In this document: positions 1-32,000 of the stretch, piece by piece
Layout of the letters: the number at the start of each line of letters is the position of its first letter
Position numbering within the stretch: position 1 is the first letter of the stretch
Notes under the pieces: generated by a model
What the model was told of the DNA's origin: nothing
The model's database searches: none
What the model saw: only the letters and a program-made list of their open reading frames with translations
Made by a program: the position numbers and the translations under genes
Origin: Nitrospirales bacterium
GTDB lineage: Bacteria; Nitrospirota; Nitrospiria; Nitrospirales; UBA8639
DNA length: 32,000 bases
Assembly (NCBI GenBank): GCA_965204475.1
Contig: OZ241988.1
Span: 123,545 to 155,544 of the forward strand
Direction: 5' to 3'

Positions 1-772
1 TCAACGCGCGGCCGTCCTTGTAACGGGCGTGCATGAGTGCCTGCATGAAATCGTCGGGACAGGCCCCGGAACGCCGGCGTTGCGCCATGATCCGGCTGAA
101 GAGGTCGGCCACTCTTCGCCGGGCCCGGTCGCGGCTTCGATGCGCCGTGGTCGGAAGTCTGGGGAGAAAAAATCCCAGGGTGTTGATGCCTTTTTGCAGA
201 TCGTGATACGCCTCGGCAAAACCCGCGTCTATCTGATCCCGGACTTCCTGTCCAATGAGGCAGCGGCTGGCGATCCTGACGGTGAGCTCGTTCATCGCGA
301 CCGGCAGATCGATTTCCCCGTCCTCGCCGAGGGCGTCGGCGAACCACCTCGTCTCCTCGAACATGATGCGGGCAAACCTGCTCATCGCGGCTTCGCGGAG
401 CGCCGGAAACAGAAACCCCAGTTGCTCGTCCATGAGCTCGGGAGAGGCGTCATAAGCCACGCCGCGTCCGAAGATGGGAACAGTGAACTGATAGACGGCT
501 TTGGCGTTCAACTGATCCTCGGGCGCTCTGAAGTAAAAGTCGTGGGCTTCGGGTCCGGTGAAGAGCACAAACTGGCGGGGACCGAGCCGGAACCGGAAGA
601 GTTCGCCCTGCTCGCTCCAGCCGCGGCTCAACATCGAGATCGGATCCTTTAAAAAATCCGGCAGATGACCGATCAGCGGCCACCCGCCCGCGAGTTCGGG
701 AACGGCTTTGGCCGGCGGCGGCGAGAGCTGCGCCGAATGCGGGAGTGCTTCACTGTGAGACCGATGTGTCAT
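1..772 (-). CDS. cyp51: Sterol 14-alpha-demethylase (CYP51-family cytochrome P450), N-terminal ~257 codons; the gene continues past the left edge
   Basis: Missing from the ORF track because it has no stop in the window. Hand translation from the ATG at 772 (minus strand) stays open to position 2: MTHRSHSEALPHSAQLSPPPAKAVPELAGGWPLIGHLPDFLKDPISMLSRGWSEQGELFRFRLGPRQFVLFTGPEAHDFYFRAPEDQLNAKAVYQFTVPIFGRGVAYDASPELMDEQ...GEDGEIDLPVAMNELTVRIASRCLIGQEVRDQIDAGFAEAYHDLQKG... It carries the CYP51 B-prime/BC-loop signature Y-x2-F-x2-P-x-F-G-x-G-V-x-Y-D and is collinear with my recollection of M. tuberculosis CYP51 (FMTPIFGEGVVFDASPE; GEIDLLDFF..CLIGKKFRDQLD). The ATG lies 8 nt downstream of the sterol reductase stop. 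Confidence 0.85.
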   Translation of the reverse strand, partial: MTHRSHSEALPHSAQLSPPPAKAVPELAGGWPLIGHLPDFLKDPISMLSRGWSEQGELFRFRLGPRQFVLFTGPEAHDFYFRAPEDQLNAKAVYQFTVPIFGRGVAYDASPELMDEQLGFLFPALREAAMSRFARIMFEETRWFADALGEDGEIDLPVAMNELTVRIASRCLIGQEVRDQIDAGFAEAYHDLQKGINTLGFFLPRLPTTAHRSRDRARRRVADLFSRIMAQRRRSGACPDDFMQALMHARYKDGRAL

Positions 773-780
773 CCCTGTCC

Positions 781-1881
781 TCAAAAGACGCACGGCAGCA
801 TCGAATAACGCACCCGTTGCGTGTAGCGTTCCCACAACTCGCCGTACTTGGCGCGGCAACGGTGTTCATCACGTCTCGAACGATGCCACAACAGACCGGC
901 CAGCCACGCGGGCAACAGGTAGGGCGCCCAGGATTCGAACCCGGTGGTCAGGGTGAACGCGAGGTAAACGCAGATCTCGCCGGTATAGTTGAGATGCCGT
1001 CCAATACCCCAGAATCCGGAGACCAGCAGACGCCCGTCCAGGGACCGGGCGGGTTGTCCCCAAATCACGGCGTGGGGGTCACGCTTGAAGCGGTGTTTTT
1101 GCTCGTTGGCGCCGCGGAAGATCCAGAAGCCGAGGGCGAACAACAGGACGAGCGCGGCGGCGGCGACGGGAGACAGCGCTTCCGGAGCGTGGACCAGCCA
1201 CCAGCCGGCGAGGCAATAGAAAAACGGCACCAGCACGTAGTCTCCCCAAATCAACATCCATCCGAAGCGCTCACTGACGATGTCCCAGGTGTGGGTCATT
1301 CCGTATTCGAACTGGAAGTAGTTGAGCACGTACAGGAAGGTGAAGATCTGATAGAGCGCCATGGCCAGGGTCAGACCACCGTAGGTTTCGTACTGCACGA
1401 CGGCAAACGATGCGTTGAACAGCGCCAGGGCGATGAGGGACGGGCGGTAGCTGAAAAGCTTCAAATCCACCCCGAGCCAGGTCGGATTGAGCTCCACACC
1501 AAAGAAGAAACCCCGCCACGGTCCCGGTGGCGCATCCCGGGGCCGGGCTCCCCGCCAATACAGCCAGCCGGAAAGAGCGAAGGCGAATCCGTTTGTCACC
1601 ACGAACAAAGCGGCAAAGTGGCTATGCAGCACTGAAAGAGAAAACCAGCCGGAGACTTGGGCGAGACAGGCCACGGTCACGGTAATCAGGAATAAGGCAA
1701 GGCCGTTGAGCGTGTAGGTGGTTGATTGTCCTTCGACCTCCGGTCCGGTCACCCGCCGTCCGGGCAGGAGCATCGAACCCAGGAACAACGCGCCGACAAA
1801 CCCCGACACCATGGCCGCCGCCTCGAGCAGGGCGCCGCCCGACAGCGCGGACGACAGGACGTGCGGCTCAGGTCCCGGCAT
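781..1881 (-). CDS. ERG4/ERG24-family sterol reductase; C-14 reductase is favoured by adjacency to cyp51, but C-7 or C-24(28) specificity cannot be excluded
   Basis: 366 aa, polytopic and hydrophobic. C-terminal family signatures are LLVSGFWGIGRHLNYTGE and HRSRRDEHRCRAKYG, the latter matching R-x2-R-D-x3-C-x2-K-Y-G. Its start overlaps the upstream Rieske gene stop by 14 nt. Confidence 0.85.
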   Translation of the reverse strand: MPGPEPHVLSSALSGGALLEAAAMVSGFVGALFLGSMLLPGRRVTGPEVEGQSTTYTLNGLALFLITVTVACLAQVSGWFSLSVLHSHFAALFVVTNGFAFALSGWLYWRGARPRDAPPGPWRGFFFGVELNPTWLGVDLKLFSYRPSLIALALFNASFAVVQYETYGGLTLAMALYQIFTFLYVLNYFQFEYGMTHTWDIVSERFGWMLIWGDYVLVPFFYCLAGWWLVHAPEALSPVAAAALVLLFALGFWIFRGANEQKHRFKRDPHAVIWGQPARSLDGRLLVSGFWGIGRHLNYTGEICVYLAFTLTTGFESWAPYLLPAWLAGLLWHRSRRDEHRCRAKYGELWERYTQRVRYSMLPCVF

Positions 1882-2995
1882 CGCCGTTCTCCGTCCCGCG
1901 CGCCATGTACTCCCGCCACTTGCGCACGGTCACGTTTTGAAAAGCCCGTACCGCCGGATTGTACTCGATGGGAGGGGCGTCCCAATGTTGCTCGTAACCC
2001 TGCTGCTCCGCTTCGACCGCAACGCCGTCCTGGGCGAGTAACGGGCCGATGAGTACACGGTTCGAGATCTTCAACACCGCGGTCATGGCGAAACGGGGAA
2101 TATGTACCGGCAGCAAGGGCACCTTCAGTGACTTGAAGTAGAACAGGAAGAACGCCCGGGTGGTGCGCTCATCGATCGGGAGGACGAAAAGCCAGTGCTT
2201 GATCGCGTCATCGGTGTTCGACCACTGGTAGGGGTATTGATAGCACAGATCCATATGAGTGGTGTTGAGCCGGTTGTGATCGACAAACAGTCCGGAGATG
2301 CGTCCGCGACCGACCTGCGTATCGTAGGCCACGTGCACGTTGTCCCCGACGGTCTCGCACCGGGTCAGGACGGCGCCTTCTTCGAAGGGACGGTATTGAC
2401 GATGCAGGTGGGCGTGGGTGAAGTCGCTCACGTTGTCGATCACCATCGAGTGGTGGGCCGCCCAGGTGAAGACCAGCGGCTCACAGGCCCACCGCTCAGG
2501 GCCCTCGAGTTCGGGGATGTCCGGGATCCGGCGCAGTTCCGCTCGCTCCGGGTCCCCGGGGAACAACCAGACCAGACCGTAACGGACCTTCACGGGATAG
2601 GTTCTGAGCGGGAGCTTCGGAAGACCCCGTCCGTGGCGGTCGTGGGGGATCGCGACACAGCGCCCGTCGCCGTCGTACTGCCAGCCATGGTAGGCGCACA
2701 CGAGCCGGCAGCCTTGCACCTCGCCCATGGAGAGTTTGAGCTGGCGGTGCGCGCAGCGATTCTCGATCGCGTGAAACGAGCCGTCTTTCCCCCGGAAGAG
2801 CGCAATGGAATGTTTCCAGAAAATGACCTCGACCACCGTCCCCGGTTTGACCCGGCGCACCTCTTCAACCGCGTACCAATAATCCGGGTCCATGCCCGCG
2901 GCGCGGGCTTGCTGGCGCAAGCTGCCGGCCTCATCGAAGCCGGGTGGCGCACCCGGCGCCGGAATCACACTGAGTTTCCGTTTGGAGTTATCCAT
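1868..2995 (-). CDS. Rieske [2Fe-2S] non-haem iron oxygenase; candidate SdmA-like sterol C-4 methyl oxidase
   Basis: 375 aa. Rieske motif CAHRQLKLSMGE...LVCAYHGWQYD (C-x-H ... C-x2-H). DNVSDFTHAHLH resembles the mononuclear Fe(II) site. An 8-nt overlap (ATGGATAA) links it to the upstream dehydrogenase gene. Confidence 0.8.
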   Translation of the reverse strand: MDNSKRKLSVIPAPGAPPGFDEAGSLRQQARAAGMDPDYWYAVEEVRRVKPGTVVEVIFWKHSIALFRGKDGSFHAIENRCAHRQLKLSMGEVQGCRLVCAYHGWQYDGDGRCVAIPHDRHGRGLPKLPLRTYPVKVRYGLVWLFPGDPERAELRRIPDIPELEGPERWACEPLVFTWAAHHSMVIDNVSDFTHAHLHRQYRPFEEGAVLTRCETVGDNVHVAYDTQVGRGRISGLFVDHNRLNTTHMDLCYQYPYQWSNTDDAIKHWLFVLPIDERTTRAFFLFYFKSLKVPLLPVHIPRFAMTAVLKISNRVLIGPLLAQDGVAVEAEQQGYEQHWDAPPIEYNPAVRAFQNVTVRKWREYMARGTENGDAGT

Positions 2996-4112
2996 AGGCC
3001 CGGCTCGGAGAGAAATTGTCCACGGGTGTCGCGGCGGTCACGCACGGACGTTTCGCGAGCGGATTCGTGATCGCGTTGCGGTGGTAGTGAAAGGCGTAGG
3101 CCTCATGAACCGCAGCGCGGATACTGGTCGGCTGATAGCCGAGATCCCGTCTCGCTTTACCGACGTCGGCGTGCAAGCGTTTGCGCAACAGGCGAATGGC
3201 GCCCGGGGTGAAACGCTGGGGGAAGCTCGGGTGAAACCGGCTCAGATAAAAGCTCGTCATTTCCGAAAAAGCGAGCATCATGTTGGCCGGAATACGCCGG
3301 CACGGTCGCGGAACACCCGAGACCTCCTCGAACAGGTCCAGAATCTCGGAAATGGTTTTGTACTCGCTGCTGAAGATGTACTTTTCGCCCGAGCGTCCCA
3401 GGCGCATGCACAACAGGTGCCCTTCGACAATATCCCGCGACGCGACGAACTCGAACCCGCCGTCAACGTAAGCATGGAGCTTGCGGTTGCTGTAGTCACA
3501 CAAAGCTCTTCCCAATCGCGAGGGGAAAAAATCGGCGGGCCCGACCACGGCGCAGCACGTTGCCACCACGACATCCTGTCCCTTCGCCGCGGCGCGCCAG
3601 CACTCATGCTCGACAAGCGACTTGCTGCGCTCGTAGGGCATCGTGCGCTCCATGGGATAGAATTGCATCGTCTCGTTGGCGGGCGCGGACGGATTATCCA
3701 AATCGTACCCGACCGCACTGAAAGAGCCCGTCACCACCACCCGGCCGGCCCCTACCTCCCGCGCCGCTTGCAGCACGTTGCGGGTGCCGAGAACGTTGCA
3801 GTCGAACACTTCTCGGCGATGCGCGCGATTGCCTTCGATGGTCGAGATCTTGGCCGCGACGTGGTAGACGCCCTGACAGCCCTCAAGCGCACGCCGGGTT
3901 GCATCCAAATCCCGGATATCACCAAACCGGCGTTCAACGTCAAGACCTTCCAGTCCTTCGTTGTTGTCCTCGTGTCTCAGCAACACCCGGACCCGGACGC
4001 CGTCGTCGAGCAGCCGGCGCACCAGATTGGCGCCCACGTGCCCGGCCGATCCGGTGACGAAAACGGGCGGCGTCGATGCCCCGGCGGGTGTGCTCGATCC
4101 TGAGGTCATCAT
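2988..4112 (-). CDS. NAD(P)-dependent 3-beta-hydroxysteroid dehydrogenase/epimerase-family protein; candidate SdmB-like
   Basis: 374 aa. Rossmann motif VFVTGSAGHVGANLVRRLL and catalytic Y-x3-K (PYERSKS). Its start codon directly abuts the SMT stop (TGAATG). Confidence 0.8.
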   Translation of the reverse strand: MMTSGSSTPAGASTPPVFVTGSAGHVGANLVRRLLDDGVRVRVLLRHEDNNEGLEGLDVERRFGDIRDLDATRRALEGCQGVYHVAAKISTIEGNRAHRREVFDCNVLGTRNVLQAAREVGAGRVVVTGSFSAVGYDLDNPSAPANETMQFYPMERTMPYERSKSLVEHECWRAAAKGQDVVVATCCAVVGPADFFPSRLGRALCDYSNRKLHAYVDGGFEFVASRDIVEGHLLCMRLGRSGEKYIFSSEYKTISEILDLFEEVSGVPRPCRRIPANMMLAFSEMTSFYLSRFHPSFPQRFTPGAIRLLRKRLHADVGKARRDLGYQPTSIRAAVHEAYAFHYHRNAITNPLAKRPCVTAATPVDNFSPSRAYG

Positions 4113-5144
4113 TCAGTCTCCCGAGCGCCGGGGTTTACGGGCCACGAAGAAATACATCGGCGTAAAGACACCGGACCTGCCGCCTTCGACCAGCGCGTCC
4201 GCCGCCGCATTCAACAGCGTGCTGACCGCGCGGGCGCCTTCCGGAACCAACCGCAATTTCTCCCCAACCTGTAACGTCAAATTGGTCAAGGCGCGGCCGA
4301 TAGGTGTCCGCGGAATGCTCGAAAGACTGAGATCGCGACCCTGTAAAGCCCGGTACCATGGCGTTTCCGGATCCGATTCGGGGGCGAGGTCACGCGCTTC
4401 CAGAAGCTCGAATCCGGCCCTGCGCAATGCGGTGCAAACCTCCGATGTGAGGGCGATATCCGGTAACGCGTCCCCCACCATGATATCGTTCTTGATCCGC
4501 TGGTGCTCGGCGTTTCCCGGATCGAAAGTCTCGGTGAGACACCATTCGTAGCCCGCGAAACAAGCCCCCGGACGCAGAACGCGGAGAATTTCCCGGAACG
4601 CCGCTGTTTTGTCCGGCGCGTGGGGCATGGACTCGATGGCGAAGGCTGCATCGTAGTGGTTGTCACCTTCAAGAATCTGCATGTAATCGCCGTGGATGAA
4701 GCGGCACAACGACTGGACATCCCGGGTGTGTACCTTCGCGCGTTCGATCTGGTAGGGGTTGTTGTTGATACCGACAAAGCCGGCCCCGGAATAGCGGGCC
4801 AGATTGCCCATCGGCCCTCCTACCCCGCACCCCACGTCGAGCACTTGCATCCCCGGCTTCAGGGACAGCCGATCGGCGAGAAAATGCTGGTGCCTGAGCA
4901 GGGACGCTTTGAAGCTCTCGCCTTGGCGTCGGGGTGCAAAGTGAAAGGACTGACCCCAGCCGAACTCGTAGAAATCGGTCACCAGGTCGTAGTAGTGATT
5001 GACCAGCGATTGATAACGCTCTTTCCTGCTCTCCAGGCCGGCGTCGTAAATCCCGGAGTATTGATCGACCACGGATTTCACTTCATCCGGGGCCAGATCC
5101 GCGAGGGAACGAGAGTTGGATCGTTTGGCGGGCGTACGGCTCAT
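4113..5144 (-). CDS. Sterol C-24 methyltransferase (ERG6/SMT family), paralog 1
   Basis: 343 aa. Sterol-MT region I is YYDLVTDFYEFGWGQSFHFAPR. SAM motif I is VLDVGCGVGGPMG. The C-terminus GVFTPMYFFVARKP is typical of the sterol-MT C-terminal domain. Confidence 0.9.
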   Translation of the reverse strand: MSRTPAKRSNSRSLADLAPDEVKSVVDQYSGIYDAGLESRKERYQSLVNHYYDLVTDFYEFGWGQSFHFAPRRQGESFKASLLRHQHFLADRLSLKPGMQVLDVGCGVGGPMGNLARYSGAGFVGINNNPYQIERAKVHTRDVQSLCRFIHGDYMQILEGDNHYDAAFAIESMPHAPDKTAAFREILRVLRPGACFAGYEWCLTETFDPGNAEHQRIKNDIMVGDALPDIALTSEVCTALRRAGFELLEARDLAPESDPETPWYRALQGRDLSLSSIPRTPIGRALTNLTLQVGEKLRLVPEGARAVSTLLNAAADALVEGGRSGVFTPMYFFVARKPRRSGD

Positions 5145-5194
5145 TCGGCCATTTTTCCATATTCAGATGATTTAATCAAGAATAATGCTTTTTT

Positions 5195-5206
5195 TTGCAC
5201 TAGAAT
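5195..5206 (-). promoter_or_regulatory. Shared upstream motif TTGCACTAGAAT (plus-strand reading), copy 1, about 50 nt upstream of the SMT1 ATG
   Basis: The identical 12-mer recurs at 12399-12410, upstream of the GPP34-P450 gene. Both copies are followed by a TTAGGT(G)TAAA-like box (5209-5219 and 12421-12430). No function has been shown. Confidence 0.3.
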
Positions 5207-5214
5207 GGTTAGGT

Positions 5215-5312
5215 GTAAATCCCCGAGTACTGATCGACCACGGATTTCACTTGATCCGGGACCAGATCTGCAAGGGAAGGGAATTCGATCGTTTCGCGGG
5301 TGTGCGAGTGAT
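5215..5312 (-). pseudogene. Degenerate duplicated fragment of the SMT1 5-prime end (about the first 31 codons)
   Basis: 5215-5312 aligns with 5046-5144 at an offset of 169 nt. My hand count gives about 12 mismatches and one 1-nt gap over ~93 nt. The start codon is changed (ATG to ATC) and the frame is broken. Weaker similarity extends into upstream sequence (5145-5190 versus 5313-5362). Confidence 0.7.
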
Positions 5313-5372
5313 TCGAACATTTTGGTGGATTCGCAGGATTTTTTCAAGAGTAAAACATTGGGAATTATGCGC

Positions 5373-5401
5373 TTGACAAGGCCAAAGGGGGTCCATAGCA
5401 T
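5373..5401 (+). promoter_or_regulatory. Candidate sigma70-type promoter for the FAD-oxidoreductase gene
   Basis: TTGACA (5373-5378), 17-nt spacer, TAGCAT (5396-5401). An AGGGGG...CCCCCT inverted repeat brackets the -10 element. Confidence 0.4.
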
Positions 5402-5548
5402 TTGCCCCCTATGTTGTGGAAACACACAACGGTCCATCGGCGTACACCCCATTCCGGCACCGGACGAAATGGGCCCTGCTGAATGTCGTTAGAAACGGGC
5501 GCGGACGATGATAGAGTAGGGGCCATCAGCGAAACGAGGCACGCAGCG

Positions 5549-6907
5549 ATGCCGAAAAGGGTTGCCATTATCGGTGCGGGAGTCTCGGGACTGGGGGTGG
5601 CCTGGGCGCTGCATCAGCACCCCGATCGATTCGATTTTCGGCTGTTCGAAGCTCAGGCTCAGGTCGGCGGCAACGCCGTGACGGCCGACATGCCGCAAGA
5701 CGACGGCACCTCGATTCCGTTCGACATTTCCGTCACCGCGTGCATTCCCTCAGTCTACCACCACATTCTTCTGTTCATGCGGCAACACGGTATCGAGCTG
5801 GTCGATACCAGGTTCAGCTACAGCGTGAAGTACCAGGGCGGCGTCTATGCTCATGATTTCGACTCCGACATCAGGAGACAGTTGCAACCGGAAATCCAGA
5901 AATTCCAGAAGCTCCTGAGGCGTCTGAAATGGTTTGGCCGGCTCAACCGGTCCAGGTCCAGATTGCTCAATGCGCTCAACCCGTTCAACTACGTCAGCAT
6001 GGGTACGGTTCTCAACTTCGGCGGGTTCTCCGGAGATTTCAGGTACAAGATCCTGAAGCCCATGTTCGTCAACTTCCTGATGGCCACGAACGTGTTCGAC
6101 ATGCCCGCGTCCCTGTTTGCCCGGTATCTGGAGTTCTTCGATATTGAAACCGCAACGCCGATGCAAACCTGGGACCGGGGTACGCGGCGAATCTATGAAA
6201 ACATGTCGGCTGCCTTTCAGGACAAGATATACCTTAACCGACCGGTTCGAAAAGTGTACCGGCGTGCATCCGACGTCGTCGTAGAGGACGAGAACGGAAA
6301 CACGGAAACGTTTGATGACGTCGTGTTCTCGTGCAACGCGAATCAAACGCTGATGCTTCTGGATAAACCGGCCCTTCTGGAGCGCTGGATTCTCTCTTCG
6401 ATACGGTACGAGAGCGAACTGCACAACCACACGATCGTGCATTCGGACGCCTCGATTCTTCCGGACAACGAGGTCAAGCCGCTCGGCACCCGGAGCAACC
6501 ACATCGAGCAGTACGGTGTCCGACCCGACAACTACGAAATCACTTACATCATGCACAATCAGCAGCCTTGGGCGAATCGATCGGACAAACCGTGCCTGGT
6601 GACCTACAATCCGATCAGTCGTATCGACGAAGCCAAGATTGTCAAGAAGTGGTGGTTTCAGCACATCGTGCACGATGTGTCTCACATCGTCCTGCTGGTC
6701 CCGTTGTTTCGCTTCGTGCAAGGCAAACGGCGAACGTGGCACTGTGGCGCGCACACGCTGATCAACAGCCAGGAAACCTGTTTCGTGACCGGTCTTGTGA
6801 CAGCGAGACAGATCGGGGCGGACTATCCCTTTCAGGATTCCGAAGCCAGGAAATGGTTCAACTTCTACGGACGCGTGATGTACGGTTGGCGCTTGAGGAA
6901 GGCGTGA
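5549..6907 (+). CDS. NAD(P)/FAD-binding amine-oxidase-like oxidoreductase (COG2907-like)
   Basis: Dinucleotide-binding motif KRVAIIGAGVSGLGVAWAL...FEAQAQVGGN. I prefer the ATG at 5549 (GAGG lies 9 nt upstream) to the ORF-track start at 5483. The product is ~452 aa. Confidence 0.7.
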   Translation: MPKRVAIIGAGVSGLGVAWALHQHPDRFDFRLFEAQAQVGGNAVTADMPQDDGTSIPFDISVTACIPSVYHHILLFMRQHGIELVDTRFSYSVKYQGGVYAHDFDSDIRRQLQPEIQKFQKLLRRLKWFGRLNRSRSRLLNALNPFNYVSMGTVLNFGGFSGDFRYKILKPMFVNFLMATNVFDMPASLFARYLEFFDIETATPMQTWDRGTRRIYENMSAAFQDKIYLNRPVRKVYRRASDVVVEDENGNTETFDDVVFSCNANQTLMLLDKPALLERWILSSIRYESELHNHTIVHSDASILPDNEVKPLGTRSNHIEQYGVRPDNYEITYIMHNQQPWANRSDKPCLVTYNPISRIDEAKIVKKWWFQHIVHDVSHIVLLVPLFRFVQGKRRTWHCGAHTLINSQETCFVTGLVTARQIGADYPFQDSEARKWFNFYGRVMYGWRLRKA

Positions 6908-6998
6908 ACCAGAGCTTGCGCGGCGCGGCCCCGGTTTGGTGAGACAGTTCCCTGGCAGAATGACAACTTGGTTGTCCAAAGAGTGCAATTAACAGCAC

Positions 6999-7027
6999 TG
7001 GACTCGATGTCGTTGGTAAGCTATAGT
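6999..7027 (+). promoter_or_regulatory. Candidate promoter for the omp-Rieske2-SMT2 unit
   Basis: TGGACT (6999-7004), 17-nt spacer, TATAGT (7022-7027). It would give a ~120-nt leader containing nested stems (see findings). Confidence 0.35.
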
Positions 7028-7156
7028 ATCCTCGACCTGACAACCTGAGTGTCCCGGTTCCGCCGTATGGAAGCGGCGTGGAGTAAGAGGCTAGTGCCCC
7101 ACGCCTCGGGACACGATTCGGGAAAACAGCAGTCGAACTGAAAGCGAGGAGACGCC

Positions 7157-8071
7157 ATGAGACGTATTCCATACCGGACAATGATTCTTCAACGAATTTT
7201 TGTTGCGACGGTTGCCCTTGCCGTGTTTCTTCTGCCGGTGTTCTCACCCGATGCGCGCGCGTCGGAGCCGAGATGGTACGTCGGCTTGAGCGTCCCGGTC
7301 ATGTTCCTTGACGACTCGGAGAGCGTCACGAGCGGGACATCCCTTGGAAGCCAGTACAGCGCGAACGCCACCAACGAATACAAGGCGGGGTTCAAGGTCA
7401 GCGGCATGGTGGGCCGTGAATTCGGCAACGGCTTCCGTCTCCAGGTCGAAGGTTTCTTCGCCAGGGCCGATGTCAACAAGCTGACCTACAACGGGATCAC
7501 CTCTTCCGCGTTGCAGGGTGTCGATATTGAGGACGTGAACATCCCCGTGTCCGGCCCGGCAGACCAATTGGGCGCCATGGTGAACGTCTGGTACGACTTC
7601 AATGAAGGCTCCCGCTGGAGACCCTTCATCGGCGGCGGCCTGGGCTTCGTCCAGGTCGATTGGGGCGGCGTGGATTATGAAGTTGGTGCGCTCGAGCAAT
7701 CGATTGCGAACCAGACTGCGCTCGCTGGCGCGCTTCAACATGCACAAGCCATGGGCTTACCTCCGGGCGCCCCCCTGCCTCAAGCGGCCAGAGATGCGGC
7801 ACTGGCCCAGGCCCAACTGCCCCCGGGGACTGTGCCAGACCTTTCCGGCACCGATACGGTGTTCGCCTTTAAGGTCGGCGGGGGACTGGGCTACGAGCTC
7901 ACCAATCACATTACCCTCCAGGTCAGCTACCGCTTCTTCAAAACCAACCAGTTGGAGTTCAACGGCAGGAATGCTATTGAGGTCATGGGTAATACGGTGG
8001 TCAATACGGTCAAGGCGACGTCCGATTTGCAAGGTCATCTCTTCGAGGTGGGTGTACGCTATCGTTTCTAG
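7157..8071 (+). CDS. Outer-membrane beta-barrel protein (OmpA-like/OMP_b-brl family) with signal peptide
   Basis: 304 aa. GAGGAG lies 5 nt upstream of the ATG. The signal peptide ends in ARA/SE. The body has alternating beta-strand-like segments and a C-terminal aromatic residue (...FEVGVRYRF). Confidence 0.75.
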   Translation: MRRIPYRTMILQRIFVATVALAVFLLPVFSPDARASEPRWYVGLSVPVMFLDDSESVTSGTSLGSQYSANATNEYKAGFKVSGMVGREFGNGFRLQVEGFFARADVNKLTYNGITSSALQGVDIEDVNIPVSGPADQLGAMVNVWYDFNEGSRWRPFIGGGLGFVQVDWGGVDYEVGALEQSIANQTALAGALQHAQAMGLPPGAPLPQAARDAALAQAQLPPGTVPDLSGTDTVFAFKVGGGLGYELTNHITLQVSYRFFKTNQLEFNGRNAIEVMGNTVVNTVKATSDLQGHLFEVGVRYRF

Positions 8072-8111
8072 GTACATCCTGCCGGGCCAAGGAGTGCGAT
8101 AGCGGATACCC

Positions 8112-9140
8112 ATGACAGCCGGTCGAGACGAGCGCCTCCCCTCGCTTTCTCCCTTTCCGGAAGGCTGGTTCTTTGTCGCCGGCCGCAAGACGATCGAAAA
8201 GGCGAAGTTGGTCAAAAAAACCTGGATGGGCGAACAGATCGTTGTATGGTGCGACGAGGAAGGACGCATCTGTGTGGCCGAGGCGGTCTGTGCGCACATG
8301 GGTTCCGACCTGGGGCCGGAAGCCGGGGGCCGCGTGCGCAACGGCTGCCTCGTCTGCCCGTTCCACGGCTTCCAGTACGATGTCACCGGCCAATGCGTGG
8401 CCACGCCCTACGCGTCGGCGCCCAGGACCGCCAGGCTGAAGGTCTTCCACACGCGTGAAATCCTGGGTCTGGTTTTTGGCTGGTGGGGCATTGACGGACG
8501 GCCGCCGCAATGGGAGCTGCCGGAAGCGCCGCCGACCGGAGACGACTGGTGCGATTTGGATTTCTGGAGCGTCCGGGTCCCGGGGCATCCCCAGGAAACG
8601 ACCGAGAACTCCGTGGACCTGGGCCATCTGCGCTACGTGCACGGCTACAGCAGCGTGAACGCGATCGGTTCGGTGTCAATCGACGGCGCCTACCTCAAGA
8701 GTTGCTTCGACTTCAAGCGAACCCAGACCATCGCCGGGATCAAGGTCTTCGCGTATGATGTTTCCGCGGTCACCCACGTGTACGGGTTGGGCTATTCGTT
8801 CGTCGAGGTTCACGAGCGTGCGATCGACATGCAGACGCGTTTGTGGGTGCTGGCTACGCCCATCGACGGCAGACTCGTCGAACTGGTGCTGGTCAGCCAC
8901 GTGCGGCGAATCCTGAGACCGAAGCGGCCAATCGTGGGCATGCGCTTCCTGCCGTCACGCCTGCGCACCAGGCTCATGAACAAGATCATCATGGCGGCTC
9001 AAAAGCGGGATGTCATGCAGGACGTCGTGATCTGGGGCCGAAAACACTATCGGCCCCGCCCCATTTTATGTCGCTCGGACGGGGAGATTGGAACGTATCG
9101 GCGTTATTGCGAGCAATTCTATCCGGATCGTCCGGATTGA
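8112..9140 (+). CDS. Rieske [2Fe-2S] non-haem iron oxygenase, paralog 2 (Neverland/KshA-like architecture)
   Basis: 342 aa. Rieske motif CAHMGSDLG...LVCPFHGFQYD. Fe(II) motif ENSVDLGHLRYVH (D-x2-H-x4-H). Confidence 0.8.
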   Translation: MTAGRDERLPSLSPFPEGWFFVAGRKTIEKAKLVKKTWMGEQIVVWCDEEGRICVAEAVCAHMGSDLGPEAGGRVRNGCLVCPFHGFQYDVTGQCVATPYASAPRTARLKVFHTREILGLVFGWWGIDGRPPQWELPEAPPTGDDWCDLDFWSVRVPGHPQETTENSVDLGHLRYVHGYSSVNAIGSVSIDGAYLKSCFDFKRTQTIAGIKVFAYDVSAVTHVYGLGYSFVEVHERAIDMQTRLWVLATPIDGRLVELVLVSHVRRILRPKRPIVGMRFLPSRLRTRLMNKIIMAAQKRDVMQDVVIWGRKHYRPRPILCRSDGEIGTYRRYCEQFYPDRPD

Positions 9141-9172
9141 TTTCAGACAGAGGTGAAAGGGGACACCACGCC

Positions 9173-10207
9173 ATGCGACTAGGCAAACTATCGAACTGGC
9201 TGAAGGATGCGTACCGGGAAGAGGACGTCACCCGTCAGGTGCAACACTTCGACGGCTGGATCGATCGGGCGAAGCCGGAGGATGTCGTCGCGAGCCGGTA
9301 CGATCACACCGAAACGGTGAAAGAGTACTACGATCTCTGCAGCCCATTCATGGTCTACGGTTGGGGTGAATCCCTGCACTTCGCGCCCCTTACGCCTTGG
9401 GAGAGTCTGGAGGACTCCAAAGTCCGGCATCAGCGGTTGATGATCGCCAAGCTGGAGTTGCACCCGGGCATGACAATCGTCGATGTCGGGTGCGGCGTCG
9501 GCGGCCCGATGCGCCGGGTCGTCCGGGAGGCCGGTGTCCGGGTTGTCGGGATCAACATCAATCAAATCCAGTTGGCGAACGCGAAACGGGAGAACTCCGA
9601 GGCGGGGCTCGACCACATGGTCGATTACGAGGCGTGCAGCTTCATGGACATGAGCGCCATCAAAGACGAGACGTTCGACTGCGGTTATGCCATGGAGTCA
9701 ACGTGCCACGCGCCGGACAAGGAACGCGCGTTCGCGGAGATATTCCGGGTGCTGAAACCCGGAGCCCTGTTCTGGGGTCAGGAAATGTGTCTGACGGACA
9801 AGTACGATCCGAACGACAGCCGGCACCGGGCCATCAAGCGGGATCTCATGCATGGCATTGCGCTGCAGGACATTGCGACGTTCGGGGAAGTGAATCATGC
9901 GCTCGAAGCGGCGGGATTCCACGTCATCGAGGAGATGGACCGGGACGTCCAGGAGGGACCATCCACACCATGGTATCAACCCATGGAGACACGGCATGGG
10001 ACCCTCGGTAACGCCTTGTGCAGGCTTCCATGGGGCCGCAAAGTATTTATGGCGGGATCGAAGCTGGCCGAGGTGCTGCGGCTGTTTCCGAAGGGCTCCG
10101 CGGAGGTTGTCCGCCTCATGGATCGGACCGCGGAGGCCTACGTCGCGGGCGGCAAGTCGGGGATCTTCACGCCGTTGTACTGTTTTCTAGCCCGCAAACC
10201 CCTTTAG
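9173..10207 (+). CDS. Sterol C-24 methyltransferase (ERG6/SMT family), paralog 2
   Basis: The ATG at 9173 (MRLGKLSNW...) is preceded by AGGTGAAAGGGGA. The ORF-track start at 8843 would overlap the Rieske gene. Motifs: YYDLCSPFMVYGWGESLHFAP, IVDVGCGVGGPM, and C-terminal GIFTPLYCFLARKP. Confidence 0.88.
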   Translation: MRLGKLSNWLKDAYREEDVTRQVQHFDGWIDRAKPEDVVASRYDHTETVKEYYDLCSPFMVYGWGESLHFAPLTPWESLEDSKVRHQRLMIAKLELHPGMTIVDVGCGVGGPMRRVVREAGVRVVGININQIQLANAKRENSEAGLDHMVDYEACSFMDMSAIKDETFDCGYAMESTCHAPDKERAFAEIFRVLKPGALFWGQEMCLTDKYDPNDSRHRAIKRDLMHGIALQDIATFGEVNHALEAAGFHVIEEMDRDVQEGPSTPWYQPMETRHGTLGNALCRLPWGRKVFMAGSKLAEVLRLFPKGSAEVVRLMDRTAEAYVAGGKSGIFTPLYCFLARKPL

Positions 10208-10256
10208 ATCCTTATCCCCAAAGTCTCTCCGGTGATTGGCTATTTTTTCTTCGAGC

Positions 10257-10281
10257 TTTCCCGGAACAGGCCGGCGGGAAA
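10257..10281. terminator. Weak bulged hairpin between the convergent SMT2 and P450 genes
   Basis: TTTCCCGG-aacagg-CCGG(cgg)GAAA. There is no clear U-tract. Confidence 0.2.
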
Positions 10282-10328
10282 ACTTGTTGGACCGCAGTGG
10301 AGGGGCAGGGAAATGACCGGCTGGCGCG

Positions 10329-12356
10329 TCAGACGGGCAGTTCGCGCCTCCGCTCCGCGATGCGGAACTTCAGCTTCTTGCTGGGCTTCATCGACGGAAG
10401 GGGGTCGAACCGAAGCTTGTAGTTCTCGGGAGCTACCTCGATCGTGAAGTAATGCGCGACCATCAGCACGTTGACGGCCAATTGCAGTTCCAGCCACCGG
10501 GAGCCGAGACACGTGTGCGTGCCCAGCCCGAACGGGGCGTACCCGGGCTTGAGGTGCTCATTGCGCGGAGGCAGATACCGGTCGATATCGAATGTGAAGG
10601 GGTCGGGAAAGACGTCTTTCATGTAATGCGTGGCCGTCTGGGCAATATAGATGTTTGTCCCGACCGGCAGTTCGTAGTCCTCGACCACGCACGCATTCAT
10701 CACGGTTCGAATAGACATCGGGACGATCGGGTACATGCGCAGGCACTCCATGAGGAAGCGGTGCGTGACGTCAAGTGCGGACAGGGTGAAGTCCTCGGCA
10801 TCAGGGTCGCCGCTGTCGAACAGGGCATCGGCTTCATTCTGGATTTTGGCATAGAACTCGGGCTGCGACGCCATGGCGTACAACGCAAAGCTGAACGCAT
10901 CGCCAAGGTACACGCTGGCGATCAGCGCTGCTGAAAGCTGGAAGCGCAACGTCGTCTCCGGCACGAACTGCGGATCGCTTGCGTGCAGGCTGAGCCAGTC
11001 GTCCGCAAGGTTCCGTGGAGAACCAGCACGCTGCGCGGGTGTATGGACGCTCTGGATCCGTTCCAGCAGCGTATCCACGGCTTTCGCCCGGCGTCTCATG
11101 CCCGGAGTTTTCAGCATGAACTTGGGCAGCATCTTCACAATGTGGACGAGGAGTGCTCGTTCCTTATACTTCGCCAGATCGTCAAAGATATCCTGAGAAT
11201 CAACGCTGACAAAGAGCGGTGAGAGCTGCGCGTTGACCATCTGCCGGCTCATGTTCGTCGCAGTATAGGAGTCTCCGACCGTCCAATTCGCCATGTGATT
11301 TCTGGCATGATGATAGAGTTGGTCCAACTGCCCTTCCAGTCTTCTGCGGGAATACGCCGCCGACATGGACTTGCGAAGCCGGAAATGATCGGCGCCGTCC
11401 AAGGAAGGCATTACTCCGGACGCGCCGTAGACCTTCTCGAAGTCATTAAAATAGTCCTTGGTTCTCAGGTACATGCGCCCGCGCTTATGCGCCCAGCGGT
11501 TTGTCTCGGACCCGGCCAGAAAGATCATGGGCTTCGCAAACGGCGGGCGGATCTCGAACACCGGGCCATACTCTTGCGCAAGGTCCGCAAAGAGCGCGGG
11601 AATGTTGCCCTTGCGCACATGTGGACTGAGCAGCACTTTATGTAGCGAAGCAGTCGGAATCTTCTTGGTCAGGGCGGAATGTCGAAGCAAGGGGCCGGCC
11701 AAGTTGTGGGAGACCGCATCGGCGATGGACCGGCCGATCAAATCCATCTTACAGATGAGCCGGATGCGCTCTTCCGACTCCTCATCGAGTTGGAATATGA
11801 AGCGGAAGACGTCGCACGTATTGACGAGGCAAATAACGATGATGTCTCTCGGATCGGGAATCTCGTTCATGAAGATGGCCCTGCTGATCCGCGTTTTGAC
11901 GAACTGACCTGCAGTGCCTTCAGGGGAGTTGCCGTACCGTTCCGTCTGCCAGCCGGTATGAGCCAGCGTCCAGAACTCGCCGTCGTGGTATTCCAGGATC
12001 TTCAGGTTGACCAAACGATCCAGAGTCAAATCAATGACTGATTCCGCACGGGGGGCGAGCCGTTCAATCCAGAACTGTGTGCTTCGTTGAATTGGTTCGC
12101 TTGCAATCTCTTTCAGAATGGGGTCCAGGGCGGGGTCGCCCGTTTCTGTCGGGTCCACGAGGAACAGAGATTCCATGTCCGTGTCGATGCGCGACAGGAG
12201 GGAGAGTTCCGCGAGTACTGCGCCGGCGACGGCGCAGTTCAAATCCCAGCCGGGTACTTGGTGAAAGTATCCGTTCTCCTCGTTGAGGAGCATCAGGATG
12301 AGCTCTTCGGGCAAACTGAGCGTTTGGGTCGTCAAACCCTCTTTAGTCACAGCCAT
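10329..12356 (-). CDS. Fusion protein: N-terminal GPP34/GOLPH3-family domain (~residues 12-215) plus C-terminal cytochrome P450 (~residues 240-675)
   Basis: 675 aa. The N-terminus, LSLPEELILMLLNEENGYF...AVAGAVLAELSLLSRI...LDRLVNLKILE, is typical of GPP34. The P450 part has YGPVFEI, the ExxR motif (ECLRMYP) and the haem-thiolate loop FGLGTHTCLGSRW. Confidence 0.8.
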   Translation of the reverse strand: MAVTKEGLTTQTLSLPEELILMLLNEENGYFHQVPGWDLNCAVAGAVLAELSLLSRIDTDMESLFLVDPTETGDPALDPILKEIASEPIQRSTQFWIERLAPRAESVIDLTLDRLVNLKILEYHDGEFWTLAHTGWQTERYGNSPEGTAGQFVKTRISRAIFMNEIPDPRDIIVICLVNTCDVFRFIFQLDEESEERIRLICKMDLIGRSIADAVSHNLAGPLLRHSALTKKIPTASLHKVLLSPHVRKGNIPALFADLAQEYGPVFEIRPPFAKPMIFLAGSETNRWAHKRGRMYLRTKDYFNDFEKVYGASGVMPSLDGADHFRLRKSMSAAYSRRRLEGQLDQLYHHARNHMANWTVGDSYTATNMSRQMVNAQLSPLFVSVDSQDIFDDLAKYKERALLVHIVKMLPKFMLKTPGMRRRAKAVDTLLERIQSVHTPAQRAGSPRNLADDWLSLHASDPQFVPETTLRFQLSAALIASVYLGDAFSFALYAMASQPEFYAKIQNEADALFDSGDPDAEDFTLSALDVTHRFLMECLRMYPIVPMSIRTVMNACVVEDYELPVGTNIYIAQTATHYMKDVFPDPFTFDIDRYLPPRNEHLKPGYAPFGLGTHTCLGSRWLELQLAVNVLMVAHYFTIEVAPENYKLRFDPLPSMKPSKKLKFRIAERRRELPV

Positions 12357-12398
12357 CAGCCTTGGTCTCCCAGCATTCCCTCCATGCTATAAACCCAA

Positions 12399-12410
12399 TT
12401 GCACTAGAAT
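12399..12410 (-). promoter_or_regulatory. Shared upstream motif TTGCACTAGAAT, copy 2, about 42 nt upstream of the GPP34-P450 ATG
   Basis: Exact 12-nt match to 5195-5206. A TTAGGTTAAAG box lies 10 nt further on. Confidence 0.3.
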
Positions 12411-12619
12411 AATATAACGCTTAGGTTAAAGTAGGGCAAGACCTATTCAGAGATCTAAAGCAAAGTACAGGTTCTGGTACGTAGTGGATCACTCCGCCAA
12501 GTATCCGCGGAGAGTGAAGAAGTTCGAAAGTCTTGACTGGGGCGTGGCGAAGCGAGGTGCCCTGCGCCTGTTTGTGCCTTCACCCGGCGTCAGGATTGAA
12601 TATGGTGTCGAGCTTGTGG

Positions 12620-12651
12620 CTTGGGGGCACAACGATTGTTGTGCCCCCAAG
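12620..12651 (-). terminator. Perfect 14-bp stem, 4-nt loop hairpin 12 nt downstream of the icd stop
   Basis: CTTGGGGGCACAAC-gatt-GTTGTGCCCCCAAG. No U-tract follows on either strand. Confidence 0.55.
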
Positions 12652-12662
12652 TTGGATAGTGG

Positions 12663-14897
12663 TTACCCCAAGGTGGCGAGGATGTTGTTGAACGTGGCGC
12701 TCGGGCGCATGGCCGTTGCGACCTTCGCCGGATCGGGGTGGTAATAGCCGCCGATGTCCATGGCCTTGCCTTTCACGGCCTTCAACTCGTCGAGGATTTT
12801 CTCGACGTTGGCCTCGAGCTCTTTTGCCACGGGCGCAAACTTTTCCCGTAACGTTGGATCGTCGGTTTGCGCGGCGAGTTCCTGTGCCCAATACAGGGCT
12901 TCGTACACGTGGGTGCCGATGTTGTCCAACTCGCCCAGCACCCGGCCGGGTGCCTTGCGGTTTTCCATGAGCTTGCCCGTGGCCCGGTCCAGGGTATTCG
13001 CAAGGACTTGCGCCTTCTTGTTGTTACGGGTCCGGCTGAGGTGAGCAAAGGATTCCGCCAAGGCGAGAAATTCACCGAGAGAATCCCATCGCAAATGCCC
13101 TTCTTTCACGAACTGCTGGACGTGTTTCGGGGCCGATCCGCCGGCGCCCGTTTCAAATAAGCCACCGCCGTTGATGAGTGGAACAATGGAGAGCATCTTG
13201 GCGCTGGTGCCCAGTTCCAGGATCGGAAACAGGTCGGTGAGATAATCCCGCAACACGTTGCCCGTCGCGGCAATGGTGCTTTGCCCGTCCTTGGCCCGTT
13301 TGAGAGAATGCTTCATGGCATCCACCGGGGCCATGATTTGGATGTCCAAGCCCGTCGTATTATGGTCTTTCAAATAGCGGTTCAGCTTTTCGATGAGCTG
13401 CGCGTCGTGTGATCGGTTCTTGTTCAACCAGAACACCACCGGCATTCCGGACGCCTTGGACCGATTCACGGCCAGCTTCACCCAGTCCTGAATCGGAATG
13501 TCCTTGACCGTACAGGCGCGGAAGATGTCGTCTTTTTCCACTGCCTGTTCGAGCAGGACGTTCCCGGCTCCATCCATCACGCGGATGGTTCCATTTCCGG
13601 GCGCCTCGAAGGTCTTGTCGTGCGATCCGTATTCTTCGGCTTTCTGGGCCATGAGACCCACGTTGGGCACGCTGCCCATGGTGGCCGGATTGAAGGCTCC
13701 ATTCTCACGGCAGAAGTCCGCCACGGCCTGATAAATCCCCGCGTAACTGCGGTCCGGGATCATGGCCTTCGTGTCGTATTCCTTACCGTCCGGTCCCCAC
13801 ATTTTCCCGCCGACGCGAAGCGCCGCGGCCATCGACGCATCGATGATGATGTCGCTCGGCACGTGCAGGTTGGTGATGCCCCGGTCCGAGTCCACCATCG
13901 CGAGGTCCGGGCCGTTTTGCATGGCCGCTTGCAGGTCGGCTTTGATTTCTTCCTGCTGCGCGGCGGGCAGGGAGCCGATTTTCGCATAGACGTCGCCCAA
14001 CCCGTTGTTGGGATTGACTCCGAGATCGGCAAAGACCTTTTCATGTTTCTTGAAGACGTCCTCAAAATAGACGGACACGCAATGGCCGAAAATAATGGGG
14101 TCCGAGACTTTCATCATGGTCGCCTTCATGTGCAGCGACAGGAGAATGCCGCTTTTCTTGGCCTCCTCAACCTGTTCCTTGAAGAATTGCCGTAATGCGC
14201 CGGCGCTCATTTTCGTGGCGTCCACCACGTCACCCTTGTCGAAGGTGACGCTGTCTTTCAATACGGTCGTGCCGCCGTCCGCGCCGACGAATTCGATGCG
14301 GCCCTTTCCCGCCGTTTGTTCGGTAATCGTCGTTGATTTTTCATTGGAAAAGAAGTCTCCACCCGACATGGACGCGACGTGCGTTTGTGAATCTTTGGCC
14401 CATGCCCCCATTTTGTGAGGATTCTTTTGGGCATATTGTTTCACGGAGGACGACGCCCGACGATCCGAATTGCCTTGTCGCAGCACCGGGTTTACCGCGC
14501 TGCCTTTCACCTTGTCGAACTTCGCCTTGATGGTCTTTTCTTCATCGGTCTTGGGGTCTTCGGGGTAATCGGGAATGGCGTACCCCTGGGATTGCAATTC
14601 GGCCACCGCGCCTTTGATTTGAGGAATCGATGCGCTAATATTCGGGAGTTTGATGACGTTGGCTTCCGGCGTTTCCACCATTTCGCCGAGGATGGCGAGA
14701 TCATCGGGTTGCCGTTGTTCCGGCTTCAAGCTGTCGGGAAATTGCGAGATAATTCGGCCGGCCAGCGAAATATCCTTCCTGCCGACGTTCACGCCTGCGG
14801 TATTGGCAAAGGCCTGGATAACCGGCAGAAACGAACCGCTCGCCAGTTCCGGAGCCTCGTCGACTTTTGTATAGATAATATCCGGTTCTGCTGACAT
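12663..14897 (-). CDS. icd: Monomeric NADP-dependent isocitrate dehydrogenase
   Basis: ~744 aa from the ATG at 14897. GGAGGAGG lies 5 nt upstream, whereas the ORF-track start at 14918 has no SD. The N-terminus, [24 protein letters not shown]...[14 protein letters not shown], matches the monomeric IDH family (Azotobacter type). Confidence 0.92.
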
Positions 14898-15018
14898 GTG
14901 TTCCTCCTCCATGTTCAAGGTTGTGAAAGATTAACAAATCAACCGGAATACGATTCCGGAGACCGAACAAAGAATTTTAGAGAGAACCGGCATTCGACGC
15001 AATCAACCGAAAGCCCCA

Positions 15019-16323
15019 GTGCCGACCCAACGAAAGGACCAGAGCCGCATGGGTCGGGTAGGCAAGCCGGACTTGCTCCTTCCGGCATTGAACGCCTTAT
15101 CGACGCTGGAATCGCACAATAGGTCGAACGTGAACCCTAACCGCGGTTTTGCGCTGGTGGCGGTTCTGTTGTTGATGGCCGTCGTGGGGATCGTCACGGC
15201 GACGGTTCTGCAGACGACCTCGACGGAAATCCAAATCAGTGCGAATCACAAGCAGGCGGTGCAGGATTTGTACGCCGCCGAGGCCGGCTTGGCGGAAGCC
15301 CGGTCGCGTTTACGGAAGACGACGGGAACCGACATCTATTTCATCGAGGACAGGGCGGTGTCGCCTGATCCGTTGTGGACTGCCTACATCGTGGAGTCTG
15401 CAGATTGGTTGCCGTCCGTTGACCCCGAGTATTCTCCGCATGCGACGAATCTGATTCCTCTTCCGGGTCATGCAGCCAATACGGTGGTGCAGCCCAACAG
15501 TTTGCAGACGGAACTGCCTTACTGGGTGAAGATCCGGCATAAAACCGAACAGGGCAACGTGGTCTACTTCGGATACCCCTCGTCGACGGACACCATTCCG
15601 GTCTCCTTCACGACAAATACACCCACACCGTGGTTGCCCATCGAGAAGATCATCGCCCATGGAGCCACTACCGGAGGGACCGTGGTTCTGGAGGAAGAAG
15701 TGGTGCATCCCCCGGGCCCGAACCAGCTCGGGGCGCTTCATGCGTTCGGAGACGTCAGCCTCGCGGGCTCGCCGGGCGAGATCGATGGCCAAGACTTTTG
15801 TGGTAGCGTCGGCAATCTGCCACCCGTCGTGTATGGAGGAACCTTCACGAGCAACCCGGCGATTCATTTCGACGGAACGCCTGCGAGTCCTCAGCACAGT
15901 GCCCACGTGCCCGATCCTGCCTCCGCGCTCGCCGCGCTGAAGACGGGCGCGATGGTGTTGAGTCACGATCAAATCAATCAGCATTTGGGAACCGCGCTGG
16001 TCCCCATGACGTTTTTTGCGGAAGGCGGATTGTTTGCCCAACCGCAGGGAATCCGTATCCGGCAAACCAGGGGATTCGGGGTTCTCTTAGTGGACGGGAA
16101 TGCCACTTTGGAAGGCGAGGTCCTCTGGAACGGCATGATCCTGGTGACCGGCACGTTGTTTCTCAACGGTCAGGGTAGTGAAATCGTGATTCGCGGAGGG
16201 GTCTGGGCGGGTGCGATCGACCATCAGGCGGGACCATTAAGGGTCTGGTACGACAGTTGCCTCCTGCGAGACGCGCTGCTGGCTGTCCCGACGCAGGTAA
16301 TCACGTGGAGGGAAATTTTTTAA
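15019..16323 (+). CDS. PilX-like (type IV pilus minor pilin/assembly, PilX_N-type) protein
   Basis: N-terminal hydrophobic helix RGFALVAVLLLMAVVGIVTATVLQTTSTEIQISANHKQ followed by AAEAGLAEARSRL. The C-terminal region is glycine-rich and beta-like (GFGVLLVDGNATLEGEVLWNGMILVTG). The start is uncertain; an in-frame GTG at 15130 is an alternative. Confidence 0.6.
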   Translation: MPTQRKDQSRMGRVGKPDLLLPALNALSTLESHNRSNVNPNRGFALVAVLLLMAVVGIVTATVLQTTSTEIQISANHKQAVQDLYAAEAGLAEARSRLRKTTGTDIYFIEDRAVSPDPLWTAYIVESADWLPSVDPEYSPHATNLIPLPGHAANTVVQPNSLQTELPYWVKIRHKTEQGNVVYFGYPSSTDTIPVSFTTNTPTPWLPIEKIIAHGATTGGTVVLEEEVVHPPGPNQLGALHAFGDVSLAGSPGEIDGQDFCGSVGNLPPVVYGGTFTSNPAIHFDGTPASPQHSAHVPDPASALAALKTGAMVLSHDQINQHLGTALVPMTFFAEGGLFAQPQGIRIRQTRGFGVLLVDGNATLEGEVLWNGMILVTGTLFLNGQGSEIVIRGGVWAGAIDHQAGPLRVWYDSCLLRDALLAVPTQVITWREIF

Positions 16324-16439
16324 CGATCCGTTTTCGGGAAAACTGCGAGGTCAGGCTTAGGAATGGGTCTTTCGTGACTCCCTGATATGGGCCTTTCGAT
16401 TGATTGCGGCGGGGAAACATTCTCTTTACAATCGCCGGT

Positions 16440-16468
16440 TTGACATCCTGATCTTCTCTTATTATTCA
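16440..16468 (+). promoter_or_regulatory. Candidate promoter of the aclBA/rTCA gene string
   Basis: Consensus TTGACA (16440-16445), 17-nt spacer, TATTCA (16463-16468). An AAGGG SD lies 7 nt before the aclB ATG. Confidence 0.4.
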
Positions 16469-16488
16469 GACTAACTAAGGGTTGCATT

Positions 16489-17685
16489 ATGGCAAAGGTA
16501 CTTGAAGGCCCGGGAATGGGCTTGTTGAAAAAGTGGGGTCTGCAAACCCCGAATTATGCCGTGGTCGGTTCTTCCGAAGAACTGGAACAGTTGGCGCAGG
16601 CCAATGATTGGTTGACCAAGAGTTCGTTGGTGGTCAAAGCCCATGAGGCGTTGGGCTCGCGCTTTAAACTCGGCCTCGTGAAGGTGGGCCTGGATCTCAA
16701 CGCGGCCAAGGCGGCCGCGAAAGAGATGCTCGGACGCACCGTCGGAACGTTGACCATACGGGAAGTGATCGTGTCCGAAGCGGTGGACCATAGCGAGGAA
16801 TACTACGTGGCCGTGAAATCGACCCGTGACGGCGCGGACGTAATGGTCGCCAATTGCGGCGGCGTTGAGGTGGAGTCCAATTGGGATCGCGTGCAACGCT
16901 GCTCCGTGGTCGTGGGCGATGCTCCCTCCGACGCGGCGCTGGAGGCCCTGGCCAAGGACGCCGGGTTCTCCGGTGAGTTGATCGGCAAAGTGGCCGACTT
17001 CGCCAGGAAGCTGTTCCTCTGCTTCGACAATGAAGACGCGCAATACCTGGAGATCAACCCCGTAGTCCGCAATGCCGCAGGTGAGTTGGTCGCGCTTGAT
17101 GCCGTGACCCTGTTGGACGGCGATGCCAAGTTCCGTCATCCGGATTGGACGTTCCCGTTTGCCGCGGAATTCGGTCGAGCCTATACCCAGAATGAGGAAG
17201 AGGTCATGGCCGTGGATTCGAAAGTGAAGGGCTCCGTGAAACTGATCGAAATTCCGGGGGGCGACACGGCGATGCTGCCGGCGGGCGGCGGGGCGAGTGT
17301 GTATTACTCGGATGCGGTCGTGGCCCGCGGCGGCAAGTTGGCCAATTATGCCGAATATTCCGGCGATCCTCCGGATTGGGCCGTCGAAGTCCTGACCGAT
17401 AAAGTCTGTTCTCTTCCCGGCATCAAGAACATCATCGTCGGCGGGGCCATCGCCAATTTCACCGACGTCAAGAAGACCTTCGGCGGTATCATCAATGCGT
17501 TTCGTAAAGCCAAGACGGAAGGGAAACTGGACGGCGTGAGAATCTGGGTGCGACGAGGCGGGCCCAACGAGAAACAGGGGCTGGCGGCTATGACGGCGTT
17601 GAAGGACGAAGGCTTTGAGATCGAAGTGTTTGATCGCCGGACCCCGTTGACGGACATCGTCGACATGGCTCTGTCCAAGAAATAG
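16489..17685 (+). CDS. aclB: ATP-citrate lyase beta subunit (ATP-grasp, SucC-like)
   Basis: 398 aa, the size I recall for Chlorobium-type AclB. It has an ATP-grasp N-terminus and sits directly upstream of aclA. Confidence 0.88.
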   Translation: MAKVLEGPGMGLLKKWGLQTPNYAVVGSSEELEQLAQANDWLTKSSLVVKAHEALGSRFKLGLVKVGLDLNAAKAAAKEMLGRTVGTLTIREVIVSEAVDHSEEYYVAVKSTRDGADVMVANCGGVEVESNWDRVQRCSVVVGDAPSDAALEALAKDAGFSGELIGKVADFARKLFLCFDNEDAQYLEINPVVRNAAGELVALDAVTLLDGDAKFRHPDWTFPFAAEFGRAYTQNEEEVMAVDSKVKGSVKLIEIPGGDTAMLPAGGGASVYYSDAVVARGGKLANYAEYSGDPPDWAVEVLTDKVCSLPGIKNIIVGGAIANFTDVKKTFGGIINAFRKAKTEGKLDGVRIWVRRGGPNEKQGLAAMTALKDEGFEIEVFDRRTPLTDIVDMALSKK

Positions 17686-17735
17686 CGGTCGTTGAAAGAG
17701 ATCTTTGCAAACATATTGAGACGTAGGAGAGTTCG

Positions 17736-19562
17736 ATGAGTATTCTGGCAACGAAAGAAACACATGTTGTGATCCAAGGCGGGGTGGCGGGCGTAAACGC
17801 GGCCCGGCGAATGGGTGAGTTCCGCCACATGATTCAGCAGCCCTTAAACGTTTCGGCGTTTGTGTATCCTCCGGATGCCGGGAAAACCAATGAAATCGTT
17901 TGCGGAAACCGGCTCCTCACGATTCCGGTGTACAAAACGGTTGCCGAGGCCACCGCGAATCATCCGGAAATCAATACCAGCCTGGTCTATGTCGGTGCGG
18001 ATCGTGCCTATGCCGGCACCAAGGAAGCCTTGGACAATTCCGGCATTCAAGTGGTGTCGATGATCACGGAAGGCTTGCCCGAGAAAGATTCCAAATTGCT
18101 CGGGGCGCATGCGCGGAAACTCGGGAAAGTGTTCAACGGGCCTTCATCCATCGGCGTCCTGTCGGCCGGAGAATGCCGGTTGGGTGTAATCGGCGGGGCG
18201 TTTGACAACCTGGTGGCCTGCAAGCTCTATCGTCCGGGGTCCTTCGGGGTGATCACGAAATCCGGCGGCCTGTCGAATGAAATCATCTGGATCTGCTCGC
18301 AATTCGCCGACGGCGTCACGACTGCCATCGGCATCGGCGGGGACGCCTATCCGGGAACGGATTACGTGACGTACCTCGAGATGTTCGAAAACGATCCGCA
18401 AACCAAGGCCGTCGTGATCGTCGGCGAGATGGGCGGTGATCTGGAGGAACGGGCCGCGGAATGGTACGGCGCGAAAAAACGCCGCGTGCGCCTCCTGGCC
18501 GTGGTGTCCGGTTTCTGCCAGGAGAGTTTGCCCAAGGGCATGAAATTCGGGCATGCCGGGGCCAAGGAGGGCCTCCAGGGTGAAGGGTCGGCCCGGGCGA
18601 AATCGGAAGCCTTGAAGAAGGCCGGGGCCCTCGTTCCCGATACTTTCGGCGCCTTGGGGCCGGCGATCAAGCAAACGTATGAAGAGCTGGTGAAGTCCGG
18701 TGAAGTCACGCCGATTCCCGAACTCACTGAAGCGGAGAAGCCCAAACTTCCCCGGACCGTGGAACAGGGCATGAAAGACGGGGATATCCTGGTTGCTCCC
18801 CTGATCAAGTCCACCATCAGCGATGACCGGGGCGACGAGCCATTGTACGAAGGGTATCCGGCGTCCGAACTCATCAACAAAGGCTATGACATTCCTCATA
18901 TCATCGGGCTCCTGTGGGACAAGCGGCTGGTCACCAAGCAGGAGGCCGAAATCATCAGGCGCATTATCATCCTGTCGGCCGATCACGGGCCCTGCGTCAG
19001 CGGAGCGTTGACCACCATTATCGGGGCCTGTGCCGGCATCGGGTTGTCACAAGCCGTAGCGGCCGGGTTGATCATGATCGGTCCGCGATTCGGCGGGGCC
19101 GTGACCGATGCGGGCCGGTATTTCAGCCATGCCATCGCCAACAACATGTCCGTGGACGAGTTTCTGTCCTACATGAAGAAAAACGTCGGACCGGTGCCGG
19201 GAATCGGGCATCGGGTGAAGAGCCTGCGGAATCCCGATAAGCGCGTGAAGGAATTGGTGGGGTACGTGAAGAGTCTGGACTTGGCCACGCCGCATTTGGA
19301 CTTTGCTCTCGAAGTCGAAAAGATCACGGCGGCGAAGAAAGACAACCTGATTTTGAACGTGGACGGAACCATGGCGGCCGTCCTCGTCGATCTCGGATTT
19401 CCGGTGGACAGCCTGAACGGGTTCTTCGTGCTGGCCAGGACCATCGGGCTGATCGGGCATTGGACCGATCAAAAACGTCAGGGCAGCCGGTTGATCCGGT
19501 TGTTCAACTATCTGGTGAACTACGCGGCCCCCGCGCGTCGGGAAGTGCCGCCACTCAAATAA
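17736..19562 (+). CDS. aclA: ATP-citrate lyase alpha subunit (CoA-ligase domain plus citrate-synthase-like lyase domain)
   Basis: 608 aa. TAGGAGAG SD. Phosphohistidine loop KFGHAGA. C-terminal citrate-synthase-like motifs LSADHGPCVSGA, GPRFGGA and PGIGHRVKS. Confidence 0.9.
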   Translation: MSILATKETHVVIQGGVAGVNAARRMGEFRHMIQQPLNVSAFVYPPDAGKTNEIVCGNRLLTIPVYKTVAEATANHPEINTSLVYVGADRAYAGTKEALDNSGIQVVSMITEGLPEKDSKLLGAHARKLGKVFNGPSSIGVLSAGECRLGVIGGAFDNLVACKLYRPGSFGVITKSGGLSNEIIWICSQFADGVTTAIGIGGDAYPGTDYVTYLEMFENDPQTKAVVIVGEMGGDLEERAAEWYGAKKRRVRLLAVVSGFCQESLPKGMKFGHAGAKEGLQGEGSARAKSEALKKAGALVPDTFGALGPAIKQTYEELVKSGEVTPIPELTEAEKPKLPRTVEQGMKDGDILVAPLIKSTISDDRGDEPLYEGYPASELINKGYDIPHIIGLLWDKRLVTKQEAEIIRRIIILSADHGPCVSGALTTIIGACAGIGLSQAVAAGLIMIGPRFGGAVTDAGRYFSHAIANNMSVDEFLSYMKKNVGPVPGIGHRVKSLRNPDKRVKELVGYVKSLDLATPHLDFALEVEKITAAKKDNLILNVDGTMAAVLVDLGFPVDSLNGFFVLARTIGLIGHWTDQKRQGSRLIRLFNYLVNYAAPARREVPPLK

Positions 19563-19633
19563 CAACATTGACGGTTTCCTTTGACCCGGTCCGCAAAAGG
19601 ATCGGGGCTCGGAAGCCATGCGGAGAACGTCCT

Positions 19634-21883
19634 ATGTCGATTGAGCTTGTTAAAACGTTGTATGCCAAAATGCCCGGGGCCGTGGAAACGGCAAGAAAGC
19701 AGTTCGGTCGCGGGTTGACCCTCGCCGAAAAAATTCTGGTTTCCCATGCGGATAATCTCGAGACCCAGGTCTGGGACCGGGGAAAAGCCATGTTGGCGCT
19801 TCGTCCCGATCGCGTGGCCATGCAGGATGCCACGGCCCAGATGGCCATGTTGCAATTCATCCAGGCCGGTAAGAAAAAGGCCGCGGTGCCCAGCACCATT
19901 CATTGCGATCATTTGATTCGCGCGGAAATGGGGTCATCCAAGGATCTATTGCGCGCCTGCGATGAAAATCGGGAGGTCTACAACTTTCTGGAATCGGCCG
20001 CCAAGAAATACGGCATCGGGTTCTGGAAACCGGGCGCGGGGATCATTCACCAGGTGGTCTTGGAAAATTACGCGTTCCCGGGCGGGTTGATCATCGGGAC
20101 CGATTCCCACACGCCGAACGGCGGCGGGCTGGGCATGCTGGCGATCGGGGTCGGCGGCGCCGACGCGGGAGAGGTCATGGCCGGGTTGCCGTGGGAAGTG
20201 CTGCATCCCAAGCTGATCGGGGTCAAGCTCACCGGCAGGTTGAACGGCTGGGCTTCGCCCAAGGACGTGATCCTGTATATCTGCGGCAAGCTGACGGTGA
20301 AAGGCGGCACCAACAAAATCGTCGAATACTTCGGTCCGGGCGCGGAAACGATCAGCGCCACGGGCAAGGGCACGATCACCAACATGGGCGCGGAACTCGG
20401 GGCGACGACCTCGATCTTCCCCTTTGACCAAAAGATGGTGGACTATCTCACGATCACGGAGCGAAAAGAGATCGCCGACCTGGCGCAAGCCAACGCCGGG
20501 ATGCTGGTGGCTGACCCTGAAGTGTACGAGTCGCCGGAGAAATATTTCGACGAGATCCTGGAAATCGACCTTTCGACCCTGGAGCCGCACGTCGTGGGAC
20601 CGCATTCCCCGGATCTGGCGCGCCCCATCTCCGCGTTGGAGGCCGAGGCCAAGGAGAAGGGGTACCCCGTGGAATTGAAGGCGACCTTGCTGGGCAGTTG
20701 CACGAATTCTTCGTATGAAGACATCAGCCGGGCCGCGCACATTGCCCAACAGGGGTTGAAGGCGGGCTTGAAAGCCAAGACCGCGTTTCTGGTGTCACCG
20801 GGCTCGGAACGGATTTTTCATACCATGAAACGTGACGGCTTCCTGGACACGTTCGAGGAGTTGGGCGCGACCGTGTTGGCGAACGCCTGCGGTCCGTGTA
20901 TCGGGCAGTGGAAACGGGCCGACGGCGTCAAAGGCAAATCCGATTCGATCGTGAGTACCTTTAACCGGAATTTCCCCGGTCGCAACGACGGGATCGCCGA
21001 CACGCTGTCCTTCCTGGCCAGTCCGGAGTTGGTGGCTGCGTATGCCCTCACGGGCGACTTGGGATTCAATCCCTTGCAGGACACCATTTCCACCCCGGAC
21101 GGCAAACAATTGAAACTCGACCCGCCGCAAGGCGATGAGTTGCCGGCCCAGGGTTTTGCCAAGGGCGAAGAAGGGTTCATCCCTCCGGCGGAGAACGGCG
21201 AGGGGTTGGCCGTGGATCTGCCTCCGAACAGCGAGCGGCTGCAATTGTTGCAGCCCTTCCCCAAGTGGGACGGGAAGGATTTCGACAAGTTGCCGTTGCT
21301 GATCAAGACCAAGGGGAAAACCACGACCGATCATATTTCGCCGGCGGGTCCCTGGCTCAAGTTTCGTGGACATTTGGACAAGATTAGTGACAATATGTTC
21401 CTGGGTGCGAACAATGCGTTTTCGAGTGAAGCGGGAAAAGGCAACAACGTGTTGACCGGCGAATCGGATCTCACCCTGGCGCAGATCGCCCGTGATTATA
21501 AGGGCAAGGGCATCGGGTCGTTCGTGGTCGGTGACGAGAATTACGGCGAGGGAAGCAGCCGGGAACACGCGGCCATGTCTCCGCGCTTCCTGGGCGTGAA
21601 GGCCGTACTCACCAAGAGCTTTGCCCGCATCCATGAAACGAATTTGAAGAAGCAGGGCATTCTGCCCATGACGTTTGCGGACCCCGCAAATTATGAGCAG
21701 ATCGACCAGGAGGACCGCGTCAGCGTGACGGGTCTCAGCGAGTTGGCGCCGGGCAAGTCGGTGTCCGTGGTCATTCATAAAAAGGATGGAAAAGAAATCA
21801 CGATTCAGGCCAATCACAGCATGACCGAACAGCAAGTCAAGTGGTTTCAATCCGGGTCGGCGCTGAATGCTTTGAATGCGTAA
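19634..21883 (+). CDS. acn: Aconitate hydratase (~750-aa mitochondrial-type)
   Basis: The ATG at 19634 has GGAGAA 6 nt upstream. The ORF-track start at 19460 overlaps aclA. Motifs: IHCDHLI, GTDSHTPNGGGLG, GSCTNSSYED, ANACGPCIGQW, NRNFPGRND. Confidence 0.92.
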   Translation: MSIELVKTLYAKMPGAVETARKQFGRGLTLAEKILVSHADNLETQVWDRGKAMLALRPDRVAMQDATAQMAMLQFIQAGKKKAAVPSTIHCDHLIRAEMGSSKDLLRACDENREVYNFLESAAKKYGIGFWKPGAGIIHQVVLENYAFPGGLIIGTDSHTPNGGGLGMLAIGVGGADAGEVMAGLPWEVLHPKLIGVKLTGRLNGWASPKDVILYICGKLTVKGGTNKIVEYFGPGAETISATGKGTITNMGAELGATTSIFPFDQKMVDYLTITERKEIADLAQANAGMLVADPEVYESPEKYFDEILEIDLSTLEPHVVGPHSPDLARPISALEAEAKEKGYPVELKATLLGSCTNSSYEDISRAAHIAQQGLKAGLKAKTAFLVSPGSERIFHTMKRDGFLDTFEELGATVLANACGPCIGQWKRADGVKGKSDSIVSTFNRNFPGRNDGIADTLSFLASPELVAAYALTGDLGFNPLQDTISTPDGKQLKLDPPQGDELPAQGFAKGEEGFIPPAENGEGLAVDLPPNSERLQLLQPFPKWDGKDFDKLPLLIKTKGKTTTDHISPAGPWLKFRGHLDKISDNMFLGANNAFSSEAGKGNNVLTGESDLTLAQIARDYKGKGIGSFVVGDENYGEGSSREHAAMSPRFLGVKAVLTKSFARIHETNLKKQGILPMTFADPANYEQIDQEDRVSVTGLSELAPGKSVSVVIHKKDGKEITIQANHSMTEQQVKWFQSGSALNALNA

Positions 21884-21976
21884 ATGCGTTTCTTCCCTTC
21901 GCTCCGCTTCCTTCGGCTAGGCTCAGGACAGGCAGGGGAGGCAAAGGAGGGGAACAGAGGAGTACGGCAAACGAAT

Positions 21977-22696
21977 ATGACGGGTTCATTCGATACGGGC
22001 AAAGCGGTTAGCCGGGAAGACGCGCTCAAACCGCCCATGGTCACGGTGGAAATCGCGGGGAAATCCTTCCGGGTTCCGGCGGGCATTACCCTGATGAAGG
22101 CCCTCTGGTATACCGGCCACGAAGTCACGCGGGGGGCAGGGTGCCTGGGCGGGTTTTGCGGGGCTTGCGCGACCTATTATCGCACCAAGGACGACCCGAA
22201 AGTAAAAACCTGCCTGGGATGTTCGCACGCGGTGGAAGACGGCATGTCGTTTTCGTTTGCCCCGGCGTTTCCCGCGCGCAAGGCCACGTACGATTTGAAT
22301 CAGCTCGAAAACCCCAAGCAGGACCTGTTCAAGTTGTACCCGGAAGCGCCCCTGTGCAGGAACTGCAACGCGTGCACCGAAGCCTGCCCTCAACAGATCG
22401 ACGTGCGGGAAGGCGTGTGGAAAGCCGTGTTCGGGGACTTCAAAGCGGTGTCGGAAACGTTCATGGACTGCGTGATGTGCGGCCTGTGCGTGCCCGTGTG
22501 CATCGCCGATATCGCGCCGAACTTGGTGGGGGTCTATGCCAGTCGAGCCTACGGCGTACGCGAAATGGAAAAACCGTCCGGCCTCTTCGACCGGATTCAA
22601 GCCATTGCCGATGGACAGTACAACGACGACTGGGACCGCATCCTGAAGATGAGCGATGACGAATTACAACAGACCTCGGCCACGATCACGTCGTAG
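21977..22696 (+). CDS. Iron-sulfur subunit of a succinate dehydrogenase/fumarate reductase-like enzyme (2Fe-2S plus two Cys-cluster motifs)
   Basis: CLGGFCGACATYY...C (plant-ferredoxin-like), CRNCNACTEACP and CVMCGLCVPVC. The start is uncertain: 21884, 21977 and 22037 are all in frame. I chose 21977. Confidence 0.7.
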   Translation: MTGSFDTGKAVSREDALKPPMVTVEIAGKSFRVPAGITLMKALWYTGHEVTRGAGCLGGFCGACATYYRTKDDPKVKTCLGCSHAVEDGMSFSFAPAFPARKATYDLNQLENPKQDLFKLYPEAPLCRNCNACTEACPQQIDVREGVWKAVFGDFKAVSETFMDCVMCGLCVPVCIADIAPNLVGVYASRAYGVREMEKPSGLFDRIQAIADGQYNDDWDRILKMSDDELQQTSATITS

Positions 22697-22713
22697 GGGA
22701 GTGCGGCTGACAC

Positions 22714-24294
22714 GTGGATATTCAAGCCCTGCACGACGTAGTCCATAACTCCCGTGACGCCCGGCGACAACAGACCCTGCCCAAACTCTCTCCGGCCGAG
22801 CGCGACACCCTGATAAAAAAATTTCATCCCGATCATCGGGAAGCCGCATACCGTCCCGTGGCGTTCGGGCCCAATGAAGGGGATCTGACGGTACGGGAAC
22901 TCGCCTCCGTCCTGGAAGGCGACAGCGTGGTTTCCGAAGACCTCCCCTTGACGCCGGACCACGAGGTGGACGTCCTGGTGGTGGGGGGTGGCGGCGCGGG
23001 ATGCGCCGCGGCGCTCCACGCCCATGGGCAGGGGGCGAACGTGCTCCTGGCCACGAAGTTGCGCCTGGCTGATTCGAATTCGGTGATGGCGCAGGGTGGC
23101 ATGCAGATTGCCGTGGCGCCCGACGATTCCCCTGTCCAGCATTTCCTGGATACCCTCAAGGGCGGTCACATGAAGAACGACCATGAGTTGCTCAGGACGA
23201 TGGTGGAAGAGGGGCCGTCCATTGCGAAATGGTTGTTGGAATTGGGCGTGCTCTTCGACCGGGACCCGGACGGCAACCTCCACGTCAAAAAGGGCGGAGG
23301 CAGTACCAGGGCGCGGTTGCTGACCTGCTCGGATTACACCGGCCTCGAAATCATGCGGGTGCTCAAGGATGAGGTGCTCAACCAGAAGATCCAACTCCTG
23401 GAGTTCTCCGCGGCCGTGGAGTTGTTGAGTGACGAGCAAGGCGCGTGTACCGGTGCCGTGTTTCAGGATTTGGACAATAAACGGTTTCTGGTGGTGGCTG
23501 CCAAGACCGTGATTCTGGCGACCGGCGGCATCGGGCGGTTGCACATTCAAGGGTTTCCCACGAGCAATCATTACGGCGCCACGGGCGACGGACTCGCCTT
23601 GGCCTATCGCATCGGGGCCCCGCTCGTCCAAATCGATACGTTTCAATATCATCCCTCCGGCGGTGTCTACCCGGAACAACTGGTCGGGCAGTTGGTGACC
23701 GAGGGTATTCGGTCCGAAGGCGGGCACCTGGTCAATGGGAGAGGCGAACGGTTCGTGAATGAATTGGATACCCGCGACGTGGTGTCATCCTCCATCATCC
23801 GGGAATGCGAAGAAGGCCGAGGCGTTCGTATGCCGACCGGTCGCGTCGGGGTGTGGTTAGATACCCCGTTGCTCGAGGCGGAGCAGGGTGAGGGCACGCT
23901 GGACAAGCATTTTCCCGCCATGGTTCGCCAATACGCCCGGTACGGAGTCGATATCCGCAAAGACCCTGTTTTGATTTACCCGACGCTGCATTATCAGAAC
24001 GGGGGCGTGAAGATCGACGTCAACGGCGAAACATCCGTGAAGAACCTCTTTGTGGCAGGAGAAACCTCCGGGGGCCTGCACGGGCGCAATCGGTTGATGG
24101 GCAATTCATTGTTGGATCTGATGGTCTTCGGCAAACGATCGGGGCTAACGGTGGCGGAGCGCGTGCGAACCATTTCTCACGGCCGGTTGACGTTGAACCA
24201 TTTGCAGCGGTTCCGATCCGAAGCGAAAAAGCACCGGGTCACGAACCAGGTCACGTCGCCGGTTGTGCTGCCCGCCTATACTGAAAAGCCGTAG
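22714..24294 (+). CDS. Fumarate reductase/succinate dehydrogenase flavoprotein-like subunit (FrdA/SdhA/NadB superfamily) with a ~85-aa N-terminal extension
   Basis: GTG start. FAD motif DVLVVGGGGAGCAAAL begins near residue 86. Other motifs: SNSVMAQGGM, HYGATGDGLALAYRIGA, FQYHPSG, GGLHGRNRLMGNSLLD. Confidence 0.8.
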   Translation: MDIQALHDVVHNSRDARRQQTLPKLSPAERDTLIKKFHPDHREAAYRPVAFGPNEGDLTVRELASVLEGDSVVSEDLPLTPDHEVDVLVVGGGGAGCAAALHAHGQGANVLLATKLRLADSNSVMAQGGMQIAVAPDDSPVQHFLDTLKGGHMKNDHELLRTMVEEGPSIAKWLLELGVLFDRDPDGNLHVKKGGGSTRARLLTCSDYTGLEIMRVLKDEVLNQKIQLLEFSAAVELLSDEQGACTGAVFQDLDNKRFLVVAAKTVILATGGIGRLHIQGFPTSNHYGATGDGLALAYRIGAPLVQIDTFQYHPSGGVYPEQLVGQLVTEGIRSEGGHLVNGRGERFVNELDTRDVVSSSIIRECEEGRGVRMPTGRVGVWLDTPLLEAEQGEGTLDKHFPAMVRQYARYGVDIRKDPVLIYPTLHYQNGGVKIDVNGETSVKNLFVAGETSGGLHGRNRLMGNSLLDLMVFGKRSGLTVAERVRTISHGRLTLNHLQRFRSEAKKHRVTNQVTSPVVLPAYTEKP

Positions 24295-24416
24295 CAGGAT
24301 GTTGAAAAAAGCCACCAGTTTTGTTCTCGCGTCGCCCTGAGGCTCGACGTACTTCATGTACGCCTCGCCTTCTCGCTTGCTGCGGCCGCGCTGGACGACT
24401 TTTTTTGAACATCCTG
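24295..24416. repeat. ~122-bp element bounded by 17/18-nt terminal inverted repeats (MITE/REP-like or a long stem-loop) between frdA-like and sucC
   Basis: The left arm is CAGGATGTTGAAAAAAG (24295-24311). The right arm is CTTTTTTTGAACATCCTG (24399-24416), whose reverse complement is CAGGATGTTCAAAAAAAG. Internal sub-hairpins: GAGGC...GCCTC and CGTAC-ttcat-GTACG. Confidence 0.5.
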
Positions 24417-24500
24417 CCTTCAAGCGGTTTTTGGGGAGTTTGGCCTGTTTCCTGGTGAGGAGTGGCCGCTTAGCGAGCTTTTTTCTTAAAGAGGAGAATC

Positions 24501-25688
24501 ATGAACATTCATGAGTTTCAAGCGAAACAGTTGTTTGCTCAATTCGGGGTGCCGGTGCCGCGCGGAAAGGAAATCAAGACGCCACGGGCCGCTGAAAAGT
24601 GGACTGCGGCCCTGGATGCGCCGGTGTACGTGGTCAAAGCGCAAATTCACGCCGGAGGGCGGGGGAAAGCCGGTGGCGTCAAAATCACCAAACAGCGCGA
24701 GGAGGTGCCGGTTCTGACGAAAGCGCTCATCGGGAAAACCCTGGTGACGCATCAAACCGGGCCCAAGGGCCGAAAAGTGCGGCGCCTGTTGATTGAGGAA
24801 GGGGCGGGAATCGACAAAGAGCTGTACCTGAGCCTGTTGGTGGATCGGGACAGCGGGTGCCCCACGTTCCTCGCGAGTACCGAGGGGGGCATGGAAATCG
24901 AAGAAGTGGCGGAGAAGACCCCGGAAAAACTGTTCAGGGAAACGATCGATCCCGCCGTCGGGTTTCACCCGTACAACGGCCGGAACCTGGCCTTTGCCTT
25001 GGGCCTGCCATCCCTGGAAAAAGCCGTGGTGACGCCTTTCATCCAAATGCTCGGGAACCTGTATCGCCTGTTCATGGAAAAGAACGCGTCGTTGATCGAG
25101 ATCAATCCCCTGGTGATTACCACGGACAAGCAACTCATTGCACTCGACGGGAAGGTCACCTTCGACGACAACGCGTTGTTCAAGCATCAGGACGTGCAGG
25201 CGTTTCGTGACCTGCACGAGGAAGAACCGCTTGAAATCGAGGCGGGCGCCAATAATCTCAATTACGTGAAACTGGACGGGGACATCGGGTGCATGGTGAA
25301 CGGGGCCGGGTTGGCCATGGCCACGATGGACGTGATCAAGTTGGCCGGCGCCGAACCCGCCAACTTTTTGGACGTGGGCGGAGGTGCCACGAAGGAGACC
25401 GTCGCGGCCGGGTTTCGCATCCTCCTCAAGGACAGAAAAGTCAAAGGCATTTTCATCAATATTTTCGGAGGCATCGTCCGGTGTGAACGGATTGCCAATG
25501 GCGTGATCGAGGCTTCGAAAGAGGTCGGCATCACCCTGCCTGTGGTCGTTCGCCTTCAGGGAACCAATGCGGAGGAGGGCCGGAAGATTCTCCTGGAATC
25601 GGGATTGAAGGTGGACGTGGCAACGGATCTCTGGGAAGCCGCGCAAAAAATCGTGGCCATGAAACGCAAAAAAAGGAAGAAGGGCTGA
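24501..25688 (+). CDS. sucC: Succinyl-CoA synthetase beta subunit
   Basis: 395 aa. AGAGGAGAA SD. Canonical N-terminus [22 protein letters not shown] and an ATP-grasp fold. Confidence 0.93.
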
Positions 25689-25744
25689 TCGCCCCGTCGT
25701 TCGGGTTTGGCCACGTTGGAACGCAGTGAGGAAAGGAATAGCGC

Positions 25745-26617
25745 ATGAGTATTTTGGTGAATAAGTCAACGCGGGTAGTCGTACAGGGGATTACGGGCAA
25801 GGAAGGGTCGTTCCACGCGACCCAGTGTCAGGCGTACGGCACCCAGATCGTCGCAGGAGTGACGCCCGGCAAGGCCGGGCAGGAAGTGGAAGGCATTCCG
25901 GTTTTTCACACGGTCCGCGACGCCGTGAAAGCAACCGAAGCCACTACGTCTTTGATTTTCGTACCCCCTCCGTTTGCCGCGGATGCGATTCTCGAAGCGG
26001 CCAACGCGGGGATCTGGCTGGTGGTGTGCATCACGGAAGGGATCCCCGTCAATGACATGGTCCGGGTGAAACGCGCCTTGGCCAGCACGCAGACCCGACT
26101 CATCGGGCCCAATTGTCCCGGGATCATCACGGCGGACGAATGCAAGATCGGCATCATGCCCGGGTTCATTCATAAAAAAGGCAAGGTCGGCGTGATTTCC
26201 CGTAGCGGGACCCTGACCTATGAAGCCGTGAACCAGTTGACGAATTTGGGACTTGGCGAGACGACCTGCGTGGGCATCGGAGGCGACCCCATCATCGGCA
26301 CGGGGTACATCGACCTGCTTCAGATGTTCGAGCATGACGACGAAACGCAAGCCGTGGTCATGATCGGGGAGATTGGCGGGGATGCCGAGGAAAAAGCCGC
26401 CGAGTTCATCAAACGAGAAATGACGAAGCCGGTCGTCGGTTTTATTGCCGGCATGACGGCGCCTCCCGGCCGGCGCATGGGCCACGCCGGCGCGATTATC
26501 ACCGGAGGGCAAGGCACGGCGAAAGACAAAATCGCCGCACTCGAAGCCGCCGGCGTGCGGGTCGTTCGCAATCCTGCGGAGATCGGCGAGACGGTCAAGG
26601 CCGCGCTCGGCGGCTAA
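25745..26617 (+). CDS. sucD: Succinyl-CoA synthetase alpha subunit
   Basis: 290 aa. Motifs [24 protein letters not shown] and phosphohistidine loop GHAGAII. Confidence 0.93.
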
Positions 26618-26699
26618 ACGACACAGTTCATTATTCCCAGGACGGCAAAACGAATCGTCCCCCGCCCGCACCGGCTGATGAGCGAAGAGGGATTGTGGC

Positions 26700-26966
26700 C
26701 TAGATGGAAGCAACCTTTTCGGACAGCCAGACCTTAATCAGTGACTGGTAAGGGACATCCCTCTTATTGGCCTCGGTCTTGATTTTCTCAAGCAGACCAA
26801 CCGGCAATCTTAGGGAAATCGGCTTGGTAGACGGTTTGAGATTGGGAAAACGGACGCGTTGGGCCTTGCTCCAGTCCACGTGGTCGGTCGAGTCGTGACT
26901 TTCCCAAAAGACCCGTTCTTTTCCCTCGCTTGCGAAGGTGGGAATCGATTTACGTTTCCTGTTCAT
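26700..26966 (-). CDS. brnA: BrnA-type (CopG/RHH-like) antitoxin, apparently orphan
   Basis: 88 aa. The family-typical string is FWESHDSTDHVDWSKAQRVRFPNLKPSTKPISLRLPVGLLEKIKTEANKRDVPYQSLIKVWL. No intact DUF497/BrnT ORF lies upstream. Confidence 0.8.
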   Translation of the reverse strand: MNRKRKSIPTFASEGKERVFWESHDSTDHVDWSKAQRVRFPNLKPSTKPISLRLPVGLLEKIKTEANKRDVPYQSLIKVWLSEKVASI

Positions 26967-27043
26967 AGCGGTCTCGCTCCTTGCGGCTCATCATAAACAC
27001 AACGCATCAAGGAAATCCACTGTGATCCGCGTTCTTCAACCTC

Positions 27044-28177
27044 ATGGCTGGCTGGGCCAGAAGCAAAGACCAACGCTACACTGCACAAAAGAATAGCTGG
27101 ACCGCTACGATGGCTACTATTTACAGGCAAATAGGTGCTCTGACTCAGCTACTTGATGAACTCAAAAGAGAAGGGATAGGTGCCTTCAGAACGCTGGATG
27201 ACATTCGGTCATTTCATAATGATTACAATAATTCCCTTGATCGTATCAGGGCAAAATACGGTGAAATTCTGAGAAAGGAAGTTGTTGATCTTGAGTCAAA
27301 ATATACACAAATAGCAATGAAACTGGATCGGAAAATTGAAGTCAGAGAAACTTTGTTAAAAGATGAATTGGAAGAATTGAAAAGGATTCTTGCCAGAAAC
27401 GACAACCGGAATATTTTGATGCGATTGTTTTTCTTTTTTCGGAAAAAGAGATTAACGAAGAGAAAGACAATTTTGGAAAACTCTTTTGAGAACGAAGTGG
27501 AAAGACCGTTCAGGAAAGGATTTGCAAAGATTGACAGTCTGAGGGCTGAAATCGAGGATAGAAAAAATAACGCCGATAATTGGGTGGGACGCTATTCAGC
27601 CAGTGATATAGAAGAACAGCAAAGAATCTTTTCGGTTTTAAGGAAACACAAATACCTGATTTATGGAGCCGAAGGGGAGGAAAGGGTGGCTCGGGAACTA
27701 TCAAAACTTCCTGATACGTATACCGTCATCAATGATTACAGGTTGGAATTTTCTCCACCTATGTATGACAAAAACAATGACGACAGAATCAAATCAATAC
27801 AGATAGATCATGTTGTGGTCGGCCCCACCGGTCTTTATTTGGTGGAAACAAAGAATTGGAGTAGGGATTCAGTGGAAAACACGGAATTATTTTCTCCAAT
27901 AAAGCAATTGAGAAGAAGTAATTATGCGATTTTTGTATTGCTGAATCAGGCCGTCGAGAGAAGAGTCATCGATAACTTTTCCAACCACTGGGGTGACAGA
28001 AAAATATCCCCGAAATCAATCCTCTGCTTACTAAATCACAGGCCACCTCAGGCATTTCAGTATGTGACGACGCTGTCCGAGAATCAGATTACATATTATG
28101 TCAAAAATCAAAGGGAGGCGTTTAGTCACAGGGAAGTGCAATCTCTTGCTGAAAACTTACTTTCCCGGATTACATGA
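27044..28177 (+). CDS. NERD (nuclease-related domain) protein with a long N-terminal coiled-coil-like region
   Basis: 377 aa and visibly AT-rich relative to its flanks. NERD core: YGAEGEERVARELSKLPDTYTVINDYRL...IQIDHVVVGPTGLYLVETKNW. An alternative start exists at 27110. Confidence 0.75.
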   Translation: MAGWARSKDQRYTAQKNSWTATMATIYRQIGALTQLLDELKREGIGAFRTLDDIRSFHNDYNNSLDRIRAKYGEILRKEVVDLESKYTQIAMKLDRKIEVRETLLKDELEELKRILARNDNRNILMRLFFFFRKKRLTKRKTILENSFENEVERPFRKGFAKIDSLRAEIEDRKNNADNWVGRYSASDIEEQQRIFSVLRKHKYLIYGAEGEERVARELSKLPDTYTVINDYRLEFSPPMYDKNNDDRIKSIQIDHVVVGPTGLYLVETKNWSRDSVENTELFSPIKQLRRSNYAIFVLLNQAVERRVIDNFSNHWGDRKISPKSILCLLNHRPPQAFQYVTTLSENQITYYVKNQREAFSHREVQSLAENLLSRIT

Positions 28178-28246
28178 ACTCGGATTACAGCCCTTCGCTG
28201 GCACCATCGATGAGCAGTCGAGAAACAAAGGGTTGCAAGACGTTCA

Positions 28247-28266
28247 GCGGAACCGTTTCGCTTTTT
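28247..28266 (+). terminator. Candidate intrinsic terminator after the NERD gene
   Basis: GCGGAA-ccg-TTTCGC (6 bp including one G-U pair) followed by TTTTT. Confidence 0.3.
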
Positions 28267-28327
28267 GCCAGAACAGTCCCGACGTGATATTTTGAAAAAT
28301 CGGTTGGTCTGAAGAAAGGTTTATCCA

Positions 28328-30112
28328 TTGACCACAGAACGGATACAAGCGTTTCGTGCGGAAATCACGCGGAGAGGTCTGTCCGGGTTCATCGTCCCTC
28401 ATGCGGATGAGTACCAGAATGAGTATGTGCCGGCCTGTGCCGAACGGTTGGCGTGGTTGACGGGGTTTACGGGTTCGGCGGGGACCGCGGTGGTGCTTTC
28501 CGGGCAGGCCGCCATCTTCGTGGACGGACGTTACACCCTGCAAGTCCGCTCGCAAGTCAACGTGCAGGTGTGGACCCCACGGCAGTTCATGGAAGAACCG
28601 GTGCATTCGTGGTTGTCGACCGCTCTCCGGCCCGGCGACAGATTGGGCTATGACCCGTGGCTGCATACACCCGATGAAGTCAAACAATTGAAAGAAGCCT
28701 GTGCCAAAGCCGGCGCCGCGTTGAAGCCATGCGAACCGAATCCCGTCGATGCCATATGGGATGATCGTCCCGCCCCTCCCGCGGCGAAAGTGGTGCCGCA
28801 CGATCTCGCCTATGCGGGCAAGTCCTCGGAAGATAAGCGGCACGAGTTGTCCATGACGTTAAAGAGCAATGAAATCGGGGTGGCCGTTCTGACGGCGCCG
28901 GATTCCATCGCTTGGCTTTTGAACGTGCGTGGCAATGACGTGGAACATACGCCGTTACCTCTCGGCTTTGCCCTGCTTCATCGGGACGCCACGGCGTCGC
29001 TGTTTCTCGATACGAACAAGGTGTCCGATACCCTGGTTTCACACTTGGGCCCGGCCGTGCGGATTCGTCCCGTCTCCGAATTTCATCACGCCTTGGAACA
29101 ATTGGGAAAAACGGGCGAACGCGTGTTGTGCGACCCGAGGCGCACGGCGAGCTGGATTTCCGAACGCCTGATTCGATCCGGAGCCCGGGTGATCGAAGGG
29201 GAAGACCCGTGCCTCTTGCCCAAGGCCTGCAAAAACACGGTCGAGATCAATGGCGCGCGGGAAGCGCAGAAGAGAGACGGTGCCGCGGTGTGTGAATTTT
29301 TCGCATGGTTGAGCCATGAAGCGCGGTCAGGGCAACTCTCCGAACTCGACGCCCAAGCGTACCTGGATACCTGTCGCCGCCGGCAACCGCTCTGGCAGGA
29401 TATGAGTTTCCCCACGATTTCGGCGGCTGGCCCCAATGGGGCCGTCGTGCATTACCGGGCTACAGATGAACAGTGTCGAAGGCTTGAGCCCGGCACGTTG
29501 TATCTGGTGGATTCAGGAGGGCAGTATTTGGACGGCACGACCGACATCACCAGAACGGTGGCCATCGGGTCGCCAACACCAGAGTGCCGGGATCGGTACA
29601 CCAGGGTTCTCAAAGGACACATTGCCCTCGCCAAGGCCACGTTTCCGAAAGGAACGAGCGGCGCGCAACTCGATGCCTTGGCCCGGCGGCCACTGTGGGA
29701 AGTGGGGTTGGATTATGCACATGGGACCGGGCACGGGGTGGGGAGTTACCTGGGCGTCCACGAAGGCCCGCAGCGTATCTCCAAGGGAGGGTATGGGGTC
29801 GCGTTGCAACCCGGGATGATCCTGTCGAACGAACCCGGGTATTACAAAGACGGAGAATACGGGATCAGGTTGGAAAACCTCGTTGTCGTGGTCCCCGCGA
29901 CGACGGATGGCAACGAGGGCCGGGAATGGTTCGCGTTCGAGACGATCACGCTTGTGCCGTTTGATGCCTCGCTGATCGACAGGTCTGTGTTGAATGCAAC
30001 GGAAAGAGATTGGCTCGATGCCTATCACGTCCGTGTACGAGAAGTCATCGGGCCGCTGGTTGATTCGTCCACCGCGGCCTGGTTGGAGCAGGCGACGAAA
30101 CGAATCACCTAA
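28328..30112 (+). CDS. pepP: Xaa-Pro aminopeptidase (M24B, three-domain aminopeptidase P type)
   Basis: 594 aa with a TTG start. Metal-ligand motifs: YLVDSGGQYLDGTTDITRT, HGTGHGVGSYLGVHEGP, SNEPGYY. Confidence 0.88.
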   Translation: MTTERIQAFRAEITRRGLSGFIVPHADEYQNEYVPACAERLAWLTGFTGSAGTAVVLSGQAAIFVDGRYTLQVRSQVNVQVWTPRQFMEEPVHSWLSTALRPGDRLGYDPWLHTPDEVKQLKEACAKAGAALKPCEPNPVDAIWDDRPAPPAAKVVPHDLAYAGKSSEDKRHELSMTLKSNEIGVAVLTAPDSIAWLLNVRGNDVEHTPLPLGFALLHRDATASLFLDTNKVSDTLVSHLGPAVRIRPVSEFHHALEQLGKTGERVLCDPRRTASWISERLIRSGARVIEGEDPCLLPKACKNTVEINGAREAQKRDGAAVCEFFAWLSHEARSGQLSELDAQAYLDTCRRRQPLWQDMSFPTISAAGPNGAVVHYRATDEQCRRLEPGTLYLVDSGGQYLDGTTDITRTVAIGSPTPECRDRYTRVLKGHIALAKATFPKGTSGAQLDALARRPLWEVGLDYAHGTGHGVGSYLGVHEGPQRISKGGYGVALQPGMILSNEPGYYKDGEYGIRLENLVVVVPATTDGNEGREWFAFETITLVPFDASLIDRSVLNATERDWLDAYHVRVREVIGPLVDSSTAAWLEQATKRIT

Positions 30113-30187
30113 GTCCTCTATTTCTCCTCTCCTCTTGTGGGAGAGGTCCGGGGTGAGGAGGGAAATTGTCAAGAAGTGAGTGAAGTC

Positions 30188-30487
30188 ATGACGGATGAAC
30201 AGATTGTCGAGCGCATACGCGCGCAATTGGGCCAGACCGGGGCCGTGGACGAGGTGTCGGTCAAGGGAGACCTGCTTCAACTGCACGTGACCGAGGAGTT
30301 TTACCGGCGGTTGGCCGTGGATCGGGATCGCGGCAGAAAGATCGTGCTGATGTTGATGCAGCAGATGAAGTCGTTGACGGGGCTCCAGGACGTGACCGTG
30401 AGAGTGTACAGTCAAAATGAAAAGCTGATCGAAGGCAAAGTCAAGGCGTTCGGGGGAGATAATGTCGCGTACATGTTGGACTTGTAA
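30188..30487 (+). CDS. Hypothetical protein (~99 aa)
   Basis: Open frame with native-looking GC. I prefer the ATG at 30188 (MTDEQIVERIRAQL...) to 30137. I recognise no motif. Confidence 0.45.
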   Translation: MTDEQIVERIRAQLGQTGAVDEVSVKGDLLQLHVTEEFYRRLAVDRDRGRKIVLMLMQQMKSLTGLQDVTVRVYSQNEKLIEGKVKAFGGDNVAYMLDL

Positions 30488-30510
30488 GGTTGGAAGCCGG
30501 TTTTTTGGGA

Positions 30511-30678
30511 TCACCCCCGTTGCTTACCTCCGATGTAGTCAAACAATACCTGTTTTGTGGTGAAAGAAGCACGAGACGGCAGGGGTTCGACGTTTTGGAG
30601 TTCGATAATAAATGAGCGATCATCATACTCCATGATCGGAAAGCCTTTTCCCTTCAGGTGGGCTACCACGTCTTTCAT
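30511..30678 (-). CDS. Small hypothetical protein (55 aa), below the ORF-track size cut-off
   Basis: AAGGAG lies 8 nt upstream of the ATG at 30678. Translation: MKDVVAHLKGKGFPIMEYDDRSFIIELQNVEPLPSRASFTTKQVLFDYIGGKQRG. It shows only a vague YcfA/HicA-like N-terminal pattern. Confidence 0.4.
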   Translation of the reverse strand: MKDVVAHLKGKGFPIMEYDDRSFIIELQNVEPLPSRASFTTKQVLFDYIGGKQRG

Positions 30679-30920
30679 TAACGCGACTCCTTAAGCATAT
30701 TGACAAAAGACACAATTGAAAACGTCTCCTTGTTCATGGCGGGCTCGTTGTGTCGCATGCCAATAGCTTAATCGGCAACTGGAAATCTGGAATCGTTGTG
30801 TCTTTATCACGGGATTTCTATGAGAGAAAAGTGAATGGAAAATTGTGGCATGCAACAGGGGCTGCGTAAGGTTATCCTTTTCTTGCAAGAAACATTTTTC
30901 CTACAGGGAGCTGAGTAGCC

Positions 30921-32000
30921 TTGTATAAGGGCCAAGAAAGTTCAGTTACGTACCAACCAGGATTTCTCGCGCGCCTGATTGTACCCAAAGCACGCTGGCG
31001 GTTGTCGTTGAAAGATCCCTGTATCATTAAACGCGACGGGAGACAATGGAAAATTCCTTTTGTCTCAGTCAAAGACGCTAATATCAGTACCCATCTGCTA
31101 TGGTGGAAGAAACTCATTATCCGCACCGATGGTGACAAGGCAGTATTTCTGCCTGGCTTATCAAGCTTCGCTGCCTCGAAGTTGCGTAACGCGATTGCGA
31201 GACGGGTCTGTCAACGTCTGCTCATTGAATTAGACGAAAAAGAAATAACGAGAAGGTTGGATAAGTTTTACAGACAGAAACAATATTTAGCCAACCGCGA
31301 CGTGAATCGCTGGCGCATAGAGTATCCTGCCACCCACCAATTGGGCCACGCCTTGCGACATCCTCTGTTTGATCAAAACGTTGTGACTTCTGATTTATCG
31401 AGTTTGTTCGTTCAAATCGAAGATTTACTCGGTAAGCGTACCAAACTGCACGAACATAACGAAGAATTTATAAAACAGGAACGAATACATCAGGCGGATT
31501 TCTTTGAACGTGTAGAGAAAAACCCTCTCACAAATGAACAGCGACGAGCGGCAATTGTCATGGAAGATCATCATTTGCTGATTGCCTCCGCAGGCTGTGG
31601 TAAGACCTCTGCTATTGTCGGAAAAATCGGCTATGCTCTGAAGAAAAATTTCTGTGCCCCATCACAAATCGTTACACTCGCTTTCAACAAAAACGCCGCG
31701 AATGAATTGAGACAAAGAATTAACGAGCGGCTTGGTAATTTGAACGGTCATGAGGTTAAGGTGGAAACTTTCCATGCTCTCGGCCTGCAATTTATCAGCG
31801 AGGCGAAGGGCATAAAACCCAGGGTTGCAGATTGGGCAGCTAATCTTGGTGAAAATCCCGGACAGATCGTAGAAGGACTTGTCAGCGAACTTTTGAAAGC
31901 CAACCCAAGTTTTGGCGTTCACTGGGCGAATTTTCTTTCGCATTTTCATTGGGAGATGAAACCTTTGTATTTCTTTCACAGTCGGAAAGAATATGAACTG
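30921..32000 (+). CDS. helD: DNA helicase IV (HelD)-like SF1/UvrD-family helicase, N-terminal part; the gene runs off the right edge
   Basis: Missing from the ORF track because it has no stop in the window. The frame is open from the stop at 30912-30914 to position 32000. There is no in-frame ATG before the helicase core, so a TTG start at 30921 is proposed (AGGGAG lies 10 nt upstream). The string QADFFERVEKNPLTNEQRRAAIVMEDHHLLIASAGCGKTSAIVGKIGYAL...IVTLAFNKNAANELRQRINERL...VETFHALGL parallels my recollection of E. coli HelD ([50 protein letters not shown]...LLLAFGRKAAEEMDERIRERL...ARTFHALAL). The region is AT-rich. Confidence 0.8.
   Translation, partial: MYKGQESSVTYQPGFLARLIVPKARWRLSLKDPCIIKRDGRQWKIPFVSVKDANISTHLLWWKKLIIRTDGDKAVFLPGLSSFAASKLRNAIARRVCQRLLIELDEKEITRRLDKFYRQKQYLANRDVNRWRIEYPATHQLGHALRHPLFDQNVVTSDLSSLFVQIEDLLGKRTKLHEHNEEFIKQERIHQADFFERVEKNPLTNEQRRAAIVMEDHHLLIASAGCGKTSAIVGKIGYALKKNFCAPSQIVTLAFNKNAANELRQRINERLGNLNGHEVKVETFHALGLQFISEAKGIKPRVADWAANLGENPGQIVEGLVSELLKANPSFGVHWANFLSHFHWEMKPLYFFHSRKEYEL

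Follow-up and report, generated by a model that had tools for sequence, protein, structure and literature searches.

Sterol genes beside the ATP-citrate lyase region

The original prediction described a sterol biosynthesis and tailoring cluster of ten genes in a Nitrospira-like organism of the ATP-citrate lyase type. All ten genes are present in the window (the whole 32,000-nt stretch of DNA analysed) with the coordinates and strands assigned to them, and profile searches matched the p450, ERG4_ERG24, Rieske, 3Beta_HSD, Sterol_MT_C and GPP34 families of Pfam. Five of the genes lie on the minus strand. CYP51 (sterol 14α-demethylase; 1-772) matches Pfam p450 and runs off the left edge, leaving its N-terminal 257 codons in the window. 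It is preceded by a Δ14-sterol reductase of the ERG24 type (781-1881; ERG4_ERG24, 245 bits), an SdmA-like Rieske oxygenase (C-4 methyl oxidase; 1868-2995; Rieske and VanA_C), an SdmB-like NAD(P)-dependent SDR (C-4 decarboxylase/ketoreductase; 2988-4112; Epimerase and 3Beta_HSD) and, as the first gene of the unit, the sterol C-24 methyltransferase SMT1 (4113-5144; Sterol_MT_C, 6e-23, with SAM-methyltransferase domains). The predicted junctions follow from these coordinates. SMT1 and SdmB abut at TGA|ATG (ctgaATGatg in the sequence), SdmB overlaps SdmA by 8 nt and SdmA overlaps the reductase gene by 14 nt, and a gap of 8 nt separates the latter from CYP51. The five genes form one tightly packed operon that is probably translationally coupled.

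Between SMT1 and a divergent flavoprotein gene lies an intergenic region (5145-5548) with promoter-like sites on both strands, at 5373-5401 on the plus strand (10 of 12 matches) and at 5347-5319 on the minus strand. A 64-nt segment at 5215-5278 is a duplicate of SMT1 codons 12-33 with 91% identity, and a 103-aa ORF (5141-5452) had no Pfam match. Four plus-strand genes follow: FADox, an amine-oxidase-fold FAD-dependent oxidoreductase resembling UfaD (5549-6907; Amino_oxidase, 3e-17), an outer-membrane β-barrel protein, OMP (7157-8071; OMP_b-brl, 9e-14), Rieske2, a KshA-like Rieske non-heme-iron oxygenase (8112-9140; KshA_C, 3.6e-26, and Rieske), and SMT2, a second sterol-methyltransferase paralogue (9173-10207; Sterol_MT_C, 9e-16; CMAS, 4e-17). 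The tenth gene, on the minus strand, encodes a GPP34 (GOLPH3-like) domain fused to a cytochrome P450 (10329-12356; GPP34, 1e-27; p450, 8e-38).

The neighbours named in the prediction (icd, aclBA, acn and sucCD) were borne out by Pfam, which identified a monomeric isocitrate dehydrogenase, ATP-citrate lyase B and A, aconitase, an Fe-S protein and a flavoprotein, and sucC/sucD. The closest named proteins belong to Nitrospira sp. MAGs from sponges and, among genomes, Nitrospirales MAGs come closest, supporting the predicted type of organism. GC3 was 0.755 ± 0.025 in the sterol genes and 0.744 ± 0.008 in the core genes (Mann-Whitney p = 0.56), and the RSCU correlation between the two sets was 0.90, as compared with 0.93 when the core set was split in two and its halves were correlated, so that the base composition does match that of the adjacent core genes. 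An origin of the sterol genes from eukaryotic host DNA, or a mis-assembly joining them to a Nitrospira contig, would fit the eukaryote-like enzymes and a source that was probably a holobiont metagenome, but it is effectively refuted. Both GC3 and codon usage match those of the flanking acl/icd/suc genes, the genes overlap in operon fashion and have no introns, and SdmA and SdmB are of bacterial type. Moreover, sterol and acl genes adjoin in the same way in other, independent assemblies, Mb-scale Nitrospirales chromosomes among them, and the exact proteins of the window are recorded on a 2.26-Mb contig.

The cluster had also been called resident. Within the Nitrospirales this description stands, given the composition and the conserved synteny with icd/acl. 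Copies of the sterol genes on chromosomes of Thermodesulfobacteriota and Binatia, however, share 81-89% DNA identity with those of the window, and therefore "resident" holds only within the Nitrospirales lineage; the genes belong to an inter-phylum pool of horizontal transfer.

The core pathway and its published relatives

A squalene epoxidase and an oxidosqualene cyclase had been predicted beyond the left edge. On a near-identical contig (L001) they are present there, just after CYP51, as a single fused squalene-epoxidase/lanosterol-cyclase gene. The two enzymes share one stop-free frame in seven independent loci, and the 1133-aa fusion protein of one locus (L039) contains SE, SQHop_cyclase_N and SQHop_cyclase_C domains. 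The cyclase motif reads PVTDCTAE, with V at position -2, which we take to mark the lanosterol-synthase type under Summons-type residue rules.

The CYP51 of the window carries the B'-helix signature AVYQFTVPIFGRGVAYD. Its full-length orthologue on L001 (469 aa) contains AGQHTS, and when it was searched against the PDB the best match had E = 4e-105 and every listed match down to E = 2.9e-55 was a CYP51. The best PDB match of the reductase was a delta(14)-sterol reductase (4quv, 2e-70). The genes previously labelled "Rieske" and "3b-HSD-like" are present, but the best NCBIfam models correct these labels to the bacterial C-4 demethylase pair, SdmA (NF052579; 4e-122, 407 bits) and SdmB (NF052578; 4.5e-87, 293 bits, with 3Beta_HSD also matched), both scores lying below the Methylococcus-type equivalog cut-offs of 600 bits. 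SMT1 is 84% identical to the SMT in the same position on a coral Nitrospirales MAG contig (L005) and 80% identical to the SMT of P. ficiformis contig LXNJ01014139, which has itself been assayed. No squalene synthase, Δ8-Δ7 isomerase, C-5 desaturase or Δ7 or Δ24 reductase was seen in the window or on L001, nor any ferredoxin or reductase that could partner the P450s and the Rieske proteins.

Judged from its gene content, the window very probably comes from a member of the Nitrospirales associated with a sponge or coral and holds its locus for sterol biosynthesis, of a type already published as msb, "CSG" and the "Nitrospira MAG" cluster. The expectation that such a cluster would be unusual was thus not upheld. 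A Nitrospira MAG whose genes stand in this order is tabulated in Brown et al. 2023 (PMC10070321), where its two SMTs were also assayed, Kelly et al. 2022 (PMC9531527) reported "CSG" in ten phyla including Nitrospiria, with horizontal transfer, and Lee et al. 2023 listed Nitrospiria among the carriers. The order in Supplementary Data 1 of Brown et al. is a single gene matching ERG1 and ERG7, CYP51, ERG24, sdmA, sdmB and SMT; a second SMT comes after three more gene numbers. The "Nitrospira 1 of 2" SMT, the gene beside sdmB, converted desmosterol to (epi)codisterol (their sterol II), and the legend to their Fig. 3 describes some cluster SMTs as inactive on desmosterol and 24-methylenecholesterol.

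The contig of that MAG, JAAXIB010000027.1, is probably L005. Like the window, L005 carries the fusion, CYP51, ERG24, sdmA, sdmB, SMT, three genes and SMT, followed by GPP34-P450 and icd/acl. Its proteins are 84-98% identical to those of the window except OMP (58%), and its DNA is about 90% identical; the window comes from a different species or strain. Brown et al. name canonical homologues only, and Supplementary Data 1 does not include GPP34-P450 or the three genes between the SMTs among them.

The core is likewise shared with msb of a gammaproteobacterial symbiont of Melophlus sarasinorum (Mohanty et al. 2020, PMC7074536) and with the "CSG" of Ircinia symbionts (PMC9531527), comprising the overlapping SDR and Rieske genes, the sterol reductase, CYP51, the bifunctional squalene epoxidase/cyclase and SMT. 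Horizontal transfer and purifying selection have already been reported for these loci (PMC7074536, PMC9531527). They differ from the window in host phylum and in the position of SMT, which lies on the opposite strand beside the cyclase in msb/"CSG" but heads the operon here, and the accessory module is attached in the window.

Methylococcus capsulatus (CYP51, SdmA/SdmB, BstABC transport) is the source of the SdmA/SdmB reference proteins, and its CYP51 is the closest to that of the window among solved structures. It reportedly uses an RND-type sterol transporter. Unlike the window locus, it has neither an SMT nor the epoxidase-cyclase fusion, and the SdmB of the Nitrospira MAG is closer to those of Calothrix and Enhygromyxa (51-53%) than to that of M. 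capsulatus (44%) in the table of Brown et al. (PMC10070321).

Accessory genes and their recurrence across phyla

The FADox ORF opens at 5483, but homologues of 452-460 aa point to 5549 as the likely start. Its PDB matches were LkcE (3.5e-22, full length) and the P. acnes PUFA isomerase 2b9w (1.8e-8), its AlphaFold model had a pLDDT of 35, and its orthologues are 84-91% identical across phyla. Distant full-length homologues (27-28% identity, E down to 3e-35) are the FAD oxidoreductases of sigmaE-ChrR-FADox-DUF1365 operons, which resemble the UfaD/UfaO operons for furan fatty acids; a CFA synthase is also encoded in one of them. UfaD is an O2-dependent desaturase whose specific substrate is a methyl-branched olefin produced by a CMAS-family methylase (Lemke et al. 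2020, PMC7380195). The window resembles UfaM/UfaD in pairing a CMAS-family SAM methyltransferase with an amine-oxidase-fold flavoprotein. Unlike the Ufa operons, it has no DUF1365 (UfaO) partner, ChrR or sigmaE, the likeness to UfaD runs through the operon-type homologues, and its enzymes would presumably act on a sterol side chain, whereas UfaD acts on an acyl chain.

KshA, the oxygenase of 3-ketosteroid 9α-hydroxylase, was the best PDB match of Rieske2 (4e-28) and gave the top Foldseek matches (TM 0.66). The CxH..CxxH and D-x2-H-x4-H motifs and D300/D304 were invariant in 16 homologues. However, identity to KshA is only about 24%, and no KshB reductase or catabolic genes lie nearby. Since Rieske2 adjoins methyltransferases, a biosynthetic role is favoured, more likely as a hydroxylase or desaturase. 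SMT2 is 43% identical to SMT1. GPP34-P450 contains the heme motif FGLGTHTCLG, its I-helix reads LGDAFS, and the nearest solved P450s are CYP51s at only 3e-19; at least 569 species genomes carry an orthologue of it (74-94% identity).

Genes within 10 kb of GPP34-P450 were tallied in a sample of 80 species loci covering nine named lineages. Rieske2-type genes were found in 59 of the loci, SMT2-type in 52 and FADox-type in 39, at least one of the three types occurring in 69/80. An RND-superfamily (RND or MMPL lipid) transporter was near GPP34-P450 in 70/80 loci and at none of the seven Nitrospirales copies. In a Dehalococcoidia operon, the MMPL protein has a sterol-sensing domain and is accompanied by an LppX-like lipoprotein. 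GPP34-P450, the UfaD-like flavoprotein, the KshA-like oxygenase and an SMT2-type enzyme form a conserved, horizontally spread module that appears to be undescribed, and the window genes FADox, Rieske2, SMT2 and GPP34-P450 are a local copy of this separately mobile unit. Their predicted relation to sterols is supported by this cross-phylum linkage. For OMP, which is excluded from the module, the predicted link to the cluster stands only within the Nitrospirales, where a homologue was found in the clusters of four of seven genome loci and on L001, and in no other phylum.

FADox, OMP, Rieske2 and GPP34-P450 have no characterised sterol-pathway orthologue, and Nitrospirales L044 and L055 keep the core and GPP34-P450 without FADox, Rieske2 and SMT2. 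These points, together with the restricted conservation of OMP, would suit a pathway of only the six genes with canonical signatures, the other four being unrelated neighbours. We regard this as very improbable, because the linkage of GPP34-P450 with the other three types recurs across the nine named lineages in at least four gene orders, chance would be expected to bring any one such gene within 10 kb in a multi-Mb genome in well under 1% of cases, and in Binatia-type loci FADox lies directly 3' of GPP34-P450, only a few nt away.

In 71/80 loci no core sterol gene lies within 10 kb of the module, which therefore need not act on a self-made sterol. The accessory genes and transporter might instead take up, modify or begin to catabolise sterols of the host sponge. 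The resemblance of the KshA-like oxygenase to the opening of actinobacterial steroid catabolism would agree with this, and a P450 and a flavoprotein also recall these opening steps; steroid catabolism genes are said to occur in sponge metagenomes. Methylation of host sterols by Chlamydiae is discussed in Brown et al. 2023 (PMC10070321). On the other hand, SAM-dependent SMTs are enzymes of biosynthesis, the loci inspected showed no genes for ring cleavage, β-oxidation or KshB, and in Nitrospirales, Thermodesulfobacteriota and Binatia the module directly adjoins the genes for de novo synthesis. Export of envelope lipids is, besides, the typical function of RND and MMPL proteins accompanied by LppX-like lipoproteins. 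Action on host sterols is accordingly the less likely reading, though a good deal more credible than that of unrelated neighbours, and from gene content we infer that the module tailors and exports sterols.

In the pathway that we propose, the fused squalene epoxidase/lanosterol synthase to the left of the window would make the tetracycle. CYP51 and the ERG24-type reductase would then take off the methyl group at C-14 and SdmA and SdmB those at C-4, presumably completely, and SMT1 would methylate the side chain at C-24, the order of steps being provisional. FADox, Rieske2, SMT2 and GPP34-P450 may modify the sterol further, most likely in the side chain, with oxidation or desaturation steps that would prepare or process the substrate of the second methyltransferase. 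The only new part of the locus is these four little-studied neighbour genes, which recur in symbionts of many phyla and whose product would pass to the cell envelope.

Layout of the sterol genes and identity of the core enzymes

The ORF listing and translation of the window recovered exactly the sterol gene layout of the original prediction. The minus strand carried SMT1 (4113-5144, Sterol_MT_C), an SdmB-type SDR gene (2988-4112) and an SdmA-type Rieske gene (1868-2995), for which SdmB and SdmA, respectively, were the best NCBIfam models, an ERG4/24 reductase gene (781-1881, Pfam ERG4_ERG24) and a CYP51 P450 gene that runs off the left edge, so that the window includes its first 257 codons (1-772). 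The claimed junctions of this unit also held, namely a TGA/ATG abutment, overlaps of 8 and 14 nt and a gap of 8 nt. Four genes ran divergently from SMT1 on the plus strand: FADox, with an FAD amine-oxidase fold (ORF from 5483, likely start at 5549 as set by homologues of 452-460 aa), the beta-barrel gene OMP (7157-8071), Rieske2 (8112-9140, KshA_C) and SMT2 (9173-10207, Sterol_MT_C). The gene for the GPP34-P450 fusion (10329-12356) was on the minus strand. To the right of the cluster, Pfam searches identified the expected neighbours, a monomeric icd, aclB, aclA, acn and sucCD, together with a pair of genes for an Fe-S protein and a flavoprotein between acn and sucCD. Scans for tRNA genes and Rfam families gave no matches in the window.

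We did not accept a 103-aa ORF (5141-5452) as a gene, since it had no Pfam match and overlies the SMT1/FADox divergent intergenic region, which contains a duplicated SMT1 fragment. The duplication is a direct repeat of 64 nt with 91% identity (5046-5109 and 5215-5278), the upstream copy of which repeats codons 12-33 of SMT1 at a distance of 169 nt. Off-diagonal blastn matches revealed the same duplicate in three other contigs (L001, L004 and L005). The repeat may be a recombination scar where the core genes meet the accessory genes.

Several features lay farther along the window. Between icd and aclB, in the otherwise metabolic rTCA block, a gene at 15019-16323 encoded a PilX_N-domain protein of 434 aa. 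A low-GC islet (26700-28177; 0.40 vs ~0.59) between sucD and an M24 peptidase gene encoded a NERD-domain protein and a CopG-type antitoxin (PF12441, 1.3e-32). Codon usage in the NERD gene showed no correlation with that elsewhere in the window (r = -0.07), and the islet is therefore probably a recent insertion. The right end (30100-32000) had a lower GC content (0.45-0.51) and only short ORFs, three of which were scanned and gave no Pfam matches.

For the P450, we took Y-x2-[FL]-x3-P-x-F-G-x2-V-x-[FY]-D as the B'-helix motif of CYP51 and GQHTS as its I-helix motif. The B'-helix signature AVYQFTVPIFGRGVAYD was found in the P450 fragment of the window, and the I-helix sequence AGQHTS in the full-length orthologue on L001, a 35-kb low-coverage ENA contig of a near-identical strain. 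When this 469-aa orthologue was searched against the PDB, every match from the best (4e-105) to E = 2.9e-55 was a CYP51, and the first non-CYP51 P450 appeared at 5e-39. The reductase scored 245 bits with Pfam ERG4_ERG24, and its nearest PDB entry was 4quv, a solved bacterial delta14-sterol reductase (2e-70). By this similarity, it is predicted to be the delta14 subtype of the ERG4/ERG24 sterol reductases.

The Rieske and SDR proteins scored 407 bits with SdmA and 293 bits with SdmB, each the top NCBIfam model for its protein by a wide margin. These scores did not reach the equivalog cut-offs (600 bits each), which appear to be tuned to Methylococcus-type sequences. The two genes overlap by 8 nt inside a sterol cluster, the genomic context that goes with SdmA/SdmB. 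In the supplementary data of Brown 2023 (PMC10070321), the SdmA and SdmB of a Nitrospira MAG cluster share 46.6% and 43.8% identity with MCA1016/1017, and for SdmB the identity to the Calothrix protein is 52.9%. The SdmA/B of Calothrix remove both C-4 methyls (PMC10202945). The pair is thus assigned, from sequence and context, as the predicted bacterial C-4 demethylase pair SdmA/SdmB.

For the methyltransferases, YEFGWG.SFHF was taken as the region-I motif. SMT1 matched Sterol_MT_C at 6e-23 and contained YEFGWGQSFHF, and SMT2 matched at 9e-16 with the variant MVYGWGESLHF; the two proteins were 43% identical. Both are predicted sterol C-24 methyltransferases.

The original prediction had also placed an oxidosqualene cyclase and a squalene epoxidase beyond the left edge, and both were found there as one fused gene. 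L001 encodes an ERG24 protein 100% identical to that of the window, and its DNA is 96-99.7% identical to the window, whereas exact look-ups of the SdmA and SdmB proteins returned no record. On L001, the complete CYP51 gene (469 aa) is followed, with a 4-nt overlap, by a single gene in which a squalene epoxidase domain precedes an oxidosqualene cyclase domain. The 1133-aa fusion protein of L039 bears the Pfam domains SE and SQHop_cyclase. Seven independent loci had both halves in one stop-free frame, which rules out an assembly error as the origin of the fusion. The single frame in these loci and the DCTAE motif in L001, all outside the window, are those of an MsbE-type bifunctional SE/OSC. The L001 protein has V at position -2 of the TDCTAE motif, a diagnostic residue that we take to mark a lanosterol synthase.

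A published cluster type in a resident but exchanged locus

The sheet 'Nitrospira MAG' in Supplementary Data 1 of Brown 2023 (PMC10070321) lists consecutive IMG genes, one of which matches both ERG1 and ERG7. The listed order continues with CYP51, ERG24, sdmA, sdmB, SMT and, after three gene numbers without a name, another SMT, and it is the order of the window. The same order was found in the coral Nitrospirales isolate Plut_88904 (L005), which is ~90% identical to the window at the nucleotide level and 84-98% at the amino acid level (OMP 58%). In Brown 2023, both Nitrospira MAG SMTs were assayed, and the one adjoining sdmB ('1 of 2') made (epi)codisterol from desmosterol (PMC10070321). Sterol-methylating activity has also been published for further SMT1-type enzymes of related clusters. 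The propylating SMT of A. aerophoba (contig JGIcombinedJ30088_10000835) is placed at the SMT1 position by gene order only; our metagenome scan with SMT1 found other contigs of that metagenome, not this one.

Mohanty et al. cover the same cluster (PMC7074536). Kelly et al. 2022 described it under the name 'CSG' from symbionts belonging to ten phyla, Nitrospiria among them, with evidence for its horizontal transfer and purifying selection (PMC9531527), and Lee et al. 2023 listed nitrospirae among the carriers. The claim that such a cluster would be unusual in a Nitrospira-like organism is therefore out of date, since Brown 2023, Kelly 2022 and Lee 2023 already report it there. The reading as a sterol cluster was correct in substance but not novel, and the window is a further member of a published cluster type.

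The nearest species genomes were Nitrospirales MAGs, and the same 90% protein clusters held proteins named from Nitrospira sp. SB06xx bins. Members of the aclA cluster were named ATP citrate lyase [Nitrospira sp.], and aclA was 97-98% identical in Nitrospirales MAGs. The window carries both acl genes (aclB and aclA) alongside icd, acn and sucCD, as in the ACL-type rTCA of Nitrospirales, and its nearest relatives are named Nitrospira. In the SMT1 metagenome scan, matches with at least 70% identity were almost all on contigs with prefixes like those of the sponge metagenomes of Brown et al., including JGIcombinedJ30088, Ga0209021 (Aplysina aerophoba) and LXNJ (Petrosia ficiformis). The source is probably a member of the Nitrospirales that lives with sponges or corals and has an ACL-type rTCA cycle.

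The sterol genes had been judged resident rather than recently acquired on their base composition. The composition did match that of the core genes (GC3 0.755 for sterol vs 0.744 for core genes, p = 0.56; RSCU r 0.90), and icd or acl adjoined the cluster in all seven Nitrospirales species loci (7/7), with the internal order shuffled in some. Composition and the repeated contiguity with acl genes also ruled out eukaryotic contamination. In a neighbour-joining tree of GPP34-P450, the Nitrospirales sequences were monophyletic. However, the sterol-gene DNA was 81-89% identical to that on multi-Mb chromosomes of Thermodesulfobacteriota (L039) and Binatia (L043), as near to the window as the Nitrospirales locus L055 (87%). 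The ERG24 proteins of these two phyla were 87% identical to that of the window, vs 83% for two Nitrospirales. Thus, the host-like part of the claim stood, and the cluster is long-resident in the Nitrospirales lineage, yet comes from an inter-phylum exchange pool, in agreement with the horizontal transfer reported by Kelly et al. 2022.

Among four other Nitrospirales loci (L006, L015, L044 and L055), the tailoring part differed between related species. Some had no FADox and Rieske2 but two SMTs, and others retained GPP34-P450, OMP and SMT1 alone of the tailoring part. L006, L015 and L044 had the core inverted with respect to acl.

Spread, linkage and proteins of the accessory module

No published description of the accessory module was found, nor any literature on bacterial GPP34 with P450 and sterol, and this module is the sole remaining interest of the cluster. 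GPP34-P450, Rieske2 and FADox had over 1,700 database relatives apiece, and identities among the top 120 for each protein were 67-91%. FADox was 84-91% identical across MAGs of several phyla. An alignment scan found GPP34-P450 in at least 569 species-representative genomes, and linkage was counted in the best 80 of these loci (74-94% identical to the window protein) by mapping the window proteins within 10 kb of GPP34-P450. These 80 loci belonged to Chloroflexota (52), Latescibacterota (8), Nitrospirales (7), Gemmatimonadota (5), Binatia (3), Verrucomicrobiota (2), Thermodesulfobacteriota (1), Rhodothermaceae (1) and Spongiisociaceae (1). A Rieske2-type gene was present in 59/80, an SMT2-type gene in 52/80 and a FADox-type gene in 39/80; at least one of the three occurred in 69/80 and all three in 29/80, arranged in at least four distinct orders. 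A core sterol gene was within the same distance in just 9/80. The carriers, hundreds of symbiont species, are probably sponge and coral symbionts.

An RND-superfamily transporter gene was within 10 kb of GPP34-P450 in 70 of the 80 loci. The transporter was an MMPL protein in Chloroflexota and AcrB-type in the diderm phyla, and the Nitrospirales loci had none at that distance. MMPL homologues were found in 50 of the 52 Chloroflexota loci. In the Chloroflexota locus L008, an 827-aa MMPL with Patched/sterol-sensing-domain matches is encoded between SMT2 and Rieske2 (13107-15590, minus strand), as in similar Chloroflexota loci, and shares its operon with an MFS transporter and an LppX_LprAFG lipoprotein. 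The operon order in Dehalococcoidia was SMT2, MMPL, Rieske2, MFS, LppX-like lipoprotein and FADox.

The P450 domain of the GPP34-P450 fusion was distantly CYP51-like (3e-19), with a normal heme-Cys motif. Its architecture belongs to a broader family, in which dozens of 50%-identity cluster representatives aligned end to end with 27-42% identity. A second paralogue, ~31% identical, was directly upstream of the main copy in two loci (L039 7773-9797 and L020 near 5152), where it adjoined an apparently split AcrB-type pump.

Rieske2 matched Pfam KshA_C with 93 bits and KshA in the PDB by sequence at 4e-28, with a Foldseek TM of 0.66 to KshA. Residues C60/H62/C82/H85, D169/H172/H177 and D300/D304 were invariant in 16 homologues, and the protein has the Rieske ligands, mononuclear iron site and KshA_C domain of a KshA-type monooxygenase. 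Unlike KshA of steroid catabolism, with its KshB-partnered 9alpha-hydroxylase role, Rieske2 was accompanied by no KshB reductase or steroid-catabolic genes in the window or the loci inspected.

FADox was nearest to LkcE in the PDB search, with a weaker match to the FAD-dependent P. acnes fatty-acid isomerase; its AlphaFold model had a pLDDT of 35. It aligned over its full length, with 27-28% identity, to the FAD oxidoreductases of sigmaE-ChrR-FADox-DUF1365 operons, one of which includes a CFA synthase among those inspected. This operon type of the distant FADox homologues is the gene context of UfaD/UfaO, whereas neither DUF1365 (UfaO) nor ChrR was seen in the window by Pfam. UfaD-type desaturation by FADox is thus a working analogy, not a family membership.

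A possible role in sterol side-chain tailoring

We tentatively suggest, as a possible though somewhat doubtful reading, that the four accessory genes (GPP34-P450, Rieske2, FADox and SMT2) represent, in Nitrospirales, a hitherto undescribed module for sterol tailoring and export that is exchanged horizontally and gives unconventional side-chain products. In other phyla, an RND or MMPL transporter would be a further part of this module. FADox, Rieske2 and the membrane-targeted P450 would make or process side-chain unsaturation for SMT2. UfaD desaturates, beside the methyl branch, the olefin produced by the CMAS-family methylase UfaM (PMC7380195), and by analogy FADox may act on the methylated side chain of the sterol, by desaturation or another conversion, either in preparation for SMT2 or after it. 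Further steps, hydroxylations or desaturations, would fall to the KshA-like Rieske2 and the P450, with the GPP34 domain tethering the P450 to lipid. The products could have unconventional side chains, such as extra C-26 or C-24 methylation or cyclopropyl groups, and a transporter (OMP in Nitrospirales) would carry them into the envelope. The main rival explanation is that the module acts on host sterols. Sterols with unconventional side chains are now credited to the sponge host and serve as animal biomarkers.

Bacterial side-chain methylation bears on 24-isopropylcholestane and 26-methyl steranes in Neoproterozoic rocks as a record of early sponges. This implication of the cluster is already recognised in the literature, to which the window adds one more Nitrospirales example. 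The accessory module could matter, being highly conserved and having a second SMT lineage and lipid exporters among its linked genes. If the module tailors sterols, its products would be candidates for the enzymes behind the unusual sterols found in high-microbial-abundance sponges, and the source of the biomarker precursors would become testable by heterologous expression.

What the first reader, a model, noticed from the sequence alone, without database searches (positions are those of the whole stretch)
1868..4112. Overlapping Rieske oxygenase and NAD(P)-dependent dehydrogenase: an SdmA/SdmB-like C-4 demethylation pair
In Methylococcus capsulatus, bacterial C-4 sterol demethylation uses a Rieske-type oxygenase (SdmA) plus an NAD(P)-dependent reductase/decarboxylase (SdmB) instead of the eukaryotic ERG25/26/27 enzymes. 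Here a Rieske oxygenase and a 3b-HSD-family enzyme overlap by 8 nt inside the sterol operon, which is the same two-component architecture.
Basis: partly seen in the sequence, partly recalled or inferred. Interest (0 to 1): 0.6.

Follow-up and report, generated by a model that had tools for sequence, protein, structure and literature searches.

The report
Bacterial sterol C-4 demethylase gene pair
These two overlapping genes are clear relatives of SdmB and SdmA, the bacterial enzyme pair that removes methyl groups from carbon 4 of sterols; they sit in a complete sterol operon of a sponge/coral-associated Nitrospirales bacterium, and the same operon in a close relative was already published with these two genes labelled sdmA and sdmB, so the call is right but not new.

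Summary
Two minus-strand genes, 2988-4112 (374 aa, extended SDR) and 1868-2995 (375 aa, Rieske oxygenase), overlap by the 8 nt ATGGATAA. They lie in the operon SMT, sdmB, sdmA, ERG24, CYP51, fused squalene epoxidase/oxidosqualene cyclase.

The Rieske protein matches NCBIfam's SdmA model over its full length (407 bits; the next family scores 39). The SDR matches SdmB (293 bits) better than HpnA (233), and a true HpnA lies elsewhere in the genome. Cofactor and catalytic motifs are invariant, dN/dS is 0.1-0.25, and the genome has no ERG25-type oxidase.

Differences from Methylococcus:
- Identity is only 41-50% (SdmA) and 38-43% (SdmB), below the equivalog cut-offs.
- Gene order is reversed (B then A).
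- The pair sits in the non-methanotroph clade, whose tested members can remove both methyls.

Not new. Brown et al. 2023 (PMC10070321) list this operon, with sdmA and sdmB named, for a coral-reef Nitrospira MAG. Its 70,077-bp contig appears to be L010, which is colinear with the window at 90.5% nucleotide identity. This scan has also flagged the same pair many times on other DNA (47 notes, at least 39 genomes). Activity and the number of methyls removed remain untested.

The parts
2988..4112 (-). sdmB-like gene (374 aa): extended short-chain dehydrogenase, predicted sterol-4-carboxylate decarboxylating dehydrogenase / 3-ketosteroid reductase
   Evidence: NF052578 scores 292.9 bits against HpnA 233. 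Invariant T20-G21-x2-G24-x2-G27, S130 and Y160-x3-K164 across 34 homologues. AlphaFold pLDDT 85.6 with a Rossmann/extended-SDR fold; best PDB match 3wj7. dN/dS 0.10-0.24.
1868..2995 (-). sdmA-like gene (375 aa): Rieske [2Fe-2S] non-haem-iron monooxygenase, predicted sterol C-4 methyl oxidase
   Evidence: NF052579 scores 407.5 bits over its full length. Invariant C81-x-H83 and C100-x2-H103 (Rieske centre), and N188, D191, H194, H198 and D323 (candidate mononuclear-iron site) across 35 homologues. pLDDT 87.9; best folds are the alpha3-type Rieske monooxygenases GxtA/SxtT, DdmC and NdmA. dN/dS 0.11-0.25.
2988..2995 (-). 8-nt overlap ATGGATAA between the sdmB stop and the sdmA start (a junction of the translational-coupling type)
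   Evidence: Read directly from the sequence. The same 8-nt junction occurs in 14 loci (the five examples printed are Nitrospirales); a 4-nt overlap occurs in 50 other loci.
781..1881 (-). Downstream operon gene: ERG4/ERG24-family sterol C-14 reductase; its start overlaps the sdmA stop by 14 nt
   Evidence: PF01222 scores 245 bits; junction.
4113..5144 (-). Upstream operon gene: sterol C-24 methyltransferase (SMT1); its stop abuts the sdmB start
   Evidence: Sterol_MT_C 81 bits plus methyltransferase domains; junction TGAATG.
1..859 (-). 5' part of the CYP51-like P450 gene that follows ERG24. The rest of it, and the fused squalene epoxidase/oxidosqualene cyclase, lie just outside the window (L091:17363-18859 and L091:13977-17786).
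   Evidence: P450 hits. SE + SQHop_cyclase domains in one ORF, TIGR03463 oxidosqualene cyclase 717 bits.

Best explanation
The two genes encode the bacterial-type sterol C-4 demethylase. SdmA is a Rieske/non-haem-iron monooxygenase that oxidises a C-4 methyl group stepwise towards the carboxylate, using O2 and electrons from a general ferredoxin/reductase. SdmB is an NAD(P)-dependent extended SDR that oxidises the 3-hydroxyl, which triggers decarboxylation, and then reduces the 3-ketone back. The genes are co-transcribed and probably translationally coupled within one operon: SMT, sdmB, sdmA, C-14 reductase, CYP51, squalene epoxidase/oxidosqualene cyclase. This operon gives a sponge/coral-associated Nitrospirales bacterium a de novo route to demethylated, side-chain-methylated sterols. 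Shown here: homology, intact cofactor and catalytic motifs, operon context, purifying selection, and absence of a eukaryote-type C-4 oxidase. Inferred: the chemistry, by analogy with characterised SdmAB. Also inferred, at about 55-60% likelihood, is that this single pair removes both C-4 methyls as in Calothrix, rather than one as in methanotrophs.
For: Family assignment:
- SdmA model 407.5 bits over its full length and SdmB model 292.9 bits are each the top NCBIfam hit.
- Rieske, iron-site, TGxxGxxG, Ser and YxxxK residues are invariant across homologues that include eight methanotroph equivalogs scoring 677-715 bits.
- In the SdmB tree the window protein lies in a 97* clade that is sister to the methanotroph SdmB clade. 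Both lie inside a 98* clade that excludes the genome's own HpnA.
- That clade also holds a Nannocystaceae representative (P0010).
- It also holds SdmB domains fused to HMG-CoA reductase, squalene synthase, FPP synthase or a P450.

Context in this genome:
- The only other SdmB-like gene is a true HpnA (461 bits, over its cut-off) next to an FPP synthase, so there is no SdmC-type paralogue.
- The 99%-complete genome has no FA_hydroxylase (ERG25/ERG3) match.
- The operon contains OSC, squalene epoxidase, CYP51, ERG24 and SMT.
- dN/dS is 0.10-0.25 for both genes.
- The B-then-A adjacency is conserved in 89 of 99 loci across at least 7 phyla.

Literature:
- SdmAB of M. capsulatus removes one methyl.
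- Calothrix SdmAB removes both.
- SdmA homologues work in E. coli without a cognate reductase (all three: PMC10202945).
- Sandaracinus and Minicystis are reported to use SdmAB alone for full demethylation (PMC12004948).
- The 89%-identical SdmB orthologue of the published Nitrospira MAG is 52.9% identical to Calothrix SdmB against 43.8% to MCA1017.
- An SMT of that published operon accepted the 4-desmethyl sterol desmosterol in vitro (last two: PMC10070321, supplements).
Against: - No enzyme of this sponge-symbiont clade has been assayed.
- Both proteins score below NCBIfam's 600-bit equivalog cut-offs and are only about 40-50% identical to the methanotroph enzymes.
- E. salina shows that an SdmA+SdmB pair from this wider clade can be insufficient on its own. 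Sequence identity to E. salina SdmB (51.3%) and SdmC (51.4%) is about the same as to Calothrix SdmB, so phylogeny cannot tell how many methyls are removed.
- No reductase or ferredoxin partner is encoded in the cluster, and only one FNR-type ORF was found in the genome, far away.
- No sterols have been measured in any Nitrospirales.
Confidence: 0.85

Rival explanations
1. The pair is a genuine SdmAB demethylase but, like the methanotroph system, removes only one C-4 methyl. The end products would then be 4-methyl sterols.
For: Only one SdmA and one SdmB-clade gene are in the genome. The founding SdmAB system removes a single methyl (PMC10202945).
Against: The pair lies outside the methanotroph clade. 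It is closer to Calothrix SdmB, a pair that removes both methyls (PMC10070321 supplement; PMC10202945). An SMT of the orthologous published operon used a 4-desmethyl substrate in vitro. None of this is decisive.
Confidence: 0.22
2. The pair alone is insufficient, as in Enhygromyxa salina. SdmA would make the oxidised intermediate, and a third, unrecognised dehydrogenase or decarboxylase would be needed to complete demethylation.
For: E. salina SdmAB only accumulates the 4-methylaldehyde and needs SdmC (PMC10202945). The window SdmB orthologue is equally similar to E. salina SdmB and SdmC.
Against: No second SdmB-clade paralogue exists in this 99%-complete genome. SdmC is reported as restricted to Nannocystaceae (PMC10202945). 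Both genes are under purifying selection and are kept adjacent across phyla.
Confidence: 0.1
3. The pair does not serve de novo synthesis. It would modify or degrade host (sponge or coral) sterols, or another triterpenoid, as a KshA-like hydroxylase plus a 3beta-HSD would.
For: A distant Pfam 3Beta_HSD hit. The second Rieske gene of the window is KshA_C-like. The symbiont lives among host sterols.
Against: The SdmA model is the top hit by a wide margin and there is no KshA_C domain. KshA structures match far more weakly than SxtT/DdmC-type ones. The genes are inside an operon with OSC, squalene epoxidase, CYP51 and ERG24.
Confidence: 0.04
4. The SDR is an HpnA-type hopanoid-associated enzyme that only happens to lie next to a Rieske gene.
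For: TIGR03466 HpnA gives 233 bits. The best solved relative is the uncharacterised 3wj7.
Against: The HpnA score is under its 367.65-bit cut-off and below the SdmB score. A true HpnA (461 bits) is encoded elsewhere and is only 33% identical. The tree separates the two.
Confidence: 0.02

Closest known systems
sdmA/sdmB of the coral-reef 'Nitrospira sp.' MAG sterol cluster in Brown et al. 2023 (Nat Commun 14:1859, PMC10070321; Fig. 3 and Supplementary Data 1, IMG genes 2682229276 and 2682229275). L010 (JAAXIB010000027.1) has the same 70,077-bp contig length, so I take it to be this contig.
   Same: The gene order is the same: SMT, sdmB, sdmA, ERG24, CYP51, one gene hitting both ERG1 and ERG7. 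The same 8-nt junction is present. The locus is colinear with the window at 90.5% nucleotide identity over 6.9 kb. SdmA is 94% and SdmB 89% identical.
   Different: It is a different species-level genome. In both, the sdmAB genes were annotated only by BLAST and never assayed.
SdmA/SdmB of Methylococcus capsulatus Bath (MCA1016/MCA1017; Lee et al. 2018 PNAS 115:5884, cited via PMC10202945; NCBIfam NF052579 and NF052578)
   Same: A Rieske oxygenase plus an extended-SDR partner, adjacent and overlapping, with all cofactor and catalytic motifs shared.
   Different: Identity to methanotroph-type proteins is 41-50% (SdmA) and 38-43% (SdmB), and scores are below the equivalog cut-offs. The gene order is reversed: A then B in all 8 methanotroph-type loci, B then A here. 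The methanotroph pair removes only one methyl and its operon lacks an SMT.
SdmAB of Calothrix sp. NIES-4105 (Lee et al. 2023, PMC10202945)
   Same: A two-protein system inside a single sterol gene cluster. By the published BLAST table it is the closest characterised SdmB to the Nitrospira orthologue (52.9%).
   Different: It is cyanobacterial. I could not obtain its sequence, so its position in my trees was not tested. Removal of both methyls is shown for Calothrix only.
Sponge-symbiont 'clusters of steroid genes' (Kelly et al. 2022, Microbiome 10:164, PMC9531527)
   Same: The same ERG24-CYP51-LSS core, spread across many symbiont phyla, with HGT proposed.
   Different: That study's pipeline did not annotate SdmA/SdmB and suggested they might be among the hypothetical proteins.
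Eukaryotic C-4 demethylation complex ERG25/ERG26/ERG27 (SMO, NSDHL, HSD17B7)
   Same: The same overall chemistry: methyl oxidation, 3-dehydrogenation with decarboxylation, then 3-keto reduction. SdmB and human NSDHL are both extended SDRs and are detectably related (6jkg, E 2.8e-20).
   Different: The oxidase is a Rieske enzyme and not a membrane di-iron FA_hydroxylase, and none of the latter is in the genome. One SDR is proposed to do both the decarboxylation and the reduction.

Membership tests
SdmA (bacterial sterol C-4 methyl oxidase; NCBIfam NF052579) | Full-length best match to the SdmA profile, far above other Rieske families | tested here: met
   407.5 bits, model positions 4-344 of 351; the next family scores 38.8 bits.
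SdmA (bacterial sterol C-4 methyl oxidase; NCBIfam NF052579) | Score over the curated equivalog cut-off (600 bits), meaning the methanotroph 4beta-methylsterol monooxygenase proper | tested here: not met
   407.5 bits is under 600. Methanotroph-type proteins score 677-715. It is a member of the wider SdmA family, not of the equivalog group.
SdmA (bacterial sterol C-4 methyl oxidase; NCBIfam NF052579) | Rieske CxH...CxxH cluster ligands and mononuclear-iron His/His/carboxylate site | tested here: met
   C81, H83, C100, H103, D191, H194, H198 and D323 are invariant in 35 sequences including methanotroph types. Which carboxylate binds the iron is inferred.
SdmA (bacterial sterol C-4 methyl oxidase; NCBIfam NF052579) | Encoded next to an sdmB partner within a sterol (OSC/CYP51) gene context | tested here: met
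   8-nt overlap with sdmB. The operon contains ERG24, CYP51 and SE-OSC. The gene order is the reverse of the methanotroph one.
SdmA (bacterial sterol C-4 methyl oxidase; NCBIfam NF052579) | Oxidises the C-4 methyl of 4,4-dimethyl sterols | not testable with these tools
   Needs heterologous expression and GC-MS.
SdmB (bacterial sterol C-4 decarboxylase/3-ketoreductase; NCBIfam NF052578) | Extended-SDR fold with TGxxGxxG and the Ser/Tyr/Lys catalytic residues | tested here: met
   T20, G21, G24, G27, S130, Y160 and K164 are invariant. Model pLDDT is 85.6, and the top folds are extended SDRs.
SdmB (bacterial sterol C-4 decarboxylase/3-ketoreductase; NCBIfam NF052578) | Closer to SdmB than to the sister family HpnA | tested here: met
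   292.9 bits against 233 bits. The own-genome HpnA scores 461 on HpnA and is 33% identical. The tree has a 98* clade holding this protein and methanotroph SdmB, with HpnA outside.
SdmB (bacterial sterol C-4 decarboxylase/3-ketoreductase; NCBIfam NF052578) | Score over the curated equivalog cut-off (600 bits) | tested here: not met
   292.9 bits. It belongs to the non-methanotroph clade.
SdmB (bacterial sterol C-4 decarboxylase/3-ketoreductase; NCBIfam NF052578) | Decarboxylates the 4-carboxy sterol and reduces the 3-ketone; number of methyls removed | not testable with these tools
   Characterised homologues differ on this (PMC10202945).
   The C-terminal domain is VanA_C, not KshA_C. Aromatic dioxygenase models score 39 bits or less. 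KshA chains give E 1e-13 to 1e-16, against 1e-27 to 1e-28 for SxtT/GxtA/DdmC.
Eukaryotic ERG25-type C-4 methyl oxidase system | FA_hydroxylase (PF04116) di-iron membrane oxidase present | tested here: not met
   No match in the 99%-complete genome.

The most novel reading that the evidence does not exclude
The sdmB-sdmA module of sponge symbionts may be a recently and repeatedly exchanged cassette. It is 86% nucleotide-identical between this Nitrospirales genome and Binatia or Gammaproteobacteria MAGs (dS 0.34-0.44), and the operon is a GC outlier in its host genome. With a single SDR it might remove both C-4 methyls. An autotrophic nitrite-oxidiser lineage could then make fully demethylated 24-alkyl sterols de novo and contribute to 'sponge' sterol biomarkers.
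Probability: 0.4. Interest if true: 0.4.

Novelty: already known. Interest (0 to 1): 0.2.

Why it matters
Bacterial C-4 demethylation decides whether a bacterium can make 'eukaryote-like' 4-desmethyl sterols. Together with the cluster's sterol methyltransferases, it therefore bears on whether bacterial symbionts contribute to the 24-alkyl sterane biomarkers that are read as early animal fossils. This locus adds one more complete, single-contig genome copy of an operon that is already in the literature. It does not open a new question. The one open point is biochemical: does this clade's two-protein system remove one methyl or both?

Tried and rejected
- KshA-type or aromatic-ring oxygenase reading for the Rieske protein: rejected.
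- HpnA reading for the SDR: rejected, because a separate true HpnA exists and the tree separates the two.
- A second SdmB/SdmC-type paralogue that would suggest an E. salina-like three-protein system: looked for and not found.
- A eukaryote-type ERG25 oxidase: looked for and not found.
- A dedicated Rieske reductase: only one distant FNR-type ORF found.
- Placing Calothrix and E. salina sequences in my own trees failed:
  - the Atlas search gave only generic epimerase clusters.
  I therefore rely on the published BLAST table and on one named Nannocystaceae representative.
- The Lee et al. 2018 PNAS paper is not held, so it is cited through PMC10202945.
- The root of the SdmA tree is unreliable because the outgroup branch is very long, so I draw no direction of transfer from it.
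Full report
OBSERVATION. The window holds two minus-strand ORFs, 1868-2995 (375 aa) and 2988-4112 (374 aa). On the minus strand the junction reads GCCTATGGATAACTCC. The ATG of the downstream gene therefore lies 8 nt before the end of the upstream gene, whose stop is TAA. The downstream end of the Rieske gene overlaps the start of an ERG4/ERG24 reductase gene by 14 nt. The stop of a sterol methyltransferase gene directly abuts the start of the SDR gene, as TGAATG.

WHAT THE PROTEINS ARE. Pfam finds Rieske + VanA_C in the first protein. In the second it finds Epimerase (114.7 bits) with a weaker 3Beta_HSD hit (65.9 bits). NCBIfam is more specific:
- The Rieske protein matches the SdmA model NF052579 at 407.5 bits (E 4e-122) over positions 4-344 of 351. 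The next family reaches only 38.8 bits.
- The SDR matches the SdmB model NF052578 at 292.9 bits, ahead of HpnA at 233 bits, which is under HpnA's own cut-off.
- Both scores are below the 600-bit equivalog cut-offs, which are tuned to methanotrophs.

The genome has one other SdmB-like gene. It is a true HpnA (461 bits) next to an FPP synthase and is only 33% identical to the cluster SDR. There is therefore one SdmA and one SdmB-clade gene, and no SdmC-like paralogue.

RESIDUES AND FOLD. I aligned the window proteins with homologues from many phyla and with methanotroph-type proteins. The alignments hold 35 sequences for SdmA and 34 for SdmB.
- In SdmA the Rieske ligands C81/H83/C100/H103 are invariant, as are N188, D191, H194, H198 and D323, a candidate mononuclear-iron site.
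- In SdmB the TGxxGxxG motif (T20-G27), S130 and Y160-x3-K164 are invariant.
- AlphaFold models are confident (pLDDT 87.9 and 85.6).
- The SdmA model resembles alpha3-type Rieske monooxygenases (GxtA/SxtT, dicamba monooxygenase, NdmA, guaiacol O-demethylase). KshA ranks much lower.
- The SdmB model resembles extended SDRs, best the uncharacterised Gox2253 (3wj7). Human NSDHL, the eukaryotic C-4 decarboxylase, is a detectable but distant relative (E 2.8e-20).

CONTEXT. The window is C1:123545-155544 of a single-contig 2.26-Mb genome that is 99% complete. Immediately upstream of the window lie two more genes:
- the rest of a CYP51-like P450;
- one long ORF combining squalene epoxidase and oxidosqualene cyclase (TIGR03463, 717 bits).

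The operon therefore reads SMT, sdmB, sdmA, ERG24, CYP51, SE-OSC. No FA_hydroxylase (ERG25/ERG3 type) gene is present in the genome, so SdmA is the only candidate C-4 methyl oxidase. No Rieske reductase is encoded nearby, and only one FNR-type ORF was found, far away. This is not a strong objection, because SdmA homologues were active in E. coli without a cognate partner (PMC10202945).

RELATIVES.
- A scan of one genome per species found 346 related stretches. The best 80 are almost all MAGs, many with sponge-related names (Porisulfidus, Poriferihabitaceae).
- Seventeen are Nitrospirales/Nitrospira at 88-97% SdmA identity.
- The rest are at 74-84% identity. They are Binatia, Gamma- and Alphaproteobacteria, Opitutales, Rhodothermales, Acidobacteria and Thermodesulfobacteriota.
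- In 89 of 99 loci examined the order is sdmB then sdmA. The overlap is 4 nt in 50 loci and 8 nt in 14 loci, the latter group being Nitrospirales in the examples printed.
- Sampling the gammaproteobacterial class, and then the order of the first methanotroph-type hit, gave eight genomes with SdmA over the equivalog cut-off (677-715 bits). All eight have the order sdmA then sdmB.
- The window proteins are 41-50% (SdmA) and 38-43% (SdmB) identical to these.

TREES. In the SdmA tree the Nitrospirales sequences form a 99* clade inside the short-branched sponge-symbiont radiation. The methanotroph equivalogs form a separate long-branched clade. The root is unreliable there. In the SdmB tree, rooted on the genome's own HpnA:
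- a 98* clade holds both the methanotroph SdmB group and a 97* group containing the window protein;
- that 97* group also contains a Nannocystaceae representative (P0010);
- it also contains SdmB domains fused to HMG-CoA reductase, squalene synthase, FPP synthase or a P450.

These fusions independently tie the clade to the isoprenoid/sterol pathway.

SELECTION AND TRANSFER. Pairwise dN/dS against ten orthologues is 0.10-0.25 for both genes. The sdmBA region is about 86% nucleotide-identical to the Binatia and Gammaproteobacteria loci, with dS only 0.34-0.44. The operon has 62.3% GC against 57.1% for the genome, which is the 97.8th percentile of 5-kb windows. This fits horizontal spread of the cluster among sponge symbionts, as Kelly et al. 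2022 proposed for the ERG24-CYP51-LSS core (PMC9531527).

PRIOR ART. Brown et al. [quoted passage not shown] Their Supplementary Data 1 has a sheet 'Nitrospira MAG' that lists consecutive genes as follows:
- ...79: ERG1 + ERG7
- ...78: ERG11
- ...77: ERG24
- ...76: sdmA, 46.55% to MCA1016
- ...75: sdmB, 43.8% to MCA1017, 52.9% to Calothrix SdmB, 51.3% to E. salina SdmB and 51.4% to SdmC
- ...74: SMT

The supplement gives that contig's length as 70,077 bp. This equals the length of JAAXIB010000027.1, my locus L010, so I take them to be the same contig. L010 is colinear with the window at 90.5% nucleotide identity over 6.9 kb. It carries the same 8-nt junction. This scan has also flagged the same pair repeatedly on other DNA: 47 notes in at least 39 genomes, and the follow-ups shown reached the same verdict. 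I reached mine independently and then found agreement.

HOW IT MOST LIKELY WORKS. By analogy with the characterised systems (PMC10202945):
1. SdmA uses O2 and two-electron donations from a general ferredoxin/reductase to oxidise a C-4 methyl via alcohol and aldehyde to the acid.
2. SdmB oxidises the 3-hydroxyl, which makes the beta-keto acid lose CO2.
3. SdmB then reduces the 3-ketone.

This chemistry is inferred; it is not shown here.

How many methyls are removed is open. Methanotroph SdmAB removes one, Calothrix SdmAB removes both, and E. salina needs SdmC as well (PMC10202945). Sandaracinus and Minicystis are reported to manage with SdmAB alone (PMC12004948). I lean towards removal of both (about 55-60%) for three reasons:
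- there is a single SdmB-clade gene;
- the pair lies in the non-methanotroph clade;
- the operon has SMTs, one of which in the published orthologue accepted desmosterol.

VERDICT. The finding is ordinary and already published for a near-identical locus.

CAVEATS.
- L096 comes from G044, which is flagged unpublished. It was only one row in the tree and one locus in the count.

Noticed in passing
L091:13977-17786 (-), i.e. G000:C1:119521-123330, just upstream of the window: One ORF combines a squalene epoxidase (residues ~149-511) and an oxidosqualene cyclase (residues ~618-1249). Its true start is probably right after the CYP51 stop near L091:17360. The published Nitrospira MAG table also assigns ERG1 and ERG7 to one gene.
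   Followed up: partly
L091:9982-12276 (+) and L091:12374-13114 (+): An MMPL/RND transporter with a sterol-sensing-domain hit, followed by a TPR protein, lies just beyond the sterol operon. They may be counterparts of the methanotroph sterol transport proteins BstA/BstC (PMC10942540). This was not tested.
   Followed up: no
Proteins P0003, P0004, P0006, P0007, P0008, P0024 (metagenome representatives): SdmB-clade domains (43-57% identical to the window SdmB) occur fused to HMG-CoA reductase, squalene synthase, FPP synthase or a P450. The HMGR-SQS-SdmB form (1253 aa) is seen on more than 25 contigs of up to 43 kb.
   Followed up: partly
window 1868-4112 versus L024 (Binatia) and L025 (Gammaproteobacteria): About 86% nucleotide identity and dS 0.34-0.44 across phyla. 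The operon's GC is 62.3% against 57.1% for the genome (97.8th percentile). This suggests recent horizontal spread of the cassette among sponge symbionts.
   Followed up: partly
L105-L110 (genomes in the same GTDB order as the methanotroph-type SdmA genomes): A second SdmBA type is present there. It has B-then-A order and scores ~383-400 bits on the SdmA model. SdmA is 54-59% identical to the window protein. It is distinct from the A-then-B equivalog type in the same order.
   Followed up: no
SdmA and SdmB trees: Nitrospirales SdmA sequences are monophyletic (99*). Their SdmB sequences split into two groups (L010+L017 versus window+L007+L022) among other phyla. This is a weak hint of recombination inside the operon.
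   Followed up: no
window 8112-9140 (+): A second Rieske oxygenase with a KshA_C domain scores only 33 bits on the SdmA model. It is not an SdmA paralogue and probably does a different sterol oxidation.
   Followed up: partly
window 12663-26617: The sterol cluster abuts a block of TCA-type genes, probably a reductive TCA set. It comprises monomeric isocitrate dehydrogenase, two ATP-citrate-lyase subunits, aconitase, a fumarate-reductase-like flavoprotein with an Fe-S subunit, and succinyl-CoA synthetase. This fits an autotrophic Nitrospirales host.
   Followed up: no

Follow-up and report, generated by a model that had tools for sequence, protein, structure and literature searches.

A 32,000-nucleotide stretch of contig OZ241988.1 (hereafter the window) encodes two proteins of the sterol methyltransferase (SMT) family, SMT1 and SMT2, and raises the question of whether the two share out successive methylations of the sterol side chain, as a first-pass annotation of this DNA had proposed. 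The source is a Nitrospirales bacterium of the sponge/coral kind. The part of the window under study is organized as follows.

1..778, minus strand: CYP51 (sterol 14-alpha-demethylase), 5′ part; the gene crosses the left edge of the window
781..1881, minus strand: sterol C-14 reductase homologue, ERG4/ERG24 family (Pfam PF01222, E 1.7e-72)
1868..2995, minus strand: SdmA-like Rieske oxygenase, bacterial sterol C-4 demethylation (Pfam Rieske + VanA_C)
2988..4112, minus strand: SdmB-like NAD(P)-dependent reductase/decarboxylase (Pfam Epimerase/3Beta_HSD)
4113..5144, minus strand: SMT1, canonical sterol C-24 methyltransferase (343 aa; Y81, F83, D249 in yeast ERG6 numbering)
5145..5482, no strand: divergent intergenic region separating SMT1 from the FAD enzyme gene, with sigma-70-like matches facing both ways
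5483..6907, plus strand: FAD-dependent amine-oxidase-fold enzyme (Pfam Amino_oxidase)
7157..8071, plus strand: outer-membrane beta-barrel protein, OMP (Pfam OMP_b-brl, E 8.8e-14)
8112..9140, plus strand: KshA-like Rieske non-haem-iron oxygenase (Pfam Rieske + KshA_C)
9173..10207, plus strand: SMT2, divergent SMT-family methyltransferase of the M81/L89/Q223/I249 clade (Pfam Sterol_MT_C, intact SAM motif)
10329..12356, minus strand: fusion of GPP34 (GOLPH3-like) and cytochrome P450 (Pfam GPP34 E 1e-27, p450 E 8e-38)

A sterol operon and two SMT-family paralogs

The CYP51 B′-helix signature was found in the minus-frame translation of 1..778, and a contig 97% identical to the window (L001) carries the full CYP51, a P450 of 469 aa, followed by a squalene epoxidase-oxidosqualene cyclase (SE-OSC) fusion (Pfam SE + SQHop_cyclase_N/C) that lies just off the window. 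An orthologue of the C-14 reductase is named ERG24 in Supplementary Data 1 of PMC10070321. The top NCBIfam match of the SdmA-like protein was 4beta-methylsterol monooxygenase SdmA (E 4e-122; 407 bits, below the equivalog cutoff of 600) and that of the SdmB-like protein was SdmB (E 4.5e-87, also under its cutoff). Together, the partial CYP51, ERG24, SdmA-like and SdmB-like genes of the window and the SE-OSC of L001 make up a bacterial de novo sterol cluster; the sterol pathway of the source bacterium is complete, and both SMT genes sit within this cluster. The sigma-70-like matches in the divergent intergenic region (plus strand, 5373-5401, 10 of 12 positions; minus strand, 5347-5319) are matches to the consensus alone.

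The cluster is already known, as an orthologue of those tested by Brown et al. 2023 and Brown & Welander 2025. The ‘Nitrospira sp., coral reef’ MAG cluster (Brown et al. 2023, PMC10070321; SMTs IMG 2682229274 and 2682229270) corresponds to our locus L003 (JAAXIB010000027.1), where the genes are ordered as in the IMG ‘Nitrospira MAG’ cluster (2682229270 to ...279, contig of 70,077 bp). Gene content, order and orientation agree between L003 and the window for CYP51, ERG24, SdmA, SdmB and SMT1; for the FAD enzyme, OMP, KshA-like and SMT2 genes; and for GPP34-P450 and IDH. SMT1 of L003 is 84% and its SMT2 91% identical to those of the window. L003 represents another strain or species from another host sample. 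The Aplysina aerophoba metagenome cluster JGIcombinedJ30088_10000835 equals or nearly equals that of Nitrospira sp. bin75 (L007, MPMZ01000005.1); exact 6-mers from the published Ap_sym_SMT DNA cover 90.6% of the residues of the L007 SMT1, versus ~50% for other SMT1s. This cluster has in common with the window the core genes including the SE-OSC fusion, SMT2 (86% identical), GPP34-P450 and SMT1 (85%), but is rearranged, with SMT1 adjoining SE-OSC and the FAD, OMP and KshA genes absent between its SMTs.

That the two SMTs are family paralogs, as the first-pass annotation had concluded, was borne out by Pfam Sterol_MT_C and class I methyltransferase domains in both proteins, and its by-eye estimate of roughly 40 percent identity became 43% over 304 residues (BLASTP, E 3e-85). 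Both carry the SAM motif DVGCGVGGP, they share the C-terminal motif (FTPMYFFVARKP in SMT1, FTPLYCFLARKP in SMT2) and they differ in Region I (FYEFGWGQSFHF versus FMVYGWGESLHF). These motif and domain matches are not due to chance. Identity to yeast ERG6 was 42% for SMT1 and 36% for SMT2, the ERG6 reference sequence agreeing with all 32 published positions.

Predicted product of SMT1

SMT1 displays Region II (DVGCGVGGP, residues 103-111; Pfam Methyltransf_11/25), a Sterol_MT_C domain (PF08498, E 6.3e-23; 81 bits, cutoff 21.7) and all 25 residues reported to be conserved in functional SMTs, among them Y81, E82, F83, GWGQSFHF, E195, G217 and W286. SAM-dependent methylation of Delta24 sterols has been demonstrated for its 84%-identical (‘Nitrospira coral reef 1 of 2’, L003) and 85%-identical (the propylating A. 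aerophoba enzyme, L007) orthologues, and by analogy SMT1 is predicted to methylate Delta24 sterols.

How far the enzyme proceeds may be read from residue 249, which is D in the window and N in L003. The N249 enzyme, ‘Nitrospira 1 of 2’, was active, yielded (epi)codisterol and is listed in the two-methylation block, a call taken from the sequence of rows in an OCR-read supplementary table. Propylating SMTs, which form 24-isopropyl sterols, require G249, a necessary though not sufficient residue, together with F at 81 and/or 83. The A. aerophoba SMT1 (Ap_sym_SMT), which makes 24-isopropyl sterols, has F81, F83 and G249; G249 is rare, occurring in 2 of 120 close homologues. SMT1 of the window, with Y81, F83 and D249, departs from this pattern and matches at position 249 the engineered G249D mutant of Ap_sym_SMT, which lost its C30 products but kept C29 sterols. 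Since the corresponding G249D change in a Chlamydiae enzyme abolished C29 sterols too, SMT1 may stop at one methyl. On the strength of these residues SMT1 is predicted to finish after one or two added carbons, short of a third, and, because D249 and Y81 replace the G249 and F81 of the propylating orthologue, no 24-isopropyl sterols are expected from it.

SMT copy number is not predictive, since lone SMT1-type bacterial enzymes perform two or three successive methylations (PMC10070321). The proposal that two SMTs imply sequential C-24 alkylation by division of labour is accordingly poorly supported, and the tested orthologues argue against it.

SMT2, a conserved clade with two members silent in assays

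The open reading frame containing SMT2 spans 8843-10207 and overlaps the upstream Rieske gene by its first 110 codons. The true start is the ATG at 9173 (344 aa), in agreement with the start in orthologues; ahead of it stands a purine-rich GA/G stretch, GAGGTGAAAGGGGA, which, judged by eye, is a candidate ribosome-binding site. SMT2 carries DVGCGVGGP and a PF08498 match (E 1.4e-15, 57.5 bits), but its Region I, consisting of M81, V82, Y83 and GWGESLHF, departs from the aromatic type. It deviates from the 25 residues of functional SMTs by F89L, which is invariant in its clade, and, in the window copy, by T78S and L341M. H90, E195, G217 and the SAM-binding residues are intact. Across 81 locus copies and 120 database homologues, the clade is marked by invariant M81, L89 and Q223 and a near-invariant I249; the Y223Q change lies outside the published list of 25, and the side chain of the docked sterol is bordered by positions 81 and 249. 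In a neighbour-joining tree the SMT2 clade was monophyletic (bootstrap 40/40) and sister to bacterial side-chain SMTs. The gene is under purifying selection (dN/dS 0.17-0.33, a range shared with neighbouring genes). It is spread over no fewer than 13 bacterial phylum-level groups; its synonymous divergence has yet to reach saturation, and identity stays at 74-96% across many phyla.

Two SMT2-type proteins have been assayed, ‘Nitrospira sp., coral reef 2 of 2’ (91% identical to SMT2) and ‘A. aerophoba ... 2 of 2’ (86% identical), and both are scored ‘No activity’ on desmosterol and 24-methylenecholesterol (Supplementary Fig. 1, 10.64898/2025.12.19.695621), the two substrates covered, each a Delta5 4-desmethyl sterol. 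The tested L003 protein has D189N and a TTG start; the inactivity is not a start-codon artefact. Of the bacterial SMTs tested, 20 of 24 accepted these substrates according to the paper, a later supplement listing 5 of that set as inactive, and the authors of the assays note that inactive SMTs may need other substrates. Given the two negative assays, we class SMT2 as an SMT-family homologue rather than as a demonstrated C-24 SMT.

One explanation for this silence is that SMT2 is no sterol methyltransferase in practice, being a dead or regulatory paralog, or methylating a non-sterol lipid or, by O-methylation, a P450-made hydroxyl. The inactivity of both orthologues speaks for it, as do T78S, F89L and L341M in the window copy at residues conserved in all functional SMTs, deviations of a kind that Brown & Welander tie to possible non-function; around the distant clade members of L082 and L084, moreover, no further sterol genes occur. 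A decaying gene, however, is excluded by the dN/dS values and the identity retained across many phyla. With the SAM motif, E195, H90 and the sterol-MT C-terminal domain intact, a taxonomic spread matching the sponge-symbiont classes that have the sterol core cluster, and a position abutting the sterol operon in Nitrospirales, we regard this explanation as very unlikely. From the conservation of SMT2 we infer that it is active on another substrate.

That substrate could be a native-nucleus 24-methylene sterol. Eukaryotic SMTs are nucleus-specific, and plant SMT2 prefers 24-methylenelophenol. The nucleus specificity of eukaryotic SMTs is also taken up in PMC5711494. Under a form of the first-pass model, SMT1 would add the first methyl and SMT2 the second or later ones at C-28, provided that the sterol had the native nucleus of the pathway (a 4-methyl or Delta8 24-methylene sterol, for example), giving 24-ethyl or larger side chains. 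The model draws on the Sterol_MT_C domain, SAM-binding residues, H90, E195 and G217 retained by both proteins, on the restriction of the assays to desmosterol and 24-methylenecholesterol, beyond which their authors allow for other substrates, and on the location of SMT1 and SMT2 within a single 6-kb neighbourhood in Nitrospirales. It is at odds, however, with SMT1-type orthologues that alone carry out the second methylation, one of them going on to the third; with I249 in SMT2, large residues at 249 having blocked sequential methylation in the Chlamydiae enzyme; with an aromatic Region I that lacks Y81 and F89 in SMT2; and with the acceptance of these assay substrates by most other tested bacterial SMTs. 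The eukaryotic pairs (plant SMT1/SMT2, Acanthamoeba 24-SMT/28-SMT) and yeast ERG6 belong to the same family as the window SMTs, and SMT1 resembles them in SAM-dependent olefin methylation. In those pairs, both paralogs have an aromatic Region I and split the first and second methylations, whereas in the window SMT1 alone is predicted, by analogy, to be sequential and SMT2 combines an altered Region I with a genomic partner of its own. We consider the C-28 model unlikely.

A mobile cassette around SMT2 and its possible role

Gene neighbourhoods were counted in 80 SMT2 loci over a distance of 10 kb. GPP34-P450 adjoins SMT2 in 62 of the 80, with a median gap of 50 bp, and a paralogue of it (42-45%) is found in ~12 further loci; it also adjoins the remote SMT2-clade members P0246 and P0241 (39%- and 56%-identical, respectively). 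Source annotations name this fusion merely ‘cytochrome P450’. The KshA-like oxygenase, with intact Rieske and DxxHxxxxH motifs and 3-ketosteroid 9-alpha-hydroxylases as nearest solved relatives (E 4e-28), lies within 10 kb of SMT2 in 68/80 loci, and the FAD enzyme does so in 31/80. The nearest solved relatives of the latter are LkcE (E 3.5e-22) and 2b9w (E 1.8e-8), which we take to be the P. acnes fatty-acid double-bond isomerase. Characterised enzymes are only distant relatives of the cassette's P450, Rieske and FAD proteins. An OMP gene stands beside the cassette in 13/80 loci (Nitrospirales, two labelled Nitrospinota and some unclassified MAGs), while RND or MMPL/sterol-sensing-domain transporters adjoin it in other phyla. 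An SMT1-type gene, in contrast, was found within 10 kb in only 9 loci; the other 71 have kept the P450 partner, a further point against the C-28 model. Thus, SMT2 is genetically tied to the P450/Rieske/FAD cassette and not to SMT1. In the window itself, SMT2 and GPP34-P450 are convergent and not co-transcribed. In MAGs of Ircinia sponge symbionts (Kelly et al. 2022, PMC9531527), steroid gene clusters contain the same core genes (ERG24-CYP51-LSS), reported there for symbionts from some 10 phyla, Nitrospiria among them, with a noted SMT enrichment; that study neither separated two SMT clades nor described the SMT2/GPP34-P450/Rieske/FAD cassette.

The KshA-like and FAD enzymes might perform 3-ketosteroid chemistry, in which case SMT2 could be a ring A methyltransferase of the STRM/4-SMT kind acting on a 3-keto sterol. 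SMT-family enzymes of nematodes, dinoflagellates and haptophytes, likened here by description, methylate C-4 of 3-ketosteroids and have lost Region I aromatics (PMC6997595, PMC9136925), the closest solved relatives of the Rieske enzyme fit such a role, and SMT2 orthologues are inactive on 3-beta-hydroxy Delta24 sterols. SMT2, however, has lost the aromatic motif only in part, keeping W/Y83, W85, H90 and F91, its sister group consists of side-chain SMTs, and its minimal conserved partner is the P450 rather than the Rieske enzyme, leaving ring A methylation highly improbable.

Our preferred reading, which we hold with slightly more confidence than doubt, is that the window comprises two functionally separate methyltransferase units rather than a two-step pair, SMT2 acting in a tailoring cassette. 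The first unit would be the minus-strand operon for core de novo sterol synthesis (SMT1, SdmB, SdmA, C-14 reductase and CYP51, then the SE-OSC fusion), in which SMT1 would convert Delta24 sterols to 24-methyl products and probably add the second carbon, to 24-ethyl, unaided. The second would be a horizontally mobile cassette with a core of SMT2 and GPP34-P450, joined at most loci by the KshA-like oxygenase and at a substantial minority by the FAD enzyme and by transport or outer-membrane proteins. Its oxygenases may modify the sterol from the first unit, introducing a double bond or an oxidised position, after which SMT2, through a sterol pocket remodelled at M81, V82, L89, Q223 and I249, would transfer the SAM methyl onto the new site, a methylation other than the C-24/C-28 additions assayed to date. 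The product would probably go to the outer membrane. SMT2 is more likely such a tailoring methyltransferase, with a different substrate, than a partner in sequential alkylation. A more specific version, in which the SMT2 clade and GPP34-P450 accomplish a sterol methylation of new regiochemistry, with C-26/C-27 of Delta25(27) SMT1-type products ((epi)codisterol, clerosterol) as the site of greatest consequence, is quite unlikely.

The relevance to 24-alkyl sterane biomarkers claimed for this locus stands: 24-isopropyl and 26-methyl steranes serve as the earliest chemical record of animals, and whether the methyltransferases are hosted by the sponge or by its bacteria was still unsettled in 2025 (PMC12541326). 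As one more Nitrospirales example of a published and partly tested cluster, the window on its own alters the picture little, and the prediction for its SMT1 is that no isopropyl side chain is made. The useful part is SMT2. Paralogs of this type are treated in the literature as possibly non-functional; here they form a strongly conserved clade that has passed between 13 or more phylum-level groups of sponge/coral symbionts and is paired with a GPP34-P450 fusion, which makes SMT2 a well-defined candidate, open to experiment, for a sterol modification yet to be described. If the C-26/C-27 reading were true, bacterial symbionts of many phyla would make aplysterol- or 26-methylstigmastane-type side chains, and the missing enzyme for the second ‘sponge biomarker’ would reside on a horizontally mobile bacterial cassette.

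Gene content of the sterol locus

Since the G+C content of the window is ~58-62%, many of its long open reading frames are spurious; the real genes were picked by domain searches. Those of the sterol locus are listed below.

Genes of the sterol locus (window position, strand, assignment)
1-778, minus, CYP51, partial, at the left edge
781-1881, minus, ERG4/ERG24-family reductase
1868-2995, minus, SdmA-like Rieske oxygenase
2988-4112, minus, SdmB-like reductase
4113-5144, minus, SMT1
5483-6907, plus, FAD amine-oxidase-fold enzyme, first of the plus-strand genes diverging from SMT1
7157-8071, plus, outer-membrane beta-barrel protein
8112-9140, plus, KshA-like Rieske oxygenase
9173-10207, plus, SMT2
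10329-12356, minus, GPP34 (GOLPH3-like) and cytochrome P450 fusion, convergent with SMT2

The first-pass annotation had described two sterol methyltransferase paralogs of roughly 40% identity, and this description holds: both proteins match the sterol-methyltransferase C-terminal domain and class I methyltransferase domains, the motifs quoted for each are present exactly as given, and SMT1 and SMT2 are 43% identical (E 3e-85). The SMT2 gene itself is likewise real; the open reading frame from 8843 assigned to it, however, overlaps the Rieske gene, and the real start is the ATG at 9173, as in orthologues. Genes beyond the window edge were taken from L001, a related locus with 97% nucleotide identity to the window. 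Just past the point corresponding to the left edge of the window, CYP51 is followed in L001 by a single protein of >964 aa carrying both squalene epoxidase and oxidosqualene cyclase domains [SE-OSC; L001:12516-15407; Pfam SE and SQHop_cyclase_N/C], so that the locus has the genes for making sterols de novo rather than for modification alone. Consistent with such a fusion, ERG1 and ERG7 match one same gene in the tables of Brown et al. (PMC10070321).

Contiguous reductive-TCA genes occupy positions 12663-26617 (monomeric isocitrate dehydrogenase, ATP-citrate lyase beta and alpha, aconitase, an Fe-S and flavoprotein fumarate-reductase-like pair, and succinyl-CoA synthetase), a set which is expected for Nitrospirales and fits an autotrophic Nitrospirales host. 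G+C content drops to ~0.48, versus 0.58-0.62 elsewhere, at 26700-28200 and 30500-32000; the first of these stretches, with a gene for a NERD-domain protein at 27044-28177, is possibly of foreign origin. The whole window is free of tRNA genes.

Assayed orthologues and the predicted products of SMT1

A bacterial sterol cluster with two SMTs has been published before, and its enzymes, orthologous to those of the window, have been assayed. SMT2 relatives of 74-96% identity were retrieved in 80 genome loci, the closest of which belong to sponge and coral Nitrospirales MAGs. One of them, L003 (JAAXIB010000027.1, 70,077 bp, isolate Plut_88904), has both the length and the gene order of the IMG scaffold from the "Nitrospira sp., coral reef" MAG (Brown et al. 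2023, PMC10070321), the two numbered enzymes of which are the counterparts of SMT1 ["Nitrospira 1 of 2", gene 2682229274, adjoining sdmB; 84% identical] and SMT2 ["Nitrospira 2 of 2", gene 2682229270; 91% identical]. We found no literature on Nitrospira sterol methyltransferases beyond the Brown papers. The two publications differ in their counts, with 8/10 symbiont SMTs active in PMC10070321 and three of those 10 under "No activity" in the supplement of 10.64898/2025.12.19.695621.

The codon-optimised DNA of a propylating enzyme, Ap_sym_SMT, attributed there to a "yet-unknown" symbiont of A. aerophoba, is printed in Brown & Welander 2025 (10.64898/2025.12.19.695621). As the text of this sequence was OCR-damaged, it was compared with SMT1 proteins by a frame-tolerant exact 6-mer test. 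Its 6-mers covered 90.6% of the SMT1 residues of L007 (MPMZ01000005.1, Nitrospira sp. bin75, from A. aerophoba; SMT1 at about 8115-9140), versus ~50% for other SMT1s; the G225D primer of Ap_sym_SMT likewise encodes L007 sequence, and the gene order of L007 is that of contig JGIcombinedJ30088_10000835. Thus, going by these sequence matches, the source of the propylating enzyme appears to be a Nitrospirales bacterium. SMT1 of the window is 85% identical to this L007/Ap_sym_SMT enzyme.

Residues were numbered after a yeast ERG6 sequence, which agrees with 32/32 positions given in the literature. SMT1 retains 25/25 residues reported to be conserved in every functional SMT and carries Y81, F83 and D249, the majority form among its closest homologues (85/120, with G249 occurring in 2/120). 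Published work indicates that 24-isopropyl formation requires G249, that mutant G249D of Ap_sym_SMT loses C30 sterols and keeps all C29 products, and that F81 increases sequential methylation. "Nitrospira 1 of 2", which carries N249, converts desmosterol to (epi)codisterol; its row in the supplementary alignment lies between known ethylating enzymes and above the "(1)" label, and on this row order, read from an OCR table, the enzyme was in all likelihood counted among those that carry out two methylations. SMT1 alone is predicted from its residues to form 24-methyl sterols and no 24-isopropyl sterols, and would probably form 24-ethyl sterols as well. This residue-based prediction is one of three contributions added by the present analysis, the second being that the propylating enzyme from A. 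aerophoba can apparently be placed in a Nitrospirales lineage.

Conservation and pocket residues of SMT2

Both tested orthologues of SMT2 are listed under "No activity" with desmosterol and 24-methylenecholesterol (10.64898/2025.12.19.695621), in a list whose 11 rows agree with the 11 inactive enzymes counted in the text of that paper. The published assays weaken the earlier proposal that the two SMTs serve sequential alkylation, and C-28 methylation by SMT2 of a substrate with the native nucleus, a form of that model, is unlikely. A mis-called start, considered as the cause of the inactivity of "Nitrospira 2 of 2" (the first residue of which is L in the preprint), was rejected; L003 has a TTG start exactly where the window has its ATG, with just 15 codons open upstream.

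Decay of a duplicated gene was also rejected as an explanation, on the grounds of dN/dS and invariant residues. The dN/dS of SMT2 against its relatives is 0.17-0.33, SMT1 and neighbouring genes falling in the same range, and the SAM motif, H90, E195, G217 and W286 are all intact in the sequences surveyed (81 locus copies, 120 homologues from databases). A non-sterol or inactive role for SMT2 is quite improbable. Across the same sequences M81, L89 and Q223 show little or no variation, V82 and L219 predominate, and I249 is found in 119/120 database homologues. Positions 81 and 249 flank the sterol side chain docked in published models, and Regions I and IV are both known to bind sterol. Among solved structures there was no true sterol methyltransferase to anchor these pocket residues, the sole chain so named being a weak match (E 3.8e-8, 231 residues). 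The STRM/4-SMT enzymes have likewise lost Region I aromatics, an analogy on which SMT2 might instead methylate ring A of a 3-keto sterol; we regard this as a remote prospect and the least probable of the alternatives. When 1.84 billion representative proteins were scanned in full, just 256 had E <= 1e-30, and the L89/Q223 sequences form one clade (neighbour-joining bootstrap 40/40), sister to the bacterial SMT1-type group.

The SMT2 / GPP34-P450 cassette

Neighbours were counted within 10 kb of SMT2 in the 80 loci.

Genes near SMT2 (gene, loci)
GPP34-P450 fusion, at least 55% identical, 62/80, median gap to SMT2 50 bp
Paralogous GPP34-P450 fusion, 42-45% identical, about 12 more of 80
KshA-like oxygenase, 68/80
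FAD enzyme, 31/80
SMT1-type gene, 9/80
Core sterol genes, 4-5/80 (four Nitrospirales; one unclassified MAG with a partial set)

The 42-45% identical paralogue replaces the close orthologue in L004, L005, L006, L009, L011, L012, L028, L031, L049, L062, L067 and L072. Four of these loci, all from Nitrospirales (L004, L005, L006 and L009), have SMT2 and the KshA-like gene with no SMT1-type gene within 10 kb, and SMT2 may therefore be independent of SMT1; SE-OSC is present in L005 and L006 only. Deeply diverged members of the clade, 39% and 56% identical to SMT2, also adjoin GPP34-P450 fusions, while a third has no such neighbour.

The fusion, annotated at source as "cytochrome P450" only, is 76-100% identical to 120 homologues, its GPP34 and P450 domains being equally conserved (mean identity 79% versus 82%). 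We found no paper linking GPP34, P450 and sterols; the GPP34 domain may be a membrane or lipid anchor. The P450 I-helix reads S-V-Y-L-G-D-A-F-S, by eye without an obvious acid-threonine pair. The fusion was rejected as the CYP51 of the cluster: the CYP51 gene proper is the one at the left edge, and the P450 domain of the fusion matches CYP51 structures weakly (E ~1e-19). The nearest solved relatives of the FAD enzyme are LkcE and PDB 2b9w; the latter being the Propionibacterium acnes fatty-acid double-bond isomerase, this analogy would point away from amine oxidation and towards a desaturase/isomerase acting on a lipid chain.

At least 13 phylum-level labels are represented among the cassette hosts, mirroring the list of sponge-symbiont classes with an ERG24-CYP51-LSS cluster. 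SMT2 copies from Latescibacterota, Dehalococcoidia, Gemmatimonadota and Acidobacteria show a synonymous divergence of only 0.5-0.7 from that of the window, and for GPP34-P450 the value between phyla is 0.7-1.4 (L013, L016, L019 and L061 versus window 9173-12356). That synonymous divergence is unsaturated between phyla indicates that the pair moved by comparatively recent horizontal transfer among sponge symbionts. An AcrB/HlyD/OEP efflux system lies beside the cassette in about 40 loci and an MMPL protein with a sterol-sensing domain in 11 [transporter gene sites in other phyla: L030:4700-7894, L017:3493-4704, L056:1938-3509, L012:4815-7130], an adjacency which hints that the cassette product may be exported to the outer membrane.

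The evidence is best read as two separate units, a core operon in which SMT1 would perform the known C-24 chemistry alone, and a mobile tailoring cassette with SMT2 and GPP34-P450 as its putative constant core. In the likeliest logic, the oxygenase/desaturase enzymes would make a new position of the sterol reactive, and SMT2 would then methylate it by way of its remodelled pocket. A speculative and rather unlikely option is that SMT2 methylates C-26/27 of the Delta25(27) sterols formed by SMT1, which would bear on the 26-methylstigmastane biomarker; the literature yielded nothing on aplysterol-forming methyltransferases beyond the Brown papers. Our third contribution is to delimit the SMT2 / GPP34-P450 cassette as a unit that is conserved, under selection and spread horizontally, and that merits targeted biochemistry.

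Follow-up and report, generated by a model that had tools for sequence, protein, structure and literature searches.

A bacterial GPP34–cytochrome P450 fusion spreads between phyla in company with genes for sterol modification and lipid export

Introduction

The joining of a GPP34 domain to a cytochrome P450 has been described as the GPP34_L architecture, with 656 such proteins in symbionts of sponges, among them Nitrospirota (Ferreira et al. 2025, Microbiome, PMC11706023). In this phylum, 85.7% of 21 sponge MAGs carry GPP34, and only in the form of GPP34_L. The genes are transcribed in situ, and their products have been proposed to act as secreted effectors that bind PI4P; the study does not assign a biochemical function, makes no mention of sterols and does not report an analysis of signal peptides or of the pocket residues. 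The eukaryotic counterparts of the domain, GOLPH3 and Vps74, are Golgi PI4P effectors and adaptors of glycosyltransferases. The PI4P pocket of GOLPH3 consists of W81, R90, R171 and R174 (Wood et al. 2009, PMC2806290), and an acidic face of the protein binds membrane enzymes by their short basic tails (bioRxiv 10.1101/2025.06.26.661719).

A second line of work concerns the sterol C-24 methyltransferases (SMTs) of uncultured symbionts, functional enzymes that make 24-isopropylcholestane a less straightforward biomarker of early animals (Brown, Giner and Welander 2023, PMC10070321). In that study, a scaffold named 'Nitrospira sp., coral reef' carries an SMT, three unlisted genes, a further SMT, sdmB, sdmA, ERG24, ERG11 and SMO-OSC, and one SMT of this cluster type converted desmosterol to (epi)codisterol in vitro. 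The accessible portions of its text and supplements list no P450 except ERG11, no KshA-like Rieske gene and no GPP34. These two published lines have each seen half of one locus, the first as a fusion that marks sponge symbiosis and the second as symbiont SMTs in sterol clusters.

The DNA analysed here (the window) is a stretch of 32,000 nucleotides from a Nitrospirales bacterium (contig OZ241988.1, positions 123,545 to 155,544). It holds a fusion gene at the meeting point of both lines, since the fusion adjoins an SMT gene in most genomes and moves between phyla with it. The architecture has already been published; the analysis adds its link to sterol/triterpenoid tailoring genes and shows by sequence comparison that the PI4P pocket is degenerate.

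The fusion gene and its family

According to the original prediction, a single 675-aa ORF joins a GPP34 domain to a complete P450, and the profile matches agree, both scoring far above threshold. GPP34 (PF05719) matches aa 15–216 with 98.0 bits against a cutoff of 29.1, covering profile positions 1–199 of 201, and p450 (PF00067) matches aa 245–663 with 130.9 bits against a cutoff of 22.8, covering positions 14–459 of 462. The coordinates of the gene, its domains and its neighbours are collected in Table 1.

More than 2,200 homologs of the fusion were found, and both Pfam domains are present in all 240 that were listed (the top 120 and 120 diverse ones), with lengths of ~655–690 aa. The listed homologs come from independent assemblies, complete chromosomes among them, which rules out a frameshift or an assembly artefact as the source of the fusion. 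A protein 100% identical to that of the window (P0001) is encoded on a 2.26-Mb contig. Loci of the fusion were retrieved by a genome scan with a 10-sequence alignment of closer relatives as the query.

Identical to GPP34_L in architecture and size, the window fusion is a member of this family, with 92% identity to a protein from Nitrospira sp. SB0662_bin_26. The earlier claim that no characterised P450 has a GPP34 partner therefore stands only in part: the literature searched contains no biochemically characterised member, but the architecture itself had been published. Most carrier MAGs bear names that match the sponge-MAG naming of PMC11706023 (SB06xx, APA_bin). Leaving aside the genome of the window itself, the nearest ortholog (L004, 93% identity) may belong to a coral-reef Nitrospira sp., and the description of GPP34_L as exclusive to sponges may thus be too narrow.

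Neither a signal peptide nor a transmembrane helix is predicted in the fusion protein. The gene is preceded by a 306-bp AT-rich gap, inside which lies a promoter-like site (TTGCCC-17-TATATT), and an Rfam scan around the fusion gene, this gap included, found no regulatory RNA element.

Table 1. Features of the window that bear on the fusion gene and its surroundings (positions counted from the first nucleotide of the window).
Feature	Position	Strand	Basis
CYP51, N-terminal 287 aa, running off the window	2..859	-	tblastn, 89.5% identity to the L002 CYP51
Core sterol genes SMT1, SdmB-like, SdmA-like, ERG4/ERG24	781..5144	-	Pfam; gene order as in Brown et al.
Amine-oxidase-fold flavoprotein, cassette partner	5483..6907	+	Pfam; PDB matches LkcE, then 'putative aminooxidase' 2b9w
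KshA-like Rieske oxygenase, cassette partner	8112..9140	+	Pfam Rieske and KshA_C; best PDB match KshA, 101 bits
SMT2, homolog of sterol C-24 methyltransferases, convergent to the fusion gene	9179..10207	+	Pfam Sterol_MT_C
GPP34–P450 fusion gene, 675 aa	10329..12356	-	Single ORF from ATG to stop; both Pfam domains
Cytochrome P450 domain, aa 245–663	10368..11624	-	Pfam, Foldseek
Haem-thiolate loop FGLGTHTCLG, aa 609–618, with Cys616	10503..10532	-	Alignment; C616 invariant
ExxR motif ECLR, aa 537–540	10737..10748	-	Alignment; E537 and R540 invariant
I-helix oxygen-activation site ASVYLGD, aa 480–486	10899..10919	-	Alignments; Tyr483-Leu484 replace the usual Asp-Thr
Short inter-domain linker, aa 217–244	11625..11708	-	Model; low confidence at aa 223–227 only
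GPP34/GOLPH3-fold domain, aa 15–216	11709..12314	-	Pfam, hhalign, Foldseek, charge
Beta-hairpin of the GPP34 fold, LEYHDGEFWTL, aa 121–131	11964..11996	-	AlphaFold models, hhalign
Positions aligned to GOLPH3 R171..R174 (E105-S-V-I108, both Arg lost)	12033..12044	-	hhalign
First half of the PI4P-pocket remnant (W37 kept for GOLPH3 W81, A44 for GOLPH3 R90)	12225..12248	-	hhalign
Promoter-like site TTGCCC-17-TATATT	12411..12439	-	Consensus scan only, weak evidence

The P450 domain

The P450 domain has the haem-thiolate loop, the ExxR motif, the PERF-region Arg (R593, within FDIDRY) and the fold and profile match of the P450 superfamily. Of the motifs named in the original prediction, both ExxR and FGLGTHTCLG were located at exact coordinates. 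Cys616, E537, R540 and R593 are invariant in an alignment of 41 diverse fusions, Cys616 also in one of 93 sequences, and the P450 is complete and predicted to bind haem.

The I-helix departs from the usual pattern. The acid-alcohol pair of this helix, (A/G)Gx(D/E)T, is typical of the superfamily, albeit not universal. It is absent from the window's clade in both the 41- and the 93-sequence alignments, which bear out an observation that had been made by eye: this clade has ASV-YLGDAFSF at the place of AG.DT or AGLHT in distant members of the family, with Tyr483-Leu484 in place of the Asp-Thr pair and a deletion of one residue. Because of this replacement, oxygen activation is expected to be non-canonical, for instance with help from the substrate or with an atypical outcome such as desaturation, and the chemistry of the Tyr-Leu P450 would be atypical.

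With regard to its structural neighbours, the domain gives Foldseek TM scores of ~0.8 to CYP184A1, BM3, CYP120A1, CYP46A1 and CYP51, at 16–21% identity. The best of these include enzymes of fatty acids, carotenoids and retinoids as well as of sterols, and the domain has no close characterised relative. Its best PDB sequence match is bacterial CYP51, also a structural neighbour, at only 72 bits and ~20% identity. The CYP51–ferredoxin fusion of Methylococcus capsulatus (PDB 6mcw/7snm) is likewise a P450 fusion from a bacterial sterol cluster, but the fused partner in the window is N-terminal and is not a redox domain. P450 BM3 (CYP102A1) is also a P450 fusion in a single polypeptide, with a haem domain at a TM of ~0.8 to the window P450; however, the partner in fusions of the BM3 type is a C-terminal electron-transfer domain, whereas that of the window is N-terminal and Pfam finds no flavodoxin, ferredoxin or reductase in it. 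A redox-partner fusion of either type was rejected, GPP34 being the sole second domain. No ferredoxin or reductase gene was found within 10 kb of the fusion in the 84 type-A loci, where motif scans for ferredoxin genes returned spurious shadow ORFs only. An identity as CYP51 was rejected as well, since Methylococcus CYP51 matches the fusion at 72 bits but the CYP51 of the cluster (as measured on that of L002) at 338 bits, and the fusion has a gap of five residues at the 'GHHTSS' I-helix segment of CYP51.

The sterol cluster of the window

The sterol cluster in which the fusion had been placed by the original prediction is present in the window, with ERG4/24, an SdmA-like and an SdmB-like gene (407 and 293 bits, respectively), two SMTs, the KshA-like Rieske oxygenase and the N-terminus of CYP51. 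The fusion is the second P450 of this cluster, beside a true CYP51. The gene order matches that of the 'Nitrospira sp., coral reef' scaffold of Brown et al.: SMT2 is the positional ortholog of the SMT that they label 'Nitrospira sp., coral reef 2 of 2', and SMT1 that of the SMT shown by them to methylate desmosterol. Beyond the genes that they list, this cluster has unassigned extra members in the fusion, its Rieske neighbour and the flavoprotein.

Conserved linkage across phyla

Genes within ±10 kb of the fusion were counted at 84 loci of the window's clade, which belong to at least eight named phylum-level lineages and share 66–93% identity. A KshA-like Rieske oxygenase was found at 66 of these loci, an SMT at 65, an MMPL/SSD transporter at 48 and the flavoprotein at 42, the last at ~80% identity. 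At least one of the four partners is present at 78 of the 84 loci, at least two at 67 and at least three at 49, with six loci that have none. SMT2 is the most constant immediate neighbour of the fusion across phyla, and the linkage persists while gene order and orientation vary. The recurrent transporter is an HAE3/HpnN-like RND protein with a sterol-sensing domain, and lipid-handling proteins of the LppX/LprAFG type are also among the recurrent neighbours. The sterol context of the fusion is thus conserved well beyond the window, in many phyla. The fusion spreads horizontally between bacterial phyla with sterol-modifying and lipid-export genes, and this joint movement points to sterol chemistry rather than to the hijacking of host cells.

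Similar surroundings are found in more distant relatives. Sister clades (43–50% identity) lie beside SMT, KshA-Rieske, flavoprotein and SdmA/B-like genes and beside polyprenyl and squalene synthases, and one of their loci (L125) has a complete sterol cluster next to the fusion. One fusion of the most distant clade shows translational coupling to a squalene/oxidosqualene cyclase, and in this clade the downstream gene encodes a sulfotransferase, an Acyl_transf_3 acyltransferase or an enzyme like APH/ecdysteroid kinases, usually with an exporter nearby. An arrangement of this kind would be expected for a P450 that introduces a hydroxyl group.

These conjugating enzymes and the RND pumps fit equally well with a detoxification pathway of the phase I-II-III style, in which the P450 would hydroxylate toxic lipophilic metabolites of the host or of nearby organisms (terpenoids or further sponge natural products), the enzymes encoded next to it would conjugate them and RND/MFS pumps would expel the products, sterols not being the physiological substrate. 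Sponges are chemically rich habitats, RND tripartite pumps and MMPL or MFS exporters are very frequent near the fusions, and the downstream gene in the canonical clade is a sulfotransferase, acyltransferase or kinase. Nevertheless, the constant partners are a Sterol_MT_C methyltransferase, a homolog of the KshA-type steroid oxygenase and a transporter with a sterol-sensing domain; a complete de novo sterol pathway adjoins the fusion in eight loci of the window's clade, and other clades place it beside squalene synthases and a triterpene cyclase. Moreover, the methylation catalysed by an SMT belongs to biosynthesis, not to detoxification. Detoxification therefore appears distinctly unlikely.

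The cassette could also serve to import host sterols and begin their degradation for carbon, as in the cholesterol catabolism of actinobacteria, where a side-chain P450, the ring-opening oxygenase KshA, FAD dehydrogenases and lipid transporters offer a parallel. The most frequent partner of the fusion is indeed a KshA-family Rieske protein whose best PDB match is 3-ketosteroid 9alpha-hydroxylase, an FAD oxidoreductase, MMPL and the LppX/LprAFG-type proteins co-occur with it, and most carriers are Chloroflexota, which have adjacent sterol synthesis genes at none of 53 loci. Degradation, however, leaves no place for an SMT, and the gene families that recur near the fusion include none for beta-oxidation, meta-cleavage (Hsa-type), KstD or KshB. 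Biosynthetic genes lie next to the cassette in Nitrospirales, Binatia, Thermodesulfobacteriota and Opitutales. An rTCA cycle was also seen in Nitrospirales, and members of this order that have it are autotrophs. Use of the cassette for catabolism is hence given little credence.

The GPP34 domain

The N-terminal domain has the hallmarks of the GPP34 family, namely a full-length match to PF05719 and a helical fold with a projecting beta3/beta4 hairpin. Its alignment to human GOLPH3 spans 189 columns (hhalign, probability 97.4%, E 1.2e-11), and the only PDB matches of the model of the domain (pLDDT 81.7) at E<=1e-3 are GOLPH3 (TM 0.66–0.67) and Vps74 (Foldseek). Both AlphaFold models contain the hairpin strands 121–124 and 128–131, and aa 121–131 align to the beta3/beta4 hairpin of GOLPH3. 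The structure prediction that had been suggested as a check on domain packing confirmed the GPP34 fold; in addition, the pTM of the whole chain, 0.76, exceeds the 0.64 attainable from the P450 domain alone, and for this reason the model suggests that the two domains pack in a fixed arrangement.

The window domain shares with GOLPH3/Vps74 the fold, the hairpin, Trp81 (W37) and an acidic surface, but it is far more acidic than GOLPH3 (net charge –17 against 0), lacks the COPI-binding N-terminal tail and is covalently fused to an enzyme, whereas GOLPH3 binds its client enzymes in trans. The PI4P pocket has lost all three of its basic residues: in the hhalign alignment W81 is kept as W37, while R90, R171 and R174 are replaced by A44, E105 and I108, and ten residues next to the pocket are deleted relative to GOLPH3. 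Throughout the family, the residue that stands for R90 is a conserved Ala. Furthermore, aa 1–225 have a pI of 4.5, and the net charge of –17 is close to the family median of –16. Judged from these residues, binding of PI4P by the domain is unlikely.

This loss bears on the effector model of Ferreira et al. (2025), in which the GPP34 protein is released into the phagosome or cytosol of the host, binds PI4P and blocks phagosome maturation, the P450 domain making an unspecified contribution. The fold is truly that of GOLPH3 and W81 is conserved; GPP34_L is expressed in the sponge, and the fusion is nearly confined to MAGs from host-associated bacteria, with an enrichment in the symbionts of sponges (PMC11706023), with which the recovered genome names agree. 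Its horizontal spread also resembles that of other symbiosis factors. Against the model stand the exchange of the three arginines, the deletion by the pocket and a net charge that is unfavourable for the binding of anionic lipids. The fusion lacks a signal peptide, a haem P450 requires bacterial redox partners, and the gene lies within operons of lipid tailoring and efflux, in some of which start and stop codons overlap, and not beside secretion systems. We consider a role as a secreted effector very improbable.

The original prediction had proposed that GPP34 is a direct tether to a lipid or membrane, or presents the substrate, rather than a module that docks to proteins. In GOLPH3 the hairpin contacts the bilayer (bioRxiv 10.1101/2025.06.26.661719), and the window domain retains fold, hairpin and Trp37. 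The substrate is, moreover, presumably a membrane lipid. With the basic pocket residues lost and only the Trp left, and with a net –17 domain facing anionic bacterial membranes, the idea of a phosphoinositide or membrane tether is nonetheless weakened. To our knowledge, GOLPH3 has no lipid-carrying cavity, and the stand-alone relatives of the P450 do without a membrane anchor, all of which makes a tether or presenter unlikely. No transmembrane helix was found in 21 such stand-alone P450s, which look like ordinary soluble enzymes, and GPP34 as a replacement for an N-terminal membrane anchor is thus unsupported. With respect to the separate domains, stand-alone GPP34 genes next to stand-alone P450s were not seen in 16 metagenomic GPP34-only loci; they have been reported for two actinobacterial clades (Ferreira et al. 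2025, PMC11706023).

Proposed function

The best reading of the fusion, to which we assign a probability of roughly 0.55, is a cytoplasmic P450 that oxidises sterols or triterpenoids and whose GPP34 module is a docking adaptor. The substrate class is suggested by the gene neighbourhood: the P450, with the GPP34-fold domain packed onto it N-terminally, would oxidise a sterol or a related triterpenoid as an accessory tailoring enzyme and not as the 14-demethylase of the cluster. A role as an analogue of C-22 desaturases, which the original prediction had raised, is wholly speculative. Together with an SMT, the KshA-like Rieske oxygenase and the amine-oxidase-fold flavoprotein, the fusion forms a horizontally mobile cassette common to host-associated bacteria of many phyla, often joined by the RND transporter of the HpnN/sterol-sensing type and an LppX-like lipoprotein. 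In Nitrospirales, where this cassette lies beside a de novo sterol pathway, it probably decorates the cell's own sterols. At loci with no adjacent pathway, among them every one of the 53 from Chloroflexota, the substrates of the cassette may be sterols derived from the host.

The adaptor role of GPP34 is put forward by analogy with GOLPH3, which retains membrane enzymes by gripping their basic tails with its acidic face. In the same manner, the strongly acidic surface of the domain and its hairpin would keep the soluble P450 on the inner side of the membrane, near a lipid substrate or a membrane-protein partner. The MMPL partners do have real basic N-terminal tails; such tails are predicted by the positive-inside rule anyway and are a lead only.

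Implications

If the fusion is a sterol-tailoring enzyme, the published effector model of this very widespread family of symbiosis genes is probably wrong for the long form of GPP34 proteins, and the sterol chemistry of symbionts would exceed methylation, possibly on host sterols. The GPP34 fold would furthermore serve to dock enzymes in bacteria, a function of relevance to how the eukaryotic Golgi adaptor arose.

A wider proposal, which we advance tentatively and regard as possible rather than probable, is that GPP34–P450s are the signature enzymes of a horizontally exchanged toolkit for the tailoring and export of sterols/triterpenoids, by which sponge (and coral) symbionts of many phyla would remodel symbiont or host sterols. 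GPP34 would serve there as an acidic-face docking adaptor with no role in PI4P binding or phagosome escape, and the Tyr-Leu clade would have a non-canonical chemistry. Were this toolkit real, symbiont enzymes beyond the SMTs would help to make the unusual sterols of sponges, including those behind the oldest 'animal' biomarkers.

An intact member of a published family

The fusion gene is a single 675-aa open reading frame in which, as predicted, a GPP34 domain (PF05719, aa 15-216; 98 bits against a Pfam cutoff of 29.1) is joined to a cytochrome P450 (PF00067, aa 245-663; 130.9 bits), both of them full-length. The ExxR and FGLGTHTCLG motifs read by eye in the original prediction were located at aa 537-540 (ECLR) and 609-618, the latter including Cys616, and the residues of ExxR and of the Cys616 loop are invariant in alignments of diverse homologs. 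A frameshift that splits the gene in two had been considered as an alternative. However, more than 2,200 relatives were recovered from 5.8 billion proteins, and among those listed both domains lie in one chain of ~655-690 aa, in all 120 closest (76-100% identity) and likewise in 120 diverse ones (31-51% identity). Furthermore, an exhaustive search with 50%-identity representatives yielded dozens of separate full-length clusters, and complete chromosomes hold many copies of the fusion; a sequencing artefact is thus excluded and the gene is genuine. Orthologs at 92-93% identity occur in Nitrospira/Nitrospirales MAGs.

The expectation that no P450 with a GPP34 partner had been characterised holds in that the family is uncharacterised, but the architecture itself has already been published, so that the window protein extends a family that was already known. 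Ferreira et al. (2025, Microbiome, PMC11706023) named this protein type 'GPP34_L' and found the P450 in 656 of the 663 long GPP34 proteins, all of which were assigned to sponge symbionts; GPP34_L was present in 85.7% of sponge Nitrospirota MAGs, and its transcription was seen in Aplysina aerophoba. That paper makes no use of the word 'sterol', and no paper tying GPP34 to bacterial sterols was found in a literature search.

A sterol biosynthesis cluster surrounds the fusion

The fusion lies in a sterol cluster (see table), in which it converges with the second of two sterol methyltransferase (SMT) genes. The CYP51 of the cluster is 89.5% identical to that of L002, a related cluster, which in turn matches Methylococcus CYP51 at 338 bits. 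As the P450 domain of the fusion reaches only 72 bits against CYP51, it represents an additional P450 and not the 14-demethylase. The called start of the CYP51 gene overlaps the end of ERG4/ERG24 by ~78 nt.

Features of the fusion gene and its sterol neighbourhood (window positions)
Feature	Position	Strand	Remarks
CYP51, N-terminal 287 aa	2..859	-	Truncated by the left window edge; fifth in transcription order
ERG4/ERG24	781-1881	-	Fourth in order
SdmA-like Rieske C-4 methyl oxidase	1868-2995	-	407 bits; third in order
SdmB-like reductase	2988-4112	-	293 bits; second in order
SMT1	4113-5144	-	First in transcription order of the minus-strand sterol genes
Amine-oxidase-fold flavoprotein	5483-6907	+	Cassette partner
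Outer-membrane beta-barrel protein (OMP)	7157-8071	+	
KshA-like Rieske oxygenase	8112-9140	+	Best PDB match 3-ketosteroid 9alpha-hydroxylase
SMT2	9179-10207	+	Convergent with the fusion gene
GPP34-P450 fusion	10329..12356	-	Single 675-aa ORF

Among solved structures the flavoprotein is closest to LkcE (81 bits), an amine oxidase that acts in lankacidin biosynthesis. It also matches PDB 2b9w, a 'putative aminooxidase' (36 bits) which we take to be a fatty-acid double-bond isomerase from Propionibacterium; in that case it is conceivable that the flavoprotein moves or makes a sterol C=C bond.

The gene order is that of the 'Nitrospira sp., coral reef' MAG of Brown, Giner and Welander (2023, PMC10070321), whose 70,077-bp scaffold carries an SMT (...270), three unlisted genes, a second SMT (...274), sdmB, sdmA, ERG24 and ERG11, followed by one gene matching both SMO and OSC. 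The SMT ...274, listed as '1 of 2', converted desmosterol to (epi)codisterol in vitro, and window SMT1 is its positional ortholog. In the window, the counterparts of the three unlisted genes are the KshA-like oxygenase, OMP and flavoprotein genes, and in the scaffold's numbering the fusion would be gene ...269. The terms 'P450', 'GPP34' and 'Rieske' are absent from the text of that study and from the supplements searched. The ERG1 and ERG7 matches share a single gene ID in its supplement; in L002, squalene epoxidase and oxidosqualene cyclase form one fused 1156-aa gene (SE-OSC; 13995-17465, minus strand), which also occurs in L010, L027, L029, L030, L073 and L125. After the 100%-identical protein P0001, the closest ortholog of the window fusion (93%) is found in L004 (JAAXIB010000027.1, Nitrospirales Plut_88904). 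Since this locus seems to be the coral reef scaffold, the published sponge-only range may have to be extended to further marine invertebrate hosts.

Right of the sterol genes, the window encodes a monomeric isocitrate dehydrogenase and contains a gene set for the reductive TCA cycle (16489-26617, plus strand) with two ATP-citrate lyase subunits, aconitase, succinyl-CoA synthetase and a paired Fe-S protein and flavoprotein of fumarate reductase/succinate dehydrogenase type, which fits an autotrophic member of the Nitrospirales. Taken with the 92-93% orthologs of the fusion, these genes assign the window to an uncultured Nitrospirales lineage that lives with a host. GC content falls to 0.40 (27001-28000) and 0.45 (31001-32000), against ~0.59 elsewhere in the window; this DNA was probably acquired recently, and a NERD-domain nuclease-related gene (27044-28177) lies in the first low-GC stretch.

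A putative tailoring cassette shared across phyla

Neighbours within ±10 kb of the fusion were counted in 84 loci, comprising the 80 closest in a one-genome-per-species collection, three exact look-ups and the window. These type A fusions, the window's own clade, share 72-93% identity with the window protein and, going by record titles, are carried by Dehalococcoidia/Chloroflexota (53 loci), Latescibacterota (11) and Gemmatimonadota (5), as well as by Nitrospirota, Binatia, Verrucomicrobiota, Thermodesulfobacteriota, Rhodothermaceae and Alphaproteobacteria. Median pairwise identity is 72.7% within phyla and 72.2% between them, with cross-phylum pairs reaching 89.8%, so that similarity is independent of taxonomy; mis-binning is no explanation, as many copies lie on closed chromosomes. 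The fusion has thus spread by horizontal transfer.

The most frequent neighbours are the KshA-like oxygenase (66 of 84 loci) and an SMT (65), followed by an RND transporter of ~826 aa (48), the flavoprotein (42), an AcrB-type pump (21) and an LppX/LprAFG-type lipoprotein (19). Of the first four, the core partners, 78 loci have one or more, 67 two or more and 49 three or more. Gene order and orientation vary by lineage, and the linkage is therefore kept by selection and not by inheritance alone; the partner proteins, too, show 62-80% identity between phyla, so the set travels as a cassette. Such tight, pan-phylum linkage to sterol/triterpenoid tailoring and export genes appears to be unreported.

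The transporter has MMPL, sterol-sensing and Patched domains in Pfam and is HAE3/HpnN-like in NCBIfam; one copy lies at 13195-15675 (minus strand) of L036, and it is present in 47 other loci and absent from the window. In most Chloroflexota cassettes it stands between SMT2 and the KshA-like gene, often with the lipoprotein, whereas the Nitrospirales cassette has the OMP gene instead. De novo sterol genes adjoin the fusion in eight of the 84 loci (five of six in Nitrospirota; one each in Thermodesulfobacteriota, Binatia and Opitutales) and in no Chloroflexota locus (0 of 53). CYP51, SE-OSC, ERG4/24, SdmA, SdmB and SMT1 are 73-93% identical among Nitrospirota, Thermodesulfobacteriota, Binatia and Opitutales (L027, L029 and L073 against window 781-5144), and the whole sterol pathway, beyond the cassette, appears to have been exchanged among these symbionts.

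The P450 domain and its I-helix types

The full-length model (pLDDT 84.9, pTM 0.76) suggests that the two domains pack in a defined way, since its pTM exceeds what the P450 share of the chain (64%) would explain. The structural neighbours are generic (CYP184A1, BM3, CYP97C1, CYP46A1, CYP120A1 and CYP51; TM ~0.8, 16-21% identity), and under the usual rule that 40% identity delimits P450 families, the domain belongs to a family of its own. Its stand-alone relatives are soluble enzymes of the usual kind that lack membrane anchors, and no ferredoxin or reductase gene was found nearby in any type A locus.

The I-helix was suspected to lack the canonical acid-alcohol pair, and alignment bears this out: Tyr483-Leu484 stand at the Asp-Thr positions in the window clade, so that proton delivery to the iron-bound oxygen departs from the textbook route. 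Precedents without the pair include substrate-assisted catalysis and non-monooxygenase outcomes. The I-helix splits the family into type A (ASV-YLGD), the sister clades B and C (ASI-YLGS and AGH-Y[L/T]GS; 43-51% identity) and the distant type D (30-38%), which has canonical AG.DT or CYP51-like AGLHT.

Among sampled B/C loci, one combines a KshA-Rieske gene, the flavoprotein, a second fusion in tandem and AcrB, and another has two fusions, an SMT and a tripartite RND pump. Other contexts hold a polyprenyl synthase, RND pump, flavoprotein and SdmB- and SdmA-like genes, or a KshA-Rieske gene, IspH, two squalene/phytoene synthases and MMPL, while the metagenome locus L125 carries a complete sterol cluster (SMT, SE-OSC, CYP51, ERG4/24, SdmA, SdmB). 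In the sampled type D loci (L084, L086, L090-L097, L164) the next gene encodes a conjugating enzyme, as expected if the P450 creates the hydroxyl for conjugation; an MFS or RND exporter usually lies nearby, and sometimes PAPS-synthesis genes do as well. In one locus the stop codon of a 634-aa squalene/oxidosqualene cyclase is overlapped by the fusion, and a sulfotransferase lies downstream. Another fusion precedes two sulfotransferases and APS kinase, five precede an Acyl_transf_3 membrane acyltransferase (PAPS-synthesis genes lie upstream in one of the five) and four precede an APH/ecdysteroid-kinase-like phosphotransferase and MFS exporter. Side-by-side paralogs, tandem or convergent (L087 10001-14263, L088 10001-14063, L109, L110), suggest that local duplication diversifies the family.

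The GPP34 domain and the likely function

The N-terminal region scores as GPP34 beyond Pfam: profile-profile alignment of the family with human GOLPH3 gave a probability of 97.4% (E 1.2e-11, 189 columns), and the eight significant PDB neighbours of an AlphaFold model restricted to the N-domain (pLDDT 81.7, pTM 0.81) are solely GOLPH3 (TM 0.66-0.67) or Vps74. The beta-hairpin is kept (aa 121-131). Of the GOLPH3 PI4P pocket (W81, R90, R171, R174; Wood et al. 2009), however, only the tryptophan aligns, as W37, whereas the arginines are replaced by A44 (Ala also in the family consensus), E105 and I108, and ten residues beside the pocket are missing. The alignments indicate a true fold whose PI4P pocket is not conserved, a degeneracy that appears to be unreported for the family. 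The domain is strongly acidic (net charge -17, pI 4.5; family median -16, range -24 to -5), while the GOLPH3 core has a net charge of 0 and the P450 domain is basic (+5, pI 8.9). No signal peptide was found in the window protein, and its sole hydrophobic peak is a buried core helix.

In the proposal of Ferreira et al., GPP34 proteins act as secreted effectors, binding PI4P and blocking the maturation of phagosomes; their paper reports neither a signal-peptide nor a pocket-residue analysis. The lost pocket, the acidity and the missing signal peptide argue against PI4P binding and classical secretion, which leaves the effector model improbable, though export through a specialised system is possible. 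Direct tethering to lipid, which concerns the role of the domain only and is compatible with other readings of the enzyme, seems unlikely given the Ala, Glu and Ile at the arginine positions and the acidic charge of the domain. In GOLPH3, PI4P and the hairpin contact the bilayer, and the acidic face recruits membrane enzymes by their short basic tails (bioRxiv 10.1101/2025.06.26.661719). Because this acidic character is retained and even exaggerated in the bacterial domain, a protein-docking module is the best-supported guess for its role, and still a guess.

The most likely function would be that of a cytoplasmic sterol- or triterpenoid-oxidising P450 with a GPP34 docking module, to which we give a probability of roughly 0.55. 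A role in detoxification is considered unlikely, and one in sterol catabolism more doubtful still. Assays already exist for the neighbouring methyltransferases.
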